From Candidatus Nomurabacteria bacterium (lineage in GTDB: Bacteria > Patescibacteriota > Minisyncoccia > Phycocordibacterales > UBA918): a stretch of DNA of 64,000 bases. Location: the NCBI GenBank assembly GCA_020632155.1, contig JACKGE010000001.1, positions 381,302 to 445,301 of the forward strand. The letters are read 5' to 3'. Both the position numbers and the translations under genes were made by a program. The notes under the pieces are model-generated. The model saw nothing but the letters and a program-made list of their open reading frames with translations, did not search any database and was not told the origin of the DNA. Positions 1 through 64,000 of the stretch are shown here, in pieces; position 1 is the first letter of the stretch; the number at the start of each line of letters is the position of its first letter.

Positions 1-746
1 AACATCCTCCTGAGAATGATTACGGGGGTATTATCAAGCGCAAGGCTGCAGAGCTTGGCGTTGACGTTGGTTCTACAATGGAAGATATGGACGAATACAT
101 GGCGTCTATTGGGTGGCGCCCTAAACGTGATACCCTTGCCAAGATTGCTGAAAAAAACATGTGGGTTCGCGATCGGTTTTTTTCAGAGACTAATGCTGGC
201 AGCAGTGGGTTGGCGGTATTTGTCGTTAAAGAATTAGCCCTAGAAAGAGGACTACTACCAGACATAGTCCACCATTTAAAAGAGAATGGATTGACCGTGA
301 TAGAAAGTACAGTTTTGTCCGAAGAGCAAAAAAGGCGCGCGACGGATGATATTCGTGGTGGCAATTGGGCTGGTCCCGATGGAAGCACGGCTGGATTGCT
401 GCCAGCGGCCATCATTGTTGCTGTTGATCCACAATGTGCTCAGTTGCCAGCGGCGTATGCTAATGAATATGAACGCGTTCGGGTTAAAAAGCGAAAAGAG
501 AAAGTTAGAAAGGCTTTTGATCAAGCAGGGGAGGCAAGCCTCGTCCATTCAGCGGATAATACTGTTGAAGCATGGGACTATATAGAAGTTTGTTTCCCTG
601 AAAAACGCTCTGCTCTTGAAGCTAAAGCAGAAACAGCCGCTCGGCGAACCCTCTGGTTGCGAGTCAAGCGTTTATGTTCTCCAACATACCTTTCCAATAC
701 TACTCGCTTTGCCCTTCGTGACCTTGTCACTAAACGACTTCTATGA
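1..746 (+). CDS. hypothetical protein, 3' portion (5' end lies off-window); tandem paralog of the C-terminal half of the next gene
   Basis: Reading frame of ORF 78..746 is open back to the window edge. Translation from nt 3 (HPPENDYGGIIKRKAAELGVDVGSTMEDMD...GWRPKRDTLAKIAEKNMWVRDRFF...WDYIEVCFPEK) aligns along its length with aa ~300-520 of ORF 743..2398 (YPENDYFGVIKQKAAALGTEVGATMEEMD...GWRPKLDTLAKIADTNDWVHQRFF...WEYIEICFPDK). Confidence 0.6.
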   Translation, partial: HPPENDYGGIIKRKAAELGVDVGSTMEDMDEYMASIGWRPKRDTLAKIAEKNMWVRDRFFSETNAGSSGLAVFVVKELALERGLLPDIVHHLKENGLTVIESTVLSEEQKRRATDDIRGGNWAGPDGSTAGLLPAAIIVAVDPQCAQLPAAYANEYERVRVKKRKEKVRKAFDQAGEASLVHSADNTVEAWDYIEVCFPEKRSALEAKAETAARRTLWLRVKRLCSPTYLSNTTRFALRDLVTKRLL

Positions 747-2398
747 CAAATAAAGAGACCATCAATAGTAACGACGTAGTGTCGTTTGTGAAGGGCCGTA
801 CAGTTGAGGTATATGGTTCAACCTACGCACTTTCAACCAGCATCAAGCGTGCGGGAGCAACCAGTGTGACCTTGTATACCAAAGATGATGTCGGCGAAAA
901 AGGTGACGGTTCAGTTGCTGTACGCCAGTATCGTCTATTGCGTGAAGCAGCCGACTGTGTGGCGCCAGTCTGTGTGCTCGATGGTCGATCAGTAAAGCTT
1001 TTAGTTGCTATGTATCCTAGCGCACCAAAGTATGTGCTGGTGCGAGTAAGTTTGAGTAGTGCATGGCTGCTTGGTTTCTTTGGTCTCATTAGGCGTGCCC
1101 TCTTTGGTTTGGTGCGAATAAAGAAATTGATACAGATCATTGATGAGACTGGACGCAAAACCTACTGGCTTGTATTAGAGCAGACTGGTAAATCTACTCA
1201 AGCAGTTCCGGTTCTTCCTAGTGCTATCGGCATTGCCGGTTTTTTGCGCTGGCTCGCACAAGAAAATATCGAGTACGTGGTCTTACGTTTTTATGAAAAG
1301 TTGCCAGAACTTTATCGTGAAGGAGGTGATCTCGACCTACTACTTTCTGATGCTGGTAAACAAAAGGTAGAAACCTATTTGAAAGAGAATCAACATCTGT
1401 TAACTGAAACGGGTGAGGATATTAGGCTCGGCTTGCTCCGAGTTTCAGGTGAACCGGGAGATATTCCTGCCTACCCACCACCGTTGGCACGCCAAATACT
1501 CGAGCGCTCAGTTTCTGGTCCTGCTGGTTCTCGTATTCCAGCACCACAGGACGCCCTTTATGCTCTGATATATCACTGCTTATATCACTCCCGCAAGGGC
1601 CATGCCTGTGGTATCCCGAGTACCCTAAAGGAAGAGACTGAAAAATATCCAGAAAATGACTACTTTGGAGTAATAAAACAGAAGGCAGCCGCTCTTGGTA
1701 CAGAGGTCGGTGCCACCATGGAGGAGATGGATAATCATTTGGCCCAAGCAGGATGGCGACCCAAGTTAGATACACTCGCTAAGATAGCTGACACCAACGA
1801 CTGGGTCCATCAGCGTTTCTTTGCTGATGCTGCTGAGCACAAAGATGCATTGGTCGGGTTATCAGTGTTCATTTTTCGTGAGTGGGTTCTTGAGGCCGGT
1901 TTAACCGAAGCGTTAGATGATCTTATACGCTCACAGGGATACCGTATCTTACACTCCAAAATCTTTACTGATGAAGAGAAGCAAACAGCTTTCGAGAATC
2001 TTCGAGGAGGGACGTGGGGCTCAGACGAGTCGGGCAATACTGATGGATGGCGTCCTGCCGGAGCTCTTGTTGTGGTCGATCTCAAATGTGCCAAACTACC
2101 ACCTGTGTACGCTGCTGGCTTTGAACAATATCGAGTGCGTAAGCTAAAAGAGTTGCTACGCCAAAGCTTAGACGGAGGTGACAAAAGCTCTGTCCACTCT
2201 ACTGATAATACACGCGAATCGTGGGAGTATATCGAGATATGTTTCCCAGACAAGCTCGAAGTTATAAAAGACGAGGTACAAGCATACCTAAAACCTTCAC
2301 GTCTAGCCACGATAACACATGTGCTTACTCCACGATACTTGAAGCATTCTTTAAAACACAGTGTGCGTAACTTTTTGATTAAGCACTTTTTGGAGTAG
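743..2398 (+). CDS. hypothetical 551-aa protein; C-terminal ~220 aa is a paralogous copy of the upstream gene's domain; function unknown (weak GGDLDLLLSD nucleotidyltransferase-like motif)
   Basis: Long ORF; start overlaps the upstream stop (ATGA). Its C-terminal domain is shared with CDS 1..746. No confident family assignment from sequence alone. Confidence 0.65.
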   Translation: MTNKETINSNDVVSFVKGRTVEVYGSTYALSTSIKRAGATSVTLYTKDDVGEKGDGSVAVRQYRLLREAADCVAPVCVLDGRSVKLLVAMYPSAPKYVLVRVSLSSAWLLGFFGLIRRALFGLVRIKKLIQIIDETGRKTYWLVLEQTGKSTQAVPVLPSAIGIAGFLRWLAQENIEYVVLRFYEKLPELYREGGDLDLLLSDAGKQKVETYLKENQHLLTETGEDIRLGLLRVSGEPGDIPAYPPPLARQILERSVSGPAGSRIPAPQDALYALIYHCLYHSRKGHACGIPSTLKEETEKYPENDYFGVIKQKAAALGTEVGATMEEMDNHLAQAGWRPKLDTLAKIADTNDWVHQRFFADAAEHKDALVGLSVFIFREWVLEAGLTEALDDLIRSQGYRILHSKIFTDEEKQTAFENLRGGTWGSDESGNTDGWRPAGALVVVDLKCAKLPPVYAAGFEQYRVRKLKELLRQSLDGGDKSSVHSTDNTRESWEYIEICFPDKLEVIKDEVQAYLKPSRLATITHVLTPRYLKHSLKHSVRNFLIKHFLE

Positions 2399-2404
2399 GT
2401 TGCT

Positions 2405-3106
2405 ATGAGAACATCACACTATATTGAACTAGTGGGTTTGCCAGGTTCTGGAAAAACAGAAGCGGCAAAAATTCTCTTGGCTGAATTACAGACGAAGCGA
2501 ATTGGAGTTCAAATGAGAAATCCTCTTAATGCTAATTTGTACGTGAAGACGTATATTGTACTAAAAATGTTATGGCTGCTTTGCAAACACCCGTCACTTA
2601 TAAGATTGTGGCTTTCTCCTATCGCTGATGAGTATACAAAAACTCCCCATATACGGTCAGTTGTGAGAAATATGCGATACCGTTTAATCGCTGAGTCTGT
2701 AATAGTCAGCTATAAAATGAGAAAAAAAGACACGATTTTTATTAATGATGAGGGCATTTTTGGTCGAGTTGTAGCACTATTGACCTTGCTACAAATAAAC
2801 TATGAATACGCAGAGCGCCTACTCAGTATCTTGTTGCCACAAGAGACACAGATTATTCAAATAGTTACGTCTCCAGAAAATGCATTGAAACGTGAGCGTG
2901 CTCGTCACATCGAACTGCCATTTTTTAATGATATGGAAGATTCTGTCAAGAGTATGTTTTTCGTAGGTGGTGCGCAGCAATATCAACAACTTTTAGCAAG
3001 ACTATCTGACTGCCCAGTGCCAAATATCAGCTATGTTAACAACAATGGGGGCCGAAGGATTTTAGTCGAGAATGTTAGACAGTTTGTAAAGACATTAAAT
3101 TTTTAA
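2405..3106 (+). CDS. P-loop NTPase / small kinase-like protein (Walker A at residues 11-18)
   Basis: N-terminal GLPGSGKT Walker A motif and later DEG (Walker B-like). Length 233 aa. Same architecture as CDS 5000..5683 and the N-domain of 5686..7521. Confidence 0.6.
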   Translation: MRTSHYIELVGLPGSGKTEAAKILLAELQTKRIGVQMRNPLNANLYVKTYIVLKMLWLLCKHPSLIRLWLSPIADEYTKTPHIRSVVRNMRYRLIAESVIVSYKMRKKDTIFINDEGIFGRVVALLTLLQINYEYAERLLSILLPQETQIIQIVTSPENALKRERARHIELPFFNDMEDSVKSMFFVGGAQQYQQLLARLSDCPVPNISYVNNNGGRRILVENVRQFVKTLNF

Positions 3107-3134
3107 TTTACTGTTAGGGTATAATCGATTTGTC

Positions 3135-3839
3135 ATGAAAAATGCCACACAAGTAATAATTGATCGCAGCATACCTAGAAATTTTCTATGCTACGTACCT
3201 AAGCGCGACGAGTATATTTTAGACTTATGCAAAGGCAAGAAAGTGCTCCATATTGGCGCCTCTGATTGGCCCTATACAGAGCAACAGTTAGAAAGGGGAA
3301 ATCTCTTGTATGCTCGTATTGGTGAGGTGGCTTCTCGGCAGCTGGGTCTAGACTTTGACCGAGAAGCAAGTGAATTCTTGAATAGCAAGAAAATTCCAAA
3401 CTCGGAAATTATTGTAGCTGATATGAACGAACTGCAGGACCTAGATTTTCAGCCAGACGTAATTGTGTTTGGTGAGACCATGGAGCATTTGATGAATCTG
3501 GAGGTTGCGCTCAGTAATATGAAGCGGGTGATGGGAGATAGTACGAAGTTGATAATTAGTGTCCCGAATGCGTTCCATTTCATTAACTTTGTGTACGCAT
3601 TCTTTCGTCGCGAACATCAGCATCCAGACCATAGTGTTGCGTTCACCTATAAGACCCTGACCCAACTGCTTGGCAAAAACAAACTTACGGTCGTAGATTT
3701 TAGGTTCACGTTCCTCAATTCCTCCTCTCGTCTACAGCATTTGAATTGGAAAGGAAAGATCATGTATTTCGTTGAGCGGGTAATAGTACGAATAAGTCCT
3801 TTGTTTGCAGAAACACTGCTAGTTGTGGCTGAGAAGTAG
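3135..3839 (+). CDS. class I SAM-dependent methyltransferase (putative)
   Basis: Motif I-like VLHIGASDW, acidic loop, and motif II-like DVIVFGETMEHL. Size 234 aa. Confidence 0.55.
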   Translation: MKNATQVIIDRSIPRNFLCYVPKRDEYILDLCKGKKVLHIGASDWPYTEQQLERGNLLYARIGEVASRQLGLDFDREASEFLNSKKIPNSEIIVADMNELQDLDFQPDVIVFGETMEHLMNLEVALSNMKRVMGDSTKLIISVPNAFHFINFVYAFFRREHQHPDHSVAFTYKTLTQLLGKNKLTVVDFRFTFLNSSSRLQHLNWKGKIMYFVERVIVRISPLFAETLLVVAEK

Positions 3840-3848
3840 CGCCAGCGT

Positions 3849-4961
3849 CTAACTCTTAAGTATCTTAAGATATTCATCAGTAGCCATTTCGGCCTTGTAA
3901 GCGGACAAGGCGGACGTAGGTACTATTGGCCTAGGGCTAATCAGTGTTCTGATAATAGCGTTGGCCAAGGACTCTGGGTCATTCATAGCTACCAAAGTCC
4001 CATATTGACCGTTTTTCAGTATCTCCCTAGGGCCAGTAGGGGCATCCGTGCTTACAACCTTGGTTCCAAGTGCTAATGCCTCAATCAGGACGGTCGGCAA
4101 ACCTTCACGCGTGGAGGAAAGTACCAATACATCAGCCTTTTTATACCAAGGGTAGGGATTGTCTGTGTAACCGAGTAGTGACACTTGGTCTTCAATATTG
4201 AGTTCTCGAGCCAAGGCTTCCAAAGCTGACTTCTCCGGACCATCTCCCGCCAGAACCAAACGAGCTGGTGTTTTTTTAGTCACTAAGGCGAAGGCTTGCA
4301 GCAGTGTGGGATAGTCCTTTTCCTTTGATAGACGGCCGATAGCCAGTAGAAGCGGTTCACCTAAAGACAAGAAAAGATGCTCAACTGGTTCTTGGCTTTT
4401 TTTGAAGATGTCATCGGTGATTACTGGATTATAGATAGTGACTACTTTTTCCGCAGGCAGTCCGGCGAGAGCGGCCATTTGTTTGGCAGCTCCTTTTGAC
4501 ACTGCAACCCATCCGTCAGCGAAGCGGTAGAGTACTTTGATACTCATTTTTGCTATGAGCCTTTTGAGCAAAGAAATAGTTGCTAAGCCATTAGTGAGTG
4601 AGGTGTGCTCAACTAAGACGAGGCGCGTGCGGCGCGCGCCAAAGGCGCGCGCCAAGACCGCCACGCAATTGGTATGATATGAAGCTGATAGTAGAGATTG
4701 TGGTCGGAGGTCTTTAAGCAGCCGCCGCAGACCAAAAAAAGAGCTCATTGCCCGAGAAGCATTGAGATATCGTACTGTGACTCTTGACTCCAATTCAGCG
4801 GAATAGTGACCGGAGTGGAGAGACCAGACCTCAACCGTAAGTCCACGCTTCATAAACCCCAAAGCCAGCTCAGCGGTCACTTTTCCTATGCCACCATCCA
4901 AAGATGGAACAAACATCGCAATATCGATCAAATCTGGCTTATTACTTACTTTCCCTGACAT
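3849..4961 (-). CDS. glycosyltransferase family 4 (GT-B, GT1 clan)
   Basis: C-terminal EX7E signature region VLVLSSTREGLPTVLIEALALGTKVVSTDAPTGPREIL. Typical GT4 N-terminal beta-alpha start FVPSLDGGIGKV. Confidence 0.85.
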   Translation of the reverse strand: MSGKVSNKPDLIDIAMFVPSLDGGIGKVTAELALGFMKRGLTVEVWSLHSGHYSAELESRVTVRYLNASRAMSSFFGLRRLLKDLRPQSLLSASYHTNCVAVLARAFGARRTRLVLVEHTSLTNGLATISLLKRLIAKMSIKVLYRFADGWVAVSKGAAKQMAALAGLPAEKVVTIYNPVITDDIFKKSQEPVEHLFLSLGEPLLLAIGRLSKEKDYPTLLQAFALVTKKTPARLVLAGDGPEKSALEALARELNIEDQVSLLGYTDNPYPWYKKADVLVLSSTREGLPTVLIEALALGTKVVSTDAPTGPREILKNGQYGTLVAMNDPESLANAIIRTLISPRPIVPTSALSAYKAEMATDEYLKILKS

Positions 4962-4999
4962 TAGCCCATTATAGGCTAATTACGCTATACTGTCTTTGC

Positions 5000-5683
5000 A
5001 TGAAAGGAAGACCTTATTACATTGAGTTTGTCGGCCAACACACTGCCGGAAAGACCACTATCATCCACGCTATTGTTGACGGTGGTCTACTTGAGCCTAG
5101 GATTGCGGTCTATCCGCAACAATTACGACGCGCTCGTTGGCATTTTGTTTTATCACTACCACTTTTGATACTTACCAACGCACACCACCTGCTATTTGTG
5201 GCGGCTTTTTTTGTAGGTAAGGCAAAATGGCAGTGGACCAATTATCAAGATGTGGCACGACATATCTTTAAAATGGTCCTCTTGCATCCGTACTATCACC
5301 GTTACCAATTCGACATCTGGATGAAAGACGACATGCTACACTTCCTGCCGCGCATTCTCTTTCGAGAGGGTATTGGTATAGAGAAAGCCTTTTTGCAGTT
5401 TTTTGACCACTTTGCATTTTTATACGACGGTCTGGTTTTTGTCGAGATACCTCATGCTGTCATGCAAGAACGTTTCGCAGCCCGTTTTAAGACTCAAAGT
5501 CAGCAAAGAAAAACAACGCGAGAGCCAATCTACGAACACGCATTTGCACAAAATGTCGCCTTGCTACAAGTTTTGAAGCAGCAATCAAAAGTGCCACTTT
5601 TGATTCTTGATGGTTGTAGAGAAACCAAAGAAAACACGATGCGCGTAGTCTCTTTTATAAATTCTGAAGTCATAAAGAATTAA
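5000..5683 (+). CDS. P-loop NTPase / kinase-like protein, paralog of 2405..3106
   Basis: Walker A GQHTAGKTT near the N-terminus. The internal ATG at 5000 is chosen because the longer ORF from 4904 would overlap the convergent GT4 gene. Stop lies 2 nt before the start of the next gene. Confidence 0.6.
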   Translation: MKGRPYYIEFVGQHTAGKTTIIHAIVDGGLLEPRIAVYPQQLRRARWHFVLSLPLLILTNAHHLLFVAAFFVGKAKWQWTNYQDVARHIFKMVLLHPYYHRYQFDIWMKDDMLHFLPRILFREGIGIEKAFLQFFDHFAFLYDGLVFVEIPHAVMQERFAARFKTQSQQRKTTREPIYEHAFAQNVALLQVLKQQSKVPLLILDGCRETKENTMRVVSFINSEVIKN

Positions 5684-5685
5684 CC

Positions 5686-7521
5686 ATGTTAATCGTATTT
5701 ACTGGGGAACGCGGAGCGGGGAAGTCCACGATTGCTAAAGCGTTATATACCAAATTCGAGAAAAGAGGCCTTCCGTATACTCACCAGTCTGCGTGGCTTC
5801 AAGACGCATCAAGTCCGCTGCAAAGGTTTTTTTGGGCACTACGGTTTCCTTTTTACCTACAACTCCGCATCTTCACTGCGTACGTTGGTAATGTGTGGCA
5901 AGCACGACGCAAAACCAACCTTAAAAACCGTTTATATTTAATGTATTTCCCGTTTATTTTTGCGTATTACTTGAGGGTAGCTGCAGGTCACAAAAAAACT
6001 TTGGTCTGTATTGATACTGATATATTCAATTGGTTCGTCACAAGTGCTGTACGGGGTACATCAAACATTGATTACGTCCGAACCCTCGTTTCTGATGTAG
6101 TCATACCGCAAGCGGGAAAGGTTTTAATCGTTGATATTTCGCTTGATTCAAATGAAGCAATCAGCCGCTGGATGCAGCGTGACACAGTTGTAATTGATCA
6201 AAACAGTGTCGCTGCCGAACTCCAACAACGTACACAGCGTCAGCTTGTACGGACGGAATTATTACAACACATTGAGTCGTTGCCTAATGTGGACAGGTTG
6301 ATTCTTGACGGGACAGAAACTGCTGAAGAAAATGCTTCCAAAATACTGACTGAAGTAGAAACACTACAGCGGGATATAAACGATAAAAAAGTAATCGGTT
6401 TAGTGCCCTATAAACGCCATTTACGTTCTTTGTACGCAGCGTTAAGCAAGAAAATAGCAATACTCGGATTTGCCTCTCTACAGAAGACACGGCGTATTGA
6501 GCTTGGTGATGGAGTTGAGATACTGCCGTACAAAAAAAGCACGTTTGGCGTGCTCCCGTTCCTGTCTTTGTTTGGTTGGCAGCCGCATGCTCCGCATTTC
6601 ATACGAAACTTCGCTGGTTTATTGTCAGGGAAGCATGTCGATGTGCTTGTTGTGTTTGATATCTATCATTGGTTTTTGATGCAGGCTCTTAGATATACAC
6701 GTCGCCATCCCGAGACAAAACTGTTTGTTTGGAGTGAGACAAAGCGCTGGCCGGTAAGTAGACTTTCGCGGGTAGTGCTCTCACTCTGGATACGGTATGT
6801 AAGACGACATCGCGCACAGATTCACAAGGTATTTGTATACACACAAGAAGGACAACGTTTTTGGGCCGAAAATCTACCAGAATTTAAAACTGAACTCCTA
6901 CAAGCACCTGTCGACAACCAACTCTTTGTACCTACTGAGCGTCGCGAGTGGCTTCCGAATGGAACGTTACGAATTTTAATGAATGCTCAGTATATACCGT
7001 ACAAAAGGCATATTAATTTGTTAGAAGCGGTGGCACAATTGCGCTCGCAGGATAGAGCCATCAGTGTCACGCTCGTAGCTCGTCGCAGTACAGGACAAGA
7101 AGAGGTGCAAAAAAAGGTCTTTGCGCTGGGACTGGGCGACATCGTTCGATTTCAAGGGCCACTATCAAAAGATGAGCTACGACAGCTTAATAATCAGCAT
7201 GATGTCTTAGTGCTTCCAAGTTATAACGAAGCCATTGGCATGGTCGTCCCTGAGGCCATGGCGTGTGGACTGCCAACCATCACGAGTGACACGGTTGGAG
7301 CAAATGCTTATATATCAGAAAATGAAACTGGTTTTATTTTCAAAACCGGTGATGTTCAAGCCTTGGCGAGTATATTAAATAACTGTTTTAATCCCACGTT
7401 ACTTGCATCAATGGGGCAGGCAGCACGCGTGCGTGTGGCAACTGAGTTTACTCCTGAAGCAATCGCTGAAAAACTTTATCGAGCAATATCAGACAGCGCG
7501 GTCTCTGACGAAAAAGAATAA
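5686..7521 (+). CDS. bifunctional protein: N-terminal P-loop kinase-like domain fused to C-terminal GT4 glycosyltransferase
   Basis: N-terminus MLIVFTGERGAGKSTIAKALY (Walker A). C-terminus VLVLPSYNEAIGMVVPEAMACGLPTITSDTVGANAYISENETGFIF is the GT4 EX7E region. Length 611 aa. Confidence 0.8.
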   Translation: MLIVFTGERGAGKSTIAKALYTKFEKRGLPYTHQSAWLQDASSPLQRFFWALRFPFYLQLRIFTAYVGNVWQARRKTNLKNRLYLMYFPFIFAYYLRVAAGHKKTLVCIDTDIFNWFVTSAVRGTSNIDYVRTLVSDVVIPQAGKVLIVDISLDSNEAISRWMQRDTVVIDQNSVAAELQQRTQRQLVRTELLQHIESLPNVDRLILDGTETAEENASKILTEVETLQRDINDKKVIGLVPYKRHLRSLYAALSKKIAILGFASLQKTRRIELGDGVEILPYKKSTFGVLPFLSLFGWQPHAPHFIRNFAGLLSGKHVDVLVVFDIYHWFLMQALRYTRRHPETKLFVWSETKRWPVSRLSRVVLSLWIRYVRRHRAQIHKVFVYTQEGQRFWAENLPEFKTELLQAPVDNQLFVPTERREWLPNGTLRILMNAQYIPYKRHINLLEAVAQLRSQDRAISVTLVARRSTGQEEVQKKVFALGLGDIVRFQGPLSKDELRQLNNQHDVLVLPSYNEAIGMVVPEAMACGLPTITSDTVGANAYISENETGFIFKTGDVQALASILNNCFNPTLLASMGQAARVRVATEFTPEAIAEKLYRAISDSAVSDEKE

Positions 7522-8748
7522 CAACATAATAAGACTGGCAAACTGTTTTCCAACAAAAGCTAATACTGCACCCAGTACCCCATAGGCTGGGATGAGGGTA
7601 CAATATAGTGTTATAGATACTGTCGGCTGAATGAACTCCATGATATAGAGAGCCCGTACGTGCATAGTTGCATTAAAGTATTGTGTGAAAAGTACCAAGG
7701 GAGAAAAAAGTATCAGTAGCGCTGCTAGTTGTGAAAAATGTAGCGTATTTAAATACTGTGGTAAAAAGAGTTTGAATAACAATGGTGCCATTACAATATA
7801 CGCAATATATATTGGAATCGTAGCGATAAAGAATACGAAAAATTTACGTAGCAGTGATTCACGCAGTGCATGTTTATCTCGACTGGCCATTTTAGGAAGA
7901 GCGAGTTTGCCTACATTATTAAGAGCGCTTGTTATTTCTTTAGGAAGTGACATGGAAATCGTGTACATAGCAACTTGAACTGGTCCAGCAAAATACCACA
8001 ACATCACCTTATCGAGGTGGGCGGATATGGCACTCAGCACTGATGTGCCAGTAAGTTTTTTTCCATACGGTATGGTCTCTGTGTCATTTGATGTCTCCCA
8101 ATGAGAGGTTCTAACCAAATAAATATAGATAAGGAAGTTTATCAATGAAGTGCTTCCAATGTACGCTGCGACGATAACGAAAAGCTGCCCGTGTAGCAGT
8201 ACAGCCGCAGTAGTGGCAGTTATTATGGTGGCATAGCGAATCACAGATACTATGGTGTAGCTGCGATAGTTCTTTCTGCCATTGTAGTAGTTTTGGGCAA
8301 CAGTAAATGATTCATAAAAGGGAACAAACAAAGCGATTAGCAGAAAGAGCGAGCCCAGTGTAGTGTCGCCTGCAAAGAAGTAGTAACCGGCGACAACGAG
8401 TGAACAGAGAGAGCCTAGAATTCCCCAGCGCAATCGTGTTCGTGTCGCTTCAGGAATAATGCCAGCATTACCACGCGCTACAGCACGTACAATCGCAGTA
8501 CCCATACCAGGCAGTGATGCGAGTGTGAACAAACTCATCATAGTGATGAGAAAGCGATATTGACCATAGACAGCCTGACTTAGAAGGTTGGCAAATACCC
8601 AAACCAGAAGTAGTGAAAACACAAAATTTACTATTTGGTTCGATAGCAACCAAGAGCCGCCATGAAATAAATAGGTCATGTCTGTACCTGTATATCGCTC
8701 ACTCCAACGTAGTACTTGATGGAGTCGTTTTTTTGATCTACCAATCAT
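7489..8748 (-). CDS. polysaccharide biosynthesis protein / Wzx-like oligosaccharide flippase (MOP superfamily)
   Basis: 419 aa and about 12 hydrophobic segments. The N-terminal region LLSNQIVNFVFSLLLVWVFANLLSQAVYGQYRFLITMMSL...GMGTAIVRAVARG is typical of the PF01943 family. Convergent 33-nt overlap with the previous gene. Confidence 0.75.
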   Translation of the reverse strand: MIGRSKKRLHQVLRWSERYTGTDMTYLFHGGSWLLSNQIVNFVFSLLLVWVFANLLSQAVYGQYRFLITMMSLFTLASLPGMGTAIVRAVARGNAGIIPEATRTRLRWGILGSLCSLVVAGYYFFAGDTTLGSLFLLIALFVPFYESFTVAQNYYNGRKNYRSYTIVSVIRYATIITATTAAVLLHGQLFVIVAAYIGSTSLINFLIYIYLVRTSHWETSNDTETIPYGKKLTGTSVLSAISAHLDKVMLWYFAGPVQVAMYTISMSLPKEITSALNNVGKLALPKMASRDKHALRESLLRKFFVFFIATIPIYIAYIVMAPLLFKLFLPQYLNTLHFSQLAALLILFSPLVLFTQYFNATMHVRALYIMEFIQPTVSITLYCTLIPAYGVLGAVLAFVGKQFASLIMLLFFFVRDRAV

Positions 8749-8856
8749 GCTCTGTAGTATATACCTTTAACAAACTGGAGTAGTAATAAGTTTCCCGTGT
8801 ATTGTTTTAATTGCCGTTAGTTTCTGTGCAGGCTAAAATGAGCGACACAAAACAGT

Positions 8857-9699
8857 ATGGACATGTACCGCACCGTCAAAGGACTTATTCCAAAGCGTCT
8901 TCGTAAAACGTTTCGGCCAGTGTACGCGCGCTTGGCGCTGCGTGGTTTTGATAGGCCACAAAGTGTCGAGATTAAAACGTACGGTTTTTCTATTCAACTA
9001 GACCCGAATAATGGGGCGGTTGATGAGTACATTTACATGCACCGTAATTGGGAGACCACAATTGCAGCTATTTTGGAGCAGAAATTAGAAAGAGGCGGTA
9101 CGTTTATCGATATCGGCGCTAATATCGGCTACTTCAGTTTGGAGGCGGCAACGTTGGTAGGGGAAGGTGGGCGAGTCATTGCATTTGAACCACTCCCGTT
9201 TTTGGCCGAGCAACTTAGGACAAGTATTCAGCTAAATGGCTTTTCAAATATCGACGTGCGACAGTTGGCGCTCGGGGATTCTGTTGGTGAACAAAAGATA
9301 GAATTGCAGCGCGGTAACATCGGCGGTTCTTCGTTAGTAAAAGAACTTGATTCTGGTCACTTCGAAACGGTGAAGGTGGCTCGGCTCGATGATGAATTGG
9401 CTGGTATTGATCGGGTTGACCTTATAAAAATAGACGTTGAGGGCTACGAGTACGAAGTATTGAAGGGAGCGCAGGCGGTCTTACAAAAGCACCAACCAAC
9501 CTTAGTGATGGAGTTCAGCCCCAATGTATACCGCCGTCGTGACCCGAATATGGCGAGAGATATACTGCTGCTTCTTGTTAACGCCGGCTACTCACTCACC
9601 GATATCGACCGGAATATTGCAGTGACAGACGTCGATGAGTTTCTTGCCGGACTGGGTACAGAACAGACGAATTTACTTGCTGTCAGCAAATCTGGATAA
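8857..9699 (+). CDS. FkbM-family SAM-dependent methyltransferase
   Basis: FIDIGANIGYFSLEAA ... IKIDVEGYEYEVLKGA are the hallmark motifs of the Methyltransf_21/FkbM family. Confidence 0.85.
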   Translation: MDMYRTVKGLIPKRLRKTFRPVYARLALRGFDRPQSVEIKTYGFSIQLDPNNGAVDEYIYMHRNWETTIAAILEQKLERGGTFIDIGANIGYFSLEAATLVGEGGRVIAFEPLPFLAEQLRTSIQLNGFSNIDVRQLALGDSVGEQKIELQRGNIGGSSLVKELDSGHFETVKVARLDDELAGIDRVDLIKIDVEGYEYEVLKGAQAVLQKHQPTLVMEFSPNVYRRRDPNMARDILLLLVNAGYSLTDIDRNIAVTDVDEFLAGLGTEQTNLLAVSKSG

Positions 9700-9740
9700 G
9701 GTGGTCAGTGTTTAGATTTTGGGGCGCTATAATGTAAGGA

Positions 9741-11189
9741 ATGTCTGACACCAGTGTGGAAAAGAAGATCGTTTTTGAGGACGATCTCACCATGTTTGAT
9801 CCGGCCCGCCGAGCGGGAGCGGTTTTGGACCATGTACTCGATACCCGGCCAAAATCAGTCGAACGGATACATAAACGAGTCAGTATCAAAGAAGCGCGCC
9901 GTGATCGGCCTATCATTGATCGTGATACCGGACGCACGATGTCACGAGTACTTTTTGTAACGAGCGACACCCGCGCTCTGGAGAAAGGCAGTAGTGTGCA
10001 AAACCACTATATGTCACTTTCGAGTGTATTTGATGAAGTTCATGTGTTGGTGCTCGGCGGTAGTACTCACGCCAGACAAGAACACCGTATAAGTCAAGCG
10101 GCTTGGGTCTATTCAGCACCGTCTGCCCAGTGGTGGCTCGCACCATGGCGAGCTCGTCAGGCAGCTCTTGATATGCTGGTCTTTAGCGATACTGTCCGTC
10201 CTGATGTGGTGGTCGGTACCGATCCGTACACTGCCGGCCTGTCCGCATATCTCATTGCCTCGGCATTTTCGCGCCCACTCCAAATACAGGTGCATGAAGA
10301 TTTTTTAGCGCCAACATTCAAACAAGCGGATGCACACTATAAGCGCAAGCAACGATTAGCTCGCTATGTCTTACGTCGAACCAATAGTGTTCGCACTGCA
10401 ACGGAGGTACTGGCTCAGACCATCAACGGCAAGTTTAAGCGTATTGTTGATGTGGCCACTTTGCCACAGTATTTCGACCTACAGGGCCTAAGAGAAGCAG
10501 TGCCAACCTTTGATGTTCATGAACGATACAAAGACTTTAAGTTTGTTATTCTCACCTACGCACCGCTTACGGCAGACAGTCATCTCCATGCGGTCATTAC
10601 CGCCTTACGTGGATTACTCATGAGTCCCCGGATCGGTCTCATTGTGATTGGCACCGGTCCAGCCAAACACTTGTTTCAGGAAAAAGTGAAGCTCATCGGT
10701 ATTGCTAAGAGTGTGGTGTTCTTAGAACGTGTCGAAGATACGGTCTCGCTTCTTAAAACTGCCGACCTGCTCATCGAAGCCGGAGCCACTGAGGAAGCTG
10801 AGGAACACGTACTAAAGGCTGCTGCTGCTGGTCTGCCAATAGTTACTGCAGCCGTTGGACGTGTCGAGACGCTTTTTACCGATGGTAGCAGCGCGTTCAT
10901 TTGTCCAGTAGGAGATATCGATTGTTTAAGCAAAAAAACCAATCAATTTCTAAACCAAAGCAGTTACCGTTCTTTGTTTGCGCACACAGCCTCTGAGATA
11001 GTAGCGGCTCGCATAGATGAGGACCCGGTCAATTACTATCGTTCATATCGAGATACCATTGAAAGCATCATCGTCCCAACAGATCAGGCTGAAACCAGTA
11101 CTTCTCCTCAGGCCGCGTTAGTCAATGATAAGCCACCATCGGCACCAGCTGATGCCCCAATCGCTCCTACCGCTCCACGTGCCGCCTAG
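9741..11189 (+). CDS. GT4-like glycosyltransferase with ~65-aa N-terminal extension and Pro/Ala-rich C-terminal tail
   Basis: C-terminal domain LLIEAGATEEAEEHVLKAAAAGLPIVTAAVGRVETLFTDGSSAFICPVGD (EX7E-like). Tail ...PPSAPADAPIAPTAPRAA. Alternative start at M67 (nt 9939). Confidence 0.7.
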   Translation: MSDTSVEKKIVFEDDLTMFDPARRAGAVLDHVLDTRPKSVERIHKRVSIKEARRDRPIIDRDTGRTMSRVLFVTSDTRALEKGSSVQNHYMSLSSVFDEVHVLVLGGSTHARQEHRISQAAWVYSAPSAQWWLAPWRARQAALDMLVFSDTVRPDVVVGTDPYTAGLSAYLIASAFSRPLQIQVHEDFLAPTFKQADAHYKRKQRLARYVLRRTNSVRTATEVLAQTINGKFKRIVDVATLPQYFDLQGLREAVPTFDVHERYKDFKFVILTYAPLTADSHLHAVITALRGLLMSPRIGLIVIGTGPAKHLFQEKVKLIGIAKSVVFLERVEDTVSLLKTADLLIEAGATEEAEEHVLKAAAAGLPIVTAAVGRVETLFTDGSSAFICPVGDIDCLSKKTNQFLNQSSYRSLFAHTASEIVAARIDEDPVNYYRSYRDTIESIIVPTDQAETSTSPQAALVNDKPPSAPADAPIAPTAPRAA

Positions 11190-11279
11190 GCTCGGGGGAG
11201 CTTTTTGCACAGGGTGGCGAAATAAGATGTCTCTGGTATGCTGTACCCTAATCTTATTGGTAGCAAACATCATTAACGT

Positions 11280-13475
11280 ATGAGAGATTTTTTGCAAGCG
11301 GTGGTCTTTATTGGCGTTTTTCTCACCTTGTTCATCCCCCTTATGGTGAGTGACACCATGTTTTTTCCGTTCATTACAGGAAAAAACTTTGCCTTCCGTA
11401 TCGTTGTTGACATCATTTTTGCTGCTTGGTTCATTCTGGCGCTTCTGGACACCAAGTACCGGCTGCGTTTCTCGTGGCTACTGCCAACCACACTGGGATT
11501 TTTGATCATTATCTTTTTTGCCGATCTCTTTGGTGAATACCCACTAAAGAGCCTGTGGAGTAACTTTGAGCGCATGGATGGGTTTGTGATGCTTGTACAC
11601 TTCTTCTTGTATTTTGTGGTGTTGGCACACACACTTCGCGAAAGCAAATACTGGACCTACTTCTTCAACACCACGCTCGGTGTTGCTACCTACGTTGCCC
11701 TGTACGGACTGGCGCGATCGTCGGGCTTGCTTGAAGGTGGTGGTGGCCGTATTGATAGTACGCTTGGTAACGCTTCGTACATGGCCATCTACATGCTCTT
11801 CCATATCTTTATCTTGGCGTATCTATTTCTCCACACTAAGAATCGTCTGCTGCAAGCGGTCTATGCCATTGGCTCAGTGCTCTTTGTATATATCCTCCTT
11901 GAGACCGGAACGCGCGGCACGTTCATTGGCCTTGCGGTCGGTACCTTTGTAGCGGTCTCTTACATGGCTCTCTTTGGCCGCGGGTATCCGCAGGTGCGTA
12001 AGATAGCTATCGGTAGTGCCATCATCGGTATTGTGGCCGCTGCAGCATTCTTTGTTTTTAGGGATAGCGCAGTGGTACAACAAAATCCAAGTATCGCTCG
12101 TATCGCTAATATCTCTACAGAAGATCTCACTGTGCGCGCCACTATTTGGGGGATGGCTTTTGAAGGCGTCAAAGAACGACCACTTTTGGGCTGGGGGCAA
12201 GGAAATTTCAACTACGTCTTTAACAAGAACTATGACCCGTCACTGTACGACCAAGAGGCATGGTTCGATAGGGTACACAATATTTTCTTCGACTGGCTCA
12301 TTGCCGGTGGTGTGTTGGGCTTCGTAGCGTACTTTAGCATTCTCTTTGCCTGTCTCTACTATCTATTCTGGCGTCCGCTATTTCATCATGATGCCCTCAA
12401 TGACGATGTCTCGTTCTCGGTCATTGAGCGTGCGCTACTGCTTGGCATCTTAGCTGGTTACTTTACGCACAACCTCGTGGTCTTTGATAACCTCGTGAGC
12501 TACATGTTCTACGCTGTTGTACTGGCGTACATCCATTCACGAGTCTCGACCGAGATACCGCGGGTTGCTGCCTACCGACCGGATCCAGTCATAGTGAAGC
12601 ATATTGTGGCACCGACCGTAGTGGTACTGACAGTAATGGTGATCTACCTCGTACACGTTCCGGGGATTTTGGCCGCCAAAGATATCATTGATGCCTTTCA
12701 GTCTGGTGAGCCGGCTGAGCGTTTTGGTGCCTTCGAACGCGCTCTTAGTCGCCACAGCTTTGCAGACCAAGAGATAACTGAGCAAATGGCGCAGCAGGCG
12801 ATGAACCTTGCTGCCTCTCCAGATGTTTCAGCTGAGACCAAGAGTAAGTATCTTGCTCAAGTAGAAGGGCATATTAAGAACTTGATCGAACAAAAACCAA
12901 ACGATGCCCGCCTCCACGTATTTCTAGCTGGTTTTTATCGTAATGCCAATCGTCTTGATGATGCGCAGCAGCAGATCGACCGCGCACATGAACTCTCGCC
13001 ACGCAAGCAAGCTATTATTCTCGAGCAGGGAACTGTTGCTGGTTTGCGAGGGGAGTATGATGAAATGAATTCTCAATATCAAGAGGCTTTTGAACTTGAT
13101 ACTGACAACACGTTAGCTCGATCGCTGTATGCTATTTCTTTCATCCCGCTTGGGGATATTGCTATGGTCCATGAGGTTGCTACTGGAACCTACTTTACTG
13201 ATCTGGCCACCAACAACATGGCGCTGTCTATGGCAGATCGTGAGAATGAAAATGAGTTACTGGCAGAGCTATTGACGGAGCGTATTCGAGTAACTCCTGA
13301 CGATTTGCAGAGTAGAGTTAGTTTGGCGTTTGTGTATTACCGAACCGACAATATTCCGATGGCAATAGAGACCCTAAATGAAGCTCGCCGTGACGTACCG
13401 AGTTTTGAAGCACAAGGAGCTTGTATCGTTTCAAATCTCGAAGCCGGACGACAGCCAGATCTAAACTGTCAATAA
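11280..13475 (+). CDS. O-antigen ligase/polymerase-like (Wzy_C family) polytopic membrane protein with C-terminal TPR-repeat domain
   Basis: N-terminal ~430 aa carry many TM segments with the WGMAFEGVKERPLLGWGQGNF loop typical of the O-antigen ligase family. The C-terminal ~280 aa are helical repeats (…AGFYRNANRLDDAQQQIDRAHELSP…). Confidence 0.7.
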   Translation: MRDFLQAVVFIGVFLTLFIPLMVSDTMFFPFITGKNFAFRIVVDIIFAAWFILALLDTKYRLRFSWLLPTTLGFLIIIFFADLFGEYPLKSLWSNFERMDGFVMLVHFFLYFVVLAHTLRESKYWTYFFNTTLGVATYVALYGLARSSGLLEGGGGRIDSTLGNASYMAIYMLFHIFILAYLFLHTKNRLLQAVYAIGSVLFVYILLETGTRGTFIGLAVGTFVAVSYMALFGRGYPQVRKIAIGSAIIGIVAAAAFFVFRDSAVVQQNPSIARIANISTEDLTVRATIWGMAFEGVKERPLLGWGQGNFNYVFNKNYDPSLYDQEAWFDRVHNIFFDWLIAGGVLGFVAYFSILFACLYYLFWRPLFHHDALNDDVSFSVIERALLLGILAGYFTHNLVVFDNLVSYMFYAVVLAYIHSRVSTEIPRVAAYRPDPVIVKHIVAPTVVVLTVMVIYLVHVPGILAAKDIIDAFQSGEPAERFGAFERALSRHSFADQEITEQMAQQAMNLAASPDVSAETKSKYLAQVEGHIKNLIEQKPNDARLHVFLAGFYRNANRLDDAQQQIDRAHELSPRKQAIILEQGTVAGLRGEYDEMNSQYQEAFELDTDNTLARSLYAISFIPLGDIAMVHEVATGTYFTDLATNNMALSMADRENENELLAELLTERIRVTPDDLQSRVSLAFVYYRTDNIPMAIETLNEARRDVPSFEAQGACIVSNLEAGRQPDLNCQ

Positions 13476-14491
13476 TGATAACCATCTTACCAGCAGAGCC
13501 ACTCCACAGACATACCACTCTTAACGTGGGCGGGGAAGCGGAGTACTTTGTTGCTGTCAAAGACAAAACAGAGGCAGTGAGCGCAGTAACTACTGCACTA
13601 GAGAAGAATTTACCTATTACAATTCTCGGCGGCGGCTCAAATGTATTAGTGTCTGATTCTGGTATCAAGGGCTTGGTCATTAAAAATAAGATAACTGGCA
13701 TCACATCAGAACAGAGTGGCGACAATATACTTGTGACCGCTGGTGCAGGTGAAGTGTTTGACGACCTAATCGCACACACGGTAGCAAAGGGTTGGTGGGG
13801 ACTGGAAAATCTCTCTCATATACCGGGTACGGTTGGCGCCACGCCCGTGCAAAATGTTGGTGCGTACGGGGTCGAGATTGCTGATGTACTTGTCTCTCTT
13901 ACTGCTATTGATACACGAACCGGTGAGGAGCGTGTTTTTAGTGCACCGGAATGTGAGTTTTGGTACCGCCGATCATTTTTTAAATCGGCGTTAGGCCGTC
14001 ACTATTTTATTACGAGTGTGACCTTTAAAGTACAAAGTGAAGCAAATCCACAAATTGCCTACCGTGACCTCGAACGATATTTCAAAGATCAAACCGATTA
14101 CGACCTTGAACACATTCGCGCTGCAGTCATTGATATTCGAAGCACCAAGTTTCCTGATTGGTCTGTGCTTGGCACTGCTGGTTCATTCTTTCAAAACCCA
14201 ATCGTTTCACCAACAGTGTATACAGAGCTAAAGAGTAGGTATCCAGAATTACCAGGTTACGAACAGACGGACGGAGTAGTTAAATTACCGCTGGGATGGA
14301 TACTCGACAAGATCGTAGGACTAAAGGGGCTGCGAGTCGGTAATGTTGGTATGTATGAAAATCAAGCGTTGGTACTGGTTAATTACGGCGGCGCTACCGC
14401 AGCTGAGATAACTGCGTTTGCAGAATCAATACAAGAGAAAGTGGCCGCGGCCACAGGCATCGAAATCGAGTGGGAGGTGACGAAGTTGTAA
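13475..14491 (+). CDS. murB: UDP-N-acetylenolpyruvoylglucosamine reductase (peptidoglycan synthesis)
   Basis: LNVGGEAEYFVAVKDKTEAVSAVTTALEKNLPITILGGGSNVLVSD FAD-binding PCMH domain. ATG overlaps the upstream stop (TAATG at 13473-13477). The ORF-track start at 13421 would overlap the upstream gene. Confidence 0.85.
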   Translation: MITILPAEPLHRHTTLNVGGEAEYFVAVKDKTEAVSAVTTALEKNLPITILGGGSNVLVSDSGIKGLVIKNKITGITSEQSGDNILVTAGAGEVFDDLIAHTVAKGWWGLENLSHIPGTVGATPVQNVGAYGVEIADVLVSLTAIDTRTGEERVFSAPECEFWYRRSFFKSALGRHYFITSVTFKVQSEANPQIAYRDLERYFKDQTDYDLEHIRAAVIDIRSTKFPDWSVLGTAGSFFQNPIVSPTVYTELKSRYPELPGYEQTDGVVKLPLGWILDKIVGLKGLRVGNVGMYENQALVLVNYGGATAAEITAFAESIQEKVAAATGIEIEWEVTKL

Positions 14492-14973
14492 ATCGTCTTG
14501 CACCAGATTAATTTTTTTAACAGTGTTAAGTGGTTGTTCGCTACTTCGTTGCCCACCTGTCACTGATTCGCTGCACTCATATCGCAGTTGCAAACGTGCA
14601 GTTTGCAGCGAATTAACTTTCTGCAGAGGTATATGGTAATTTTGTACTGCGTTGCCCACCTACACACTTGTTGCAAGCAACATCGTGTGTTCATTCACTA
14701 CGTTCATGATTAGATAAAAGAAAAAATTAATTTTCTTGTCCACCTATGAACTATCTCACTTCGTTCGACAAAGTTCATTCATTCGCTCTGCTCATGACCG
14801 GATAAAAAATTACACTAGTAATTTTTTATCCACAAATTTTTTTTACAAAAGACATTGTATAAATTTTTTTCCGCGCGATAATATACATACAAGCTGACAT
14901 TCTCTCAATGGGTTGTTCTTTGACAAGAGAACGTCGCGGTCGATTCTTTATACACTAAACTCACACCACACTT
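14492..14973. promoter_or_regulatory. 480-bp non-coding leader with three degenerate ~90-bp direct repeats (TTGyCCACCT ... TTCATTC ... CTCATGA), a small hairpin (TGCAAACgtgcaGTTTGCA) and an AT-rich promoter-like tract (TGTATAAAT, TTGACA) upstream of the histone-like gene
   Basis: No ORF >60 aa. Repeats seen at about 14555-14600, 14647-14700 and 14733-14800. AT-rich tract 14800-14900. Confidence 0.4.
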
Positions 14974-15186
14974 ATGCCAGCAAAAAAGAAAGCTGCCAAG
15001 AAGACAGCGCGCAAGTCTACTAAGAAGACAGTTCGCAAGGCTGCTAAGAAGACCGCAAAGCGCGCACCTAAGAAGGCTGCGAAGAAGACAACCAAGCGTA
15101 AGGCTGCGAAGAAGACTGCTAAAAAAGCAGCAAAGCGCAAGCCAGCTAAGAAAGCTGCCAAGAAGGCTGTACGTCGCAAGAAGTAA
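14974..15186 (+). CDS. histone H1-like lysine/alanine-rich DNA-binding protein (Hc1/AlgP-repeat-like)
   Basis: 70 aa, MPAKKKAAKKTARKSTKKTVRKAAKK... composed almost entirely of AAKK/TAKK repeats. Followed by a rho-independent terminator. The antisense ORFs are artefacts of the repeat. Confidence 0.75.
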   Translation: MPAKKKAAKKTARKSTKKTVRKAAKKTAKRAPKKAAKKTTKRKAAKKTAKKAAKRKPAKKAAKKAVRRKK

Positions 15187-15208
15187 ATTCCTTACTTCAT
15201 TCGACACA

Positions 15209-15240
15209 CAAAACCCGCTCTCCACAGCGGTGTTTTGTTT
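15209..15240 (+). terminator. rho-independent terminator after histone-like gene
   Basis: AAAACCCGCTCtccacAGCGGTGTTTTGTTT: GC stem plus U-run. Confidence 0.6.
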
Positions 15241-15278
15241 GTCTGAGCAGGCGCTTTAGCTCGGTTTCTTTCTGTGGT

Positions 15279-17804
15279 ATGCTAGCGGCTATGTCATTTC
15301 TGGACCGATTCTTTGGACCGACCTACGAGAAGGAACTCAAAAAGATACAACCCCTAGTAGCTCAAATAAACGACCTCAGTGAACGCTTTAGCGGCTACTC
15401 TGACGACGAGCTCAAGGGACTTTCTGCAGAGTTCAAGGGGCGGGTTAGTGCCGGTGAAACGCTTGATGAACTCCTACCGGAGGTGTTTGCTGCTGTGCGC
15501 GAGGCAGCGGGCCGTACCCTTGGTATTCGCCACTACGACGTGCAGCTTATCGGTGGTCTACTTTTGCATCGCGGACAAATAACCGAGATGCGTACCGGTG
15601 AAGGTAAGACGCTTGTTGGAACCTTGCCAGCATACCTCAACTCTCTTACTGGTAAAGGTGTACACGTAGTGACGGTAAACGATTACCTAGCACGCCGTGA
15701 TGCTGTATGGATGGGGCAGGTATATGCAGCCCTTGGTGCATCAGTTGGTGTTATTAATCACAGCTCCTCATTTCTTTACGATGAACATCATGGTGCAGAA
15801 GATGAAGAGCGCGACGCTGAAGGCTCATTCAAAGTTCATCACGAATTCCTTCGTCCCTGTGAACGTCAAGATTCATATCGAGCTGACATAACCTACGGTA
15901 CTAATAGTGAATTTGGTTTTGATTACTTGCGCGACAATATCGAGTTTGATGCGAAGCGCTTGCGGCAACTACATCATGCGTACGCCATTGTCGATGAGAT
16001 TGACTCTATTTTAATTGACGAAGCACGTACACCGCTTATCATCTCGGCCCCAGCCGCTGATTCAGAAGACCTCTATACGGTCTTTGCACGCGTTGCTATG
16101 CGCCTTAAGCCGGACGAGCACTATACGGTGGATGAAAAACTTAAAAGCATTGCGCTTACTGATGAGGGTATTGAAGCAGCTGAGAAGGCTCTCGGTATTG
16201 ATAATATTTATACTGACAAAGGCATTAAGTATGTACATCACCTAGAGACTGCGATTCGGGCCAAAGCACTCTATACTCGGGACAAGGAGTACGTGGTTCG
16301 TGATAATGAAGTGGTCATTGTTGATGAATTCACTGGTCGTCTGCAACCGGGGCGTCGCTGGTCCGATGGCCTCCATCAAGCGGTTGAGGCAAAAGAGGGT
16401 GTGGAGATACAGCGTGAGAGCAAAACGTACGCGTCGATAACGTATCAGAACTATTTCCGCATGTACGAGAAACTCTCGGGCATGACTGGTACCGCGCTTA
16501 CCTCACAAGAGGAGTTTTATACGGTCTATGGCCTTGAAGTAGTTCCCGTGCCTACCAACCGAGCAGTGCAACGTATTGACCGCAATGACCTGATTTTCCA
16601 GACCGAGAAAGGTAAATTTACCGCCGCTATCGCTAAAATCAAAGAAGTGAATGAGAAAGGACAGCCAATTCTCGTCGGCTCAGCGTCTATCGACAAAAAC
16701 GAACTTCTTTCTGCTGAGCTTACCAAAGCTGGTGTCAAACATGAGATGTTAAACGCCAAGAACCACGAACGAGAAGGAGAGATCATTGCTGAAGCAGGAC
16801 GCAAGGGGGCAGTGACCCTCGCTACCAACATGGCTGGTCGTGGTGTTGACATCAAACTTGGTGGTGCTAACGCCACTGATGCACAAGAGAAAGAGGTTCT
16901 TGAGCTCGGCGGATTATTTGTACTTGGTACCGAGCGACACGAAGCGCGACGTATCGACAATCAATTGCGTGGTCGTTCTGGACGCCAAGGCGACCCCGGA
17001 GAGACACAATTTTATGTTTCCATGGAAGACACGCTTATGCGAGTGTTCGGCGGCGACCGTATTAAAGGCCTTATGGGCACCTTTGGCATTCCTGAGGATC
17101 AACCGATCGAGAATAAGATGATCACGCGGCAGCTTGAATCAGCTCAAACACGTATTGAAGGTTTCCATTTTGATGCTCGTAAACAGGTACTTGCGTACGA
17201 TGACGTACTTAATCGTCAGCGGCAGGTCATCTATGCTCGGCGCCGTAAGCTTTTGACTGGCGCTACAGAAGAAGTTAGTGAGCTACTTGAGGAAGTTAAG
17301 GTAGCAGTGCCCGAGGCAGTACCAGCCATTGAAGCCAAGGCTAAAGAATTTGATGAGACTACGTGGTTTGACCTGTTGCGTCGCCTCATGCTCCAAATGG
17401 TAGATATTATCTGGGTGGAACACCTTGAAGTAATGGGGTACGCACGCAGCAGTGTTAATCTTCGTGCGTACGGGCAACGTGATCCCCTTATTGAATACCG
17501 CAAGGAAGGGAAGCGTTTATTTACTGAAATGCAGGGAAACACTCTCCACCGTATTGCAGAAGTGATACCAAACCTTCAGGTGAAGGCGATTGAAAAAGAG
17601 GAAGCAGAATTACGTAAACAGAAGGAACAAGCTCAACAAGTCGGAGCTGCTGCCAATGGAGGAGATAATAGTCCAGTTATCAAAGCGGCTGGTCATGGCC
17701 GTAATGAAATAGTGACCATCACTAACGGTACTGACACACAGGAACTCAAGTACAAAAGGGCACTGCCGCTTATCGAGTCTGGCGAGTGGAAACTCAAAGC
17801 CTAG
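15279..17804 (+). CDS. secA: preprotein translocase ATPase SecA
   Basis: 841 aa. N-terminal LDRFFG...LIGGLLLHRGQITEMRTGEGKTLVGTLPAYLNSLTGKGVHVVTVNDYLARRD and full-length colinearity with SecA. Confidence 0.95.
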   Translation: MLAAMSFLDRFFGPTYEKELKKIQPLVAQINDLSERFSGYSDDELKGLSAEFKGRVSAGETLDELLPEVFAAVREAAGRTLGIRHYDVQLIGGLLLHRGQITEMRTGEGKTLVGTLPAYLNSLTGKGVHVVTVNDYLARRDAVWMGQVYAALGASVGVINHSSSFLYDEHHGAEDEERDAEGSFKVHHEFLRPCERQDSYRADITYGTNSEFGFDYLRDNIEFDAKRLRQLHHAYAIVDEIDSILIDEARTPLIISAPAADSEDLYTVFARVAMRLKPDEHYTVDEKLKSIALTDEGIEAAEKALGIDNIYTDKGIKYVHHLETAIRAKALYTRDKEYVVRDNEVVIVDEFTGRLQPGRRWSDGLHQAVEAKEGVEIQRESKTYASITYQNYFRMYEKLSGMTGTALTSQEEFYTVYGLEVVPVPTNRAVQRIDRNDLIFQTEKGKFTAAIAKIKEVNEKGQPILVGSASIDKNELLSAELTKAGVKHEMLNAKNHEREGEIIAEAGRKGAVTLATNMAGRGVDIKLGGANATDAQEKEVLELGGLFVLGTERHEARRIDNQLRGRSGRQGDPGETQFYVSMEDTLMRVFGGDRIKGLMGTFGIPEDQPIENKMITRQLESAQTRIEGFHFDARKQVLAYDDVLNRQRQVIYARRRKLLTGATEEVSELLEEVKVAVPEAVPAIEAKAKEFDETTWFDLLRRLMLQMVDIIWVEHLEVMGYARSSVNLRAYGQRDPLIEYRKEGKRLFTEMQGNTLHRIAEVIPNLQVKAIEKEEAELRKQKEQAQQVGAAANGGDNSPVIKAAGHGRNEIVTITNGTDTQELKYKRALPLIESGEWKLKA

Positions 17805-17838
17805 TTACCATTGACGTTTAAATAAAAACGCGTACTCT

Positions 17839-18183
17839 TTGTACATGATAAAAATGATCTCACGAGTTCTCATCGGAGCTCTTGCGCTACTATTGGCAGC
17901 TAATTTTATCCCTGGTATTGAGGTTATGGGCCTCTACACAGCGATCATTGCTGCTCTTATTTTAGGACTCCTCAATATGATTGTGCGTCCCGTACTTATT
18001 GTCCTTACATTGCCAGTGACTATTTTGACGTTGGGTTTGTTTACCTTTGTTATTAATGCAGCCCTCTTTTGGTTCGCAGCTTCGTTCATTGAGGGTTTTG
18101 CTGTAGCGGGATTTGTGCCAGCACTCCTCGGTTCAATTTTTGTATCTATAGTCAGTGCCATTGGTAACGCACTCATATCATGA
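17839..18183 (+). CDS. small 4-TM membrane protein, phage-holin-4_2 / DUF360-like
   Basis: 114 aa and highly hydrophobic. Pattern ...NFIPGIEVMG...IIAALILGLLNMIVRPVLIVLTLPVTILTLGLFTFVINAALFW... resembles the DUF360 family. Confidence 0.5.
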   Translation: MYMIKMISRVLIGALALLLAANFIPGIEVMGLYTAIIAALILGLLNMIVRPVLIVLTLPVTILTLGLFTFVINAALFWFAASFIEGFAVAGFVPALLGSIFVSIVSAIGNALIS

Positions 18184-18815
18184 TGCAGACGATCGCCAAA
18201 CTCCTGCCGGCGATTGGTTTTGTTCTAGTGTGTACGCTACTCTTGCTCTTCACTGAGCCGGTTGCCTATATGAAGACACTTGTCTCAGGTATGAACGCGG
18301 TGAGCTACATTAGCTATGTACTCATGCTCACTTTGGCAATCGTACTCATGCCACTTACGGTAATGCCACTTATACCAGTGGCCTCTGCAGTAATGGGCCC
18401 GTTTGCAACAGCACTCCTTAGTATCGTTGGGTGGACCCTCGGTGGGGTATTGGCGTTTTTGATCGCCCGCTATGTTGGCCGTCCAGCCCTCGAACGTTTT
18501 GTAAACCTAGGTACACTCGACGAGCTCACTGCTCGTATACCACAAAATAGTCGCTTTATGGTTATTGTGTTGCTGCGCCTCACACTGCCAGTCGATATTG
18601 TTAGTTACGCCATTGGATTTACATCAAGCGTCAGTCTACTTGAATACACATTGGCTACGTTAGTCGGAGTCACTTGGTTTTCATTTGCGTTTGCGTACCT
18701 TGGTGACGCCCTTCTTACGGGGAACAAACCACTGCTCATAGAACTAACAGGCGCATCGCTGCTCATCTTTTTTGGTGCGTGGTTGTGGCTTAGGCGTACA
18801 CACCGTCGGAACTAG
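18180..18815 (+). CDS. TVP38/TMEM64 (DedA/SNARE-associated) family membrane protein
   Basis: LIARYVGRPALERFVN...RLTLPVDIVSYAIGFTSSVSLLEYTLATLVG matches the conserved DedA core. Length 211 aa. Confidence 0.6.
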   Translation: MMQTIAKLLPAIGFVLVCTLLLLFTEPVAYMKTLVSGMNAVSYISYVLMLTLAIVLMPLTVMPLIPVASAVMGPFATALLSIVGWTLGGVLAFLIARYVGRPALERFVNLGTLDELTARIPQNSRFMVIVLLRLTLPVDIVSYAIGFTSSVSLLEYTLATLVGVTWFSFAFAYLGDALLTGNKPLLIELTGASLLIFFGAWLWLRRTHRRN

Positions 18816-18856
18816 GTTGCTTAGTTTTATGGCCGTGGTAGGCTAGGAACTCACAT

Positions 18857-19825
18857 ATGTTTGTTGATGAAATACGTATAAAAGCCAAGGCTGGAGACGG
18901 TGGTATTGGCGTTGTTCGCTGGCGACATGAGAAATTTAAGCCTAAAGCCGGCCCTGCTGGTGGCAATGGCGGCAATGGAGGTAGTGTCTATTTGCGGGCT
19001 GTCAAAGACCTTGGGTTGTTGTCAAAGTATACCGGTGCCAAAGAGTTTCGTGCTGAAAGCGGTGAAGCTGGCCGTGCTCTTAGCCAGTACGGAAAAAACG
19101 GTGAAGACCTGTATATTGATATTCCGGTTGGATCAAAAGTGACCGACGAAGAGCGAGGTTTTAGCTATGAGCTGACCACCGAAGGAGAGACTGCACGCAT
19201 CCTTAAAGGTGGTCGCGGCGGACTTGGTAATGAATACTTCAAGTCATCAACCAATCGTTCACCGGAAGAATCCACAGAAGGAACCCTTGGGGAGGAAGGA
19301 AGCTTTTTTATTGAGCTCAGTTTGGTTGTCGATGTTGGACTTGTTGGAAAACCAAACGCTGGTAAATCCACACTCCTTAATACACTTACCAATGCTCGTT
19401 CGACAATTGGTTCGTATCCTTTCACAACGCTTGAGCCCCACCTTGGGGCACTCTACGAGTTTACTATCGCTGACATACCGGGGCTTATTGAAGGGGCTGC
19501 AGAAGGGAAGGGGCTTGGCCATAAGTTTTTGCGACATATATCACGCACCAAAATGCTCCTCCACCTCGTTTCACTTGAAGAAGATGATCCAAAAAATGTG
19601 TATTATACAATTTCTAAAGAGCTATCTAACTACTCAAAAAGTATATCTGATAAAGAAGAGTGGATTATTTTAACTAAAAAAGACCTTGTTTCAAAAGACA
19701 TTATAGAGGCAACTTGCAAATCTATTGACAAAATTAACAAACGTGTGTTTGTAGTGTCTGCAGAAAGCGGGGAAGGGATAAAAGAACTGCAAGATTCTCT
19801 TGTTTTGCACTTACGGGAAGGGTAG
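18857..19825 (+). CDS. obg: GTPase Obg/CgtA
   Basis: MFVDEIRIKAKAGDGGIGVVRWRHEKFKPKAGPAGGNGGNGGSVYL (Obg fold glycine-rich N-domain). G-domain motifs GKPNAGKST and DIPGLIEGA. Confidence 0.9.
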   Translation: MFVDEIRIKAKAGDGGIGVVRWRHEKFKPKAGPAGGNGGNGGSVYLRAVKDLGLLSKYTGAKEFRAESGEAGRALSQYGKNGEDLYIDIPVGSKVTDEERGFSYELTTEGETARILKGGRGGLGNEYFKSSTNRSPEESTEGTLGEEGSFFIELSLVVDVGLVGKPNAGKSTLLNTLTNARSTIGSYPFTTLEPHLGALYEFTIADIPGLIEGAAEGKGLGHKFLRHISRTKMLLHLVSLEEDDPKNVYYTISKELSNYSKSISDKEEWIILTKKDLVSKDIIEATCKSIDKINKRVFVVSAESGEGIKELQDSLVLHLREG

Positions 19826-19835
19826 TATAGGGGCC

Positions 19836-21248
19836 ATGAGTACGTATACACCCACCATTGGTATCGAAGTTCACGCTGAACTCAATACAAAAAGTAAGAT
19901 GTTTTGTTCATGTGTGAACGATCCGCATGCAGCTGAAGCCAACACACACATTTGTCCAGTCTGTTTAGCACACCCCGGAACCCTTCCAGCGGTAAATAAA
20001 GAAGCAGTCAAAAAGGTTCTGCTTGTTGGCAAGGCACTTGGCGGCACGCTTGCTGTCTATAGTGAGTTTGATCGTAAAAATTATTTCTATCCGGATATTC
20101 CAAAAGCGTATCAGCTCAGTCAGTATGCGTACCCATTTGTCTCAGGGGGTGAACTGGCCGGAGTGGCAATTACTCGTGTGCACCTCGAAGAGGATACCGC
20201 GCGCAGTCAACATGAGATGGAGGGAAGCATCGTTGATTTTAATCGAGCCGGAGTACCACTTATGGAACTGGTTACGGAGCCAGTCATACATGACGCCAAG
20301 ACAGCTGCTACTTTTGCTAAAGAGCTACAGCTGCTTTTACGAACACTTGGTATTTCAGGAGCAAATATGGAAAGAGGGGAGATGCGGGTAGAGGCCAATA
20401 TATCTATTAGTGATACAGATGAGCTTGGCACTAAAGTTGAAGTTAAGAATTTGAACTCCTTTAAGGCGGTGGAGCAAGCAATAGAATACGAGATCAAGCG
20501 ACAAACGGAACTATTAAATAGTAACGAACGTATTATTCAAGAAACCCGCGGGTGGGACGAGAACAAAAGTCGCACATTTTCGCAACGTTCCAAGGAAACA
20601 GCTGAAGATTACCGATATTTCCCAGATCCAGACATTCCCAAGTACGACCTCAAAAAAGTGCCAGAATTTGAAAATTCTCGTCTACAGGAGATAATGCCTA
20701 AATTACCCCTAGAAATAAGGGAGCAATATCTCGGCTACGGTGTAAAAGGTGAACAAATCGAGATACTACTAGCTGATAAGCAGCTGCTCAACTTTATGGA
20801 CGCTGTAACAGCTGAAATGGCCTCGAATGACAAGAAAGTGCGGCAAGCAGTAAATTACGTAACATCTGACGTTGTGGGATTGTTACAAGATTCGTCTGAA
20901 CTAACATTAGAGCTGAGCTCCGCCAGTTCATTTGCATCGCTTATCACCCTTCTTGATAGTGGTGAAATAAATTCACGCGTAGCAAAAGATCTTCTCGCTG
21001 AGGTATTGCGTCATGGAAGTGATCCAAAGCAATTAGCCGAAGAAAAGGGCTTATTGCAGGCAAGTTCTACTGATGAGCTACTGCCGATCGTGACCACTGT
21101 AATAGCAGAAAATCCAGAGGTAGTTAGCGAATACAAAGGAGGGAAGGAGGCCGTACTCCAGTTCTTGGTTGGACAGGGTATGAAGGCCACCCGAGGGAGC
21201 GCCAACCCAGCTGTTCTTACTGAACTCCTTAAGGAGCAAATGAAATAG
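19836..21248 (+). CDS. gatB: Asp-tRNA(Asn)/Glu-tRNA(Gln) amidotransferase subunit B
   Basis: TIGIEVHAELNTKSKMFCSCVNDPH...ICPVCLAHPGTLPAVNKEAV is the canonical GatB N-terminus. ATG at 19836 is preferred over the upstream in-frame M. Confidence 0.9.
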   Translation: MSTYTPTIGIEVHAELNTKSKMFCSCVNDPHAAEANTHICPVCLAHPGTLPAVNKEAVKKVLLVGKALGGTLAVYSEFDRKNYFYPDIPKAYQLSQYAYPFVSGGELAGVAITRVHLEEDTARSQHEMEGSIVDFNRAGVPLMELVTEPVIHDAKTAATFAKELQLLLRTLGISGANMERGEMRVEANISISDTDELGTKVEVKNLNSFKAVEQAIEYEIKRQTELLNSNERIIQETRGWDENKSRTFSQRSKETAEDYRYFPDPDIPKYDLKKVPEFENSRLQEIMPKLPLEIREQYLGYGVKGEQIEILLADKQLLNFMDAVTAEMASNDKKVRQAVNYVTSDVVGLLQDSSELTLELSSASSFASLITLLDSGEINSRVAKDLLAEVLRHGSDPKQLAEEKGLLQASSTDELLPIVTTVIAENPEVVSEYKGGKEAVLQFLVGQGMKATRGSANPAVLTELLKEQMK

Positions 21249-21263
21249 CGTTTGTGCTATACA

Positions 21264-21296
21264 AAAAACCGCGAGATATCCACTCGCGGTTTTTTG
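21264..21296 (+). terminator. rho-independent terminator after gatB
   Basis: AAAAAACCGCGAGatatccactCTCGCGGTTTTTTG. Confidence 0.8.
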
Positions 21297-21324
21297 TCAC
21301 CACCTGTATAATAGGGCACAGCAT

Positions 21325-22209
21325 ATGGAAACTATCTCGGTTAATGGAGAAACCTTTATAAAAGCCAACATTCTGGCCCGAGAACTCGGCTACACAGCAG
21401 ACTATGTTGGGCAGCTGTGTCGTGGTGGCAAAGTGAAAGCAGAGCTCGTGGGGCGAAGTTGGTTTGTAGAACCAGAATCCCTTCGGTCTCATCGTAAGGG
21501 TCGTTATCGAAGTGTAGCTAAGAAATCTAAGCTACAGATAGAAAAGCAAACTAAGACCACTGAGACAGTACCGGCCAAGGAAGGGTCAACTCACATACCG
21601 ATCAATAAGCATTTTTACAGTCGTGGTGTACAAAAGAATGTTCGGTATGAAATGGACGAAAGCGAATTGATGCCAGCAATCAAGCCCACTGACAAAGGAG
21701 AGTCTTCACGTTTGCAAGTACATTTGGCAGAAGCGCGGCAAATGAACATAAAAAGCACTGAAAAAGCCTATAAAATGGAAGCTACAGAGCTCCCAACATT
21801 TAAACGTGACGGCACCCTTACGATAGCGGAAGCTCCTGAACTTGCAGAGAATCCAGTATCAGAAGCAAAAAAAACGCCAAAAAAGGGTACGCACAAGAGC
21901 TCAGAAGCAAAATCGCGGCACGTAAACGTACATAGTAGTGATAGTGCGGAAGTGGTTCCTATTGCCACTGCAGTTAAAACACACAAAAAAAGGACCGTAA
22001 CAGCAAAGCGCAGGACAGCTCAAAAGGGCCATGGCCTTAGAGCGCTGTGGTGGGTGTTTGTGTGGGTGGCAGTCAGTGCTCTTGGGCTGATTATAGCTAC
22101 GCTTGAGTACCACACAAGCGTAGGCGGTAACGTTTCTGACAGTTATTCGTTTGAGCCAGAAAATATAAAAACAATTTTTGAAATAGCAAAAATGTACCTA
22201 AAAATATAG
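21325..22209 (+). CDS. membrane-tethered protein with N-terminal excisionase/MerR-like HTH (HTH_17-like), one TM segment and extracytoplasmic C-domain
   Basis: N-terminus ARELGYTADYVGQLCRGGKVKAELVGRSWFVEPESL. Single hydrophobic helix LRALWWVFVWVAVSALGLIIATL near the C-terminus. Paralog of 22575..23294. Confidence 0.55.
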   Translation: METISVNGETFIKANILARELGYTADYVGQLCRGGKVKAELVGRSWFVEPESLRSHRKGRYRSVAKKSKLQIEKQTKTTETVPAKEGSTHIPINKHFYSRGVQKNVRYEMDESELMPAIKPTDKGESSRLQVHLAEARQMNIKSTEKAYKMEATELPTFKRDGTLTIAEAPELAENPVSEAKKTPKKGTHKSSEAKSRHVNVHSSDSAEVVPIATAVKTHKKRTVTAKRRTAQKGHGLRALWWVFVWVAVSALGLIIATLEYHTSVGGNVSDSYSFEPENIKTIFEIAKMYLKI

Positions 22210-22574
22210 TTTTTTCGTGTAGCCGAGATTTATTTTGCCAAGCCTACATAGCTGGTTGTGTAAAAATACAGGCCTTGTTTGCCCTGATGGTGTGTAAGGG
22301 CTGATTGTTCCGGTTTGTAACTGTAAGGTCCTTATTTCTTGTCAGGGCTTTTTCTCTAAGTACAAGGGAGAGTAGGGTTGCTGGTTTCGGAGGCGGCGGC
22401 TCAGGCCTGTAGGCGGGTGCTGAACAGGTTGTACTTCACATAAAAAAGAAGTGGTCTTGATCGAGTAGAGGTCTCCCTGCTGCAGGACAAACAGGTGTTT
22501 TTTACTGTCCACATATGGAGCGTTTTTGAGCCAAAAAAAAGGCGAAATCACTATAAAATATATAGCAATATCGT

Positions 22575-23294
22575 ATGAGCTTCGATCCTTCACCACAGGC
22601 TAAATTCATACCCGTTAAAGAAGCCGCCAAACTGGTCGGCTACACGACCGACTACGTCGCTAAGTTGGCGCGGGAGGGAAAGGTCGATGCACGGCGCAAT
22701 GGTCGACAGTGGTTCGTTGGCCGCGACTCAGTGAAACTCTTTTCACTGCAGCAAGAGGAGCTCAAAAAAACTCGTCAACAAGAATTAAAAGAGCAGCGTC
22801 TTAGAGAGCGTCATGGTGAGGTGAGTACGGCATCGCCATCGGTAGCAAAAATCGAGAAACAAGAAAGTGGAGCGCATGAAGCGCTCGCGACTACGGCCGT
22901 GGTGTTTGCTTCAATCTGCATTATGACCGTCCTCTCACTTTCTGTAGTTGAAAATAAGATCTCGTTTTCAGACATAGGGGCGACGATTGCTGGACTTGCA
23001 GCACGCGTTGGTAGTGTCGCAAATGTTATAGACGGGACTGATTGGTGGCCGCCACAAGGACTCCATCAGGTTGCTCTTGATGGGGAGGCAGTTGGTGGCC
23101 TTAGAGACCTGCCACAGGTAGATAGCAATGAAGCCCGCATCTTGCTTCCGAACAATGAGAATGCTACGTCTGCCGCACGGTATTTTTCTGACGAGGTCAT
23201 GGTGAAGACCAGTGCGAATGGTGCGGTAATAACACCGGTCTTTCGCAGTGGTACTTCAGAACAGGCGTTTGTGATTGAGGATAGTACCGAGTGA
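22575..23294 (+). CDS. paralogous membrane-tethered HTH protein
   Basis: N-terminus AKLVGYTTDYVAKLAREGKVDARRNGRQWFVGRDSV (same motif as 21325 ORF). TM helix ALATTAVVFASICIMTVLSLSVV, then a ~110-aa C-terminal domain. Confidence 0.55.
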   Translation: MSFDPSPQAKFIPVKEAAKLVGYTTDYVAKLAREGKVDARRNGRQWFVGRDSVKLFSLQQEELKKTRQQELKEQRLRERHGEVSTASPSVAKIEKQESGAHEALATTAVVFASICIMTVLSLSVVENKISFSDIGATIAGLAARVGSVANVIDGTDWWPPQGLHQVALDGEAVGGLRDLPQVDSNEARILLPNNENATSAARYFSDEVMVKTSANGAVITPVFRSGTSEQAFVIEDSTE

Positions 23295-23304
23295 GTTTTT
23301 ACGT

Positions 23305-26010
23305 ATGAGCAAGCGTATCATTATCAACCGAATACTACACACAACTACACTTGGTCTTTTGCTCGTGCTTAGCCTTAGTCTCCTTAGCTCTCTTGCGGAG
23401 GCGGCGCCAAACTACCAGATCAACTATCAAGGTAAGCTCCTCGATAGTTCTGGCTCTCCGGTGGCAAATGGTTTATACGACATGGAGTTTAAGCTCTATA
23501 CCGTTCCTACCGGTGGCAGCGCCATTTGGACCGAAACACGCACTGGTGGTAATCAAGTGATGGCCACAAGCGGCCTGTTCTCAGTGATGCTCGGTGAAGT
23601 AGCCTCTCTCTCTGGAGTTGATTTTGATCAAACGCTCTACCTAGGAGTGAATATCGAGGGTGACGGTGAGATGTCACCGCGCAAAGTGCTTGGCTCCGTA
23701 CCGGCTGCATTTGAGGCGGCACACGCAGCTGATAGTGATACCGTGGGCGGTGTTGCTTCTTCCTCGTTCCTCAGAAGTGATGCAGCTGACACAGCTTCAG
23801 GCTTGCTGACATTCACTGGAGGACTTGTCAGTACAGCCTCTAGTACCATCACTGATCTTACGTTCACTACTGCTACTGCTACAACGCTCGTCATAAACGG
23901 CGAAGCCTTTACTGACTTTACGGGCACTGCACTTGTAAACACCGGTGGGGTACTCTCAGTTTCAACCTCGTCACTGGCAGTGTACTTTGCGTCGACGTCT
24001 GATTTTAATACCGAAGCAAAGTTGGAAAGTATTTTGACTGACGTCACCAACATATACACCAACAACGACGGTTCCCTCAGTGACGACGACCTCAGCAACA
24101 ACAGCACCACCGACCTCGCTGAAGGTACTAACCTCTATTTCACGACTGCTCGCGCTTCTACCACTGCAGCGCAAGTCCTCTTTGCTACCACAACCCTTCC
24201 AAACCTTACGACCTTAGCCAACCTTTCTACCGTTGGCACCATCACCTCCGGAACGTGGAACGGCACCGCCATCGGTGACGCCTACCTCACCAAGACTGGT
24301 GACTGGACCGGCACCTTCGACGGACAGGAGGGGAGTTACTATCTCAATGCCGACAATCTCACCAACCTCGATGCTAGTGATATTGCTCTTACCAACGGTT
24401 ACGTTCTGCGCGGTTCAGCAGGTGGCACCGCTGAGGCCACTAGCTCACTCTTTATTACTGACGCTGGAAATGTGGGGATTGGGACAACGACGCCAGATTA
24501 CCCACTTGAAGTGGTTGGCCGTACCGAACTCCACGGCATCACTGTTGTTGACGGCCGTTCTACCAGTGTTGATGGCCCTCACTTCACTGTTAGTGATGAT
24601 GCCAACCTGCCCCTGTTTGACATCTCGTCTTCCTTTGGCCAAACCTTTATCAACAGCAACAAGAATGCCCGCTTCTTTGACAGTGTCTACCTTGCTGACG
24701 AGCTCCAAGACGTCACTCAATCAGCTGGTTCCAATGGGTACATTCTACAGTCAACTGGTACCAGTACGCTGTGGACCGACCCTACTAGTCTTGGTTTCAT
24801 TGCTACTACCAGTGGCAACTGGACCGGCACCTTCGACGGACAGGAGGGGAGTTACTACCTAGACCTCGCCAATGCTACGGGTGATACTGACGACCTCACC
24901 GAAGGCAGCACCAACCTCTTCTCTCAGTGGGGCACCTCTGGCTCTAACGTCTACTACAACAGTGGAAATGTGGGGATTGGGACGACAAGTCCGCAGACCA
25001 CCTTGCATGTCTCAGACACCAGTGCAATTTTGCGACTTGACCCGACCGGAGCAAGTGGGGATGCTTCCATCCAATACTACGCTGACGCTGCTGCTCGCTG
25101 GTCAAGTGGTGTAGATAATGATGATAGCTACAAATACAAGATATCTACCGGATCTGCTCTTGGTAGTGGTGAGGCGCTGACTATTGATACCTCCGGCAAC
25201 ATTGGTATCGGAACCACAACACCAGATCAAATACTTACGGTTGCGGGTAACGCATATATAACGGGCGGAGCTACAACCAGCGACCTCTATGTTACCGATA
25301 CGTTCAGTGGGGCCGGTTTAACCGCTTGTAGTGGTTCTGCCTCTAAACTCCTGTGGAGCTCTACAACACAGCAATTTGTTTGTGGAGCTGACGCTGGCGC
25401 TGGCGGGGGTATCACCGCACTTGGTGTGGCTGGTTCGTACCAAAGCGGTTCTACGCAGACCCTTGCCACTTCCAGTGATACTAACCTAGAACTCACTATT
25501 GTCTCAAGCGGCGATACACATACATTTACACCGGTTTGGAACGGCACACTCGCTGTTGGACGTGGTGGTACCGGCGCAGGTTCTTTCAACGCTGGTGAAC
25601 TCCTCGTCGGCAACGGTACCGGCGCCCTTACCTCGACCACTACCGCTGGACTCAAAGCCACATTGGCGCTCGACAATGTAGAGAACACCGCGCTCTCGAC
25701 GTGGCTGGCTCAAGCAATATCACGACACTCGGCACGATTGGTACCGGCATCTGGAACGGCACTGCCATCGGTGACGCCTACCTCACCAAGACCGGCGACT
25801 GGACCGGCACCTTCGACGGACAGGAGGGGAGTTACTACCTCAACGCCGACAATCTCACCAACCTCGATGCTAGTGATATTGCTCTTACCAACGGCTACGT
25901 CCTTCGTGGTTCAGCTGCTAACACTGCCGAAGCTACCAGCTCGCTCTTTATTACTGACGCTGGAAATGTGGGGATTGGTACTACGACGCCAGATTACCCA
26001 CTTGAAGTAG
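23305..26010 (+). CDS. giant tail-fibre-like surface protein, 5' segment (signal peptide; reading frame is lost at ~25696 and the remaining ORF is out-of-frame translation)
   Basis: MSKRIIINRILHTTTLGLLLVLSLSLLSSLAEA signal peptide. Repeated GNVGIGTTTP and GTWNGTAIGDAYLTKTGDWTGTFDGQEGSYYL modules. After nt ~25696 the ORF translates the alternative frame of the repeat (…ISRHSARLVPASGTALPSVTPTSPRP…). Confidence 0.6.
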   Translation: MSKRIIINRILHTTTLGLLLVLSLSLLSSLAEAAPNYQINYQGKLLDSSGSPVANGLYDMEFKLYTVPTGGSAIWTETRTGGNQVMATSGLFSVMLGEVASLSGVDFDQTLYLGVNIEGDGEMSPRKVLGSVPAAFEAAHAADSDTVGGVASSSFLRSDAADTASGLLTFTGGLVSTASSTITDLTFTTATATTLVINGEAFTDFTGTALVNTGGVLSVSTSSLAVYFASTSDFNTEAKLESILTDVTNIYTNNDGSLSDDDLSNNSTTDLAEGTNLYFTTARASTTAAQVLFATTTLPNLTTLANLSTVGTITSGTWNGTAIGDAYLTKTGDWTGTFDGQEGSYYLNADNLTNLDASDIALTNGYVLRGSAGGTAEATSSLFITDAGNVGIGTTTPDYPLEVVGRTELHGITVVDGRSTSVDGPHFTVSDDANLPLFDISSSFGQTFINSNKNARFFDSVYLADELQDVTQSAGSNGYILQSTGTSTLWTDPTSLGFIATTSGNWTGTFDGQEGSYYLDLANATGDTDDLTEGSTNLFSQWGTSGSNVYYNSGNVGIGTTSPQTTLHVSDTSAILRLDPTGASGDASIQYYADAAARWSSGVDNDDSYKYKISTGSALGSGEALTIDTSGNIGIGTTTPDQILTVAGNAYITGGATTSDLYVTDTFSGAGLTACSGSASKLLWSSTTQQFVCGADAGAGGGITALGVAGSYQSGSTQTLATSSDTNLELTIVSSGDTHTFTPVWNGTLAVGRGGTGAGSFNAGELLVGNGTGALTSTTTAGLKATLALDNVENTALSTWLAQAISRHSARLVPASGTALPSVTPTSPRPATGPAPSTDRRGVTTSTPTISPTSMLVILLLPTATSFVVQLLTLPKLPARSLLLTLEMWGLVLRRQITHLK
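24241..24775 (+). repeat. ~530-bp near-identical intragenic direct repeat, copy 1
   Basis: Near-identical to 25746..26275 (encodes TWNGTAIGDAYLTKTGDWTGTFDGQEGSYYLNADNLTNLDASDIALTNGYVLRGSA...GNVGIGTTTPDYPLEVVGRTELHGITVVDGRSTSVDGPHFTVSDDANLPLFDISSSFGQTFINSNKNARFFDSVYLADELQDVTQSAGS). Confidence 0.8.
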
Positions 26011-28553
26011 TTGGCCGCACCGAACTCCACGGCATCACTGTTGTTGACGGTCGTTCTACCAGTGTTGATGGCCCTCACTTCACTGTTAGTGATGATGCCA
26101 ACCTGCCCCTGTTTGACATCTCGTCTTCCTTTGGCCAAACCTTTATCAACAGCAACAAGAATGCCCGCTTCTTTGACAGTGTCTACCTTGCTGACGAGCT
26201 CCAAGACGTCACTCAGTCGGCCGGTTCTGCTGGCTACGTGCTTCAATCTACCGGTACTAGTACGCTGTGGGTCGCAACAAGCAGTCTCGGAATCAGCGCT
26301 GGTGGCGGTGGTACGGTGAGTAGCGTTGCAGCGAGTGTCCCGACTGGTTGGACAGTGACTGGTAGTCCGATAACTGCTACAGGAACTCTTGCGTTTGACT
26401 ACGACACCGGCTACGGCGCCGTCCTTATAGCCAGTACCACTGACTGGCAAACCGCCTACAGTTGGGGCAACCATGCCGCTGCCGGCTATCTCGACGGTAC
26501 TGACATCGGTTCAACCGTCCAAGGCTACAATGCCAACACCACCATCCTCGGTTCTACCATTAATGCTAACGAACTAGCGAGCGAAGACTTCGGTGACTTC
26601 ACCTGCAATGGCACAACGTGCTCCCTTGATGCTGACACCGTGGCGGCCTCTGAAATGGCCGACAGTGATCACGGCTTCTTCTCATACAGCTCCGGAGTAG
26701 CATCTCTCGACACCGATGGCCTCACTAGTGCCAACCTGTCTGGTGCGCTCACTAATGAGACTGGTACTGGAAGTGTCGTGTTCTCAAGTTCACCGACTCT
26801 CACCACACCAGATCTTGGTACTCCAAGTGCAATTACTCTAACCAATGCTACCGGCCTCCCGCTCTCAACTGGCGTCACTGGCACGCTTGATATCGCCAAC
26901 GGTGGTCTTGGCATCTCATACACCGATCCAAATGCTGATCGCATTCTCTTCTGGGATGATAGTGCTGGTAGATTTTGCCAACCTGACAGCTTCAACCGGA
27001 CTCACCCTTACTGGCACTAACCTCACTGTCCGTAGTGCCTCAGAATCTCAGACTGGTATTGCCGAGTTTGCTACTCAAACCGAGGTCAATACCGGAACCG
27101 ATACTACGCGTGTGGTACGCGCCAATACCCTTGGTGCGTGGCCTGGCACCACCAACCTCACCACCCTCGGCACCATCACTACCGGAACGTGGAACGGCAC
27201 CGCCATCGGTGACGCCTACCTCACCAAGACTGGTGACTGGACCGGCACCTTCGACGGACAGGAGGGGAGTTACTACCTAGACCTCGCCAATGCTACGGGT
27301 GATACTGACGACCTCACCGAAGGCAGCACCAACCTCTTCTCTGATGGACCACCTCTGGCTCTGATATTTGCAGTGGAAGTGTTGGAATTGGTATTGACGA
27401 GTCCATTCAGCACAACCACTAAAACGCTCACCGTTGATGCTGGAGGGGTTCATCTGGCAATATGCCGGCCTTGAACTACGTGGTGGCAAATGGTAATTTG
27501 CTGGAAATAGTGAAATTGGTTTTTTGCTGGAGAGGACGCTTACGAGCACTCGCGTATGAGCTGATGTAACGGGTGGCGGGATCTTGGTTGGAAATCGGCC
27601 TTTATACCAACCAGAATTCTGCAGCGAATCTCACAGAACGAATGCGCGTTAACTATCTTGGTAACGTCGGCATCCGGGACGACAGGTCCGTGAAGCTTGA
27701 CGTGGTTGGGAATATCCGTGCATATACTACTACAAGTAATAACGGCCTTATTATTTCATCAGGAAGTACCAATACTGGTGCTCGAAACTGGTTCGTTGGC
27801 GCAAACACTCCTGTGGCTTATGGTGATTTTGCTCTGCAGCAGTCAAATGCACTGGGTGGTGATCCACGCACTGCTGGTACGGCACGGTTGTATACGCTCC
27901 TCCGGGTCGGCATCACCACCACTCCATCAGAACTCCTGCATGCGCCTGGCGATGCCCGTATAGAAGGACGCTTTATGACAGCACTTCACCAAGCGGTGCT
28001 CTCGGCTACGTCCTCCAAACTACCGGCACGGAGAGTACCATGGTGGCGATCAAGTCTTGGCCGTGAACACCAACACAATTAACTGTGAAAGCGGGTAGAG
28101 GTTATATATTTGATGGCAGCAACAGTGGCACGCTCTCTTCTGGAACTTGGCACTTTGATTCACTTACAGATGATACAGTTAGATGATACATATAACACCC
28201 TCGGCATATCTCGACAGTACTGTAGCAGATGGCGCTCTTTCAATGCCAACGTCTCACTCTACTCGGCAGCGCTATAGACCCACTGGATCTTGCAGACGAT
28301 GATTTCGGAGACTTTTCTTGCTCCAGTGGTATCTCTGTACCTTTGATAACGACACCATCGCTCCAGCCGAGATGGCTGATGCTGACACGGCTTCTTCTCA
28401 TACAGCTGGAGGGTAGCTTCGCTTGACAGGTGGCCTTACCAGTGCAAACCTCGCATCTGCCCTCACTAATGAAACTGGTGGCAGTGCGGTGTTTCAGCTT
28501 CGCCAACTCTCACTACCTAACCTCCAGTACACCAAGCGCTGTCACATTAACTA
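25697..28553 (+). pseudogene. frameshift-riddled, degenerate paralogous segments of the giant surface-protein gene (or assembly errors in a collapsed repeat)
   Basis: Homolog-guided comparison shows 1-nt indels at ~25696 (tggcctggc -> tggctggc), ~26962 (aacttt -> agatttt), and ~27345-27474 (premature stop). Fragments 27573..28082 and 28229..28768 still encode recognisable modules (GNVGI, DLADDDFGDFSCSSG, TNATGLPISTG) but in shifting frames. Confidence 0.5.
25746..26275 (+). repeat. ~530-bp intragenic direct repeat, copy 2
   Basis: See copy 1. Only scattered synonymous or conservative differences between the two copies. Confidence 0.8.
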
Positions 28554-31500
28554 ATGCAACTGGTCTCCCAATTAGCACTGGCCTTAGTGGTGCTGGAACC
28601 GGCGTCCTTACTGCTCTTGGTGTTAACATCAGGTTCCTTTGTGGTCAATGGTGGCGCTCTTGGCACCCCATCCTCAGGTACTCTCTGCAACGACTGGCTT
28701 ACCACTCTCTACCGGGTGACTGGCACACTTGGTATTGCCAATGGCGGTCTTGGTGTCTCATACACTGATCCAAATGCAGACCGTATCTTATTCTGGGACG
28801 ATAGTGCTGGCAACTTCGCTAACCTTGTCGCCTCAACTGGTCTTACTTTGTCGGGCACCAACCTAACGGTCCGAGCTGCTTCAGAATCACAAACTGGTAT
28901 TGCTCCGCAAAGGAGTTTGCTACTCAAACCGAGGTCAATACCGGAACCGATACTACGCGTGTGGTACGCGCCAATACCCCTCGGTGCGTGGCTGGTCACC
29001 AACCTCACCACCCTCGGCACCATCACTACCGGAACGTGGAACGGCACCGCCATCGGTGACGCCTACCTCACCAAGACTGGTGACTGGACCGGCACCTTCG
29101 ACGGACAGGAGGGGAGTTACTACCTAGACCTCGCCAATGCTACGGGTGATACTGACGACCTCACCGAAGGCACAACCAACCTCTTCTCCCAGTGGACCAC
29201 CTCCGGCTCTGATATCTACTACAACAGTGGAAATGTTGGTATTGGGACGACGACGCCGGACCAGCCCCTGGTCGTCCTTGGTGGTACTGCAAGTACAGCA
29301 CCAAACCTACTCACTATCCAGTCAAATGAAGGTGGTAGCACCAGTCCGGGCGATGTGTACGCCGGTATTCAGTTTGGTGTATATGGGGGAGAGAATGGCA
29401 GTGGTGCACAGCCAGTAACCGCCTTTATCAAAGCGGTTGATACGAGAGCTGGCGCTACTTCAAATGAAGACGGGGGACTTTCTTTTGGAACCCTGAATTC
29501 CACCGGCGGTCCGACAGAACGGATGATTATTACTCACGATGGTAAGGTCGGTATTGGCACCTCTGATCCGTCTGACACTCTCAATGTTGCTGGTAACACC
29601 GACATTACCGGTGAAGTGCAGATTGATGGAACATTGTCTATCGGTGGCGTCGCGCCGAACAGTTCACGCAGTCTCTATATAAATGACTCATTCACTGATG
29701 ATGCAGCTACGTACGGCATATATAACCTAACCAACTTCGGCTCCTCCATAAGTGGAAACCGTACACCATATAGTAGTTTCAATAAACTTACGGTCGACGG
29801 GTATACCTTAAATTCTAATACTCTTAACCCAGCGGGTGTGTATGGCGAAGTCGAGATATTAAATGGCAATGAAGATGTTGGTAGCGCCCGTGGATTATAC
29901 TCGGTTGTAGATAACCAAAATACCAGTGGTACATTGGACGCTAGTTACGCCATTGATGTACTTACCCAAACTTCGGCTAATTCTACTACTACCAACGCGT
30001 ATGCGTTTAGAAGCAATTTAACCAATAACGGCTACATCGGTAACTACTACGGTATTTATCTCACGGATGTAGTAGAGGGAGGGCAGGGCAATGCCTACGC
30101 GTTCTGGACCAATGAAGGAGACGTTGTTCTTGACGGCGACGGCGACGGTGTTGCAGGTGGTACCGATGTTGGCACCAACCTTTTCTTTGGCGAAAGTCAA
30201 GATGCAGCAATTTGGTATGACGGCGCCGATTTTAACATTGATCCGCAAATCGTTGGTTCAGGTGATCTGCTCATACCAAACGGCAACGTTGGTATTGGTG
30301 ACCCGACACCTTCATCTAAACTTGATGTGTACGAAAATAGTACCAATGCCGCTGGTGCGAGTGGACTTACACTAGAACAAGCTGGTACTGGTGATGTAAA
30401 CATTTCATTCCTACTGACGGGTACACGACGTTGGAATGTTGGTGTCGACAACAGTGATAGTGATAGGTTCAAAATCCTCTCCGACAATAGCAATGATTAC
30501 AGTGGTTCAGGACTGGTGATTAACACGAATGGTAATGTCGGCATCGGCGCAGCCGACCCCTCTGTGGCTAAACTGCAAACGTACGTGAATGATACAAGCT
30601 CGTACCAAAATCTCATTGAGCAGGACAGTACTGGTGACTCGGCACTCTCGTTCCTTTTAACAGGCACTAAACAATGGATCGTTGGTATTGATAATAGCGA
30701 CGGTGACAAGTTCAAGATCGGCGAAGGAGGTGCTGTTGATTCTGAAACCGCACTAACCATTGATACGTCTAGTAATGTTGGTATTGGTATCACTGACCCA
30801 AGCACCTACTTACAAATTACCCGAGCATCAAACGCGTGGCCAGCGACTTCGGGAACCACTCAAAGTACTGGCCAATATATGCGCCTCGGAAACAATACTG
30901 GTTCTGTTCTTGATATCGGTGGCAACAGTACCTCAGGCCAGTGGCTACAATCCACAAACGCCACCAATCTTGCCACCAATTATCCGCTACTCCTAAATCC
31001 AAATGGTGGCAACGTCGGTATCGGTGATTCCTCTCCAGCCAGTCTATTCACCGTCGGTAACGGCGACCTGTTCCAAGTAAACTCCTCTGGTGACATTATC
31101 ACGCAGTCTGTTGGTGTCGATGCACTGGAGAGCGAAGACTTCGGTGACTTCACTTGCAATGGCACGACGTGTACTCTCGACGCTACCTATCTGACGGGCA
31201 ACCAAACCATCACCCTTTCTGGAGACGTCTCTGGTTCTGGTGCTACCAGCATCAGCACCACTCTGGCGGCTGACACCGTTGATTATTCAAATATCGATTA
31301 CTCAGCAGTCATTGGTAGCGACCCATCATTTGGAGCTAGTGAGACCTTCTTTGGCACTACCGGTGTCATCTTTGAAGGATCGTCTGCTGATACATTTGAA
31401 GGGCTCCTTACCACCACCAATATTACCGGTTCAGATAAGACATGGACATTGCCAAATACCACCGGCACCATCGCGCTCCTAACGAGTGCTATGACCGGTA

Positions 31501-34500
31501 CTTTTGACGGCAACAACTTCGGCGGGGGAGCAATTGGTGCCGGTGACCTTCTCTACGGTTCAGCTGCCGGTACCATTTCAGAACTTTCTGGCGCCGCGAC
31601 GGGCAACGTGCTCCTTTCCGGTGGTGCAACTGGGGCCCCAAGCTGGGGCAAGGTTTCTGCCACAGCACTCAGCGCCGCTGACTTCGGTGACTTCACCTGC
31701 AACGGCACCACCTGTACACTCGACGATACCTACTTAGCAAACGGAGACCACTGGACCCTCACCGGTGACCCGTACCTCTATTACACAGGAGGGAATGTGG
31801 GTATTGGTACGTCGTCTCCAACCAATCTTCTCTATATAAACGGCGGTAACATCGGTACCTCGACGGCAACGGTTGTTATTGATGACGGCCTCGGTTCGCT
31901 TGGTTTGACGCCGCCAACTCCATATAACGCTTCCCTTAAACTCTATAACGGTATTGGTGATAACTCTGTAGTACTCCGCTCGATGTCTGATTCCAGTGGT
32001 TCTAATAATGGGGAGAATACCGCCGAATTGGCATTTACCAGCTTGAGTGAAGCGTCCGTTGGTACAACTGACTCCGCACCGTTCTACCTCAAGACCAACA
32101 ATACCTCACGTCTCTATATTGACTCCTCCGGCAACGTTGGTATCGGTACCACGAGTCCACAACGATTATTGCACTTGAGTACGATTGGTCAGGCAACGGG
32201 TGCGGTAGCACGTATGGAGGCACCAACTGGATATGACACTAAATTTGAATTTTGGGAAGATGGAGTTGAATTGTGGGAATTTGGTGCTGATACAAGCGCA
32301 GATCTGTTTGCGATTGGACCGACCGTTAATACAGCGGATTTTGTCATCGACTCCTCCGGCAACGTCGGTATTGGTACTACAAGCCCAAGTACGTTACTCC
32401 AGATTGGAGACGGTACGAATGATGCTATCCAAACATTCACCGATGGCCTCGGCTCACTACAAGCTACTATTGATTTTCAAACCTCCGGAACAGGAGCCCC
32501 ATCTAATCCAGATGGATGGAAGTTGCGTTTGTACGGGCAGAGTACTTATGATGCAGCTGATTATGGTATCGGCATCAACGGCAATACACTCTGGTTTAAT
32601 ACAGGCGGTACAAACATAGATTTCTATGACAGTGGTAGTCAGATTGCAACCTTCCAAAACGGTAATTTTGGAATTGGCGACACCTCACCTGCCGCACTTC
32701 TCACTGTCGGCAATGGAGATCTCTTCCAAGTGAACTCCTCCGGTGTTGTTACGGCCGGTACGTGGCAGGGAACAGCACTTACAGACGCCTATGTAAGTGA
32801 TACCCTAACAGCATCAACATGGCAGGGGTATACCATTAGCGGCGGTGATGACCTTGATACCGTCTCAGTACCAACCGGCCGTAAGGTAACAATTGGCGGT
32901 TATGCAGGTGTGTCACCAACCAATACTCCAAACTCAGAACAGTATGGTGCTCTTATTACTGCTCACGATGGTTCACAGCAAAATCAGCTTTGGTTTGGTG
33001 GTACAACCTCCGGCGATATTTATGTACGTCGGCGCGATAGTGGTACTTACTACGCGTGGACTCGCTTCTGGAATGATGCGAACGATGGCTCTGGCAGTGG
33101 CCTTGATGCCGATACCCTTGACGGCGTCGACTCCTCTGCTTTTAGTCAACTCGGTGCTTTCATTGATCCAGTTGATCTCGCTGACGATGACTTCGGTGAC
33201 TTCACTTGTACGACCGGTTTCTGTTTCCTTGATAACGATGTGGTAGCAGCGGCGGAAATGGCTAATGGTGACCACGGCTTCTTCTCATACAGTGGTGGTG
33301 TCGCTTCGCTTGATACCGGAGGTCTTACTTCTGCCAACCTTATTAGTGCACTCACTAACGAGACCGGTTCCGGCAGCGCAGTCTTCTCTGCGTCACCAAC
33401 TTTCACAGGTACGGTAAACGCCGCTGCCGCCACACTTTCAAGCACTCTCACTCTTTCCGGCACTGCCGCCAATATAGCGCTTGGCTCCAACTACCTCTCT
33501 GGTGATGGTGGTGACGAAGGCATTGCAATTGACTCAAGCGGTAATGTGACACTAACTGGCGATCTAACCGGAACTACCGACACCAAATTGGCCCTTACAC
33601 ATGCTGGTAACGAAACCGGATTCTCCTTCATACAGACCAATGTGCTCTCTGGCGAACAGGATGTCTTTGTGATCGAGGACCAAGATGGCGGCGGCGGCGG
33701 ACAAGACGAAAGCTCGGTTTTAAAAGTCATCAAGTCTGGTGCTTGGAACAGTGCGGATGATGGCTCATCGCTTATAGAGTTACTCTACAGCGGTGGTGGT
33801 AGCTTAAACCCTGACCAGCAGTTCTATATCACCGGTCGGACCACCGACGAAGGTGCTCTGACATGGGGTGTATCACAAACGGATGCTGACATCTGGAGCA
33901 CCGGTTCCTTGCGGCTTGGCGCAACAGGTGTTGATTGTTCTGGTACCAACGCACCATGTTTCAATTCACCAAGCATCGCCTTTGAAACCTCCGGAAATTC
34001 GTATATCAATACCGGTGGAAACTTTGGTATCGGCACAACGACGCCAAGCGCACTTCTCCATATTGACGCCAGTGCTGCTGCTGGTTCTGCCTTTAGGATC
34101 AGTACCACCTCAGCCACTTTCTTTGACGTCGATGCAGTGACGGGTGTTTCTACCTTTGGTGACTCAAGTGGTACTGGTGATGCGGTATTCCAGTTTGCTA
34201 ATGATGCTAATGCATGGGCCGTCGGGTATAAAGCGGCAGACCTATCATTTAACATCGCTTCGGGTACTGACCTTACCGGTACCATTGCATTATCTATAGC
34301 TAAAAGCGGTAATGTAACTATCGTTGGCTCGGCAGTGACTTGTGTACTCGGTAATGGTTCGAGCGCTACCAGCTGTTCATCATCTGATGAGCGACTCAAG
34401 GACGAGATCACTACCTTAAGTGGTACGAGCACTCTTGAACAACTGCGCAGACTTCGCCCAGTCTCATTCTTCTGGAACGATTGGATGCAGGAGAACGGTT

Positions 34501-35249
34501 CTACTGACGGTATCCAGTACGGACTCATCGCTCAAGAAGTAAAGGAGGTGTTCCCGTCGCTGGTGATGCGCGACCCAAACACAAACTACTACCGTCTTGA
34601 CTACCAAAACCTCATATCACCAACCATCAGTGCGGTACTTGAGCTCGACATGAATCTGGAGAGCTTGGCATCGAGCACAATGCCACTTCTTGATGAACGT
34701 GATGAGGAGACCTTTGCTGGCCGCTTCTTTGCTCGTTTGGTGACATGGCTCGGTGACACCGCCAATGGCATCGGCGACCTCTTTGCTGATCGAGTGCGTA
34801 CCAAGGAGATATGCGTTGAAAAAGCCAATGGTAGTGCCGTCTGTGTTAATGGAGATGAACTGGAGTCACTCCTTAATGGCCAAAGTACCGGCGGTAGTGG
34901 GGGAAGCGGAAATGTTGGCGGTGGTTCGACCGCTGGCGGCAACACACCACCTTCGGACGACCCTGTCGATGATACAACCGGCACCAGTACCGATGACGGC
35001 AGTACCTCGGGTGACACTACAGATGGAACCACAGGTACATCAACTGATTCGGGTACTGGTGATGGTGAAACTACAGACGGTGGTGATTCTATTCCTGATC
35101 AAACTGACACTATTGAGGGAGATAGTGGTAGCCAAGGTGATGGTACGGATGCTTCGAACGATCAATCAGGTGATAACAACACCACGGATGCTACTGATAC
35201 TGATTCGAATGGAGCGGAGGAGCCGGATAACACATCCACTGGCGGTTAA
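28554..35249 (+). CDS. giant tail-fibre-like surface protein, 3' segment (2231 codons), ending in an intramolecular-chaperone / peptidase S74-like autoprocessing domain and an acidic T/D/G-rich tail
   Basis: Dozens of GNVGIG(T/D)(T/S)SP beta-repeat units. Recurring DFGDFTCNGTTCTLD cysteine-pair modules. Near the C-terminus CSSS-DERLKDEITTL...YGLIAQEVKEVFPSLVMRDPNTNYYRLDYQNLISPTISAVLEL matches the S-D autocleavage and chaperone consensus of phage tail-spike/fibre C-terminal domains. The ATG at 28554 is not a credible start: the first ~60 codons are out-of-frame relative to homologous copies. The gene is most likely continuous with 23305. Confidence 0.7.
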   Translation: MQLVSQLALALVVLEPASLLLLVLTSGSFVVNGGALGTPSSGTLCNDWLTTLYRVTGTLGIANGGLGVSYTDPNADRILFWDDSAGNFANLVASTGLTLSGTNLTVRAASESQTGIAPQRSLLLKPRSIPEPILRVWYAPIPLGAWLVTNLTTLGTITTGTWNGTAIGDAYLTKTGDWTGTFDGQEGSYYLDLANATGDTDDLTEGTTNLFSQWTTSGSDIYYNSGNVGIGTTTPDQPLVVLGGTASTAPNLLTIQSNEGGSTSPGDVYAGIQFGVYGGENGSGAQPVTAFIKAVDTRAGATSNEDGGLSFGTLNSTGGPTERMIITHDGKVGIGTSDPSDTLNVAGNTDITGEVQIDGTLSIGGVAPNSSRSLYINDSFTDDAATYGIYNLTNFGSSISGNRTPYSSFNKLTVDGYTLNSNTLNPAGVYGEVEILNGNEDVGSARGLYSVVDNQNTSGTLDASYAIDVLTQTSANSTTTNAYAFRSNLTNNGYIGNYYGIYLTDVVEGGQGNAYAFWTNEGDVVLDGDGDGVAGGTDVGTNLFFGESQDAAIWYDGADFNIDPQIVGSGDLLIPNGNVGIGDPTPSSKLDVYENSTNAAGASGLTLEQAGTGDVNISFLLTGTRRWNVGVDNSDSDRFKILSDNSNDYSGSGLVINTNGNVGIGAADPSVAKLQTYVNDTSSYQNLIEQDSTGDSALSFLLTGTKQWIVGIDNSDGDKFKIGEGGAVDSETALTIDTSSNVGIGITDPSTYLQITRASNAWPATSGTTQSTGQYMRLGNNTGSVLDIGGNSTSGQWLQSTNATNLATNYPLLLNPNGGNVGIGDSSPASLFTVGNGDLFQVNSSGDIITQSVGVDALESEDFGDFTCNGTTCTLDATYLTGNQTITLSGDVSGSGATSISTTLAADTVDYSNIDYSAVIGSDPSFGASETFFGTTGVIFEGSSADTFEGLLTTTNITGSDKTWTLPNTTGTIALLTSAMTGTFDGNNFGGGAIGAGDLLYGSAAGTISELSGAATGNVLLSGGATGAPSWGKVSATALSAADFGDFTCNGTTCTLDDTYLANGDHWTLTGDPYLYYTGGNVGIGTSSPTNLLYINGGNIGTSTATVVIDDGLGSLGLTPPTPYNASLKLYNGIGDNSVVLRSMSDSSGSNNGENTAELAFTSLSEASVGTTDSAPFYLKTNNTSRLYIDSSGNVGIGTTSPQRLLHLSTIGQATGAVARMEAPTGYDTKFEFWEDGVELWEFGADTSADLFAIGPTVNTADFVIDSSGNVGIGTTSPSTLLQIGDGTNDAIQTFTDGLGSLQATIDFQTSGTGAPSNPDGWKLRLYGQSTYDAADYGIGINGNTLWFNTGGTNIDFYDSGSQIATFQNGNFGIGDTSPAALLTVGNGDLFQVNSSGVVTAGTWQGTALTDAYVSDTLTASTWQGYTISGGDDLDTVSVPTGRKVTIGGYAGVSPTNTPNSEQYGALITAHDGSQQNQLWFGGTTSGDIYVRRRDSGTYYAWTRFWNDANDGSGSGLDADTLDGVDSSAFSQLGAFIDPVDLADDDFGDFTCTTGFCFLDNDVVAAAEMANGDHGFFSYSGGVASLDTGGLTSANLISALTNETGSGSAVFSASPTFTGTVNAAAATLSSTLTLSGTAANIALGSNYLSGDGGDEGIAIDSSGNVTLTGDLTGTTDTKLALTHAGNETGFSFIQTNVLSGEQDVFVIEDQDGGGGGQDESSVLKVIKSGAWNSADDGSSLIELLYSGGGSLNPDQQFYITGRTTDEGALTWGVSQTDADIWSTGSLRLGATGVDCSGTNAPCFNSPSIAFETSGNSYINTGGNFGIGTTTPSALLHIDASAAAGSAFRISTTSATFFDVDAVTGVSTFGDSSGTGDAVFQFANDANAWAVGYKAADLSFNIASGTDLTGTIALSIAKSGNVTIVGSAVTCVLGNGSSATSCSSSDERLKDEITTLSGTSTLEQLRRLRPVSFFWNDWMQENGSTDGIQYGLIAQEVKEVFPSLVMRDPNTNYYRLDYQNLISPTISAVLELDMNLESLASSTMPLLDERDEETFAGRFFARLVTWLGDTANGIGDLFADRVRTKEICVEKANGSAVCVNGDELESLLNGQSTGGSGGSGNVGGGSTAGGNTPPSDDPVDDTTGTSTDDGSTSGDTTDGTTGTSTDSGTGDGETTDGGDSIPDQTDTIEGDSGSQGDGTDASNDQSGDNNTTDATDTDSNGAEEPDNTSTGG

Positions 35250-35257
35250 CATTGTGT

Positions 35258-38239
35258 ATGTACGTACTACGTTTTACAGTCAAGCAGTTGGCAAATAGAA
35301 AGCTGTTCCGCGGAGGTGTGGCAGTACTCCTGATATTGGCGCAGGTGTCGGTTGTTGGTTTGTCGTATCCGCGCACAGCTAGTGCGGTCAACTGGAATAG
35401 CACCGACTGGCCGTACCGAGTGGTGCTTACCATTAACCCAACGCGGGTAAATGCCGATAGTGCGTCTACTACTATTTATGCTGGTGCTGGCTCTGGAACC
35501 TTTGTGGTACCAACAGGAGTAACCAGTGTCACGGTACATGCATGGGGTGGCGGCGGTGGCGCCGGAGGAAGCTATGCGGGAACCGGCGGCGCTGGCGGCG
35601 GCGCTGGGTACATGGAGGCGACACTCAGTGTTACATCAGGGGAATCACTGGGATACATCGTTGGCGGTGGCGGCGGCGGCGGTGCCCGAGAAGCCGTCTC
35701 AGTCCTTGCCGGCTATGGCGGCGGTGGCGGCGGACATACAGAAGTAACCCGTAGCGGCGATGTTCTCGTTATTGCTGCTGGCGGCGGCGGTGGTGGCGGT
35801 AGTTATACCGAGAGCTATGCCGGCGGCGGTGGTGGCGGTAGTACTGGTGTCGCCGGTACTAATAATGGAGGTATTACTACTGGTGGTACGGGAGGTAGTC
35901 AGTCTGCAGGCGGTACTGGTGGTACCAACGGTGGTACCAACGGAGCGTCAGAAAGCGGCGGCGCCGGCGGCGCCAAAACGGCTGCTTCGTGTGCTACGAA
36001 CTCTTCCGGCGGCGGCGGTACAGGCGGGAGTAATGGTGGTGGTGCCGGCGGTTCAATCACTGGGAGTGCTTCGTATTGTGGCGCTGGTGGTGGTGGTGGA
36101 AGCGGCTATTATGGCGGCGGTGGTGGCGGCGCTGGCGCTTACTTTGGTGTCAGTGGTGCTGGCGGCGGCGGTGGTTCGAGTTACGCTACCTCAACTGCCT
36201 CAGCTACATCGACTGCAGCGGGTAGCGGCGTTACCGCCGGCGGTTCGGGTAATACCTACTACACCGGTGGTGCTGGACAGGGCGGCGCTGGTGTTAGTGC
36301 CGGTGCAGGCAATGCTGGTAATCCGGGGTTGCTAGTCTTTGAGTATGACCTGCCAAGTGCTGCGCAGACTGATTTTCCGGTCTACGTTGATCTCTCGGAC
36401 CTTCCAGCCAGTTTCTGGTCGTACGCACGCAGTGACTGCGGCGATATTCGTATTGTTGCCAGTGATGGTTCTACTGAACTCCCGCGGGAAGTGGTGGCTT
36501 GTGATAATGCCAGCCAAACCGGTGAGCTGTGGTTTAAGGCCCCGCAGGTTTACTCTTCGCAGCCGACTCGGTTCTATATTTATTACGGCTATGCTTCTGG
36601 TACCGATTATACCGAGTCAGAGACGTACGGTGCAGAAAATGTCTGGACTAATAATTACGTTGCGGTCTACCACCTTAATGAGACCGTCAATAACACGGCT
36701 GGTGGATATAAAGACTCAACTGCCAATGGTAACGATGGTACTGGTAGCTCTATGGCGCTTTCGCGAGTGTCAGGTGCACTTGGCGGCGGGTATGCCCAAG
36801 AGTTTGACGGTACTAATGATTACATCACTGCACCGGCTTCCATCACTGCTGAAAACTCAGTTACACTCTCTGCGTGGGCGCAGCCGCAGACTACTGCTGC
36901 CTTTGAAGCGATCATTTCGTCTCGAGACGCTGGTTTGTCCGGCATGCTCCTGTCGGGACTAAATAGTACCCGCCTAGCGTATGCTTGGGACGCTTCAACC
37001 GCCGAGTATTACTATAACGATGCCGCTCTTACTCTTGATATTGATGAGTGGAACTATACGGCGGTGGCGGTGGCTCCTACGGAAACCAATTTGTATGTCA
37101 ATAACAATCAATCAACCCACTCGGAAGCGGCATCAGCACGCAGTATTACCGACTGGGAAATAGCGTATGAGACCGGTGCTGCTAATCGTAAGTGGGACGG
37201 GTACCTTGATGAAGTCAGGGTGGCGTCTGTAACGCGTTCACCAGAATGGATACAGACGGAGTATAACAACCAATTTTCTCCCAGCACCTTTTATTTCATC
37301 TCAAGTGGTTCGGACACCTCACTGTCGCGACGCATGCGTTTGTTTGAAGGATATACCGTTAAACTGTATACCAGCTCAAGTAAAGTGTTAACTGACATAA
37401 CCCAGAGTTTTACATCGGTTGGAACTACCACGTGGACCGTACCAGACGGTGTTACTAGTGTGGACGTGCTTCTGGTTGGCGGCGGCGGCGGTGGTGGTGG
37501 TAGTGAAGCTAATGTCAATGGTGATTCCGGAGGAGGTGGCGGTGCGGGTGAGTATATATACCAGACCAGCTACAGTGTCACTCCAAGTGCTAACCTGACG
37601 GTGGTAGTAGGTGATGGGGGAGCCGGACAAGCTAGCGGACAGGGCGCTATTGGTACCGGAACTGGCGGTACGGGTGACCGTTCAGTCTTTGATTCGTTAG
37701 TAGCCGTTGGCGGCGGTGGCGGTGGTGCCAACGACGCTAATGGTGGTAATGGCGGCTCCGGCGGCGGGGCAGGTGGTGAATGTAGTTCAGGCGCTCTTTC
37801 AGGAGGTACGGCCACTGCCGCTACTGGTTCAGGTAATGATGGTGGGGACGACAGTTCCAATGACTGTGCCCAAAGAGGTGGTTCTGGCGGTGGAGGAGCA
37901 GGGTCAGTCGGATCTGATTCGACGAACTATTCTGGAGCAGGCGGAGGTACAGGTATCGCCAATTCAATTACTGGTTCCTCTGTCTATTACGCAGCTGGTG
38001 GTGGAGGTGGTGGAGGCGGAGTAAATGCTGGAGGATCTGGCGGTTCCGGCGTAGGTGGTAATGGTGGTGGTGTCAGCAATACGGTCAGTGCTACTGATGG
38101 ACAGGATGGTACCGGCTCTGGCGGCGGTGGCGCGGGCGCCGGTACTCTCCCTGCTGGCGATGGTGGTTCGGGCGTCGTCGTATTATCGTTTGAGCAGCCA
38201 GTGCCACGCCCGACAATTATTCTGTACCCAAATAATTAG
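35258..38239 (+). CDS. secreted glycine-rich protein with two poly-Gly domains flanking DUF2341 and concanavalin/LamG-like (Laminin_G_3) domains
   Basis: N-terminal signal peptide. Two segments TxxVPxGVTSVxVxxxGGGGGGGG (GGC/GGT codon runs). DUF2341-like DIRIVASDGSTELPREVVACDNASQTGELWFKAP. LamG_3-like ...YAQEFDGTNDYITAP...LSAWAQP...WDGYLDEVRVASVTRSPEWIQTEY. Confidence 0.75.
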   Translation: MYVLRFTVKQLANRKLFRGGVAVLLILAQVSVVGLSYPRTASAVNWNSTDWPYRVVLTINPTRVNADSASTTIYAGAGSGTFVVPTGVTSVTVHAWGGGGGAGGSYAGTGGAGGGAGYMEATLSVTSGESLGYIVGGGGGGGAREAVSVLAGYGGGGGGHTEVTRSGDVLVIAAGGGGGGGSYTESYAGGGGGGSTGVAGTNNGGITTGGTGGSQSAGGTGGTNGGTNGASESGGAGGAKTAASCATNSSGGGGTGGSNGGGAGGSITGSASYCGAGGGGGSGYYGGGGGGAGAYFGVSGAGGGGGSSYATSTASATSTAAGSGVTAGGSGNTYYTGGAGQGGAGVSAGAGNAGNPGLLVFEYDLPSAAQTDFPVYVDLSDLPASFWSYARSDCGDIRIVASDGSTELPREVVACDNASQTGELWFKAPQVYSSQPTRFYIYYGYASGTDYTESETYGAENVWTNNYVAVYHLNETVNNTAGGYKDSTANGNDGTGSSMALSRVSGALGGGYAQEFDGTNDYITAPASITAENSVTLSAWAQPQTTAAFEAIISSRDAGLSGMLLSGLNSTRLAYAWDASTAEYYYNDAALTLDIDEWNYTAVAVAPTETNLYVNNNQSTHSEAASARSITDWEIAYETGAANRKWDGYLDEVRVASVTRSPEWIQTEYNNQFSPSTFYFISSGSDTSLSRRMRLFEGYTVKLYTSSSKVLTDITQSFTSVGTTTWTVPDGVTSVDVLLVGGGGGGGGSEANVNGDSGGGGGAGEYIYQTSYSVTPSANLTVVVGDGGAGQASGQGAIGTGTGGTGDRSVFDSLVAVGGGGGGANDANGGNGGSGGGAGGECSSGALSGGTATAATGSGNDGGDDSSNDCAQRGGSGGGGAGSVGSDSTNYSGAGGGTGIANSITGSSVYYAAGGGGGGGGVNAGGSGGSGVGGNGGGVSNTVSATDGQDGTGSGGGGAGAGTLPAGDGGSGVVVLSFEQPVPRPTIILYPNN

Positions 38240-38244
38240 TTATT

Positions 38245-38805
38245 ATGCGATATCTTGTCGGCATCATACTCACCTGTGCATTGCTTGGTATCATCGGTGT
38301 ATATATGTACGTACATGGTCAAGGAGGTAGCCCAACGCTGTTTGGTGAGCCCCTTCTTACCACTAACAAACAGAGCATAGTTTCTAGTGGTCGTACGGTA
38401 CCAAATGACGCACTTGAGTATCGAAGTGATTTTTATGGTTTTTCGGTCTTATACCCGAACTATCTACAGGTACGAGAATATCCGGGTGGAGATAACACCA
38501 CCACGCTCGTATTCCAGAATGCCGAAAAACCAGCGGGTTTTCAAATATTCATTTTGCCGTATAGCGCTAGTACCATCAGCGCCGAGCGCTTTCGTAAAGA
38601 TATACCGTCAGGTGTGCAGAAGAACCTCCAGACCATACAGCTTTCCGGCGCCGATGGAGCAGCTTTTTACAGCCAAGATCTGGCACTCGGTGAGACCTAC
38701 GAGGTGTGGGTGCTTCACAATGGATGGTTGTATGAAATAAACTCGCTGGCACCGCTTGATGAATGGCTCCAATCGATTCTAGGGACGTGGCAATTTTTGA
38801 ACTGA
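38245..38805 (+). CDS. hypothetical N-terminally membrane-anchored protein
   Basis: 186 aa. TM helix LVGIILTCALLGIIGVYMYV followed by a soluble domain. Start 6 nt after the upstream stop. Confidence 0.5.
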   Translation: MRYLVGIILTCALLGIIGVYMYVHGQGGSPTLFGEPLLTTNKQSIVSSGRTVPNDALEYRSDFYGFSVLYPNYLQVREYPGGDNTTTLVFQNAEKPAGFQIFILPYSASTISAERFRKDIPSGVQKNLQTIQLSGADGAAFYSQDLALGETYEVWVLHNGWLYEINSLAPLDEWLQSILGTWQFLN

Positions 38806-38907
38806 TAGAGCATATCCACACAGGCGTATGGGTGGGAATAAAAATGGTAGTGGGTGGGGTATAATTAAGTGATATCCAATTAACAACCTAGCCGTTTTGT
38901 ATTTACT

Positions 38908-39612
38908 ATGTCGTTAAATCTTTCGTATCGGGCACTCTACCAAGCCCTCAGCAGCGCTGTCATACTTGCCGTATTGGCTGCTACTATATATGTGTTCTAC
39001 GAACCGGTGTCTACTCATGCTCAAGACTCGCAGACATTTACTGTCACGCAGGACATTACCGGTGAGATATCACTCACTCTGAGTACCACTACAGTCATTA
39101 TGGTTGGTCCGATTGCTGGTCTTACCGGAGGGGCTGCGACTGGTAGTATCAGTGCTATTGTGACCACTAACGACCCAGACGGCTACAATATGACCATCGA
39201 GTTCCCGTACGCAACTACAACCGGCATGGACGGTAATAACACAGCGGCGTATATCAACCATTACTCACCAGCAGTTGCTGGTACCCCAGACTATGCTTGG
39301 GTGGATAATTCAACTGGCGGCGCAGCTGAGTTTGGGTACACTGTGAGTGCTTCTACCAGTGCTGACCTAGGCCTTGTCTTTCAAGATGATGGCGGCGGTA
39401 ACTGTGGTGGCGGCGGTAATGACACTACCGCGTATAGCTGTTGGCTGAATGGTACCAACACCCCGATCACTATCACTAACCGCACCTCTGGCTCAGCCAC
39501 CAACGCCACTACCACTATCGTATTTCGGGTAAATGTACCAAACAACCCTTCACCAACCATTGATATCGATACGTACACAGCTACCGCCACATTGACCGCC
39601 ACTAACAATTAA
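38908..39612 (+). CDS. secreted beta-rich surface/fimbrial-like protein (paralog of 40718..41479)
   Basis: Signal anchor AVILAVLAATIYVFY. Thr/Ser/Gly-rich mature region shares ...LTxxxVxxGxxGGxAxGxxSxxVTTxxxxGYxxxI... and C-terminal ...CWxG...TTT(I/V)xF(R/Q)V...TYxAT(A/T)T(L/I)TA with the 40718 gene. Confidence 0.55.
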   Translation: MSLNLSYRALYQALSSAVILAVLAATIYVFYEPVSTHAQDSQTFTVTQDITGEISLTLSTTTVIMVGPIAGLTGGAATGSISAIVTTNDPDGYNMTIEFPYATTTGMDGNNTAAYINHYSPAVAGTPDYAWVDNSTGGAAEFGYTVSASTSADLGLVFQDDGGGNCGGGGNDTTAYSCWLNGTNTPITITNRTSGSATNATTTIVFRVNVPNNPSPTIDIDTYTATATLTATNN

Positions 39613-39630
39613 GTATAGACTGGGAGGGTT

Positions 39631-40704
39631 ATGACAGCACCAGCGCTCACAGATATTCGGACCTGGACACTCTTTTTAGTAGCGCTTATTTTGTGGCCAG
39701 TTGCAACTGGTGCGCAGACCACCGCTGGTAATGATACGGTCATTGTTGATGGCCTTCCGCTTTCGCTCGATACGTCACCAGTTACCACCAGCAGTGATAA
39801 CTGGTATGAAGTTACAACCATCGGTTCTGAAGACGATGCCACCGTTGGCGACTTTGTTGTTGGGCCGGGGAAGATTGAAATAGAAATAGAGCCGGGAGAG
39901 AGTAAAACGGTCTTCATCAACGTTTCAAACCGTACCGGTGAGGAGCGAGTCTTTAATTTTGGTATTGAGGACATGATCGGTAGTGATGATCCAAGTAAGA
40001 CCATCGAGCTCCTAGGTAGCACAGTGGGTCCATATTCGGTACAGAGTCTGTTATCGCTTGGCGGAACATCATTGATACTTAAAAACAACGAACGTGCCCG
40101 CGTGCCGGTCACTATTACTATTCCACCTGACGCTGACCCGGGGGGACACTACGGAAGTGTTCTAGTTGATACGGTAGCGGTAAAAAGTGGTGCTGGTCAG
40201 GCTGACGTCGTTACGCCACAGTCACCGGTGGTGGCTCGTATTGGGACACTATTCTTTGTAACGGTGCCGGGGGCAGTAGACCGCGAAGGATCGCTCCAAG
40301 AGATCGCTACCGTTCCCGATACGTGGTGGCATGAGTCTGGCCCAATCACTTTTTCTGTTCTCTTTAAAAATACCGGTTCGGTACACCTAGCACCGTATGG
40401 TGAGCTTCGTATTACAAACATAACGGGGCAGGAAGTTGGATACGTAGAACTAGATCCGTGGTTTGCTATGCCCGGCTCACTGCGCTCGCGGGACATTATT
40501 TGGGACCGAGCGGGTCTCTTTGGGCGCTATACGGCAACGGTGCGTGTGAATCGGAGCTACAATGACATTATCGATGAAGCTTCCGTTACATTCTGGGTGG
40601 TACCATGGAAATTCATTGTCATAGCAGTGATCGTTTTGATGATTATAGTACTCTTGCTACGGTATCTCTTCCGAAATTTTGAATTCAAACGCAAAGACGC
40701 GTAG
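39631..40704 (+). CDS. cell-surface protein with N-terminal signal peptide and C-terminal TM anchor (architecture like DUF916/CscA-type anchors)
   Basis: Signal peptide WTLFLVALILWPVATGA. ~300-aa beta-rich ectodomain. C-terminus WKFIVIAVIVLMIIVLLLRYLFRNFEFKRKDA (TM plus basic stop-transfer). Confidence 0.6.
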   Translation: MTAPALTDIRTWTLFLVALILWPVATGAQTTAGNDTVIVDGLPLSLDTSPVTTSSDNWYEVTTIGSEDDATVGDFVVGPGKIEIEIEPGESKTVFINVSNRTGEERVFNFGIEDMIGSDDPSKTIELLGSTVGPYSVQSLLSLGGTSLILKNNERARVPVTITIPPDADPGGHYGSVLVDTVAVKSGAGQADVVTPQSPVVARIGTLFFVTVPGAVDREGSLQEIATVPDTWWHESGPITFSVLFKNTGSVHLAPYGELRITNITGQEVGYVELDPWFAMPGSLRSRDIIWDRAGLFGRYTATVRVNRSYNDIIDEASVTFWVVPWKFIVIAVIVLMIIVLLLRYLFRNFEFKRKDA

Positions 40705-40717
40705 TACAATAAGGGGT

Positions 40718-41479
40718 ATGAAGGCCGTCGTACTCAGTGTTCTTTTCTGGACAACACTCTCATTACTTTGGTGTTACTCACCTGACGCCTTAGCGCAGGT
40801 GATGCAGAGTAATAATTTTCAGATCCAAAGTGATTCGGTTAATGTCGGTGGCGGTAATGCAACTTCGAGTAATTATCGACTTGAAAGTACCGTGGGTGAA
40901 GTTGCTACAGGAGATAGTGATAGCAGTAGCTTTTCTCTGCGCGCCGGTTATCAGCAAATGCAAGAAGTGTATCTTTCACTTAGTAACGTAGGAGACCTCA
41001 CACTTACCCCAACCATCCCTGGTGTAACTGGTGGTAGTGCCAGCGGCACGGTATCGGTGGTGGTCACGACTGACAGTCTGGCTGGCTATCAACTTTCTAT
41101 CGCGGCAGACAATGATCCAGCGATGCAGAGCGACCTTGACTCGATTGCAGACTACGTCCCTATCGGTGCTGTACCAGACTTTACCTTTAATTACGCCGCC
41201 AGCGACGCTCTCTTTGGCTACTCACCGGAAGGTGGTGATATCACTGTGCGGTACCGAGATAACGGAGCGGATACCTGTGGTATTGATACTACCGATACTT
41301 CTTCTCGATGTTGGGATGGTCTTTCAACAACATCAGCAACCATAGCGCGAGGTGCTGGTTCAAATCATCCAGACGGGGCTACTACTACCGTCCGTTTCCA
41401 AGTCAGTATCGGCGGTGCTGTTGCGCAAACTGTCGGTACATACGTGGCCACTACCACCATAACTGCGCTGCCACTATGA
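40718..41479 (+). CDS. secreted beta-rich surface/fimbrial-like protein (paralog of 38908..39612)
   Basis: ATG at 40718 is preceded by AAGGGG. Signal peptide MKAVVLSVLFWTTLSLLWCYSPDALA. See paralog evidence above. The ORF-track start at 40679 would overlap the upstream gene. Confidence 0.55.
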   Translation: MKAVVLSVLFWTTLSLLWCYSPDALAQVMQSNNFQIQSDSVNVGGGNATSSNYRLESTVGEVATGDSDSSSFSLRAGYQQMQEVYLSLSNVGDLTLTPTIPGVTGGSASGTVSVVVTTDSLAGYQLSIAADNDPAMQSDLDSIADYVPIGAVPDFTFNYAASDALFGYSPEGGDITVRYRDNGADTCGIDTTDTSSRCWDGLSTTSATIARGAGSNHPDGATTTVRFQVSIGGAVAQTVGTYVATTTITALPL

Positions 41480-42987
41480 CCTTGGTTACGCGTTTACTTA
41501 CCGCTCTATTGCTACTCTGTCCCGCTATGACATTTGCTGTTTCGGGGGATTTCAATATTCGCGTACAAGTTGGTGATGATACCGAAGCCCCGACCACTCC
41601 GGCAAATGTAACTGCTACGCCTATTAGTACCGATCAAATAGACCTTGATTGGGATGATAGTACTGACAACTTGGTACTTTCCGGCTATCAAGTATTTCGT
41701 GACGGCCTCCAAATTGCCACTACAACGGTTTCGAGCTACGCTGACTCAGGACTTACTGCCGATACACTCTACTCATACTATGTGACCGCGTTTGATAACA
41801 GTTACAACGTATCGAGTTCGTCGGTGACCGTGGCCACGTCAACTCTGCCCGTTGTAGTAGCAACCTCAACGGCAACGTCGAGTAGCCATAATTATGGTAG
41901 CTATATTCCGCGTGGTCCTGTAGAGGTAGAAAATTTTCAGATATCCTCTAGTGAAACAACAGCAGTTATAACATTTGACACAAACGTATACACAAAGTTA
42001 CTGCTTCGTTGGGGTCGAACACCGTCTTATGAACTTGGATACATTGGTAGTGATGCGTACAAGACATCCTACCGCACTCTCATCACTGATCTTGAGCCGG
42101 GGACTACATATGAACTAGAGCTACGGCTTACTGAGCGGTTTGGAGTTGAGGAATACGTAAAGCGGGTATCGTTTACTACAGACAACGGTCCGGATACGGT
42201 GCCTCCAGCCAACGTCTGGGGTCTTACTGCATCGCTCCAAAATGATGGCAGTATAACGCTTAACTGGCAGAACCCACATGAGCCTGACTTTAGCCATGTC
42301 CGTGTCGTTGGTAGCAACCTGTTTTATCCTGCCGGTCCGTATGATGGTTGGATTGTCTATGAGGGTGAGGGAACAAGCGTTCGTGATCCACGAACTGACC
42401 TCGGTCGGTACCGATATTACTCAGTTTTTTCGTACGATACATCGGGCAACATATCTTCTGGCGCGGTGGTTATGGTTGACACAGACCCCACTGCACCACC
42501 AGAGCTACCAAGCGAATCTCTTGATACCTCGTTTGATCTTTTTATGAGCGACCTGCAATTTTGGCAATCGGGTTCGTACGTTTCGCCTGACGCTGAGACG
42601 ATAGCTCTTAAGCGCGGAGTGCCGTTTACAGTATCGCTTCCGTATGGGGTGGTGCCTGAGCATCTCAAGACCATCGTGGTGACGTTCCATCATCCCGTCA
42701 ACACCAATCAGATATTCTCATTTATTCTACGTATCAATCATGACAAAACAGCGTATGAGGCTACCATTGGCGGTCTTGAGACACTCGGCTACTATCCAAG
42801 TACCTTGGAACTCTATGACTACGAAACGCGCACCATAAAGCGAGCGGAAGGACAAATTAACGTGATTAGTGAGATTATTCCGCAGATCAAACACGAAAAT
42901 AAGTTTCTTGTCTGGTGGTTTCTGTGGCCAGTTATACTCTTAGTACTTCTGCTTTTGATACTCCTACGTTCTCGGTCACGTGGTTGA
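41476..42987 (+). CDS. fibronectin type III domain cell-surface protein with C-terminal TM anchor
   Basis: ATGA start/stop overlap with the upstream gene. Signal peptide MTLVTRLLTALLLLCPAMTFA. FN3-like TPISTDQIDLDWDDSTDNLVLSGYQVFRDG...YSYYVTAFDNSYNVS. C-terminal FLVWWFLWPVILLVLLLLILLRSRSRG. Confidence 0.65.
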   Translation: MTLVTRLLTALLLLCPAMTFAVSGDFNIRVQVGDDTEAPTTPANVTATPISTDQIDLDWDDSTDNLVLSGYQVFRDGLQIATTTVSSYADSGLTADTLYSYYVTAFDNSYNVSSSSVTVATSTLPVVVATSTATSSSHNYGSYIPRGPVEVENFQISSSETTAVITFDTNVYTKLLLRWGRTPSYELGYIGSDAYKTSYRTLITDLEPGTTYELELRLTERFGVEEYVKRVSFTTDNGPDTVPPANVWGLTASLQNDGSITLNWQNPHEPDFSHVRVVGSNLFYPAGPYDGWIVYEGEGTSVRDPRTDLGRYRYYSVFSYDTSGNISSGAVVMVDTDPTAPPELPSESLDTSFDLFMSDLQFWQSGSYVSPDAETIALKRGVPFTVSLPYGVVPEHLKTIVVTFHHPVNTNQIFSFILRINHDKTAYEATIGGLETLGYYPSTLELYDYETRTIKRAEGQINVISEIIPQIKHENKFLVWWFLWPVILLVLLLLILLRSRSRG

Positions 42988-43045
42988 GGATAGATGCTCT
43001 TTTTACTTCGAGTGATGGAGTATAGTTAAGGTATAGATAAAATAT

Positions 43046-44086
43046 ATGAGTAATAAAGCAAAAATAGCTATCAATGGTTTTGGGCGTATTGGCCGCGCTT
43101 TCTTTCGGTTGGCGGTGCTTGATCCGAACCTAGAGATAGTGGCCATTAATGACCTTGGAGATATCAATAACCTTGCATATCTACTGCAGTACGACACCGT
43201 CTACGGAAGAAGTCCGCTGGAGATTTCGGTGGAAGGTACCATGTTGGTGGTAAATGGACAGAAAATAACGTTTATCAGTGAAAGGGATCAGACCAAACTG
43301 CCGTGGGGAGACCTCGGTATTGATATCGTCCTTGAAGCCACTGGTGTGTTTGCTGGATATGACAAGTCTAAGTTTCACCTTGAAGCTGGTGCTAAGCGAG
43401 TGGTCATCTCTGCTCCGGTCAAAGACGATCCGGCTGCTGCTGGAGTCGTGGGCGGTACGGTCCTCATGGGAGTCAATGAGGACACACTTGCTGGCCAGCA
43501 GATATCTTCTAATGCATCATGCACCACCAATGCTGCTAGTCCGCTTATTGGTATTCTCAAAGAAAGTATCGGTATCGAAAAGGCACTCCTTAATACGGTT
43601 CATGCCTATACGGCCACGCAGTCACTAGTTGATGGTCCAAGTAAGAAGGACCTTCGCTCGGGACGAGCAGCGGCGCAAAACATTATCCCTAGTTCGACTG
43701 GAGCGGCTATTGCCACTACCTTGGCTCACAGCGAGCTGGCCGGTAAGTTTGATGGCATTGCCATGCGCGTGCCGGTGCCAGTCGGGTCCATTGTGGACAT
43801 TACATTCGTGGCCAGTCGCGAGACCACTGTAGAAGAAGTGAACGCTGCGCTTACAGAGGCAGCAGCCAGTAGTCAGTGGCAGGATATCTTTGCCGTTACC
43901 ACCGAGCCGATTGTTTCCTCCGATATCATTGGCGCTCCGTACGCTTCGATTGCTGACCTTTCGTTTACACGCGTTGCAGGAGGCAACTTGGTCAAGGTTT
44001 TGGCGTGGTATGACAATGAGACCAGTTACACGCATACATTGGTCAAACATGTTATTGCCGCCGCTGCGCAGCTACCATCAGCCTAA
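43046..44086 (+). CDS. gap: glyceraldehyde-3-phosphate dehydrogenase (type I)
   Basis: KIAINGFGRIGRAFFR NAD-binding start. Catalytic SNASCTTNAASPL motif. 346 aa. Confidence 0.9.
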   Translation: MSNKAKIAINGFGRIGRAFFRLAVLDPNLEIVAINDLGDINNLAYLLQYDTVYGRSPLEISVEGTMLVVNGQKITFISERDQTKLPWGDLGIDIVLEATGVFAGYDKSKFHLEAGAKRVVISAPVKDDPAAAGVVGGTVLMGVNEDTLAGQQISSNASCTTNAASPLIGILKESIGIEKALLNTVHAYTATQSLVDGPSKKDLRSGRAAAQNIIPSSTGAAIATTLAHSELAGKFDGIAMRVPVPVGSIVDITFVASRETTVEEVNAALTEAAASSQWQDIFAVTTEPIVSSDIIGAPYASIADLSFTRVAGGNLVKVLAWYDNETSYTHTLVKHVIAAAAQLPSA

Positions 44087-44091
44087 TCACC

Positions 44092-44586
44092 ATGTCACTA
44101 CCAACCATCTACATTGCCACTGACCATTCCGGTTTTGAGCTGAAAGAGATTCTGCGTGAATTTCTCAGTAGCGAACTTGGTTACACGGTAGAGGATTGTG
44201 GTGCGGTTAGTCTCGATAGTACGGATGATTATCCGGACTTTGTCCACGCTGCAGCAGCCGCGGTAGCAGAAGACCCAGGAACACGTCGGGGCATCGTCAT
44301 TGGTGCATCAGGACAAGGGGAGGCAATGGTTGCCAATCGCTACGCGGGCGTTCGAGCAGCGGTCTACTACGGTGCACCAGCTAAAGAGCAGACTGACGCT
44401 ACTGGCGCTACGCTTGATATGATTGAGTCAACACGACAACATAATGACGCCAATGTACTGTCACTGGGAGCTCGGTTTCTTGAGATTACAGCAGCAAAAG
44501 AAGCAGTACGAAAATGGCTTGAGACATCCTTTACGGCAGAAGAACGACATGTCCGTCGCATACAAAAGATAGAGGAAACACAATAA
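44092..44586 (+). CDS. rpiB: ribose-5-phosphate isomerase B (RpiB/LacAB family)
   Basis: IYIATDHSGFELKEILREFL...GIVIGASGQGEAMVANRYAGVRAA core. 164 aa. Confidence 0.8.
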   Translation: MSLPTIYIATDHSGFELKEILREFLSSELGYTVEDCGAVSLDSTDDYPDFVHAAAAAVAEDPGTRRGIVIGASGQGEAMVANRYAGVRAAVYYGAPAKEQTDATGATLDMIESTRQHNDANVLSLGARFLEITAAKEAVRKWLETSFTAEERHVRRIQKIEETQ

Positions 44587-44589
44587 GTC

Positions 44590-45255
44590 ATGAACTATAC
44601 GGTCGTTCCATCATTGCCCGCTAAAGACTTCACTGAGATAACCACTCTCGCGACTGCGCTTCGCGGCGTGGTCAGCGAACTGCAGATAGATATTGTAGAT
44701 GGACAGTTTGTACCGCCACTCGCGTGGCCGTTTACAGAGCCTGCGCCACTTGATGCATTCAGTAAGCTGGCGCTTGTCGCTCGTGACTTTTCTATTGAAA
44801 TGGACTGCATGGTCGCGCGTCCGGAGCAGTATCTTGATGTGTTTGTAACGCTTGGTGTTAAGCGTGTAGTGATCCATATGGGTTCAACAGAGGCGTATGA
44901 AAATATCTTTGCTCACGCAAATGCCCACAACTACACTGTTGGCTTTGCGCTTATGAATGATCGGCCGCTTCAAGAACTGGAATTATACATGGACAAAATA
45001 TCATTTGTGCAATTAATGGGTATCAAAGAAATAGGACAGCAAGGTCAACCCTTTGATGAGCGCACGCTCAAGCGAGCACATGAACTCCACGTTCAGTATC
45101 CAACGCTGGAGATAGCCGTTGATGGCAGTGTGAACAAAGATACCATCGCTCGCCTTAAGCAGGCTGGGGTGAATCGCTTTTTGCCCGGCTCAGCAGTAGC
45201 TAAGCAAGCGGACCCTGCTACTGCGTACAGAGAATTGGTGGCGCTCATTAATTAA
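44590..45255 (+). CDS. rpe: ribulose-phosphate 3-epimerase
   Basis: ELQIDIVDGQFVPP (HxDxMDGxFVPN-like) ... IAVDGSVNKDTIARLKQAGVNRFLPGSAV (xVDGGV...AGA..VxGSA). 221 aa. Directly follows rpiB and precedes tkt. Confidence 0.8.
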   Translation: MNYTVVPSLPAKDFTEITTLATALRGVVSELQIDIVDGQFVPPLAWPFTEPAPLDAFSKLALVARDFSIEMDCMVARPEQYLDVFVTLGVKRVVIHMGSTEAYENIFAHANAHNYTVGFALMNDRPLQELELYMDKISFVQLMGIKEIGQQGQPFDERTLKRAHELHVQYPTLEIAVDGSVNKDTIARLKQAGVNRFLPGSAVAKQADPATAYRELVALIN

Positions 45256-45300
45256 CACCACGTATCAGTTTGGTACACCAAGGTGCTTTATACTAAGAGT

Positions 45301-46197
45301 ATGTTTTATCTCAGTGATAACGACGTTCATGAGTTGGAGCAAAAGGCGAATGATATTCGTGAGAGCACTATTGAGATGCTTATTGCTGCTGGCAGCGGTC
45401 ATACTGCTGGGCCGCTTGGTATGGCTGACATTTTTGCGCTCTTATACTTTCGTGTCCTTAAACATGATGCTAAAAATCCTGACTGGGAGGAACGTGACCG
45501 CTTCATTTTAAGTAACGGCCACATTTGTCCGGGCCTCTATGCAACCTTGGCGCACGCTGGCTACTTTCCTGAAGAGGAACTTTTGACGCTACGAAAATTT
45601 GGCTCACGTCTTCAAGGGCACCCACATAAGGGAACACTACCGGGTATTGAATCCAGCTCAGGTCCCTTAGGGAGCGGCCTCTCGCAGGCGGTTGGTATGG
45701 CGCTTGCTCTTAGGATGGATAATCCATACACATCACAGTACGTGTACTGTATGACTGGTGATGGAGAGATCAATGAGGGACAGATATGGGAAGCGGCCAT
45801 GTTGGCCGGCAAGGAGGAACTTCATAACCTTATCGTCATTATTGACCGTAATGCCATTCAGATTGATGGCTATACCAAAGACGTCATGCCACTGGAGCCA
45901 CTTCGCGAAAAGTGGGAGGCGTTTAACTTTGATGTGCAGGAGGTTGACGCTCACAATATTCGCATGATGCACGACGCAATCGGAAAAGCACAAGCGGTAT
46001 ATGGGCAGCCGTCGGTTATCATTGCGCACTCTATTGCCTCAAAAGGTATTGATGTGTTTGAACGTGATTTTAGGTGGCACGGCAATCCGCCCGGTAAAGG
46101 TCCTGAGGACCGTGTGCCTAAGGGTGAACAAGTTGAGACGGCACTCAGGAAACTCCGTACCCTTGGTGGTGCTATTGAAGCTAGTGATATCGACTGA
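45301..46197 (+). CDS. transketolase, N-terminal (TPP-binding PP-domain) subunit of a split enzyme
   Basis: GSGHTAGPLGMADIFALLY...RDRFILSNGHICPGLYATLAHAGYF...GSGLSQAVGMALA. Ends at ~300 aa with a stop. The C-terminal half is a separate gene at 46616. Confidence 0.85.
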   Translation: MFYLSDNDVHELEQKANDIRESTIEMLIAAGSGHTAGPLGMADIFALLYFRVLKHDAKNPDWEERDRFILSNGHICPGLYATLAHAGYFPEEELLTLRKFGSRLQGHPHKGTLPGIESSSGPLGSGLSQAVGMALALRMDNPYTSQYVYCMTGDGEINEGQIWEAAMLAGKEELHNLIVIIDRNAIQIDGYTKDVMPLEPLREKWEAFNFDVQEVDAHNIRMMHDAIGKAQAVYGQPSVIIAHSIASKGIDVFERDFRWHGNPPGKGPEDRVPKGEQVETALRKLRTLGGAIEASDID

Positions 46198-46236
46198 GTG
46201 TAGGTTACAGGTGTTAGGTTATAGTGTATTAGGAAG

Positions 46237-46596
46237 ATGAATACAATCAAATCATTTAAGGATCTAATTGTTTGGCAGAAATCTATCATTCTAGTTAAAG
46301 AAGTTTACACTTTATTGCAGAAGTTGCCGACAGATGAAAGGTTCGGACTTATTAGTCAGATGAGACGTTCTGCTGTGTCGATACCCTCGAATATTGCAGA
46401 AGGTTCCAAGCGTGGTACGAGTAAGGACTATCTTCAATTTTTACGCATAGCAAATGGATCATGTGCAGAATTAGAAACACAGTTAGTAATTACAAAGGAG
46501 CTTTATGGTGTTACAGTTGGTGAAGTAGACGAATTACTTATTGAAGTACAGAAAATGTTACAAAGTATTATTAAGACGCTCAGTACTGAAACCTAA
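46237..46596 (+). CDS. four-helix-bundle protein of the 23S rRNA intervening-sequence (IVS) / Avd-like family
   Basis: DLIVWQKSIILVKEVYTLLQKLPTDERFGLISQMRRSAVSIPSNIAEGSKRGTSKDYLQFLRIANGSCAELETQLVI matches the family consensus (VWQKA..L...IY.LT..FP..E.FGL.SQ.RRAAVSIPSNIAEG..R.S.KD...FL.IA.GS..EL.TQL.IA) almost position-for-position. Confidence 0.85.
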   Translation: MNTIKSFKDLIVWQKSIILVKEVYTLLQKLPTDERFGLISQMRRSAVSIPSNIAEGSKRGTSKDYLQFLRIANGSCAELETQLVITKELYGVTVGEVDELLIEVQKMLQSIIKTLSTET

Positions 46597-46615
46597 ATAC
46601 TTTAACCTATAACCT

Positions 46616-47605
46616 ATGCGTTTAGCAGATCATTTAGATAGAAATATATTCACTGATAACGTTGAACAAGTTCCGAATCGCAATGGCTATGGCGAGGGTC
46701 TTAAAGAGGCGGGAGAGAAAGATGTACGGGTAGTAGCACTTTCCGCTGATCTTACCGGCTCAACGAAGACCAACCTATTCGCCGATGCATTTCCGGAGCG
46801 GTTTGTGCAAGTGGGTATTGCTGAGCAAAATATGGCGTCGGTGGCATCGGGTATGGCAGCAGTGGGGAAGATACCCTTTATTGCTTCATACGCCATGTTT
46901 TCACCCGGACGAAGTTGGGAACAAGTGCGTACTACAATTGCGTACAACAACAGCAATGTAAAGGTTATCGGGGCCCACTCTGGTGTCTCGGTAGGACCTG
47001 ACGGCGCTACCCACCAAGCGGTGGAAGACATGGCCATTATGCGAGTGATTCCAAACATGGTGGTCATTGCACCGTGTGATGTGCATGAGGCACGTAAAGC
47101 CACACTGTGGGCTGCGGAGTATGAAGGTCCGGTATACATTCGTATCGCCCGTGAAAATTCTCCGGTAGTGACCACGGCAGACAGCCCGTTTGATTACGGT
47201 AAAGCGCAACTACTTGCTGAAGGTGTTGATAGTGCTGAGAATAAAGTCGGAATTATCACCACTGGCATATTGGCTCACAACGCCCTTATGGCGGCTAAAG
47301 AGCTAAACGAAGCTGGTATTAGCACTTCTGTTCTTCATGTACCCTTTATAAAACCACTTGATGAAGAAGCTGTGCTTGCCTTAGCAAAAAATAACGACTT
47401 TATTGTCACTCTTGAGGAACACCAAGTGGCCGGAGGTTTGGGTAGCGCAGTAGCCGAGTATCTTTCTGAGACTCATCCAACTAAGATCATTCGCCTTGGT
47501 GTACACGACCAGTTTGGTCAGTCTGGAACACCGGAAGAACTACTTGCCCACTATGGTATGGACACCAAAACGCTACTAGATACAGTAAGAAAAAATTTGA
47601 ATTAA
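46616..47605 (+). CDS. transketolase, C-terminal (pyrimidine-binding plus C-terminal domain) subunit
   Basis: FVQVGIAEQNMASVASGMAAVGKIPFIASYAMFS...GAHSGVSVGPDGATHQAVEDMAIMRVIPNMVVIAPCDVHEARKA. Confidence 0.9.
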   Translation: MRLADHLDRNIFTDNVEQVPNRNGYGEGLKEAGEKDVRVVALSADLTGSTKTNLFADAFPERFVQVGIAEQNMASVASGMAAVGKIPFIASYAMFSPGRSWEQVRTTIAYNNSNVKVIGAHSGVSVGPDGATHQAVEDMAIMRVIPNMVVIAPCDVHEARKATLWAAEYEGPVYIRIARENSPVVTTADSPFDYGKAQLLAEGVDSAENKVGIITTGILAHNALMAAKELNEAGISTSVLHVPFIKPLDEEAVLALAKNNDFIVTLEEHQVAGGLGSAVAEYLSETHPTKIIRLGVHDQFGQSGTPEELLAHYGMDTKTLLDTVRKNLN

Positions 47606-47618
47606 GGTACGTGCTACT

Positions 47619-48095
47619 ATGTTGAATATGCAAAGAGGCTTCACTCTCATTGAACTCCTTATTGTGATAACTATCATTGGCATTCTTTCTAGCGTGGTCT
47701 TAGTGAGTCTCAGTAGTGCGCGCGAGAAGAGTCGCGATGCGGCTCGGGTGTCCCAAATAAAAGAGGTTAAGACTGCTTTGGAGGTGTACCGTTCAGACAA
47801 TGGCGGGTACATCAATATCTGCAGTGGATCACCGGGCAACCTCCCGGCACGCGCGGCGGCGCTTGCGCCTAACTACATGAGCCGCTTGCCAACTGATCCT
47901 TTACATACCGGCAATGACGATTATTTGTACTGTGGTAGTGCCAACGTAAATGGTAGTGGTCCAGGGTATGGTATTCGAATTCGCTTTGAAGATACTGACC
48001 GGCCTGGGACCAATGCCAATGGGTACTGTAAAACGGGAGTAAATATCAGCACGGGATGGTGGGGAACTGGCGTGCCGGTCTGTGAAGGATTGTAA
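47619..48095 (+). CDS. type IV pilin-like protein (prepilin-type N-terminal cleavage/methylation domain)
   Basis: MLNMQRG-FTLIELLIVITIIGILSSVVLVSLSSAREKSRDAAR: class III signal peptide with G/F cleavage site and an E at +5. Confidence 0.8.
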   Translation: MLNMQRGFTLIELLIVITIIGILSSVVLVSLSSAREKSRDAARVSQIKEVKTALEVYRSDNGGYINICSGSPGNLPARAAALAPNYMSRLPTDPLHTGNDDYLYCGSANVNGSGPGYGIRIRFEDTDRPGTNANGYCKTGVNISTGWWGTGVPVCEGL

Positions 48096-48098
48096 AAT

Positions 48099-48632
48099 AT
48101 GCTTGAGGTACATAAAAAATCAAACGGCTTCACCCTCATTGAACTTCTCGTGGTGATTGCGATCATTGGTGTTTTGGCCAGTGTGGTCTTAGTGAGTCTC
48201 AGTAGTGCGCGCGAGAAGAGTCGCGATGCGGCTCGTAAGGCAGCTTTACAAGAGGTTGCAAAGGCCCTTGAGTTATATCATTTGGATAATGGGACGTATT
48301 CTATTTTAGGAGCAGGGGCCGGTGGAAATGGCAACGGTTGGTTTTCATACGTTGGTGGCGCATACCCAAAATCAGTTGCACAGCAGTTAAAGGATGATGG
48401 ATATCTCGGAGGAGTAGTTGTAGATCCATCAGGTGCAAAACTTGGGAATCAAAGTGGTCGCAGTGGATATATGATCATTGCTAATGACAGTAACTTCACT
48501 CTCTGGGCCAACTTGGAGAGCCCTTCTACAGAGGACACTGCTACATTGAACACCTGCACTTTTAATAATTATGATAACTATCACAGTAGTTACCCAGCAA
48601 CGGCTAGGATGAATTACTGTATCAGCAACTAA
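48099..48632 (+). CDS. type IV pilin-like protein, paralog 2
   Basis: KKSNG-FTLIELLVVIAIIGVLASVVLVSLSSAREKSRDAARKA. The N-terminal coding DNA is nearly identical to paralog 3. Confidence 0.8.
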   Translation: MLEVHKKSNGFTLIELLVVIAIIGVLASVVLVSLSSAREKSRDAARKAALQEVAKALELYHLDNGTYSILGAGAGGNGNGWFSYVGGAYPKSVAQQLKDDGYLGGVVVDPSGAKLGNQSGRSGYMIIANDSNFTLWANLESPSTEDTATLNTCTFNNYDNYHSSYPATARMNYCISN

Positions 48633-48653
48633 AAACTGCCTGAGGCAGTTTTT
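48632..48653. terminator. bidirectional rho-independent terminator between pilin 2 and convergent PfkB kinase gene
   Basis: AAAACTGCCtgaGGCAGTTTTT: perfect 9-bp stem, 3-nt loop, and T/A runs on both sides. Confidence 0.8.
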
Positions 48654-48670
48654 AGTTGGTACCCCTTCTC

Positions 48671-49681
48671 CTATACTCTCTTAGCTTTGTAATCCTCGGG
48701 GGCCTCAGCCAGATGTTTCTCAAGTACGTCGCGCGTAAGCAGGCCTTTTTGAGCACCAATGTGCTGTACAACAGACATAGAGTTGATTGGACCCCATGAT
48801 AGAGCTTCAGCCGGAGAGAGTCCAAGCGCAATAGCGGTTGTAAAAGTGCTTGAAAATGAGTCACCGGCGCCAGTGCGGTCGACGGGTGGTGCTGGATCTG
48901 GATACATTGGCATGTGCCACGCTTGGTCGTTTTCATCCACTACATAGGCACCATTAGGACCATCAGTGATAACCGGCATTTTTGGACCCAGTTTCTTAAA
49001 GTCTCGGATGAGTGTCGGCACATCTTGCTCTTTGCTGCCGAGTATCTCCTGCGCCTCTTCTTTGTTACAGAAGAATATTTCAGTTACTTCGTACACATCC
49101 TTGAGCGCCTCATGTCCAACACGAATTTGGAAGGTGCCGGGCTGAAAGACCAACTTGGTCTCAGGGTGAGCTTTTACATAGGCGGCAATTTCATGATGGA
49201 ATGGGAGACCATGCTCACCGATGGAAGAGAAGTAGATGTAACGCGGTGGCGTTTCAAAATCTGGCAGGAAGTATGGATAGTGTTCATGTTTGATGAGGAT
49301 AGTGCGCTCGGGGCCGTACCGGAGGACGTAGTGGTAGTTAGTTATCTTGCCCTCGTGTACTTTTACATAGTCGGTGTGGACACCTTCGGTGCGCAAAGCG
49401 TCAAGACAATCTTGACCCCAACGGTCATGGCCAACGTTGGTGACAAGAGCAGTGCGGAGGCCCAGGCGATGCGCCGCCACGGCAGCATTGGGTGAGTTAC
49501 CAACTGCATTTACTACTGTCACATCTTCGTACGGCAATTTACCACCAAACGGCATATGGAGGGTTTTTTTGCCCGTGTCCATATCAGTAGAAACATCAGC
49601 GTCGTCCTTGGAAAGCTGAATAAATGCGTCTATTACAATATCGCCCAAAGCGACAAAATCATATTGGTTTGACATATACAC
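48671..49681 (-). CDS. PfkB-family carbohydrate kinase (ribokinase/adenosine kinase-like)
   Basis: N-terminal DFVALGDIVIDAF and C-terminal anion-hole/catalytic motif VDRTGAGDSFSSTF (DTxGAGD). 336 aa. Confidence 0.8.
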   Translation of the reverse strand: MYMSNQYDFVALGDIVIDAFIQLSKDDADVSTDMDTGKKTLHMPFGGKLPYEDVTVVNAVGNSPNAAVAAHRLGLRTALVTNVGHDRWGQDCLDALRTEGVHTDYVKVHEGKITNYHYVLRYGPERTILIKHEHYPYFLPDFETPPRYIYFSSIGEHGLPFHHEIAAYVKAHPETKLVFQPGTFQIRVGHEALKDVYEVTEIFFCNKEEAQEILGSKEQDVPTLIRDFKKLGPKMPVITDGPNGAYVVDENDQAWHMPMYPDPAPPVDRTGAGDSFSSTFTTAIALGLSPAEALSWGPINSMSVVQHIGAQKGLLTRDVLEKHLAEAPEDYKAKRV

Positions 49682-49747
49682 AGATTATATCAGTGCCGGA
49701 GTGTGTAAAACGAGAAGTGTGAACACACGCACACAGTATAATGAAAA

Positions 49748-50275
49748 GTGATGTTTCAGTCGAAAGAGCTCAACCAAGGCTTCACTCTCATTGAACTTCT
49801 CGTGGTGATCGCGATCATTGGTGTTTTGGCCAGTGTGGTCTTAGTGAGTCTCAGTAGTGCGCGCGAGAAGAGTCGCGATGCGGCTCGTATGGCACAACTT
49901 AAAGAAATAGAGAAAGCCCTTAATTTATTTTATACTGAGAACGGCCGCTACCCCTCAGAAGGTGCACCAGATAATGCTAATACTGGTGGTACCGGCCGGA
50001 TTTGCCGATCTTGTACTGGTGGTATTAATACCATTCTTGGTCAATATATGGGTGCTGTTCCAGAAGATCCGTCGCACGATGGCTCAAACTATTACTACTA
50101 TTATGATGGCAGACAGACCTGCGGTGGTAATCCCGTACAAGCAGTAGTGGCTGCTCACAACATGGAAAATCCTAACAATAGTAATACTAATGACACCAAA
50201 TGCACCAGTTGGGGTGGTGAGGGAGGAATTGGACAGAATGACTCATACAATGTTGTTTTAGGTGATGCCTATTAA
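49748..50275 (+). CDS. type IV pilin-like protein, paralog 3
   Basis: SKELNQG-FTLIELLVVIAIIGVLASVVLVSLSSAREKSRDAARMA. Confidence 0.8.
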   Translation: MMFQSKELNQGFTLIELLVVIAIIGVLASVVLVSLSSAREKSRDAARMAQLKEIEKALNLFYTENGRYPSEGAPDNANTGGTGRICRSCTGGINTILGQYMGAVPEDPSHDGSNYYYYYDGRQTCGGNPVQAVVAAHNMENPNNSNTNDTKCTSWGGEGGIGQNDSYNVVLGDAY

Positions 50276-50315
50276 AGCCTTTTCTGTTACCACAGAGTGT
50301 GCTACATTACCTGCC

Positions 50316-50942
50316 ATGACAACAACACTTCAAGTAACAAAACGGGATGGGACAGCTTCGCCTGAATGCATTCCAGCCGTGGTTTACGGTCCAAAACAAG
50401 AATCACTGGCACTCAATATCGACCGCAAAACCTTTGAAAAGCTCTTCAAAGAAGCTGGTGAATCAACTATCATCAGTCTTGAAGGTCTTGATGGTGAAGT
50501 TGAGGTGCTCGTGCACGATGTTTCATTTAATCCGGTCAGGGGCGGCATTCAGCATGTCGACTTCTACGCTATTGAACGCGGTAAGGAGCTCACTACTCAT
50601 GTCGGTATCGAGTTCATTGGTGAAGCTCCAGCTGTGAAAGGCGGTGGTGTTCTCAATAAAGCTCTTCACGAACTTGAGGTAACCTGTCGCCCAAGCAAAC
50701 TACCACAACATATTACTGTTGACGTCAGTGTCCTCACTGACTTTGAAGAGGTCATTCGTGTCAAAGATATATCTCTGCCAGAGGGGGTAAAAGTTGAAAA
50801 CGATCCCAATGAAACGGTTGCCTTGGTGGTGCCGGTGGCTGAAGAGAAGGAGGAAGATGCTGCTCCAGTTGATATGGCTGCTATCGAAGTTGAGGGTGAG
50901 AAAACTACTTCAGAAGATGGAGAAGGGAAAGAAGCTGAGTAG
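50316..50942 (+). CDS. rplY: 50S ribosomal protein L25 (Ctc-type, with acidic C-terminal extension)
   Basis: LQVTKRDGTASPECIPAVVYGPKQESLALNIDRKTFEKLF...LVHDVSFNPVRGGIQHVDFYAI. ATG at 50316 is chosen because the upstream GTG/ATG extension would overlap the pilin stop. Confidence 0.85.
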   Translation: MTTTLQVTKRDGTASPECIPAVVYGPKQESLALNIDRKTFEKLFKEAGESTIISLEGLDGEVEVLVHDVSFNPVRGGIQHVDFYAIERGKELTTHVGIEFIGEAPAVKGGGVLNKALHELEVTCRPSKLPQHITVDVSVLTDFEEVIRVKDISLPEGVKVENDPNETVALVVPVAEEKEEDAAPVDMAAIEVEGEKTTSEDGEGKEAE

Positions 50943-51006
50943 ACCCAGAGAGAAAACCACTACCGATGCGGCAGTGGTTTTTTCTTTTGGTATACTTATT
51001 ACTAAT

Positions 51007-52371
51007 ATGAAACGCCTACTGGTGGTATGTGTTGTTGGTGTGTTGCTGTGGCCACAAGCTGCTGTTTTTGGTGAGACTGACGCTGAACGTCGGGCGCGGC
51101 TCGAGAAAGAACTGCAGGTGGTCGAAAAGCAGATCATTCAGCAGCAGTCACTCCTTGAAGGTAAACAAGTCGAACGACAGTCACTCGAGCGCGACCTCAA
51201 TATTCTCGACACACAGATCAATAAGGCAGCCCTCGGTATTGAAGCCCGCGAACTTGCCATTGAGCAGCTGACCGATCAAATCGGCGAGAAAGAAGAGGTC
51301 ATTGATATTTTGACTGAGCGACTCCAAAAGCAGCGTCAATCTATTGCAGAGCTAGTACGCAAGACACAAGTGGTGGATGACTACTCTTTGGTGGAACTGA
51401 TGCTGAGTAACCAGAATCTCTCTGAGTTCTTTGTGGACTTTGAGAATTACCGCGTCATCAATGACTCACTAAATGAATCATTGGAAGCCCTCAGTACTAT
51501 TAAGTCCGACACAGAATCCCAAAAGACCTCGCTTGAAGATAAAAAGCTCACCGAGGCAGAACTCAAGGAGCTGCAAGAGCAAGAGAAGCTCGCTATAGAA
51601 AGAAAGGAGAACGAAAAAGAACAGATTCTTGATGTCACTAAAGGTGAGGAAGCAGCGTATAAGCAGCTGTTGCAAGCCCAGCAAAAAACAGCTGCCGAGA
51701 TCCGCGCCCAGCTCTTTGAGCTCGCTGGAGGCGGCGGTAAGATACCATTCCCAGACGCGGTTCAATATGCTAAAGCAGCTTCAGCGCAAACAGGAGTGCC
51801 AGCGGCACTGGTGTTAGCAATCTTGGAGCAGGAGTCATCGTACGGAGCTAATATCGGTTCCTGTGCGTACGACGATATTGTCTACGGACGAGCGGTCATG
51901 CATCCAGATCGTGACCAGCCCGTCTTTGTTGCGATAGCTAACGCACTTGGTTTTAACCCTAGTACGCAACAGGTCTCTTGTCCGTGGATACGTAATGGTG
52001 AACGTATTGGGTGGGGTGGTGCTATGGGTCCGTCGCAGTTCATTCCGTCTACGTGGGCTATATACGGCGGTATCGTAAGTACTGGTAGTGGCTACGCGTA
52101 TAGTGCTTCAAGCGACGCCATTCGCCAGCTGACCGGCAAGAGCAGTCCATCTAATCCGTTCAATAACCAAGATGCCTTTATGGCCACGGCACTCCTCATG
52201 CGTGACAATGGAGCCGCTGGCGGCACGTATAATGCCCAGTGGACGGCCGCCATCCGCTATTTCGCCGGCTGGGGCGGTGCTAGCAACCCGATCAACCATC
52301 CGTATGGAGATAATGTTATGGCCCGCAAAGCGCGCTTGGAGCAAGAGATAAAGACCTTGGAGGGAAGCTAA
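51007..52371 (+). CDS. secreted coiled-coil protein with C-terminal lysozyme-like/SLT-type peptidoglycan hydrolase domain (PcsB/EnvC-like architecture)
   Basis: Signal peptide MKRLLVVCVVGVLLWPQAAVFG. ~250 aa of heptad-rich coiled coil (LEKELQVVEKQIIQQQSLLEGKQVERQSLERDLNILDTQINKA...). C-terminus AILEQESSYGANIG resembles the catalytic E-S motif of lytic transglycosylases. Confidence 0.55.
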   Translation: MKRLLVVCVVGVLLWPQAAVFGETDAERRARLEKELQVVEKQIIQQQSLLEGKQVERQSLERDLNILDTQINKAALGIEARELAIEQLTDQIGEKEEVIDILTERLQKQRQSIAELVRKTQVVDDYSLVELMLSNQNLSEFFVDFENYRVINDSLNESLEALSTIKSDTESQKTSLEDKKLTEAELKELQEQEKLAIERKENEKEQILDVTKGEEAAYKQLLQAQQKTAAEIRAQLFELAGGGGKIPFPDAVQYAKAASAQTGVPAALVLAILEQESSYGANIGSCAYDDIVYGRAVMHPDRDQPVFVAIANALGFNPSTQQVSCPWIRNGERIGWGGAMGPSQFIPSTWAIYGGIVSTGSGYAYSASSDAIRQLTGKSSPSNPFNNQDAFMATALLMRDNGAAGGTYNAQWTAAIRYFAGWGGASNPINHPYGDNVMARKARLEQEIKTLEGS

Positions 52372-52425
52372 ACCCGAAGGCATTTATTGATTTTTTTTAA
52401 CCATCTGTTATAGTTACCGCCACTT

Positions 52426-52695
52426 ATGAAAACAGACATTCATCCGGAAAACTACCGTCTTGTTATTTTCCACGATAACTCAAGTGGGGAGCGCTTTTTG
52501 GTTGGTTCTACTATTGAGACCAGCGAAACGGACAAGTGGGAAGACGGCAGTGAGTACCCACTGGCTCGTGTTGATGTCACTAGCGCATCACACCCGTTTT
52601 ACACCGGACAGGAAAAGGTCATGGACACTGCCGGTCGGGTAGAGCGTTTCAAAGCTCGCGCCGAAAAAGCAGCTACACGCAAAAAGAAGGCGTAA
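52426..52695 (+). CDS. rpmE: 50S ribosomal protein L31 (type B, non-zinc)
   Basis: [61 protein letters not shown]. Confidence 0.9.
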
Positions 52696-52698
52696 CGA

Positions 52699-52735
52699 AA
52701 AGACCGCTATCACACTTTGGTGGAGCGGTTTTTTC
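52699..52735 (+). terminator. rho-independent terminator after rpmE
   Basis: AAAAGACCGCTatcacactttggtggAGCGGTTTTTTC. Confidence 0.65.
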
Positions 52736-52755
52736 TATGGCATCATATAGACATC

Positions 52756-53736
52756 ATGGAGTTGGATCAAGATAGACTAAATATTTTCAAAGAAAATCAA
52801 AAAACGCAATTCTTGGCGTCACAGTTTGAACTTGGGCTCGAAAAATTAGCTGAGGCACGTGAACTAGCTGCCTCTGACCCAGAAATGGCCGAGCTTGCCA
52901 CTGCAGAAATCGCTGAGTTGGAAGCGCAGCTACAGGCTGAATTTGCTGAGATGGACCGAATCATTGAAGCTTCTAAGGAAGAGGAAGCTAAGCCCTACGG
53001 TGTGGCCCTTGAAGTGCGGGCGGGCGCCGGTGGGGATGAAGCGGCACTTTTTGCCGAGGAGTTAGCACTTATGTATCGTCGCTACGCCGAGGTACAGGGT
53101 TGGCCAGTTACGGTCACTAATGAATCACGGTCCGGTGTTGGTGGGTATAAGGAGGCTTCGTTTGAGATCATTAGTCCCAATGTCTACGATGCCTTTCGTT
53201 TTGAGACCGGAGTGCACCGCGTGCAGCGAGTGCCGGTAACGGAAAAAGCTGGCCGTATCCATACCTCAACTGCGTCAGTAGCAGTCTTGCCAATGCGTAA
53301 AAAACCAACCATCGAGATCAATCCAAGTGACATTGATATGGAATTCTCGCGTTCTGGCGGTGCTGGCGGACAGAACGTCAACAAAGTAGAAACCGCGGTG
53401 CGACTGGTCCATAAACCGACCGGAGTTGATGTGCGTTGTCAAAGTGAGCGGTCGCAGCTAAAGAACCGCGAGAAAGCCATGGCCCTTCTCACCGCTAAAC
53501 TTGAAGCGCTCCACGAAGAGGAAGAGAGCAAAAAACACGCCAATCTGCGCAGTAAACAGATCGGTACCGGTGATCGTAGTGAAAAGATACGCACCTATAA
53601 CTTTCCGCAAAATCGCATCACTGATCACCGCATCAAAGAAAGTTGGCACACTATTGAGGCCACCCTTGGTGGCGCACTCCAGCCGATCATTGATGCTATG
53701 CATGCTGCTGAGGACGCACTCATGGCTGAAGAATAA
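52756..53736 (+). CDS. prfA: peptide chain release factor 1
   Basis: [17 protein letters not shown]...[25 protein letters not shown]...[24 protein letters not shown] (GGQ motif). ATG at 52756 is chosen because the upstream in-frame M lies inside the rpmE terminator. Confidence 0.9.
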
Positions 53737-53745
53737 TGATTTACA

Positions 53746-53777
53746 AAGGGCCACCCTTCGCGAAGGGTGGCCCTTTG
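53746..53777 (+). terminator. rho-independent terminator after prfA
   Basis: AAAGGGCCACCCTTCGCGAAGGGTGGCCCTTTG: perfect 14-bp stem. Confidence 0.8.
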
Positions 53778-53985
53778 TAAGTTGCCAGTGATTGTGAGCT
53801 GTGGTAGTATTGCCGCGCTTGTGCTCTGGCGCTTTTTTATTATCAAAAACGTCTCGGTACAGTCTCCAGACTCCTGAAGCTGTCACATAAGGCTCGTGTG
53901 TTGCTTGTTACAGCAGCCCCTCGATGTACCCTTATACCAGTTTATTAATTAGCAAGGACAGTTTGGATAAACAATCAACACAATC

Positions 53986-54738
53986 ATGTCAACCAATGAC
54001 CAGAATCTCATTGAGCGCTTGTTCTCAGCTGGTGCTCACTTCGGCTTTTCAAAAAGTCGTCGTCACCCAACAGTAAAACCATATCTGTTTGGTAATAAGC
54101 AGGGAACCGACATTTTCGATCTTGAGAAAACCTCGGAGCTTCTTGCTGCTGCTAAAGCAGCGGTCGCAGAGGCCGGTGAACAAGGCAAGACCGTCTTATT
54201 TGTTGGTACTAAAGAAGAAGTAAAGAAGCTTGTTGAACACTTTGCCAAAGAGGTGGCTGCGCCGTATGTCATTAATCGCTGGATCGGAGGTACGGTGACC
54301 AACTGGTCAGAGATCAAGAAGCGTATCGCGCGCCTTCATGAGCTTATTGCAGAAGGAGAGTCTGGTGAACTCGAACGCAAATACACTAAGAAAGAACGTG
54401 TACTCATTGGTCGCGAGGCTGACAAACTCACATTTAATTTTGGTGGTATTAAAGATATCGAAAAGACCCCTGATATGTTGTTGGTTGTTGATCCACGTCA
54501 CGAATCCATTGCCGTAGCTGAAGCCAGTGAGCTTGGCATCCCAGTCGTTGGTATCATGAGTTCTGATAACGACCTCACCAAAGTGACGTATCCGGTCCTT
54601 GTAAACGATGCATTGCAGGCTAGTGTCACGTTGGCTCTTACCGAGCTTACGACAGCTTACAGCGAGGGAAAGGCTAAGTATGTTCCCAAGCCAACCCGCA
54701 CTGACAGCCGTCCGCGCCGCATGAACACCCGTTCATAA
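53986..54738 (+). CDS. rpsB: 30S ribosomal protein S2
   Basis: LFSAGAHFGFSKSRRHPTVKPYLFGNKQGTDIFDLEKT...VLFVGTKEE. Confidence 0.95.
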   Translation: MSTNDQNLIERLFSAGAHFGFSKSRRHPTVKPYLFGNKQGTDIFDLEKTSELLAAAKAAVAEAGEQGKTVLFVGTKEEVKKLVEHFAKEVAAPYVINRWIGGTVTNWSEIKKRIARLHELIAEGESGELERKYTKKERVLIGREADKLTFNFGGIKDIEKTPDMLLVVDPRHESIAVAEASELGIPVVGIMSSDNDLTKVTYPVLVNDALQASVTLALTELTTAYSEGKAKYVPKPTRTDSRPRRMNTRS

Positions 54739-54788
54739 GTGCTGAGAGCACTGATACGCTTACAAACGTTCTAACGATAAAACATTAT

Positions 54789-55376
54789 ATGGAGATCAGT
54801 TCTACACAAATAAAGGAGTTACGCGACCAGACCGGCATCTCAGTGATGCAGTGTAAGAAAGCACTTGAAGAAGCTGATGGTGATATGGCTAAGGCTTTGG
54901 TCATTCTTAAGAAAAAGCGCAGCGAAGCAGCCGAAAAGAAATCTGACCGTGAGCTTGGTGCCGGTACGATTGGCGTCTATGTACACAACACGAATGAAGT
55001 GGCTGCATTTGTAAAACTTGCGTCTGAGACTGATTTCGTATCAAAGAATGAAGAGTTTGTGAAATTGGCTAATGATATTGCCATGCACGTCGCCGCTATG
55101 AATCCAAAGTACATTGCTCGCGACGAAGTTGATGCTGAAGCTATGGAAGCCGCCAAGGCAGTGTTTGCTGAGGAGGTCAAAGACAAGCCGGCTGAAATGC
55201 AAGAAAAGATAATGGAAGGTAAGTTGGCAGCTTATTTCAAAGATCAGATACTCCTTGAGCAGCCATTTGTGAAGAATCCGGATATGACCATTGGTGAAAT
55301 GGTCTCTGGAGCGGTCCAGAAATTCGGTGAGAATGTCACTCTTGTAGAGGTGCAGCGCATGTCCATTAAGGGATGA
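54789..55376 (+). CDS. tsf: elongation factor Ts (short form)
   Basis: TQIKELRDQTGISVMQCKKALEEADGDMAKALVILKKK is the UBA-like N-domain of EF-Ts. Immediately downstream of rpsB, the conserved order. Confidence 0.9.
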   Translation: MEISSTQIKELRDQTGISVMQCKKALEEADGDMAKALVILKKKRSEAAEKKSDRELGAGTIGVYVHNTNEVAAFVKLASETDFVSKNEEFVKLANDIAMHVAAMNPKYIARDEVDAEAMEAAKAVFAEEVKDKPAEMQEKIMEGKLAAYFKDQILLEQPFVKNPDMTIGEMVSGAVQKFGENVTLVEVQRMSIKG

Positions 55377-55389
55377 TGAACACTAAGAC

Positions 55390-55424
55390 GCAAAAGTGCC
55401 GACCCTTTGGGTCGGCACTTTTGC
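55390..55424 (+). terminator. rho-independent terminator after tsf
   Basis: GCAAAAGTGCCGACCCtttgGGTCGGCACTTTTGC. Confidence 0.8.
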
Positions 55425-55468
55425 GTCCGCCGACTCTCTTGGTACAATGTCAGAAACATTAACGAATC

Positions 55469-55888
55469 ATGAGCACCAGTCTTATCGTATTGTTATCCTC
55501 AGGCGGCGTTATAGTGCTCTGTATGACGGTCTTTCGTCTTGAAGCACAGCGAGGCACTAGGTTAGTTGGTGCTGGTTGGCGTGGTCAGCTTGATCGGGGC
55601 CTTGAATTAGTAGTGCAACGTACGACTCATCTCGGTATTCATTTTGGTACAGGAGCAGTGCGACTGGCGCTTCATTTTGTCATTCATAAAGCACTAGCAA
55701 TTATGTTGGGTGGTTTACGTTGGTTTGAGAAAGGGGTTGCACTCATGCAGCAGAATAATCGCCGAGTAGCTAAGACCATTCGTGACGAGCAGCGTAAGAC
55801 ACACCTCCATGTTATTGCAGAACACAAAGAATCAAGCGCGCTTACAGAGAAGCAAAAACAAAAGTTAAAAGCGCAGGCAATCGAGTAG
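55469..55888 (+). CDS. hypothetical small membrane-anchored protein
   Basis: 139 aa. N-terminal hydrophobic helix LIVLLSSGGVIVLCMTVF. No recognisable family. Confidence 0.35.
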   Translation: MSTSLIVLLSSGGVIVLCMTVFRLEAQRGTRLVGAGWRGQLDRGLELVVQRTTHLGIHFGTGAVRLALHFVIHKALAIMLGGLRWFEKGVALMQQNNRRVAKTIRDEQRKTHLHVIAEHKESSALTEKQKQKLKAQAIE

Positions 55889-55924
55889 ACCCTAACCACC
55901 TTCACTAAGGTAGTGGACACCTTT

Positions 55925-55995
55925 AAAATCTGAGAGGTGAGTCAGTCTGGGTGACTGATGAACGAGAGGACTCGTGACGACCCACGGTTTACAAA
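55925..55995 (-). pseudogene. degenerate partial copy of the 3' half of tRNA-Thr plus its downstream flank
   Basis: 55902..55995 and 56027..56115 are tandem ~125-bp repeats sharing CTAACCACCTTCACTAA...CTGAGAG...GACGACCCACGGTTTACAAA(A)CC. Copy 1 lacks the tRNA 5' half and has a diverged T-arm. Confidence 0.45.
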
Positions 55996-56069
55996 CCTTG
56001 AGACAGTTTCCCAAACTGTTTCAACTCTAACCACCTTCACTAATGTGGCAGATACGTTTAAACCCTGAG

Positions 56070-56142
56070 AGCCACCTGTCAGACTCGAACTGACGACCCA
56101 CGGTTTACAAAACCGTTGCTCTACCAACTGAGCTAAGGTGGC
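56070..56142 (-). tRNA. tRNA-Thr (anticodon TGT)
   Basis: Reverse complement GCCACCTTAGCTCAGTTGGTAGAGCAACGGTTTTGTAAACCGTGGGTCGTCAGTTCGAGTCTGACAGGTGGCT folds as a 73-nt cloverleaf. 7-bp acceptor, D-arm GCTC/GAGC, anticodon stem ACGGT/ACCGT with loop TTTGTAA, T-arm GTCAG-TTCGAGT-CTGAC. No encoded CCA. Confidence 0.85.
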
Positions 56143-56265
56143 TCTCAGGGTTTAAAACCGGAAGCGATACTATGAAAGTCGGCACATTATGGCCAAAATG
56201 ACCAAAAAATGCAAGGAATAAGGTTTTAATTTGGCTATTTTTGGAGTATACTCGCCTTACTGTAT

Positions 56266-57828
56266 ATGGACAACAAGGAGCATTTATTACCGTATGCTAG
56301 GCGCGATGATTTTAAGGTTGCCCGCGCCAGCGAACTCACAAATCCGAAAGATCGCCGATTCTACCGTCTGCTTGAGATACTACCCGGTCTCACCTCTTGG
56401 ATCATCTTGATTGGTGTGGTCTTAGCGGCTATTTACGCCTCATTCATCGCCGCTTATTTCATCATTGCCTTTGCCGTGTATTGGGTCATGAAGACGTTCT
56501 TCCTCTCGTATCATGTTCGGTATAACTGGCGACGTTTGCGGCACCATATGGAGCTCGACTGGGCCCAGCTTGTGGCGCGATTTGAGTATAATCATATGTA
56601 CCACCTTGTGGTGTTGCCGTTTTATCATGAGCCGGTGGAGGTCATTGACGGTGCCCTTAAGGGACTCTCGGAATCAAAGTACGACAACAAAAAACTGCTC
56701 GTGGTCTTGGCTGCGGAAGAGCGGGCGGGCGAGCAGGCACGTATGGATGCTGCAGCCATGGAAGAGAAGTGGCACGGCACCTTTGGCGCGTTTTTAACGA
56801 CGGTGCATCCGGCAGATGTGGTCGGGGAGATCGCCGGTAAAGGATCAAACACCCATTACGCTCTTCATCAGGCCCGCGAACATATTCTTGACGCCCTACA
56901 TATTAACTATAAGGATGTCCTTGTCTCAATCTTTGATATTGATACGGTTGTCTATCCGGACTACTTCAATTGTCTTATTTGGCACTTTATGACCGCTGAG
57001 CGGCCGTACAAATCTGCCTACCAGCCAGTGCCGCTCTTTACCAACAATCTCTGGGAGGCCCCAGCCGTGTCGCGGGTGATGGCAATGTCGAGTACGTTTT
57101 GGCAGATGATCATGCAGGAGCGACCGGATCGAGCAGCTACCTTTTCCTCTCATTCGGTCAGTTTCCAAGCGCTCTATGAGATTGGGTACGGTCAGGCGAA
57201 CGTCGTCAGTGAAGACTCACGTATCTACTGGAATCTTTTGCTGGCAAACGACGGTAGTTTTGATGTGGTCTCTCTCTCGTACCCGATTGCTATGGACGCA
57301 ACAGTGGCTCACAGTAATTGGGGAACAATCAAGAACATCTACCGTCAGCACCGCCGTTGGACGTATGGCGTCGAGAACTGGGTCTATCTCATGTATCATT
57401 TTTCCAAACACACCAAGATGCCGTTTAAGAAACGCCTCTCCATTGCGTTTATTCAGGGTGAAGGGTACTCGTCACTCGTCACTAACCCACTCATCCTCTT
57501 TTGTCTTGGTTGGTTGCCGGTCTTCTTAGGTACACAGGAATTTCACCAGACCGTCCTCTCATACGAACTACCGATTGTGGTAAGGAATCTCCTTACGTTT
57601 GCGATGGCCGGGCTCATTCTTTCTGCCATTATCTCTTTATCACTCACACCACCGCGGCCTGATGGACATAGTCGTTTTCGGTATGTGGTTATGGCAGTGC
57701 AGTGGATCATGGTACCGATCACTATGATCGTCTTTAGCGCCATCCCCGGCCTTGATGCTCAAACTAGATTGATGTTTGGTAAGTACATGGGCTTTTGGGT
57801 AACGCCAAAACGTGTTAAAAAGGCCTAA
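56266..57828 (+). CDS. membrane-embedded processive family-2 glycosyltransferase (cellulose/chitin/hyaluronan synthase-like)
   Basis: N-terminal TM helices, cytoplasmic GT-A domain with DxD-type motifs (FDIDTV), and QHRRWTYG (Q(Q/R)xRW processivity motif), followed by C-terminal TM helices. 520 aa. Confidence 0.75.
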   Translation: MDNKEHLLPYARRDDFKVARASELTNPKDRRFYRLLEILPGLTSWIILIGVVLAAIYASFIAAYFIIAFAVYWVMKTFFLSYHVRYNWRRLRHHMELDWAQLVARFEYNHMYHLVVLPFYHEPVEVIDGALKGLSESKYDNKKLLVVLAAEERAGEQARMDAAAMEEKWHGTFGAFLTTVHPADVVGEIAGKGSNTHYALHQAREHILDALHINYKDVLVSIFDIDTVVYPDYFNCLIWHFMTAERPYKSAYQPVPLFTNNLWEAPAVSRVMAMSSTFWQMIMQERPDRAATFSSHSVSFQALYEIGYGQANVVSEDSRIYWNLLLANDGSFDVVSLSYPIAMDATVAHSNWGTIKNIYRQHRRWTYGVENWVYLMYHFSKHTKMPFKKRLSIAFIQGEGYSSLVTNPLILFCLGWLPVFLGTQEFHQTVLSYELPIVVRNLLTFAMAGLILSAIISLSLTPPRPDGHSRFRYVVMAVQWIMVPITMIVFSAIPGLDAQTRLMFGKYMGFWVTPKRVKKA

Positions 57829-57836
57829 CTAAACGT

Positions 57837-59006
57837 ATGCCAAACGAACCACAAGTCGGCCTTTTGCCTCTTCATCATCGAAAACTCATATTCTGGACTC
57901 TCGTCTGTCTTTTTTTGGGTGTCTTGCCATTGGCGATTCTCTACACCTCCGGTTACCGCTTTGTTGAGTCCGATGATGGGCAGCGAGTACTGGCCACAAC
58001 GGGTGGTGCCTATATTGCCGTTCAGAACCCCGCCGTCGAACTGTATGTGAACGGTGTCATTCCACAGGACCGCCGACCATTCAGTAGCGCCTTCTACGTG
58101 CAAGGGTATGATGAAGGAGTCTATAATTTCCATACCCAAGGAGAAGGGCTCGAAACGTGGGTTAAGAACATCGCTATCTACCCCCAGATCGTCACCCAAG
58201 CAGCCTCATTTAATCTACCGAAAGTGCCACAGGTACGAGTCATTACCCCGTGGCAGACTTCTGCCGGAGAGGCAGTGGTGATGGTGCGCTCAACCACTAC
58301 GAGGCCGTTTTCGTTTGCTTCTACTAGTAACGCGATTATCGCTACAACTTCACGGGCCACCACTACGCTGGCGGTAAGTGATGAATACACGCTTTTTGCT
58401 ACCCGTTTTGCGTCAACGTCAGCAGAGTGGGCAGCAGTCAAAGCTGGCAAGTTACAAATCGTGGAGCCAGAGGAACGGTTTCAATTTGTGCCGGTACCAC
58501 GTATTGCGACCACAACATTGGTGCTTGCGACCTCCACCAAAGAATGGAATAACACCAAGCTGTATGAAGACAACGGGGAAGTATATGCTCGTTGGATCGG
58601 AGGTGAGAAAGATATCCCGTATTACTACTGTCTGACCTTTGAATCGCCCGCAACCACGAGTTACAAATATGGTGAGCATGTGTATGCGGCGCTGGCAGCG
58701 CAGTATGCAAGCTCAAGTGATGCTCGTATGGCAGGATTTGCTGGGGAACGTCTCTGTCGCAGCGATATACGGATCGATCGTAAATGGCAAGAGGTGATTT
58801 GGTTTGACTTTCTGCCGAATCGAAGTGACCTTGTGCTCATGCTCTTAGAGGATGGTCTCTATGTCGTTGAGATCGACGATCGCTCGTGGCAGAACGTCCA
58901 GTTGCTCTACCCCGGCACTGACCTTGTGGTACTGCTTGATGCTGGTCGCGTCATGGTAAAAGACGGTGAGTACATTTTGGAGGTCTTTACCGACCTGATA
59001 CAGTAG
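57837..59006 (+). CDS. hypothetical N-terminally membrane-anchored extracytoplasmic protein, co-transcribed with the GT2 synthase
   Basis: 389 aa. TM helix IFWTLVCLFLGVLPLAILY. Start 9 nt after the synthase stop. Confidence 0.5.
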   Translation: MPNEPQVGLLPLHHRKLIFWTLVCLFLGVLPLAILYTSGYRFVESDDGQRVLATTGGAYIAVQNPAVELYVNGVIPQDRRPFSSAFYVQGYDEGVYNFHTQGEGLETWVKNIAIYPQIVTQAASFNLPKVPQVRVITPWQTSAGEAVVMVRSTTTRPFSFASTSNAIIATTSRATTTLAVSDEYTLFATRFASTSAEWAAVKAGKLQIVEPEERFQFVPVPRIATTTLVLATSTKEWNNTKLYEDNGEVYARWIGGEKDIPYYYCLTFESPATTSYKYGEHVYAALAAQYASSSDARMAGFAGERLCRSDIRIDRKWQEVIWFDFLPNRSDLVLMLLEDGLYVVEIDDRSWQNVQLLYPGTDLVVLLDAGRVMVKDGEYILEVFTDLIQ

Positions 59007-59028
59007 GGTATAACCAGCGCACCTAGTT

Positions 59029-59751
59029 ATGATCAAACAAATTGGCCACAAACACCCACTATCGCAGATGATTGCGGAGATCAACAGTATCTTCTCCGAG
59101 ATCGGTTTTGTGTTTGCGGAAGGCCCGGAGGCAGAGACTGAACACTATAACTTCGACCAATTGAACTTCCCGCCAGACCACCCAGCACGGGACATGCAGG
59201 ACACCTTCTTCTTTAAAGCTGCTGACACAAAAGAACCAATGGTCTTGCGTACCCATACTAGTCCAGTCCAAAGTCGGTATCTCGAAACACACGAGCCGCC
59301 GGTGCGCGTCATTGTGCCTGGAAAGGTATTTCGTAACGAAGCTACCGACGCCACTCACGAAGCCCAATTCTTTCAACTTGAGGGACTGTATGTCGATGAG
59401 AGCGTGCATCTGGGGCACCTCAAAGGCACCATTGAGTACTTCTTTTCAAAATTCTTCAGCGGCAATGTCGAGGTGCGTTTTCGCCCGAGTTTCTTTCCGT
59501 TCGTGGAGCCGGGGGTTGAGGTTGATATGATGCTGAAAGATAGTGACAGTAAGCTTGCCAATAAATGGATTGAGGTCATGGGTGCCGGTATGGTACACCC
59601 AAATGTGCTGTCTGCGGCTGGCGTTGATCCAACCAAGTACTCTGGCTTTGCCTTTGGGATGGGTATCGATCGCTTGGCGGTCATGAAGTATGGCATCAGT
59701 GATATTCGTGACATGTATTCTGGTGACCTGCGCTTCGTTAATCAATTTTAA
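59029..59751 (+). CDS. pheS: phenylalanine--tRNA ligase alpha subunit (short form lacking N-terminal extension)
   Basis: HPARDMQDTFF...VLRTHTSPVQSRYLE...FRPSFFPFVEPGVEVD...GFAFGMGIDRLAMM class II aaRS motifs 1-3. 240 aa. Confidence 0.9.
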   Translation: MIKQIGHKHPLSQMIAEINSIFSEIGFVFAEGPEAETEHYNFDQLNFPPDHPARDMQDTFFFKAADTKEPMVLRTHTSPVQSRYLETHEPPVRVIVPGKVFRNEATDATHEAQFFQLEGLYVDESVHLGHLKGTIEYFFSKFFSGNVEVRFRPSFFPFVEPGVEVDMMLKDSDSKLANKWIEVMGAGMVHPNVLSAAGVDPTKYSGFAFGMGIDRLAVMKYGISDIRDMYSGDLRFVNQF

Positions 59752-59756
59752 GTATT

Positions 59757-61691
59757 ATGATAGTTTCGTACGCATGGCTTAAAGATTTTCTTGGTGATAC
59801 CACCCCTTCGGCTGAGGAAGTAGCTCGTCTTTTAGGTGAGCACGCGTTTGAGATTGAGGGAGTGGAGGAGGTTGAGGGTGACACGGTCATTGATGTTGAT
59901 GTGCTACCAAATCGTTCTAGTGATTGTCTTTCACATCGTGGTATTGCGCGGGAAATCGCCACCCTCATCAACACTCCACTTGTGTATGACCCATTACATG
60001 AAGTGCTAGACCTACCCCAAACGGATGCCATTGTCGTTGATATCGCAGATACCACCGCCTGTCCGCGCTTCACTGCTGCACTTATGACCGGTATTGAGGT
60101 TAAAGAATCACCGGCATGGTTGCAAGCGCGACTTAAGGCATTGGGGCAGCGCTCCATCAATAATATTGTTGATGCTACCAACTACGTCATGTATGCACTG
60201 GGGCAGCCACTCCATGCGTACGATGCGGGTAAGTTTCCCCAAACAGGAGGGAAGTGGCAGTTCGAGGTTCGCTTTGCTCGTGAAGGGGAAGTAGTTAGTC
60301 TGCTCGCTGAAGGTGGTAAAGAAGAAGATAGGGACGTTACGCTGACTGGTAGCGAGCTTCTTATCGTTGATGGTAGCTCAGATACACCGATCGGCCTTGC
60401 TGGTGTCAAAGGTGGTCGCTTTGCCGGTGTTGATAGCACCACTACCGATATCATTGTGGAAGCAGCTCACTTTGACCCAATACTGACGCGCAAGACGGCG
60501 CGCGGGCTTGGTATTGTCATCGATGCTAGTAAACGCTTTGAAAACGAACCATCTCGCGAGCTGCCACTATATGCTCAGACAGAGATCATCAAACTCATTA
60601 CTGATATTGCTGGGGGTTCTTGCGAAGGAATAGTTGATATCTACCCCGAGCCATACGCACCTACCGTCGTGGCTGTCGAACCGACTCGGGTAAATCGCCT
60701 TCTTGGTCTGTCGCTAGAGAGTAGTGAGATGGTGTCGATTCTAGAACGAGCTGGCATCACAGTGGAAGAAAAAGACAGGCAACTACTCTGCACCGGACCA
60801 TGGGAACGTACTGACCTTACGATTGCTGAAGATTTTATCGAAGAGATTGGCCGTATCTATGGTTATGACCATGTGCAGTCCGTGGTGCCAGAGACGGTAC
60901 CGCTTACTGAGCTCAATGTACGCCATTACTACAGCGAGAAGGTGCGCGAGACACTCATTGACCTTGGTTTCTCGGAGGTCATTACCTCATCGTTTCGGAA
61001 AAAAGACGAGATACAGCTCCGTAATGCCCTCGCCAGTGACAAATCATACATGCGTTCAACACTTCGCAAGAATATCGCTGAGACGCTCGACAAGAACGCT
61101 GGTTTTGTTGATTTGCTTGGAGCGGCAGATACGCGCGTATTTGAAATAGGCACCGTCTTTACCAAAGAGGAAGGAACGGTTAGTGAGCACGTCTCGCTTT
61201 GTGTTGGTGTTCGTCAAAAGGTGAGCGGCTACACTCCTAAAGATGATGCCCTCATAGCAGATGTGGTACGGGCCCTAGAGACAGCACTTGGTGCAGCGTG
61301 CGATTTTACTATTGAAAAGGGCGTGGCTGAACTAAATCTATCTGCGTTGATGAGTGAACTACCAGCGCCTGCTGCGTACGAGCCGGTAACCGTTGCTCCT
61401 GAGATCGCGTACGCTCCGTTTTCGGTCTATCCAGCGGTGACTCGTGACATCGCGCTCTGGGTGCCGGCTGGTACCACCGCAGAAGAAGTAGAAGCTGTTT
61501 TAAATGATAACGCCGGCGAGCTTCGTGTCCGCACCACACTGTTTGATGAGTTTACCAAAGACGACCGTATCTCGTACGCCTTTCGTCTCGTTTTTCAGTC
61601 AAAAGAAAAAACGCTCACCGACAGCGAGGTAAACAGCATCATGGATGCCGTTTACGCCGCCGCCGTTGAGCGCCAGTTTGAGGTCCGGTAA
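59757..61691 (+). CDS. pheT: phenylalanine--tRNA ligase beta subunit (short form)
   Basis: MIVSYAWLKDFLGDTTPSAEEVARLLGEHAFEIEGVEEV...VLPNRSSDCLSHRGIAREIA B3/B4 region and a C-terminal FDX/anticodon-binding domain. 644 aa. Confidence 0.9.
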   Translation: MIVSYAWLKDFLGDTTPSAEEVARLLGEHAFEIEGVEEVEGDTVIDVDVLPNRSSDCLSHRGIAREIATLINTPLVYDPLHEVLDLPQTDAIVVDIADTTACPRFTAALMTGIEVKESPAWLQARLKALGQRSINNIVDATNYVMYALGQPLHAYDAGKFPQTGGKWQFEVRFAREGEVVSLLAEGGKEEDRDVTLTGSELLIVDGSSDTPIGLAGVKGGRFAGVDSTTTDIIVEAAHFDPILTRKTARGLGIVIDASKRFENEPSRELPLYAQTEIIKLITDIAGGSCEGIVDIYPEPYAPTVVAVEPTRVNRLLGLSLESSEMVSILERAGITVEEKDRQLLCTGPWERTDLTIAEDFIEEIGRIYGYDHVQSVVPETVPLTELNVRHYYSEKVRETLIDLGFSEVITSSFRKKDEIQLRNALASDKSYMRSTLRKNIAETLDKNAGFVDLLGAADTRVFEIGTVFTKEEGTVSEHVSLCVGVRQKVSGYTPKDDALIADVVRALETALGAACDFTIEKGVAELNLSALMSELPAPAAYEPVTVAPEIAYAPFSVYPAVTRDIALWVPAGTTAEEVEAVLNDNAGELRVRTTLFDEFTKDDRISYAFRLVFQSKEKTLTDSEVNSIMDAVYAAAVERQFEVR

Positions 61692-61795
61692 CAAACCTCA
61701 CTCCTTACTTGCCCGAACGGTTTTTCAGAGCGTTTGCTGCAAGCGCCATTGAACCAATAGGGGCATTATGTGATTCTTTTTGTGTCCGAATCAGT

Positions 61796-62218
61796 CTAAG
61801 TGCGGGCAGTGGTTTTGGCGAAGAGCTTTTGGAGGTATTCGCTCCATTTGGTGTCTTCTTCCCAGATAGTCGTTTCTCCTGCTTGTTCATATCCGCTCTC
61901 CACTATGGCCAGGGCTAGGTTCAGCCTCGGAGCTGTGTCTGTAAAAGTGATTGCAGCGATGGTTGGCAAAATAGTTTCCAACTGAAAACGATCAAAATTA
62001 ACCATCAGCTCATCAAGGTAGTGCGTAATGACTGTTGTGTTGTTCGGCAAGCGAGCCACATAGTTTGGCTCAAAGTTGGCCCCGAGAGGCACCCAATCCG
62101 CACGCAGTCCCATCAGGTTTGGTTTGCTTGATACCAATACTGATCTTACTCCAAGCAAATATGATCGGTCGCGGCACACCGCTACCGCTTTAATTCGATA
62201 ACGCATCATGGCCTCCAA
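61796..62218 (-). CDS. hypothetical protein
   Basis: 140-aa ORF on the minus strand in an otherwise gene-poor 950-bp gap between pheT and gyrB. No recognisable motif. Confidence 0.3.
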   Translation of the reverse strand: MEAMMRYRIKAVAVCRDRSYLLGVRSVLVSSKPNLMGLRADWVPLGANFEPNYVARLPNNTTVITHYLDELMVNFDRFQLETILPTIAAITFTDTAPRLNLALAIVESGYEQAGETTIWEEDTKWSEYLQKLFAKTTART

Positions 62219-62645
62219 AGTTTGTCCGCGTCAACAATGCCATATTGTGGGCTAATAGACAAGAAAAAAGAGCCGAGGGCAGGGGATGTCCTCGAGCTCT
62301 ACGTGGGGCGACCGCTCAGATTCCTAGTCGGTGCAGAGCATGCCACCAGCAAGACGTTCTGCGAGGTTCCGCAAACGTTCGCGTGCCGCTTTCTTGTCGG
62401 CGGCCTTTTTGCGGCATTGGCTTCCGACGAAATCGATGATACTCATGTTGAATCCTCTGTTTGTATGACCGATAATTTCACCATACTCCCGCGGCTTGTC
62501 TAGCGTCAAGCCGGTGCTGTGCACAACGATTTTAAGCCATATTTTAAGAAATACAGATTAGGCTGAAAAATAAGCAGTTTTCCCCTGCAAAAATGGCTAA
62601 TTTGTGCTAAAATATAGCTCTAATTAAAGATATTTATCCTCATTC

Positions 62646-64000
62646 ATGCCAGCAAAGAAAACCGCCAAGAAGAGTAACGGACACCACTACGATGCATCCT
62701 CTATTTCGGTCCTTGAAGGACTTGATCCGGTTCGTAAACGACCGGGTATGTACATCGGTACTACCGGCCCCGATGGCCTCCATCACCTTATCTGGGAGGT
62801 ATTTGATAACTCACGAGACGAAGCGATGGGCGGTTTTGCTGACCGCGTCGAAGTAGCGTTGTTGCCGGGTGGCTACGTACGTGTTGTCGACAATGGCCGC
62901 GGTATTCCGGTTGATGTTCATAAGCAGACCAAGGTTTCAGCGCTTGAGACCATCCTCACCACACTGCACGCTGGTGGTAAGTTCGGCGGTGACGATTCGG
63001 GTTACAAGGTCTCCGGTGGTCTTCATGGTGTGGGCGTGTCGGTGGTAAATGCGCTTTCGACGCACGTCATTGCCGAGGTACATCGTGATGGTGGGTACTA
63101 TATTCAGGAATACGCTATTGGTAAGCCAAAGGCGAAAGTGAAAAAGGTCGGCCCTTCAAAAATGAACGGCACCATTATCACATTCCAAGCTGACGAGTCT
63201 ATCTTTAAAGAGATTGTGTACGACTACAAGCGCATTGTTAGCCACTTGCGCCAGCAGGCCTACTTAGTAAAGGACATGCGCCTTACGGTCATCGACGCGA
63301 GGGAACTTGATGAAAAAGCGCAGAAGAAACTCGACCTTAAAGGCAAACAGTATCTCGCTGAAGAGCAGCTCGAGGTGCCGCATATGACCTTCTACTTTGA
63401 GGGGGGCCTTCGTTCACTGGTGGCGTTCAATAACCACTACCAAAAGCCGGTCCATAAGAATATTTTTTACGTTGAAAAACAGGATATCGACCCAGCCGTG
63501 TTGTCAGTCGAAGTGGCGCTTCAGTATGTTGATGATATCTCTGCCCGTATTTCAGCCTTTGCGAACAATATCTACAACCCTGAGCACGGTACTCACGTGA
63601 CTGGCTTTAAGACTGCTTTGACTCGGACACTTAACAACTACGCCAAAAAAAATAACTTCATCAAAGAAAAGGACGGTGCCTTTACCGGTGACGACGTACT
63701 TGAAGGTATCACCGCAGTGGTATCGGTAAAGATGCCAGAAATTCAGTTTGAGGGCCAGACCAAAGCCAAACTTGGTTCTGTCGAGGCTCGCGGTGCCGTC
63801 GAAGCGGTCTTTGGTGAGGCGTTTGCACTCTTTCTCGAAGAGAATCCAGACGACGCAAAAGGCATCATAAATAAAGTGGTCATCGCGGTAAAAGCCCGCA
63901 AGGCCGCAAAGGCTGCTAAGGACAGTGTCCTTCGCAAAGGCGCACTGGAAGGAATGTCACTCCCCGGAAAGCTGGCTGACTGTCAAACCAAAAAAGCCGA
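62646..64000 (+). CDS. gyrB: DNA gyrase subunit B, 5' portion (3' end off-window)
   Basis: YDASSISVLEGLDPVRKRPGMYIGTTGPDGLHHLIWEVFDNSRDEAMGG...GGKFGGDDSGYKVSGGLHGVGVSVVNALS (GHKL ATPase motifs). Open to the window edge, so not in the ORF track. Confidence 0.95.
   Translation, partial: MPAKKTAKKSNGHHYDASSISVLEGLDPVRKRPGMYIGTTGPDGLHHLIWEVFDNSRDEAMGGFADRVEVALLPGGYVRVVDNGRGIPVDVHKQTKVSALETILTTLHAGGKFGGDDSGYKVSGGLHGVGVSVVNALSTHVIAEVHRDGGYYIQEYAIGKPKAKVKKVGPSKMNGTIITFQADESIFKEIVYDYKRIVSHLRQQAYLVKDMRLTVIDARELDEKAQKKLDLKGKQYLAEEQLEVPHMTFYFEGGLRSLVAFNNHYQKPVHKNIFYVEKQDIDPAVLSVEVALQYVDDISARISAFANNIYNPEHGTHVTGFKTALTRTLNNYAKKNNFIKEKDGAFTGDDVLEGITAVVSVKMPEIQFEGQTKAKLGSVEARGAVEAVFGEAFALFLEENPDDAKGIINKVVIAVKARKAAKAAKDSVLRKGALEGMSLPGKLADCQTKKA

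Follow-up and report, generated by a model that had tools for sequence, protein, structure and literature searches.

The rrnB P1 promoter of Escherichia coli is a strong sigma-70 promoter with an UP element and Fis sites I-III, and class I activator sites lie near -61.5. Promoters with DnaA boxes also come close to the locus analysed here; the 9-mer TTATCCACA is the textbook DnaA-box consensus (PMC8203912), and DnaA of E. coli favours boxes that come in pairs with 2-3 bp between them (PMC11317965). Upstream of a gene for a Lys/Ala-rich, histone-H1-like protein (the H1-like gene) stands a copy of TTATCCACA (box 4 in Table 1), and as in rrnB P1 and class I promoters the spacing between this element and the -10 hexamer is fixed (47-52 nt), and an A/T tract follows the element directly. 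As with Fis sites II and III of rrnB P1, further copies of the box (boxes 1-3) lie upstream in this species. However, the element is identical to the DnaA-box consensus and is neither a Fis nor a CRP site, and the additional boxes are unphased, degenerate and confined to this species. Like the promoter DnaA boxes treated in a review of DnaA as a transcription factor (PMC8203912) and in an E. coli ChIP-seq study (PMC11317965), box 4 has the consensus and lies 5' of a promoter, but it differs from E. coli DnaA sites in being single, with no partner box 2-3 bp away either in the window (the whole 64-kb stretch of DNA that was analysed) or in the aligned relatives, and in being strictly fixed in position relative to the -10 hexamer. 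Its predicted targets, which are H1-like, HTH_17-like membrane protein and secreted protein genes, also differ from those of known promoter DnaA boxes. The conserved module of box, UP-like tract, promoter and leader appears to be undescribed and of more interest than the repeats upstream of it.

The window comes from an ultra-small bacterium of the Patescibacteria (Paceibacteria / 'Kaiserbacteria' type). The local gene order is glycosyltransferase, Wzy_C/TPR membrane protein (11280-13475), murB, a 482-nt spacer, the H1-like gene and secA, and the + strand carries nearly all genes of the window. The murB product (MCB9811695.1) has 338 aa in public gene calls and goes under the database name UDP-N-acetylmuramate dehydrogenase, Candidatus Kaiserbacteria; the H1-like product had no Pfam match. 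GCA_020428955.1 and several assemblies of wastewater type encode proteins identical to those of the window, and the spacer itself was recovered in three other assemblies (L001, L002 and L004) at 99.6-100% identity. Since four independent assemblies carry it, the spacer is not an assembly artefact. The 90% cluster of MurB has one member only, exact-protein look-ups returned the same allele and a further locus, L006, and nothing else, and the nearest SecA in GTDB or JGI is 74-77% identical. For comparison, GTDB genomes and JGI metagenomes were scanned with SecA as the anchor, which gave 160 related loci of Paceibacteria. The synteny Wzy-murB-small Lys/Ala-rich gene-secA is widely retained in these relatives, and Lys/Ala-rich ORFs stand at the equivalent position (longest open frame 37-112 aa, some with upstream codons). 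At the DNA level only the 3' ~175 bp of the spacer (~14804-14971) is conserved. The sequence-only reading had tied its interpretation of the region to conservation in relatives, and this holds strongly for the 3' part and fails for the repeat part.

Table 1. Features of the spacer and its flanking genes, in positions of the window.
Feature	Position	Strand	Description and basis
murB (UDP-N-acetylenolpyruvoylglucosamine reductase)	13475..14491	+	last gene 5' of the spacer; Pfam FAD_binding_4 and MurB_C
Pre-box segment P1	14498..14548	+	begins with the terminator 5'-arm-like copy TTGCACCAGATTAATTTTTTT; homologous to 14602-14651
Box 1, TTGCCCACCT	14549..14558	+	putatively derived, orphan
Hairpin X1, ATTCGCTGCA / TGCAGCGAAT	14564..14615	+	10-bp outer stem; inverted repeat I6; -19.6 kcal/mol, z = -3.2
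Pre-box segment P2	14602..14651	+	degenerate P1 copy; repeat family D4 and alignment
Box 2, TTGCCCACCT	14652..14661	+	putatively derived, orphan
Hairpin X2, ACACAC..GTGTGT	14662..14690	+	inner GTTGC/GCAAC stem; -11.4 kcal/mol, z = -3.4
Segment Q1	14690..14735	+	B motif TTCATTCACTACGTTCATGA and degenerate copy of the AT-rich palindrome; family D5; fold z = -2.8
Box 3, TTGTCCACCT	14736..14745	+	putatively derived, orphan
Weak hairpin X3, ATGAACT / AGTTCAT	14746..14778	+	inverted repeat I8; -4.9 kcal/mol, z = -1.6, not significant
B motif of segment Q2, TTCATTCGCTCTGCTCATGA	14778..14797	+	family D5
Perfect 14-bp AT-rich palindrome, GGATAAAAAATTAC-ACTA-GTAATTTTTTATCC	14800..14831	+	inverted repeat I1; 3' arm overlaps box 4
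Box 4, TTATCCACA	14826..14834	+	predicted ancestral, lineage-wide upstream promoter element, centred at ~-60
A/T-rich UP-element-like tract, ACAAATTTTTTTTACAAAAGAC	14832..14853	+	kept A/T-rich in the 30-locus alignment
Predicted sigma-70-type promoter, TTGTAT, 16-nt spacer, GATAAT	14855..14882	+	predicted start near 14890
Conserved 5' leader, ~84 nt	14890..14973	+	alignments of relatives
Lys/Ala-rich histone-H1-like gene	14974..15186	+	ORF of 70 aa
Predicted terminator of the H1-like gene	15215..15230	+	terminator scan; 5' of secA
secA	15279-17804	+	Pfam

The promoter region was aligned for 15 and for 30 loci. Across the 30 loci TGT (of TTGTnT) and ATAAT are invariant, with a spacer of 16-17 nt, and the promoter follows ~20 A/T-rich nt; in this species the tract fits the E. 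coli UP consensus (NNAAAWWTWTTTTNNNAAANNN). A simple promoter scan missed TTGTAT-16-GATAAT, the -35 element of which matches TTGACA at 3 of 6 positions. The architecture TTATCCACA - UP-like tract - TTGTNT - 16/17 nt - GATAAT is apparently very strong. We infer the promoter, the transcription start and the terminator from conservation. The AT-rich tract that had been picked out from the sequence is indeed promoter-like. The proposal that the spacer forms a 480-nt leader has to be given up, because the conserved promoter would leave a leader of ~84 nt.

This predicted leader contains AAGC (14891-14894), a hairpin formed by TTCTCT (14900-14905) and AGAGAA (14926-14931) around the loop TTGTTCTTTGA, the invariant GCGGTCGA at 14936-14943 (also written GCGGUCGA) and a C/A-rich tract, which is followed by ATG. 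The same arrangement is found in the relatives, with the hairpin UUCUCUC / GAGAGAA, a conserved loop UUGUUCUUUGA, then GCGGTCGA, a tract like CUCUCAUCACA and ATG. Compensatory changes occur in 4 of the 6 predicted pairs of the hairpin, and the leader has no match in Rfam. The suggestion of a structured RNA leader is thus borne out in the conserved 3' part of the spacer and not in the repeats. A profile HMM of the core, built with the window left out, matches 14826-14979 end to end (E = 1.3e-29) and has exactly one match per locus in ~50 non-self loci. The repeat units could in principle be decayed copies of the whole promoter and leader; this was rejected, since the core profile has no match to units 1-3 even at E <= 100 and Smith-Waterman alignment of the units with the core scores no better than shuffles.

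The fourth copy of the box had been regarded as a degenerate one. The data from the relatives reverse this. In the alignment of 30 loci TTATCC-CA is invariant and position 7 alone varies, and in 1.08 Mb of related loci TTATCCACA occurs exactly 96 times where 12 are expected (eight-fold), with 93 of the 96 copies on the gene strand. It is present within 700 nt 5' of secA in 68 of 137 loci, and for 74 of 92 distinct boxes in the relatives the distance from the start of the box to that of a -10-like hexamer is 47-52 nt. The 64-kb window has a single exact match, box 4, which the predicted start at ~14890 would put at about -64 to -56. On this conservation TTATCCACA is a predicted ancestral promoter element rather than a degenerate fourth repeat, and boxes 1-3 are the putative derived ones.

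The layout of box and -10 hexamer is found at three places in the window, which are 14826 (H1-like gene), 22505 (second HTH gene) and 38812 (ATATCCACA, 5' of a gene for a secreted Thr/Gly-rich protein), and is not found at boxes 1-3. The site at 22505 had been noticed before as a similar sequence (TGTCCACAT), and the likeness proved to be meaningful: 22505-22513 reads CTGTCCACA, a -10-like hexamer lies at +49, and genes for membrane-anchored proteins with an N-terminal HTH_17-like domain share the box in the relatives. The window itself encodes two HTH_17-like proteins, at 21325-22209 and 22575-23294. In the relatives the box is exact or has one mismatch in ~40% of the matches to the family, duplicates included, compared with 4% of control positions, and it stands ~60-65 nt 5' of the start codon. 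Before these HTH_17-like genes the element stands 59-68 nt 5' of the start codon, at a constant position and with 1-2 mismatches tolerated.

DnaA is the obvious candidate for the factor that binds the box, because TTATCCACA is its textbook consensus. However, a single box locked to the -10 hexamer is more typical of a class-I-type activator. The HTH_17-like proteins would be equally good candidates, since the box stands in front of their own genes, and a box before a regulator's own gene is a classic sign of autoregulation. The search of the literature for the TTATCCACA motif or for H1-like genes in Patescibacteria found nothing. The distribution of the box suggests a small predicted regulon of the H1-like gene, the HTH_17-like membrane protein genes and the secreted protein gene. 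A more ambitious reading, which we regard as a long shot, would make TTATCCACA the operator of a Paceibacteria-wide regulon, at which DnaA as a class-I-type activator from ~-60, or alternatively an autoregulated membrane-anchored HTH_17-like protein, would drive the H1-like nucleoid protein, the HTH_17-like membrane proteins and surface proteins, and the operator, amplified to four boxes in this species, would act as a datA-like sink that buffers the regulator. If the form of it with DnaA were true, replication status would be coupled to chromatin supply in minimal cells.

The palindrome that overlaps box 4 folds with -15.5 kcal/mol (z = -6.3), is followed by the T run ACAAATTTTT and was called in the terminator scan. 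It has the 14 pairs and the T run of an intrinsic terminator, though with only 3 G-C pairs, so that its strength is uncertain. About half of the relatives (23 of 47, with z < -2) likewise have a long, perfect, A/T-rich palindrome just 5' of the box, the sequence of which varies between loci, and in L006 both arms are altered with the pairing kept by compensatory changes. In the relative L010 the murB stop lies just 6 nt 5' of the palindrome. The palindrome is read here as a putative intrinsic terminator of the murB operon. Since the repeats lie 5' of both the promoter and this terminator-like palindrome, they belong to the 3' region of murB.

The three direct repeats reported from the sequence are real: the 10-mers stand where they were reported and the units are homologous beyond chance. 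Within the 64 kb the pattern TTGYCCACMT has 3 matches, every one in the spacer, against 0.63 expected. Relaxing the pattern to TTRYCCACM gives 5 matches, four of which fall inside 286 nt of the spacer, all on the + strand. The spacings of the boxes are 103, 84 and 90 bp. The units were detected by a seed-based repeat search and pairwise alignment and not with Tandem Repeats Finder. Units 2 and 3 align over their full length with a Smith-Waterman score of 43 (shuffle mean 16.7, maximum 30, 0/1000 reaching the score). A score of 42, reached by 0/1000 shuffles, was obtained for the 56 nt ending in box 3, with segment Q1, against the 56 nt ending in box 4, in 14778-14835, and the alignment of the 51 nt 5' of box 1 with the 51 nt 5' of box 2 was matched by 1 of 1000 shuffles. 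Unit 1 against unit 2 or 3 is borderline (~50 of 1000 shuffles reach the score). The best ungapped direct repeat, TACTTCGTTGCCCACCT against TACTGCGTTGCCCACCT, is identical at 16 of 17 positions, which 0 of 300 dinucleotide shuffles reached. The motif TTCATTC..CTCATGA had been placed ~25-35 nt after each box; it stands there in units 2 and 3 only, at 28 and 32 nt, while in unit 1 the motif is weaker (ATTCGCTGCACTCATA) and just 7 nt past the box. The units open with degenerate copies of the terminator arm (TGCAGCGAATTAAC at 14603, TGATTAGATAAAAG at 14707 and TGACCGGATAAAAA at 14795), and TTGCACCAGATTAATTTTTTT at 14498-14518, just past the murB stop, resembles the 5' arm of the L006 terminator, TTGCACCGGATAAAATTTTTT, at ~20 of 24 positions as read by eye.

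The relatives show where this additional DNA lies. The distance from the end of murB to the box is 15-143 nt in 12 relatives versus 335 nt here (by our own arithmetic), and the additional ~300 nt of spacer is made up of the three units. Units 1-3 had no counterpart in the first 87 related loci. In the relatives the 450 nt upstream of the main box contain no extra box, if single matches within coding regions of L013 and of L111 are set aside. These distances and the single box of the relatives place the repeats between the murB stop and its terminator, outside the H1-like leader. The locus L006 lacks 14607-14796, so that unit 1 is joined straight to the terminator and last copy, and the junction falls inside the repeated arm element (TGCAGCGAAT / TGACCGGAT). 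This is the pattern expected of unequal recombination between units. The unit homology and the L006 variant are the marks of a tandem repeat with copy-number variation, though it should be noted that L006 is one short metagenome contig of 730 nt that starts within unit 1, and a chimera is possible. The array thus resembles VNTR-type intergenic tandem repeats in its head-to-tail degenerate units with periods of 84-104 bp, in a copy number that varies between close strains and in a junction within a repeated element. It is unlike them in that its units are highly diverged (~65% identity plus indels) and have one well-kept 10-mer each.

It is fairly probable, in our judgement, that the repeats result from tandem duplication of a terminator/box module that left weak orphan boxes with an auxiliary role at most. 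The ancestral state would be represented by 14800-14973, the conserved regulatory module of the H1-like gene, with the murB terminator palindrome, TTATCCACA near -60, the UP-like tract, TTGTAT-16-GATAAT and the ~84-nt leader. The stretch 14498-14799 would be three decayed tandem copies of a "terminator 5' arm - spacer - box" module, which slippage or unequal recombination would have duplicated locally in this species and inserted between the murB stop and the murB terminator, with their number still variable between strains. The whole array would consist of four copies of a terminator 5'-arm-like element, 29-50 nt and a box, the last of which alone would have retained the perfect palindrome, the consensus box and the promoter. 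The other copies would have retained the box-like TTGYCCACCT and gained unrelated hairpins, and would be without UP tract, -35 and -10. The derived states G3, C9 and T10 shared by boxes 1-3 suggest that one diverged copy may have been re-duplicated. Understood in this way, the repeats are another instance of a known event, the tandem duplication of a cis-regulatory/terminator module.

The units would supply three weak orphan boxes of the same orientation ~150, 240 and 340 bp 5' of the predicted start. Most likely the repeats are neutral, and if they do anything they would be low-affinity auxiliary sites for the binder of TTATCCACA, because boxes 1-3 have no -10-like hexamer at +47..52, the promoter profile does not match the units, the relatives have no counterpart, L006 lacks two of the units, and the boxes differ from TTATCCACA at positions 3 and 9, and boxes 1-2 also at position 4, all of which are invariant across the 30 orthologous H1-like promoters. 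Behind boxes 1-3 there is no UP tract and no -35 element either. Contrary to purely neutral decay, two of the three post-box hairpins (X1 and X2) beat shuffles (z ~ -3.3). Units 1 and 2 agree at 10 of 10 positions of the box and units 2 and 3 at 9 of 10, and the remainder of the units is ~65% identical; this better preservation of the box gives a weak hint of constraint on it (rough binomial p ~0.01-0.09).

These observations bear on the iterated operator sites proposed in the sequence-only reading. The boxes are operator-like, and the proposal is still live given that box 4 stands upstream of promoters throughout the lineage, although boxes 1-3 are putatively derived and have no promoter. The repeats could then be a selected auxiliary array of operator or activator sites, in which the TTATCCACA factor also occupies the three TTGYCCACCT boxes and the extra sites raise the local concentration of the factor or permit looping, tuning H1-like expression. 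Four boxes of one orientation in a tight cluster would be explained by this, as would the better conservation of the box than of the rest of the unit. Degenerate boxes may also be usable, given that the HTH_17-like genes tolerate mismatches at a constant position, as in CTGTCCACA of the window, and that box 3 and its flank equal the site at 22500-22517 at 15 of 18 positions. Nevertheless, the departures from TTATCCACA fall at positions invariant in 30 promoters, the spacings show no helical phasing, the relatives never have more than one box, and the strain variant L006 does without two units. We hold such an array to be possible but rather doubtful, and the duplication with neutral or auxiliary boxes remains the preferred account.

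The repeats are probably transcribed as the 3' UTR of murB, and a role at the RNA level has to be considered. The hairpins might stabilise the upstream mRNA, or small RNAs with the C-rich UUGCCCACCU might pair with purine-rich ribosome-binding regions. No terminator was found from the murB stop to 14800, X1 and X2 form stable hairpins, the fold of the entire spacer has z = -3.5, and CCACCU complements AGGUGG by direct reading of the sequence. Against such a role, the repeats are unconserved in the relatives and match no Rfam family, unit-specific promoters are absent, and X3 and the pre-box hairpins, which would be able to pair with boxes 1 and 2, are no better than shuffles. This makes an RNA-level role improbable. 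As for known RNA families, Rfam searches at the gathering threshold (window) and at E <= 10 (14400-15300) found nothing credible; the best match in 14400-15300 was TD-2 on the minus strand, with 28 bits against a cut-off of 48.7. The sole gathering-level Rfam match in the window was a tRNA at 56070, and the tRNA/tmRNA scan called tRNA-Thr at 56069 only.

Remnants of a miniature repeat element had also been suggested. The spacer is like REP/BIME and MITE elements in having a short conserved motif and a hairpin in the 3' region of an operon, and in the units, too, the motif is conserved and the hairpin after it is variable. An imperfect inverted repeat, AGCGAATTAA / TTCATTCGCT (I9), also lies at about the two ends of the 190 nt absent from L006, as might be left by a mobile or REP-like element inserted in the murB terminator. 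Unlike REP/BIME and MITE, however, the spacer is single-locus, and dispersed copies were not found where they were searched: blastn of the repeat region against the 64-kb window, the first 87 loci and a phage collection was empty in each case, as was a scan of the JGI metagenomes for the exact pattern of the repeats. The units are moreover homologous to the resident terminator/box segment, which argues for a local origin. A mobile remnant is accordingly very improbable. The repeats are thus neither a leader nor promoters, nor, within the sequences and families searched, a known RNA or mobile element.

A coding remnant was considered as well. By our own reading, the B motif ends in a TAA whose frame relative to the TTG of the box is not the same in unit 2 as in unit 3, and these discordant frames mean that no peptide is conserved. 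The ORFs in the repeat region are short and unsupported.

The cluster of boxes also recalls a replication origin or a datA-like site that titrates DnaA. It is like oriC and datA clusters in having several box-like 9-mers in one orientation beside A/T-rich DNA, one of them, box 4, an exact match to the DnaA-box consensus (TTATNCACA / TTATCCACA). Boxes 1-3 miss this consensus, with 3, 3 and 2 mismatches as 9-mers (TTGCCCACC, TTGCCCACC and TTGTCCACC), and no pair of boxes is 2-3 bp apart as E. coli DnaA prefers (PMC11317965). Unlike oriC and datA, the locus shows no switch of skew, and neither dnaA nor dnaN lies close to it: GC skew is positive on both sides and keeps its sign at 14.7 kb, the flanking genes are all on the + strand, and there is no dnaA in the window and no DnaA signature in the window or the related loci. 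The relatives have one box, locked to the -10 hexamer. An oriC was rejected on these grounds, and an origin or titrating cluster of any kind is exceedingly improbable here.

The repeats are a modest result, which shows the multiplication of cis-regulatory sites in a streamlined genome. The promoter architecture and structured leader, by comparison, are common to at least 50 loci of Paceibacteria. Regulators are few in Patescibacteria, and not many of these bacteria have been cultured or are open to genetics, so a defined operator, promoter and leader would be a concrete handle for reading metatranscriptomes, for expression tools and for DAP-seq or EMSA. As a minor observation, the spacer had been described as by far the longest intergenic region; no other spacer in the window is longer, but the margin is small, since 28083-28553 measures 471 nt and contains short ORFs only.

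The conserved upstream promoter element of the H1-like gene, the TTATCCACA box, does not belong to that gene only. Boxes resembling TTATCCACA, each followed by a -10 hexamer at +47..52, were also found upstream of genes for membrane-anchored HTH_17-like proteins and of a secreted Thr/Gly-rich protein gene; boxes of this kind also occur in related loci (L-numbers in the table). This suggests that the H1-like gene, the HTH_17-like membrane protein genes and the secreted Thr/Gly-rich protein gene could form a small regulon. The site at 21276 has a box-like ATATCCACT that lies within a terminator hairpin loop, and its distance to TATAAT is only 31 nt. Separately, TTTTACACA was seen on the minus strand at 49710 with a -10-like TATGAT at +47, immediately upstream of the sole minus-strand gene nearby; this site could be one more box promoter of the class, or it could match by chance.

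Features discussed, in window positions unless a related locus is named
Feature	Position	Associated gene or detail
5' leader of H1-like gene	14890-14973
Box region	21276-21312	HTH_17-like, 21325-22209
Box region	22505-22557	HTH_17-like, 22575-23294
Box and -10 region	38812-38865	secreted Thr/Gly-rich, 38908-39612
TTTTACACA site	49710 (-)	48671-49681 (-)
Example boxes in relatives	L033:8554, L033:9653, L046:8368, L046:9452, L043:8733, L036:9021
Example palindromes in relatives	L012:1683-1732, L017:3334-3381, L029:3524-3568, L101:39-104	others too
Contig starts	L003 14821, L005 14821, L007 14860, L006 14572	same species
Composition anomaly	23000-30000
Composition anomaly	34000-39000	ORFs of 2231 aa and 995 aa
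Gap without long ORF	28083-28553	471 nt

Downstream of its box, the H1-like gene has a 5' leader of ~84 nt that is kept in about 50 loci (L008-L125 equivalents). In alignments A4 and A5, which compare this region across related loci, a covarying hairpin encloses the conserved loop UUGUUCUUUGA, GCGGUCGA is invariant and a CUCUCAUCACA tract precedes the AUG. No Shine-Dalgarno-like sequence and no Rfam match was found for the leader, which might serve autoregulation or represent a new RNA motif. The ORF itself is made of degenerate AKK/KKTAKK-type repeats, visible as direct-repeat families D1-D3, and a scan for K/R/A-rich ORFs in the window and its relatives gave longest open frames of 37 to 112 aa at this gene across species, with upstream codons counted in for some. 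The length of this ORF clearly evolves fast.

In relatives, the stretch from the murB stop to the box holds very long perfect A/T-rich palindromes with arms of up to about 26 bp. Their sequence varies from species to species, and in the close strain L006 the palindrome has changed in a compensatory way; these elements may act as bidirectional terminators or be DNA prone to forming cruciforms. In the species of the window, four independent public contigs start in or just past the repeat/terminator region, as would be expected if the repeat or strain heterogeneity there broke the assembly graph.

Elsewhere in the window, two stretches stand out in composition, yet genes remain on the plus strand in both: 23-30 kb has a GC of 0.52-0.54 and negative GC skew, whereas 34-39 kb has a GC of 0.54-0.56 and a skew that is strongly positive (0.12-0.16). 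The 34-39 kb anomaly lies around two large ORFs, and both stretches may represent DNA that was acquired or genes for giant surface proteins. Directly upstream of the 2231-aa ORF lies the gap that ranks second in length among those lacking a long ORF.

What the first reader, a model, noticed from the sequence alone, without database searches (positions are those of the whole stretch)
21325..23294. Tandem paralogous membrane-tethered HTH proteins immediately upstream of the surface-protein locus
Both proteins begin with the same excisionase/MerR-like HTH motif (LGYTxDYVxxLxRxGKVxAxxxGRxWFV). A charged linker follows, then one TM helix and a short extracytoplasmic tail. That is the topology of ToxR/CadC-like one-component transmembrane transcription regulators. 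A 365-bp intergenic region separates them. Their position suggests they sense an external cue and control the adjacent adhesin operon. This is an inference.
Basis: partly seen in the sequence, partly recalled or inferred. Interest (0 to 1): 0.55.

Follow-up and report, generated by a model that had tools for sequence, protein, structure and literature searches.

The report
Paired membrane-tethered HTH proteins heading fibre locus
Two neighbouring genes of an uncultured Patescibacteria genome encode related DNA-binding-type domains held at the inner face of the cell membrane; the pair is conserved in hundreds of related species, and the second one is sometimes fused to giant cell-surface fibre proteins, so it may couple the fibre directly to control of its own gene.

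Summary
ORF A (21325-22209, 294 aa) and ORF B (22575-23294, 239 aa) share an N-terminal domain (profile-profile E 6e-21). AlphaFold models it at pLDDT 93-98, and it superimposes on excisionase/MerR-type winged helices such as Pukovnik Xis, RdfS, BldC and RacA. Each protein has one TM helix, and charge bias puts the N-terminus in the cytoplasm.

New findings:
- gatB-A-B is syntenic in about 86 loci, from 324 matches in species-representative genomes.
- The B module (HTH, coiled coil, TM) forms the N-terminus of proteins over 3000 aa in several relatives.
- B's promoter carries a conserved 26-34 bp inverted repeat centred on the -10 box, 17 nt before the ATG. Its core is unique in the window and co-varies with B's recognition helix.
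It lies 30-32 or 39-42 nt upstream of the -10 box, but it recurs at unrelated promoters, so it is not an A/B-specific operator.

Verdict: these are transmembrane HTH proteins of a known architectural class, but not ToxR/CadC family members. B most likely anchors and autoregulates the giant-fibre locus. A's role is open. DNA binding is untested.

The parts
21261..21297 (+). Intrinsic terminator hairpin after gatB (ACAAAAAACCGCGAG...CTCGCGGTTTTTTGT)
   Evidence: A perfect 15-bp inverted repeat with a T-run. Equivalent hairpins precede A in many loci.
21305..21312 (+). Extended -10 box (TGTATAAT) of A's own promoter, 12 nt before the ATG. This implies a near-leaderless mRNA (inference).
   Evidence: TGnTATAMT lies 8-12 nt before the A start codon in almost all of 85 loci.
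21325..22209 (+). ORF A, 294 aa. Order of parts: winged HTH, basic helix, short conserved linear motifs, disordered K/R/S/T-rich linker, one TM helix, 34-aa outside tail.
   Evidence: More than 173 homologues, all from Patescibacteria-type MAGs.
21325..21474 (+). A winged HTH (aa 1-50), secondary structure beta-beta-alpha-alpha-beta-beta.
   Evidence: pLDDT 93-97. Matches Xis, RdfS, BldC and RacA folds. Invariant in the family alignment: G22 Y23 T24 D26 Y27 V28 G29 Q30 L31 R33 V42 G43 R44 W46 V48.
21472..21567 (+). A long basic helix (aa 50-81), with invariant S52, H56, R60, R62 and near-invariant Y61.
21613..21675 (+). A conserved linear motif FY...Y108..D111..ELxP117 inside a region modelled with low confidence.
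   Evidence: Y108, D111 and P117 are invariant in 28 sequences. Partner unknown.
22036..22104 (+). A transmembrane helix (aa 238-260).
   Evidence: Kyte-Doolittle hydropathy 2.28. AF2 helix 237-262. One such segment in all but one of the ~85 complete A relatives (L024, a truncated 160-aa ORF, has none).
22210..22574 (+). A-B spacer, 365 bp. Only its last ~70 nt are conserved.
   Evidence: The spacer length is bimodal across loci, 29-138 or 205-684 bp. blastn finds conservation only in the last ~36 nt. No Rfam family matches. RNA fold z-score is -1.8.
22505..22513 (+). DnaA-box-like 9-mer CTGTCCACA (family consensus TTATCCACA).
   Evidence: Within 1 mismatch of the consensus in 43 of 77 loci, against 1.1% of control windows. 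Spacing to the -10 box is 30-32 or 39-42 nt in 60 of 62 loci. The same element recurs at other promoters.
22542..22574 (+). Imperfect inverted repeat GCGAAATCACTATAAAATATATAGCAATATCGT. It is centred on the -10 box (TATAAA, 22552-22557) and ends at B's ATG. Candidate operator.
   Evidence: At least 12 of 16 arm positions pair in 23 of 77 loci, against 24 of 1700 controls. The centre lies at about -17. The core is unique in the window. Base identity is conserved at fixed distances from the centre. The core class co-varies with the B recognition helix.
22575..23294 (+). ORF B, 239 aa. Order of parts: winged HTH, coiled-coil helix continuing into the TM helix, 114-aa outside region with a conserved C-terminal beta motif.
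22605..22721 (+). B winged HTH (aa 11-49).
   Evidence: pLDDT 98. Pukovnik Xis 30% identity, rmsd 1.8 A. HTH_17, TIGR01764 and phrog_6401 hits.
22722..22880 (+). B charged helix (aa 50-102), a presumed dimerising coiled coil with invariant R75 and E78.
   Evidence: AF2 helices 50-85 and 87-127 at pLDDT 93-97. Alignments A2 and A4.
22881..22949 (+). B transmembrane helix (aa 103-125).
   Evidence: Kyte-Doolittle hydropathy 2.35. A single TM at about aa 96-153 in nearly all complete B relatives (two, L037 and L038, fall below the hydropathy threshold).
23184..23264 (+). B C-terminal outside motif FSDEVxV...G.ITPVF... (consensus FSDEV.V.F..G.I.P.F...YRFLLVPV).
   Evidence: Found in standalone B proteins only, always at the C-terminus, and never in the fused giant proteins. 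AF2 models a beta hairpin at 208-221.
23305..38239 (+). Downstream surface-fibre locus. It holds repeat-rich ORFs broken into several reading frames, a 2231-aa protein with Peptidase_S74, and a 995-aa protein with DUF2341, Laminin_G_3 and Gly_rich_2.

Best explanation
A and B are a conserved pair of paralogous single-pass membrane proteins. In each, a cytoplasmic excisionase/MerR-type winged HTH is tethered to the inner face of the membrane.

B opens the giant surface-fibre locus. It is a type-II (N-in) membrane anchor. In most species its outside C-terminal beta motif is free. In some species that outside part is replaced by the giant fibre protein itself.

Proposed mechanism, all inferred:
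- B dimerises through its juxtamembrane coiled coil.
- The two HTH domains occupy the inverted repeat that straddles the -10 box and the transcription start of B's own promoter.
- Output of the B/fibre operon is thereby set from the membrane, as autoregulation, and the locus is held next to the translocon.

A has its own promoter, a near-invariant HTH and only a stub outside the cell. It is proposed to be a constitutive partner or co-regulator rather than a sensor.

Shown here: the fold, the topology, the paralogy, the synteny, the fusions and the conserved cis-elements. Inferred: DNA binding, dimerisation, the direction of regulation, and any role for A.
For: - Fold. AF2 gives pLDDT 93-98 for the domain. 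The best Foldseek matches are Xis, RdfS, BldC, RacA, TraN, GlnR, SoxR and NmlR, nearly all DNA-binding or solved with DNA.
- Family signature. HTH_17 matches 21 of 33 B relatives, best E 1.1e-7. The G-R-x-W wing motif is present.
- Topology. There is one TM helix in every relative and the charge bias is positive inside.
- Synteny. The gene order gatB-A-B (or gatB-A-A-like) occurs in 75 of 86 loci. The search for related loci found 324 matches in species-representative genomes.
- Fusions. The B module is the N-terminus of proteins of at least 3381 and 3646 aa (the first runs off its locus), and of 3451-, 2732-, 1584- and 604-aa proteins.
- Operon structure. The gene after B starts within about 10 nt of B's stop in the window and in many loci. 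In 28 of about 41 loci with enough sequence, an ORF of at least 900 aa follows.
- Inverted repeat. It is centred at -17 +/- 1. At least 11 of 16 arm positions pair in 39 of 77 loci, against 62 of 1700 controls.
- The repeat looks like a protein site, not an RNA stem. Base identity is fixed at set distances from the centre, one position is usually unpaired, and G-U-compatible mismatches are not enriched.
- The repeat core is unique in the 64-kb window. It is retained upstream of fused giant genes (L002, L006, L026, L029) and upstream of a second B copy in L063.
- Co-variation. The residue before the DY of B's recognition helix is R/K in 16 of 16 loci with core CTTTATAATTAAAG. It is non-basic in 19 of 20 loci with core CTATA-N5-TATAG.
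Against: - No binding experiment exists.
- The co-variation is not corrected for phylogeny and may reflect a single clade split.
- Window B scores below the curated cut-offs of HTH_17 and TIGR01764. Window A has no Pfam hit.
- Some fused B modules lack the wing Trp (L006).
- In about 12 of 41 loci B is followed by a different surface cluster with its own promoter, not by a giant gene.
- The whole region, from murB and secA through to the pentose-phosphate genes, is syntenic in this clade. Adjacency alone therefore proves little.
- Excisionase-like folds can also serve protein-protein contacts (CbpM and TniQ appear among the fold hits).
- Nothing assigns a function to A.
Confidence: 0.45

Rival explanations
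1. DNA tether, not regulator. The HTH domains bind DNA only to hold the chromosome or the fibre locus at the membrane. This would resemble RacA-type anchoring, or would assist co-translational export of proteins over 2000 aa. The conserved promoter elements would then be served by other factors such as DnaA.
For: - RacA (MerR-like wHTH plus coiled coil) is among the fold hits for both proteins.
- The B module sits on giant exported proteins.
- secA lies in the same syntenic block.
- The 9-mer equals the DnaA-box consensus and occurs at many promoters.
Against: - The inverted repeat is specific to B's promoter, overlaps the -10 box, and its core class tracks B's recognition helix.
- A tether would not need a site placed exactly on the transcription start.
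Confidence: 0.2
2. Protein-binding adaptor. The winged helix has been recruited for a cytoplasmic protein contact, as the RodZ HTH binds MreB and CbpM binds CbpA. On this view A and B organise fibre placement or secretion, and neither binds DNA.
For: - A's HTH is more conserved than B's: mean pairwise identity 0.66 against 0.47, with 15 invariant residues. This would fit a conserved protein partner.
- A carries conserved short linear motifs in a disordered linker.
- CbpM and TniQ appear among the fold hits.
- The N-in HTH-TM topology is the same as RodZ's (my own knowledge).
Against: - The top fold hits are DNA-bound excisionase/MerR domains.
- The HTH_17 signature residues (recognition helix, GRxW wing) are kept.
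- No RodZ-type domain (HTH_25, DUF4115) is detected.
- This reading leaves the B-promoter palindrome unexplained.
Confidence: 0.15
3. The inverted repeat is an RNA hairpin in read-through transcripts from A. It would sequester B's start region or act as a processing site, and would not be a protein operator.
For: - In loci with spacers of about 30-140 bp there is no room for a terminator between A and B.
- The arms differ between species but stay complementary.
- The window's hairpin folds with z-score -2.6.
Against: - The window's hairpin is weak, at -6.1 kcal/mol.
- G-U-compatible mismatches are not enriched: 20 of 118, against 12.6% expected.
- Base identity, not just pairing, is conserved at fixed distances from the centre, and position 8 is usually unpaired.
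- The -10 box at the centre implies that most transcripts start inside the repeat.
Confidence: 0.1
4. Remnants of a mobile element. On this view A and B are excisionases (recombination directionality factors) of an integrated phage or ICE.
For: Weak PHROG and TIGRFAM excisionase matches for B. The best fold hit is a phage Xis.
Against: - Both proteins carry a TM helix.
- They sit in a fixed position between gatB and the fibre locus in about 86 loci, with housekeeping neighbours.
- No integrase was seen among the called genes in the flanks inspected.
Confidence: 0.01

Closest known systems
Transmembrane transcription regulators (TTRs) as a class: ToxR, TcpP, CadC, VtrA (survey: Demey et al. 2023, PMC10269533)
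   Same: An N-terminal cytoplasmic DNA-binding-type domain, one TM helix and the C-terminus outside. The survey found single-pass proteins to be the commonest TTR form and found that many kinds of DNA-binding domain are used. The gene sits next to a surface or virulence-type locus.
   Different: - The DNA-binding domain is excisionase/MerR-type (HTH_17), not OmpR-type Trans_reg_C.
- A has almost no outside domain.
- B's outside part is a docking-like motif or an entire giant fibre, not a ligand sensor.
- The two paralogues occur as a fixed tandem pair.
RacA of Bacillus subtilis (PDB 5i44)
   Same: A MerR-like winged HTH followed directly by a coiled coil, which links DNA to the cell envelope. 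It appears among the fold hits at probability 0.97-0.99 for B and 0.69-0.80 for A.
   Different: RacA is soluble, reaches the membrane through DivIVA, and binds many GC-rich sites (my own knowledge). B is itself membrane-spanning, and the only candidate site seen here is its own promoter.
BldC of Streptomyces and small excisionases (Pukovnik Xis 4j2n, RdfS 8dgl)
   Same: A minimal excisionase-like wHTH. These are the best structural matches: rmsd 1.5-2.3 A for Pukovnik Xis and BldC and up to 3.5 A for RdfS, identity 13-30%.
   Different: Those proteins are 50-70 aa, soluble, and bind head-to-tail on direct repeats (my own knowledge). A and B add a helix, a linker and a TM segment. The candidate site for B is an inverted repeat.
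RodZ
   Same: An N-in single-pass protein with an N-terminal cytoplasmic HTH and a basic juxtamembrane linker.
   Different: RodZ has an Xre-type HTH (HTH_25) that binds MreB, and a periplasmic DUF4115 domain (my own knowledge). Neither domain is detected here.

Membership tests
HTH_17 / excisionase-family DNA-binding domain (Pfam PF12728, TIGR01764) | Sequence match at or above the curated cut-off | tested here: inconclusive
   Window B scores 19.6 bits against a cut-off of 27 (PF12728) and 24.3 against 28.8 (TIGR01764). Window A has no hit. At family level, 21 of 33 B relatives (best E 1.1e-7) and 4 of 28 A relatives match at E <= 0.01. A is linked to B by hhalign at E 6e-21.
HTH_17 / excisionase-family DNA-binding domain (Pfam PF12728, TIGR01764) | Winged-helix fold (helix-turn-helix followed by a beta-hairpin wing) that superimposes on solved excisionases | tested here: met
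   AF2 gives pLDDT 93-98. Pukovnik Xis aligns at rmsd 1.8 A, 28-30% identity, probability 1.0. RdfS, BldC, RacA and TraN also match.
HTH_17 / excisionase-family DNA-binding domain (Pfam PF12728, TIGR01764) | Binds DNA | not testable with these tools
   Only indirect support: a conserved inverted repeat at B's promoter, and its co-variation with B's recognition helix.
Recombination directionality factor (true excisionase) | Encoded in a mobile element next to an integrase or att sites | tested here: not met
   The position is fixed between gatB and the fibre locus in about 86 loci, with housekeeping neighbours. No integrase was seen in the inspected flanks.
ToxR/CadC-like receptors | OmpR/PhoB-type winged-helix effector domain (Trans_reg_C) | tested here: not met
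   No Trans_reg_C hit in A, in B, or in 61 relatives. The domain is HTH_17-like.
ToxR/CadC-like receptors | Single TM helix with the DNA-binding domain in the cytoplasm | tested here: met
   One hydrophobic helix per protein, positive-inside charge bias, and no signal peptide. This is a prediction only.
ToxR/CadC-like receptors | Folded periplasmic or extracellular sensor domain | tested here: not met
   A's tail is 25-50 aa across the family. B's 108-152 aa outside region is modelled as one helix, a disordered stretch and a small beta hairpin. No Pfam domain is found there.
Transmembrane transcription regulators, broad class (PMC10269533) | A DNA-binding domain and at least one TM region in one polypeptide | tested here: met
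Transmembrane transcription regulators, broad class (PMC10269533) | Regulates transcription while membrane-bound | not testable with these tools
   Inferred only from the operator-like repeat over B's -10 box.
RodZ | Xre-type HTH (HTH_25) plus a C-terminal DUF4115 domain | tested here: not met
   No such Pfam hits. The fold is excisionase-type.
DnaA box (for the 9-mer at 22505-22513) | Matches the consensus TTATNCACA | tested here: met
   The family consensus is TTATCCACA. It is within 1 mismatch in 43 of 77 loci, against 1.1% of controls. The window copy CTGTCCACA has 2 mismatches.
DnaA box (for the 9-mer at 22505-22513) | Bound by DnaA | not testable with these tools
   The binding factor is unknown. 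The same element lies 40-43 nt upstream of the -10 box at several other promoters.

The most novel reading that the evidence does not exclude
In this Patescibacteria clade the giant host-contact fibre is wired directly to its own promoter. The fibre, or its split-off anchor B, carries a cytoplasmic excisionase-type HTH dimer that sits on an operator over the -10 box. Fibre assembly, load or host contact outside the cell would then change transcription inside it, with no intermediary.

The invariant paralogue A would be a second membrane-tethered factor. It would read the DnaA-box-like 9-mer, which lies about -47 or -57 from the inferred transcription start at the A, B, surface-cluster and Lys-rich nucleoid-protein promoters. 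That would make A a membrane-bound global regulator in a genome with very few transcription factors.
Probability: 0.15. Interest if true: 0.85.

Novelty: new variant of a known kind. Interest (0 to 1): 0.6.

Why it matters
Patescibacteria are ultra-small bacteria, many of them host-attached. How they control their giant surface proteins is unknown, and they encode few recognisable regulators.

A tandem pair of membrane-tethered HTH proteins is conserved at the head of the fibre locus in hundreds of species. One of them is fused in places to proteins over 3000 aa, and its promoter carries a well-defined candidate operator. Together these give a concrete, testable handle on that control.

The pair also extends the known transmembrane-regulator architecture to the excisionase/MerR-type domain. 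Neither window protein reaches Pfam's cut-off, so this large family (2514 cluster representatives at E <= 1e-10) is mostly annotated as hypothetical.

Tried and rejected
- TGTCCACMT as a window-level operator. It has 3 hits against 1.23 expected, which is not significant. The composite of 9-mer, spacer and -10 box is also not enriched in the window: 6 against 7.3 in shuffles. Its support comes only from cross-species conservation.
- A known RNA in the 365-bp spacer. Rfam finds nothing at gathering thresholds and only a chance-level hammerhead match (E 0.79). The fold z-score is -1.8. Only the last ~36 nt of the spacer are conserved.
- oriC in the A-B spacer or at 14.5 kb. There is one box per spacer, no turn in cumulative GC skew, and the genes on both sides are co-oriented.
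- The 9-mer as a -35 box. No consistent -10 box lies 17 nt downstream of it, judged by reading the sequences.
- Sequence-profile search of the PDB with the A and B alignments. Nothing reached E < 0.4. A chance-level match of the B C-terminal motif to the YidC P1 domain was seen.
- Word-indexed homologue search with B or with the B alignment. It returned only 4 proteins each time, a prefilter limit. The exhaustive profile search was needed.
- The B C-terminal motif inside fused giant proteins. It is absent there, so the fusions replace B's ectodomain rather than extend it.
- Foldseek against afdb50. The library was unavailable.
- Literature searches found no description of this family.
- My first palindrome scanner had a bug and returned nothing. 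I redid the scan.
Full report
**The observation**

The window holds two same-strand ORFs at the stated coordinates: A (21325-22209, 294 aa) and B (22575-23294, 239 aa).

They are similar only at the N-terminus. BLASTP gives 48% identity over aa 11-54, E 5e-10. Alignments of each protein's relatives align to each other by hhalign with probability 99.35% and E 6e-21 over 55 columns. The paralogy is therefore real and confined to one domain.

Curated profile libraries barely see that domain:
- B reaches 19.6 bits on Pfam HTH_17 (cut-off 27) and 24.3 bits on TIGR01764 'excise' (cut-off 28.8).
- A has no hit.

At family level the link is firmer. HTH_17 matches 21 of 33 B relatives (best E 1.1e-7) and 4 of 28 A relatives at E <= 0.01. 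B also matches phage DNA-binding and excisionase PHROGs.

**Structure and topology**

AlphaFold2 with family alignments models A aa 1-60 at pLDDT 93-97. The secondary structure is beta-beta-alpha-alpha-beta-beta, then a long helix at 50-81. B aa 11-80 is modelled at pLDDT 97-98, and its helix runs almost unbroken from residue 50 through the membrane segment to residue 127.

Foldseek against the PDB ranks mycobacteriophage Pukovnik Xis first for both models (28-30% identity, rmsd 1.8 A, probability 1.0). RdfS excisionase, BldC, RacA, TraN, GlnR, SoxR and NmlR follow. The E-values are only 0.02-0.07 because a 45-residue domain is being matched from a long query.

Each protein has exactly one strongly hydrophobic helix: A at aa 238-260 and B at aa 103-125. 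This holds for nearly every relative examined: one truncated A ORF (L024) and two complete B proteins (L037, L038) fall below the threshold. Three features place the HTH in the cytoplasm:
- K+R counts in the 15 residues flanking the TM are 2.0 vs 0.4 for A and 2.8 vs 0.8 for B.
- Net charge of the two halves is +4.4 and -2.2 for A, and +5.9 and -12.5 for B.
- There is no N-terminal signal peptide.

One correction is needed: B's outside part is 114 aa, not short.

**Conservation and context**

A has more than 173 homologues, all from Patescibacteria-type MAGs (Nomurabacteria, Kaiserbacteria and Paceibacteria labels). A pattern scan of one genome per GTDB species found 324 confirmed matches.

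I examined 86 non-redundant loci:
- The order gatB-A-B occurs in 61 loci.
- It occurs with the second paralogue scoring closer to A in 11 loci, and with an extra copy in 3.
- Most of the remaining loci end at a contig edge.

The wider block is also syntenic: murB, secA, obg, gatB, A, B, surface genes, gap, rpiB, rpe, tkt. Adjacency alone is therefore weak evidence for a functional link.

Stronger evidence comes from gene fusion. In L002, L006, L026, L029, L057, L072 and L004, the B-type HTH, coiled coil and TM form the N-terminus of much larger proteins. These include a 3646-aa protein with a Peptidase_S74 domain, one of at least 3381 aa that runs off its locus, and a 604-aa protein.

An exhaustive profile search with B found 7570 cluster representatives at E <= 1e-3, 2514 at E <= 1e-10 and 141 at E <= 1e-30. 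Most are 230-290 aa, but proteins of 3451, 2732 and 1584 aa are among the best 150.

Standalone B proteins end in a conserved motif, FSDEV.V.F..G.I.P.F...YRFLLVPV. The fused forms lack it. I read this, by inference, as a docking element that substitutes for covalent attachment.

Downstream of B:
- In the window the next gene starts 10 nt after B's stop.
- In 28 of about 41 loci with enough sequence, an ORF of at least 900 aa follows.
- In the others, B is followed by a conserved four-gene surface cluster.
- L063 has a second B copy after its giant gene.

The window's own fibre locus (23305-38239) contains a 2231-aa Peptidase_S74 protein and a 995-aa protein with DUF2341, Laminin_G_3 and Gly_rich_2 domains. 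It also has internal repeats up to 99% identical.

**Cis-elements**

gatB ends in a clean terminator (21261-21297). A has an extended -10 box, TGTATAAT, 12 nt before its ATG, and this arrangement is conserved in nearly all loci. A is therefore its own transcription unit, with an almost leaderless mRNA (inference).

Upstream of B, only the last ~70 nt of the spacer are conserved, and they hold two elements.

First element: an inverted repeat of 26-34 bp centred on a TATAAT-like box, with its right arm ending at the ATG.
- The centre lies at -17 +/- 1.
- At least 12 of 16 arm positions pair in 23 of 77 loci, against 24 of 1700 random windows. At least 11 pair in 39 of 77, against 62 of 1700.
- The window copy (22542-22574) is imperfect, and its core CTATAAAATATATAG is unique in the 64 kb.
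- Base identity is conserved at fixed distances from the centre (A:T at 3, T:A at 4 and 6, C:G at 7, T:A at 10, G:C at 14). Position 8 is usually unpaired.
- G-U-compatible mismatches are not enriched (20 of 118, against 12.6% expected).
- As RNA the window copy folds weakly, at -6.1 kcal/mol.

These properties fit a dimer-binding operator better than an RNA stem.

Two operator core classes exist, and they track one residue at the start of B's recognition helix. It is R/K in 16 of 16 loci with CTTTATAATTAAAG, and non-basic in 19 of 20 loci with CTATA-N5-TATAG (Fisher p = 2e-9). This is suggestive, but it is not corrected for phylogeny.

The repeat is retained upstream of fused giant genes and upstream of the second B copy in L063.

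That is the DnaA-box consensus (my own knowledge).
- It is within 1 mismatch of the consensus in 43 of 77 loci, against 1.1% of controls.
- It lies either 30-32 nt (32 loci) or 39-42 nt (28 loci) upstream of the -10 box. These two classes are one helical turn apart and cover 60 of 62 loci.
- The same 9-mer at 40-43 nt from a -10 box recurs at other promoters in these loci:
  - in front of a 70-aa Lys-rich ORF upstream of secA in about 36 loci (window 14826);
  - at A's own promoter in at least 8 loci;
  - in front of the four-gene surface cluster (window 38812).

The 9-mer is therefore a shared promoter-proximal site for some global factor, not an A/B-specific operator.

**Interpretation**

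The architecture is that of a single-pass transmembrane transcription regulator. This class is now known to be widespread and to use many kinds of DNA-binding domain (PMC10269533).

A and B are not members of the ToxR/CadC family. The effector domain is excisionase/MerR-type rather than Trans_reg_C. A has no outside domain to speak of, and B has no recognisable sensor fold.

My best reading (confidence about 0.45) is as follows. B is the membrane anchor of the giant-fibre system. Its coiled-coil-dimerised HTH occupies the repeat over its own -10 box, which autoregulates the locus from the membrane and probably keeps it next to the translocon. A is a constitutive partner with a more constrained HTH: mean pairwise identity 0.66 against 0.47 for B.

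Rival readings:
- a pure DNA tether, RacA-like;
- a protein-binding adaptor, RodZ- or CbpM-like;
- an RNA-hairpin reading of the repeat;
- a mobile-element excisionase, which the fixed housekeeping context and the TM helices effectively exclude.

Whether DnaA, A or another protein reads the 9-mer cannot be decided here.

**Novelty and score**

I found no description of this family in the literature searched, and most members are annotated as hypothetical.

It is a new variant of a known kind. The known kind is a membrane-tethered HTH regulator. The new features are an excisionase-type domain, a fixed paralogous pair, and fusion of one member to giant adhesin-like proteins.

The fusion, the clean candidate operator and the breadth of conservation make it worth an experiment. 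The absence of any binding data keeps the score moderate, at interest 0.6.

Noticed in passing
window 14826-15187 (and about -6000 to -7400 relative to A in ~36 loci): A 70-aa Lys/Ala-rich histone-H1-like ORF (14975-15187, MPAKKKAAKKTARK...) lies upstream of secA. Its promoter is strongly conserved: TTATCCACA, then about 17 nt, TTGTnn, about 17 nt, GATAAT, then a conserved leader AAGCAGACATTCT. It has no Pfam hit.
   Followed up: partly
window 14540-14835: Three direct copies of TTGCCCACCT / TTGTCCACCT, about 90-100 nt apart, plus a perfect 14-bp hairpin (14800-14831) overlapping TTATCCACA. GC skew and gene orientation argue against an origin of replication. Function unknown.
   Followed up: partly
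window 38812-42987: A conserved four-gene surface cluster (about 234, 357, 266 and 559 aa) follows the fibre genes here and follows B directly in other loci. The 357-aa protein has a sub-threshold WxLIP_PGBD match and a C-terminal TM. The 559-aa protein has fn3 and a C-terminal TM. The cluster's promoter carries the same 9-mer (ATATCCACA at 38812) 39 nt before TATAAT.
   Followed up: partly
window 23275-28554: The first part of the fibre locus is split into overlapping ORFs in different frames (23275-26010, 25701-27020, 26845-27474, 27573-28082). It has internal repeats of 70-99% identity (for example 27150-27341 vs 28997-29188). This could be frameshifts, pseudogenisation or repeat-driven assembly error. 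Relatives have one uninterrupted ORF of 2000-3100 aa here.
   Followed up: partly
loci L010-L089: Many contigs end within a few kb downstream of B, that is, inside the giant repeat-rich gene. That gene evidently breaks metagenome assemblies.
   Followed up: no
window 47619-48632: Two adjacent ORFs (158 and 177 aa) begin with a type IV pilin-like N-terminus (GFTLIELL[IV]VI.IIG).
   Followed up: no
window 21613-21675 (A aa 97-117): A conserved acidic short linear motif Y..D..[DE]L[IFM]P.[LV] in A's disordered linker. It superficially recalls partner-binding peptides such as the FtsZ C-terminal peptide. This is a resemblance from memory and was not tested.
   Followed up: no
A-B spacer across loci: The spacer length is bimodal (29-138 bp or 205-684 bp). 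The extra ~300-400 bp in long-spacer loci is not conserved in sequence and often ends in a T-run just before the 9-mer. Its content is unexplained.
   Followed up: partly
L027 10900-11665; L028 10894-11713; L024 7557-8942: In a few genomes A or B appears truncated or split into two ORFs (HTH part and C-terminal motif part). This could be frameshift, pseudogene or sequencing error.
   Followed up: no
L063 19290-20215: A second B copy sits after the giant gene with a near-identical promoter. Here the 9-mer is in inverted orientation (TGTGTATAA).
   Followed up: partly

Follow-up and report, generated by a model that had tools for sequence, protein, structure and literature searches.

The window considered here, which is the whole 64-kb stretch of DNA that was analysed, belongs to a 486,692-nt contig of the MAG HK-STAS-PATE-26 (Patescibacteria, Paceibacteria, genus OLB19). 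It contains a conceptual giant gene of ~3,990 codons on the plus strand (23275..35249), which was delineated from the ORF map, the frame path, NCBI identities, and positional orthologues. Its product has a signal peptide at the N-terminus, tail-fibre-like modules that recur along the chain, and a Peptidase_S74 chaperone domain at the C-terminus; a 41-nt core is identical in five copies inside the gene. The Peptidase_S74 domain (34383..34565, plus strand; Pfam PF13884, E=2.8e-14) reaches 53.6 bits (cut-off 22) at aa 1944-2004 of the 3' ORF, with the motif SDERLK in the sequence SSDERLKDE. The Ser/Lys pair of this motif has a catalytic role in the endosialidase literature. The product would be a secreted giant surface protein of tail-fibre type, with a self-cleaving S74 chaperone domain at its end. 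The deposit splits the gene into several CDSs (MCB9811704.1 ... MCB9811708.1), of which MCB9811704.1 and MCB9811708.1 match the ORFs 23305..26010 and 28554..35249 exactly. The real gene is probably a single ORF of the full length.

The other genes of the window, including those for SecA, GatB, MurB, L25, and GyrB, are intact, and frameshifts are confined to 3.3 kb of the 64 kb. Hidden frameshifts were considered for the ORF pairs 11280/13421, 40679/41308, and 50262/50794, which turned out to be distinct genes (Wzy_C/MurB, unknown/fn3, and L25/SLT, respectively). Recoding under genetic code 25 (UGA=Gly) was rejected because table 11 reads all other genes correctly. At its ORF-poor end, the window leads into gyrB, an intact gene that is cut off by the window border.

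The giant gene can be divided into parts of very different quality. Its 5' part (23305..25695, plus strand, frame pos%3=1) is intact, with no frame switches in a cross-validated codon-usage Viterbi analysis. A coding segment in frame 0 follows (25701..26969, plus strand; tblastn frame map); it is copy 2 of a 196-aa module and is 91% identical to 24217-24800. Further downstream, a repeat search and pairwise differences revealed a 192-nt repeat, with copy 1 at 27150..27341 and copy 2 at 28997..29188, both on the plus strand and 99% identical to each other. Exactly between these two copies, whose positions form its left and right edges, lies an error-dense zone of 1,654 nt (27343..28996, plus strand), in which the Viterbi analysis and homologue HSPs indicate at least 16 frame switches and 2–3 in-frame stops. 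Beyond it, the 3' part (28997..35249, plus strand, frame 0) is again intact: the Viterbi analysis found 0 switches, compared with ~60 expected at the rate of the error-dense zone. An earlier sequence-only reading had described both flanks as intact, which agrees with the absence of Viterbi switches on either side, but the 3' part begins at 28997 and not at the ATG at 28554. At its start (28554-28626), the deposited 3' ORF has no real N-terminus but reads through a module out of frame. A tandem duplication of the internal copies A and B (period 1,847 nt) was also considered and rejected, as the sequences after A and B are unrelated (28% aa identity).

In total, the Viterbi analysis placed 18 frame switches in 25400-29400 and none in the 8.1 kb of intact sequence on the 5' and 3' sides. 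Manual alignment adds approximately four more, so the earlier count of at least six frameshifts was an undercount of a cluster that is nevertheless real. The switches within the zone are located at 27346, 27396, 27442, 27495, 27593, 27966, 28037, 28081, 28178, 28203, 28252, 28334, 28492, 28625, 28902, and 28976. The probability that at least 16 of 18 switches would fall within 1,654 of 11,975 nt is 2e-12. Scored against paralogues, the indels of the zone are mostly deletions. A 393-nt stretch inside the zone (27576-27968) carries no frameshift, and from 27475 to 28553 modules are legible in all three frames, as had been reported.

The individual sites can be described in detail. Frameshift 1, which had been suspected at ~25696, is a 1-nt deletion (GGG to GG) at 25696..25702 on the plus strand, where the internal repeat region begins. 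The window reads GTGGCTGGC where the paralogue at 27139 reads TGGCCTGGC. L001 is an independent MEGAHIT short-read contig that is 99.3% identical and comes from a different strain. It reads TGGGCTGGC where the window has TGGCTGGC, and therefore its frame stays open; over a longer context, L001 has TCTACTTGGGCTGGCTCA (STWAGS, open frame) and the window TCGACGTGGCTGGCTCA. L001 begins to diverge from the window at this position. Frameshift 2 is one extra base at 26970..26971 (plus strand), seen in the alignment of copies A and B as GCT GGT A GAT TTT versus GCT GGC AAC TTC in copy B. The three-base periodicity of the substitutions between A and B changes phase exactly there; the extra base had been noticed before, with a position (~26962) that was off by ~8 nt. 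At the third site, an indel at 27343-27344 is followed by a stop at 27472-27474, in accordance with the earlier indel at ~27345 and stop at 27474.

Several further events are compensated. One pair, 28386/28427, was seen by alignment and missed by the Viterbi analysis. Another, -2 then -1 at 28692..28718 (plus strand), lies inside the apparently intact ORF and was likewise missed by the Viterbi analysis; alignment of A and B and translation show NDWLTTLYR in place of the expected NATGLPLSTG. The segment 28904..28996 (plus strand) had been described as a +8/-2 pair at 28905-28990. The indels are present, but there are four events, namely +8 (28904-28911), +1 (28977), -1 (28991), and -2 (28995), which leave 25 codons out of frame, with PQRSLLLKPRSIPEPILRVWYAPIP in place of EFATQTEVNTGTDTTRVVRANT. 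Apart from the indels, the DNA of this segment is ~99% identical to copy A. The proposed link to homopolymers was not borne out: the sites lie off long homopolymers, and the sole run of at least 5 nt in 25600-29100 is T6 at 27520.

Close relatives, a comparison with which had been suggested as a check, carry the gene in one piece. In the orthologous position they have uninterrupted ORFs of 3,000-5,300 aa, two MAGs of the Liu et al. study among them. Homologue HSPs that are contiguous in relatives switch frame in the window, and relatives align as one continuous protein across the shifts (e.g., L040, with aa 1859-1891 in frame 2 and aa 1894-1915 in frame 0). In general, the locus resembles the giant S74 proteins of the CPR in its signal peptide, GNVGIGTTxP-type modules, S74 domain with SDERLK, size range of the relatives, and conserved synteny SecA-GatB-giant gene. 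It differs from them in that the N-terminal part with HTH and transmembrane segments is a separate, unfused 239-aa ORF and in that the deposited copy is apparently split by errors.

Independent sequences from the same organism show how its strains vary. Co-occurring strains are 98.6-99.9% identical. L001 is 99.87% identical to the 5' part and gap-free up to 25691; its differences from the segment 25701..26969 affect the third codon positions of frame 0. It provides the only independent cover of any indel site (25700), where an extra G keeps the frame open. Natural variation over ~36 kb of aligned sequence (L001 up to 25691, L002, L003, and L081-L089) amounts to ~180 mismatches and 0 gaps. Contig L004 shows six indels, all of them intergenic. 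On the evidence of these alignments, strain variation here is substitutional. The independent short-read contigs of the organism are all at most 5.9 kb long, and those entering the giant gene end inside it. Among metagenome contigs, searches by protein and exact 32-mer returned nothing covering 25.9-29.0 kb, and a search of genome contigs with the 169-aa ORF returned no relative. In protein searches, the repaired 879-aa middle matched with >90% identity only the MAG's own paralogous piece, and the 158-aa unique middle matched nothing except H6783_02240, an ORF of the MAG itself. Neither P0001 nor P0122 (truncated ORF product) had an exact match on record, and no other assembly yielded P0122. 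Products of genes cut by a contig end seem to be missing from the protein database. The 872-aa product of L001 was not returned, and absence from this database therefore carries little weight.

The balance of indels and substitutions, together with the codon positions of the latter, argues against real decay. Over ~280 nt of ~99% identity between copies A and B, 4 indel events stand against 4 substitutions. Changes unique to the broken copy are distributed 11/3/16 over codon positions 1/2/3 (chi-square p=0.012, with only 30 substitutions), which points to coding constraint retained in the broken copy. The synonymous differences between A and B shift their phase along with the frameshift at 26970. 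Substitutions in the broken zone thus appear to avoid second codon positions still. Relaxed selection would be expected to produce an even spread over codon positions and an accumulation of stops; neither was seen in this small sample, with 2–3 stops on the repaired path.

With a probability of approximately 0.8, the frameshift cluster is an assembly or consensus artefact of the deposit and not biology of the organism. The frameshifts look like uncorrected nanopore consensus errors, and the gene itself is probably intact. The sequence-only reading had offered four options without choosing among them; consensus or assembly error is favoured here, although a collapsed repeat is not the likely mechanism. 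The likely mechanism is an unpolished long-read bridge between repeat copies. HK-STAS-PATE-26 was recovered from activated sludge, with a longest contig of 486,692 nt, a GC content of 0.47992, and an abundance of 0.025%, in a study that used a Flye draft followed by Unicycler v0.4.8 hybrid assembly of Illumina and nanopore data, with an ONT read accuracy of 86.7% (Liu et al. 2021, PMC8518188). Where the short-read graph runs into dead ends, Unicycler fills in raw long-read consensus (Wick et al. 2017, PMC5481147). Because of the near-identical internal repeats and the micro-diverse population, this graph would have been tangled or dead-ended over ~25.7-29.0 kb. Unicycler may then have bridged the gap with long-read consensus. 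Short-read polishing would have fixed the parts where reads mapped, leaving 27343-28996 with ~1% residual errors, mostly deletions, and two stray errors at 25.70 and 26.97 kb. These two isolated shifts lie outside the zone and would need the extra assumption of a longer bridge that was partly polished. Reads would presumably correct the error-dense zone.

Besides these two shifts, several observations count against the nanopore artefact. The errors are not homopolymer-specific, so the classic nanopore signature is absent, and the zone is not homopolymer-depleted. The density of 3-6-nt runs in the zone equals that in the rest of the gene, and the depletion test is therefore uninformative; low-coverage raw consensus need not show the classic homopolymer signature. 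In addition, the same pipeline produced two other MAGs whose giant genes are clean, and the frameshift-free stretch of 393 nt lies within the zone itself.

Watson and Warr reportedly drew attention in 2019 to gene-fragmenting indel errors in nanopore-based assemblies. Similar errors from nanopore data (PMC12007338, PMC9262707) also introduce frameshifts and stops that split a gene intact in relatives, but they are usually genome-wide and homopolymer-linked, whereas those described here are local and off long homopolymers. The bridges of Unicycler (PMC5481147) offer a closer parallel, with the same assembler and a repeat-bounded patch of errors, mostly indels, in an accurate contig. In contrast to them, the giant-gene stretch is a presumed bridge, and Pilon would normally remove many such errors.

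Genuine recent pseudogenisation is an unlikely alternative, although it is the strongest of the remaining ones. It would mean that the frameshift at 25.70 kb truncated the protein, that the middle is decaying, and that the 2,231-aa 3' ORF survives or is expressed alone. The indels and stops do stand in the deposited sequence, NCBI took the pieces as CDSs, and the frame is broken where the orthologues are intact. Giant surface genes are often inactivated. As in bacterial frameshift pseudogenes, multiple deletion-biased indels disrupt a gene that is intact in relatives. Nevertheless, decay should spread over all 9.5 kb downstream of the truncating mutation, whereas 1.65 kb holds 16 of the 17 later switches and the final 6.25 kb has none (P ~1e-11). 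Unlike in such pseudogenes, codon constraint is unrelaxed, with lineage-specific substitutions still avoiding second codon positions and only 2–3 stops on the repaired path. The indel:substitution ratio is ~1:1 in near-identical DNA, compared with 0:~180 in natural strain variation. Strain L001 has an intact frame at site 1, and the start of the 3' ORF that would have to survive is a module read out of frame.

A different kind of artefact, namely a consensus that is chimeric for several co-existing strain haplotypes or a polishing step misled by short reads of the paralogous copies, is slightly less probable still. Such a process could draw on the co-occurring strains and on the different gene-conversion state of copy 2 that L001 carries. 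Several errors (28904-28996) also lie in DNA with a near-identical paralogue, and reads that map to both could lead a polisher astray there. For most of the dense zone (27345-28620), the window offers no close paralogue (28-60% aa identity only), and paralogous mis-mapping therefore cannot explain it. Haplotype mixing alone yields substitutions and not deletion-biased 1-2-nt indels.

The indels might also be genuine, in a 1.65-kb strain-variable cassette between the 192-nt direct repeats that underwent a very recent and strongly localised burst of at least 16 small indels; this is about as improbable as the other kind of artefact. If it were true, the cassette would have suffered this burst and yet keep its coding-type substitution signature, which would imply a local indel-prone process or a dispensable cassette in a minority of cells. 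A related possibility is compatible with the artefact reading: the cassette may be real but population-polymorphic via repeat-mediated in-frame loss, and the shortage of reads for its assembly or polishing would follow from this.

Surface variation generated by silent partial cassettes, phase variation, or programmed frameshifting is very improbable: the gene is modular with internal repeats, including the five-copy 41-nt core, and strain-level gene conversion is visible, but the modules follow one another across the shifts in the order that they have in single uninterrupted proteins of relatives, no recombinase, invertase, or reverse transcriptase was found among the ORFs scanned beside the locus, and ~20 serial shifts are beyond any known recoding mechanism. 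The suggested homopolymer on/off switching finds no support either, since the switch sites have no simple-sequence or homopolymer tracts of at least 5 nt; T6 at 27520 is no switch site, site 1 is GGG/GG, and a typical contingency tract has at least 7 nt.

The assembly or consensus artefact is of little biological weight in itself: one apparent candidate for a pseudogene or for phase variation is struck off. For what is probably one protein of ~3,990 aa, the annotation shows several "hypothetical proteins" together with a "tail fiber domain-containing protein" that is truncated. Tens of kilobases of a long-read-bridged hybrid MAG can be accurate, and the MAG may yet contain kilobase-sized patches of raw-consensus quality within repetitive, strain-variable surface genes. 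A codon-usage frame-switch scan finds them without reads. Screening is advised in studies of pseudogene load, gene fission, and surface repertoires of CPR genomes that are based on such assemblies.

The giant coding region occupies positions 23275-35249 on the plus strand, and the ORF and frame map and Pfam show it to be modular. Its N-terminus is signal-peptide-like (MSKRIIINRILHTTTLGLLLVLSLSLLSSLAEA), and it is made up of repeated modules with motifs that include GNVGIGTTTP and GDWTGTFDGQEGSYYL. A Peptidase_S74 intramolecular chaperone domain (Pfam E=2.8e-14) lies at its end, followed by an acidic low-complexity tail. The gene is read in frame 1 up to 25695, in frame 0 from 25701 to ~26969, and in frame 1 from 26971 to 27342. 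Beyond 27342, the coding sequence is scattered over all three frames in short segments before it returns to frame 0. The ORF at 23305..26010, its out-of-frame tail included, is identical to NCBI MCB9811704.1 (H6783_02225, Candidatus Nomurabacteria bacterium), and the ORF at 28554..35249 is MCB9811708.1, named "tail fiber domain-containing protein", on the same 486,692-nt contig. All the remaining genes of the 64-kb window are intact. The gene at 35252-38239, which starts 3 nt past the giant gene's stop, encodes 995 aa with DUF2341, Laminin_G_3 and Gly_rich_2, and its product is probably a further surface protein encoded at this locus. An ORF-poor stretch of ~0.9 kb (61700-62620) lies upstream of gyrB, which is intact and extends from 62628 to the end of the window; the stretch contains no DnaA-box cluster, and the cumulative GC skew shows no turn.

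Frame changes were located by a Viterbi decoder with a frame-change penalty and a codon-usage model trained on the intact parts of the giant gene, with no overlap between training and test regions. Eighteen frame switches were found in 25400-29400 and none in the intact 5' and 3' parts, of which 2.3 + 2.9 + 2.9 kb were decoded. Since the decoder misses at least two short pairs visible in the paralogue alignment, the true number of frameshifts is ~22. The cluster that the sequence-only reading had placed at 25690-28760 is confirmed and is more extensive than was reported; the sites it named are all present, with small coordinate corrections. Indels do exist where it saw a "+8/-2" pair, but they resolve into +8, +1, -1 and -2, and a further compensated pair (-2, -1) is located at 28692-28718, within the supposedly "intact" 2,231-aa ORF. 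Two of the switches stand alone, at 25.70 and 26.97 kb, and 16 fall in an error-dense zone at 27343-28996, a concentration with a chance probability of 2e-12. At the rate of this zone, ~60 switches would be expected in the 6.25 kb downstream, where 0 were observed. The zone lies exactly between a pair of 192-nt repeats (27150-27341 and 28997-29188; 99% identical). Scored against paralogues, the indels are mostly 1-2-nt deletions. A nanopore signature is missing from the homopolymer content of the zone, which weakens the artefact reading set out below.

The sequence comparisons indicate, with a probability of about 0.8, that the frameshift cluster is an assembly or consensus artefact. Four explanations had been proposed earlier and none chosen; the fourth, consensus error, is the best reading, and silent cassettes, slipped-strand switching and real decay are disfavoured. 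Genuine recent decay of the giant gene is unlikely in view of how its paralogous stretches differ. Copies A (26860-27345) and B (28700-29190), each with one copy of the 192-nt repeat, have an older part that is ~13% divergent, almost only at every third base, and precisely at the 26970 indel the phase of this periodicity moves by one. Thus, selection acted on a frame running straight through the indel. The final 280 nt of the pair are ~99% identical and contain 4 substitutions versus 4 indel events, a ratio that is produced by consensus error and not by mutation. When the broken copy at 28250-28560 was compared with two intact paralogues, its 30 unique substitutions were distributed over codon positions 1/2/3 as 11/3/16 (p=0.012), a constraint equal to that of the intact copies. 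At least six indels occur in those ~300 nt with no sign of neutral substitution, which is difficult to square with real decay.

Short-read contigs of the same organism, at least 13 in number and each no longer than 5.9 kb, were found in other assemblies by means of exact neighbouring-gene proteins (ENA assemblies of samples WANG18-1_SAMN083892xx and ERZ273093xx; Logan assemblies of SRR12358675/6). None of those reaching into the giant gene crosses it; they end at 23327, 23353, 24148 and 25915 of the window. The MEGAHIT contig L001 is ~99.9% identical to the window up to 25691 (5 differences in ~3,800 positions) and departs from it abruptly at 25692. At the first frameshift, L001 reads TCT ACT TGG GCT GGC TCA (S T W A G S) versus TCG ACG TGG CTG GCT CA in the window, and its extra G holds the frame open into AGSSNITTLGT..., a comparison that covers one of the ~22 sites and involves another strain and sample. 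In other regions, ~36 kb could be aligned at 98.6-100% identity with ~180 mismatches and 0 gaps, so natural variation here is substitutional in coding DNA. Among the independent contigs, only L004, which is more distant, has indels, and every one of them falls in the intergenic spacer 22210-22574. Several strains co-exist in the population, and the cluster might also be an artefact of a different kind, a mixed-strain chimera or mis-polishing, which is judged distinctly improbable.

The same contigs (L001-L004, L081-L089) derive from several sludge samples and match the window over 20391-43428 at 96-100% identity; judged from these alignments, the population is persistent and micro-diverse. The second copy of a 0.5-kb module in L001 (3863-4031) is 98.2% identical to window copy 1 (24256-24424) but only ~92% to copy 2 (25752-25920). 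Together with the abrupt departure of L001 at 25692, this pattern suggests gene conversion inside the giant gene at strain level. Five module copies (24301-24341, 24817-24857, 25797-25837, 27235-27275 and 29082-29122) share a 41-nt core, GACTGGACCGGCACCTTCGACGGACAGGAGGGGAGTTACTA, which encodes DWTGTFDGQEGSYY and is the same in all of them apart from a single mismatch in one; their flanks are only ~70% alike. The core is present in L001, of the same species, and in 0 of the 86 other loci compared, a distribution that suggests within-genome homogenisation.

Relatives' proteins align across the switches as a single continuous sequence. Residues 1859-1891 of the protein of one related locus (L040) match frame 2 at 28529-28627, its residues 1894-1915 match frame 0 at 28626-28691, and the protein of another (L017) gives the same continuous match across the frame change. 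The region is therefore a single coding region with frame errors, not separate cassettes. Cassette or phase-variation mechanisms have hardly any probability left: silent cassettes find no support in view of these continuous proteins, and slipped-strand phase variation is ruled out by the finding of no long homopolymers or simple repeats at the indel sites.

The artefact reading agrees with how the genome was made. HK-STAS-PATE-26, the MAG that includes the window, has 5 contigs (longest 486,692) and a GC of 0.47992 (Liu et al. 2021, PMC8518188, supplementary sheet S3), is classified as Patescibacteria; Paceibacteria; UBA9983_A; UBA2163; OLB19, and had a relative abundance of 0.025% (PMC8518188). 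A Flye draft was binned and followed by Unicycler v0.4.8 hybrid assembly from Illumina and nanopore reads, with a mean nanopore accuracy of 86.7% (PMC8518188). The population is of low abundance and micro-diverse, and the giant gene's internal repeats exceed the largest SPAdes k-mer, one being exact over 176 nt (27150-27325 = 28997-29172). The short-read graph would have been tangled or incomplete at ~25.7-29.0 kb, Unicycler would have crossed that interval with nanopore consensus, and Pilon would have corrected it wherever short reads reached. This may have left 1.65 kb between the repeats practically unpolished, plus two scattered errors in 25.7-27.3 kb. On this account, the gene itself would be a single ORF of ~3,990 codons, and the cluster is best read as an ordinary kind of hybrid-assembly failure that is already understood. 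For the module at 27576-28051, in the middle of the error-dense zone, no relative sharing 5-residue words was found in 5.8 billion proteins except the MAG's own ORF, and none was found in the two contig collections searched; matches in related giant genes are only 30-50% identical. The module could be a cassette that is rare and specific to a strain, which would fit the scarcity of reads but does not prove error.

The order SecA, 322-aa gene, GatB, 294-aa gene, giant gene (window 15279-23294) is conserved in ten Paceibacteria genomes (L005, L007, L010, L011, L013, L015, L040, L043, L049 and L061). The giant gene is uninterrupted in relatives: it is complete in L049 (4,105 aa) and runs off the locus in L012 (>4,432 aa), L015 (>5,041), L029 (>3,686), L061 (>5,282) and L010 (>3,072). 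L015 and L029 are MAGs of the same study, which shows that the pipeline can leave such genes unharmed. L029 is HK-STAS-PATE-30, which, like HK-STAS-PATE-31, is a sister MAG with the same NCBI organism name. In its giant ORF (7175-18232), one query segment matches at residues 927, 1553, 2179 and 2805, a spacing of 626 aa (1.9 kb) that implies four or more tandem copies within an uninterrupted ORF.

In five Paceibacteria relatives (L010, L015, L040, L043 and L049), an HTH_17-like domain and a transmembrane segment open the giant ORF and continue in frame into the giant ectodomain. In the window species, the HTH and transmembrane part is a separate 239-aa ORF (22575-23294) with a 20-nt overlap with the start of the giant ORF (23275), which carries its own signal peptide. 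This split is exactly reproduced in the independent short-read contigs L001-L003, and it is therefore a real gene fission. A cytoplasmic DNA-binding domain that, as predicted from sequence, is tethered to a giant surface protein may deserve separate study. This locus and its fission here may be biologically more interesting than the frameshifts.
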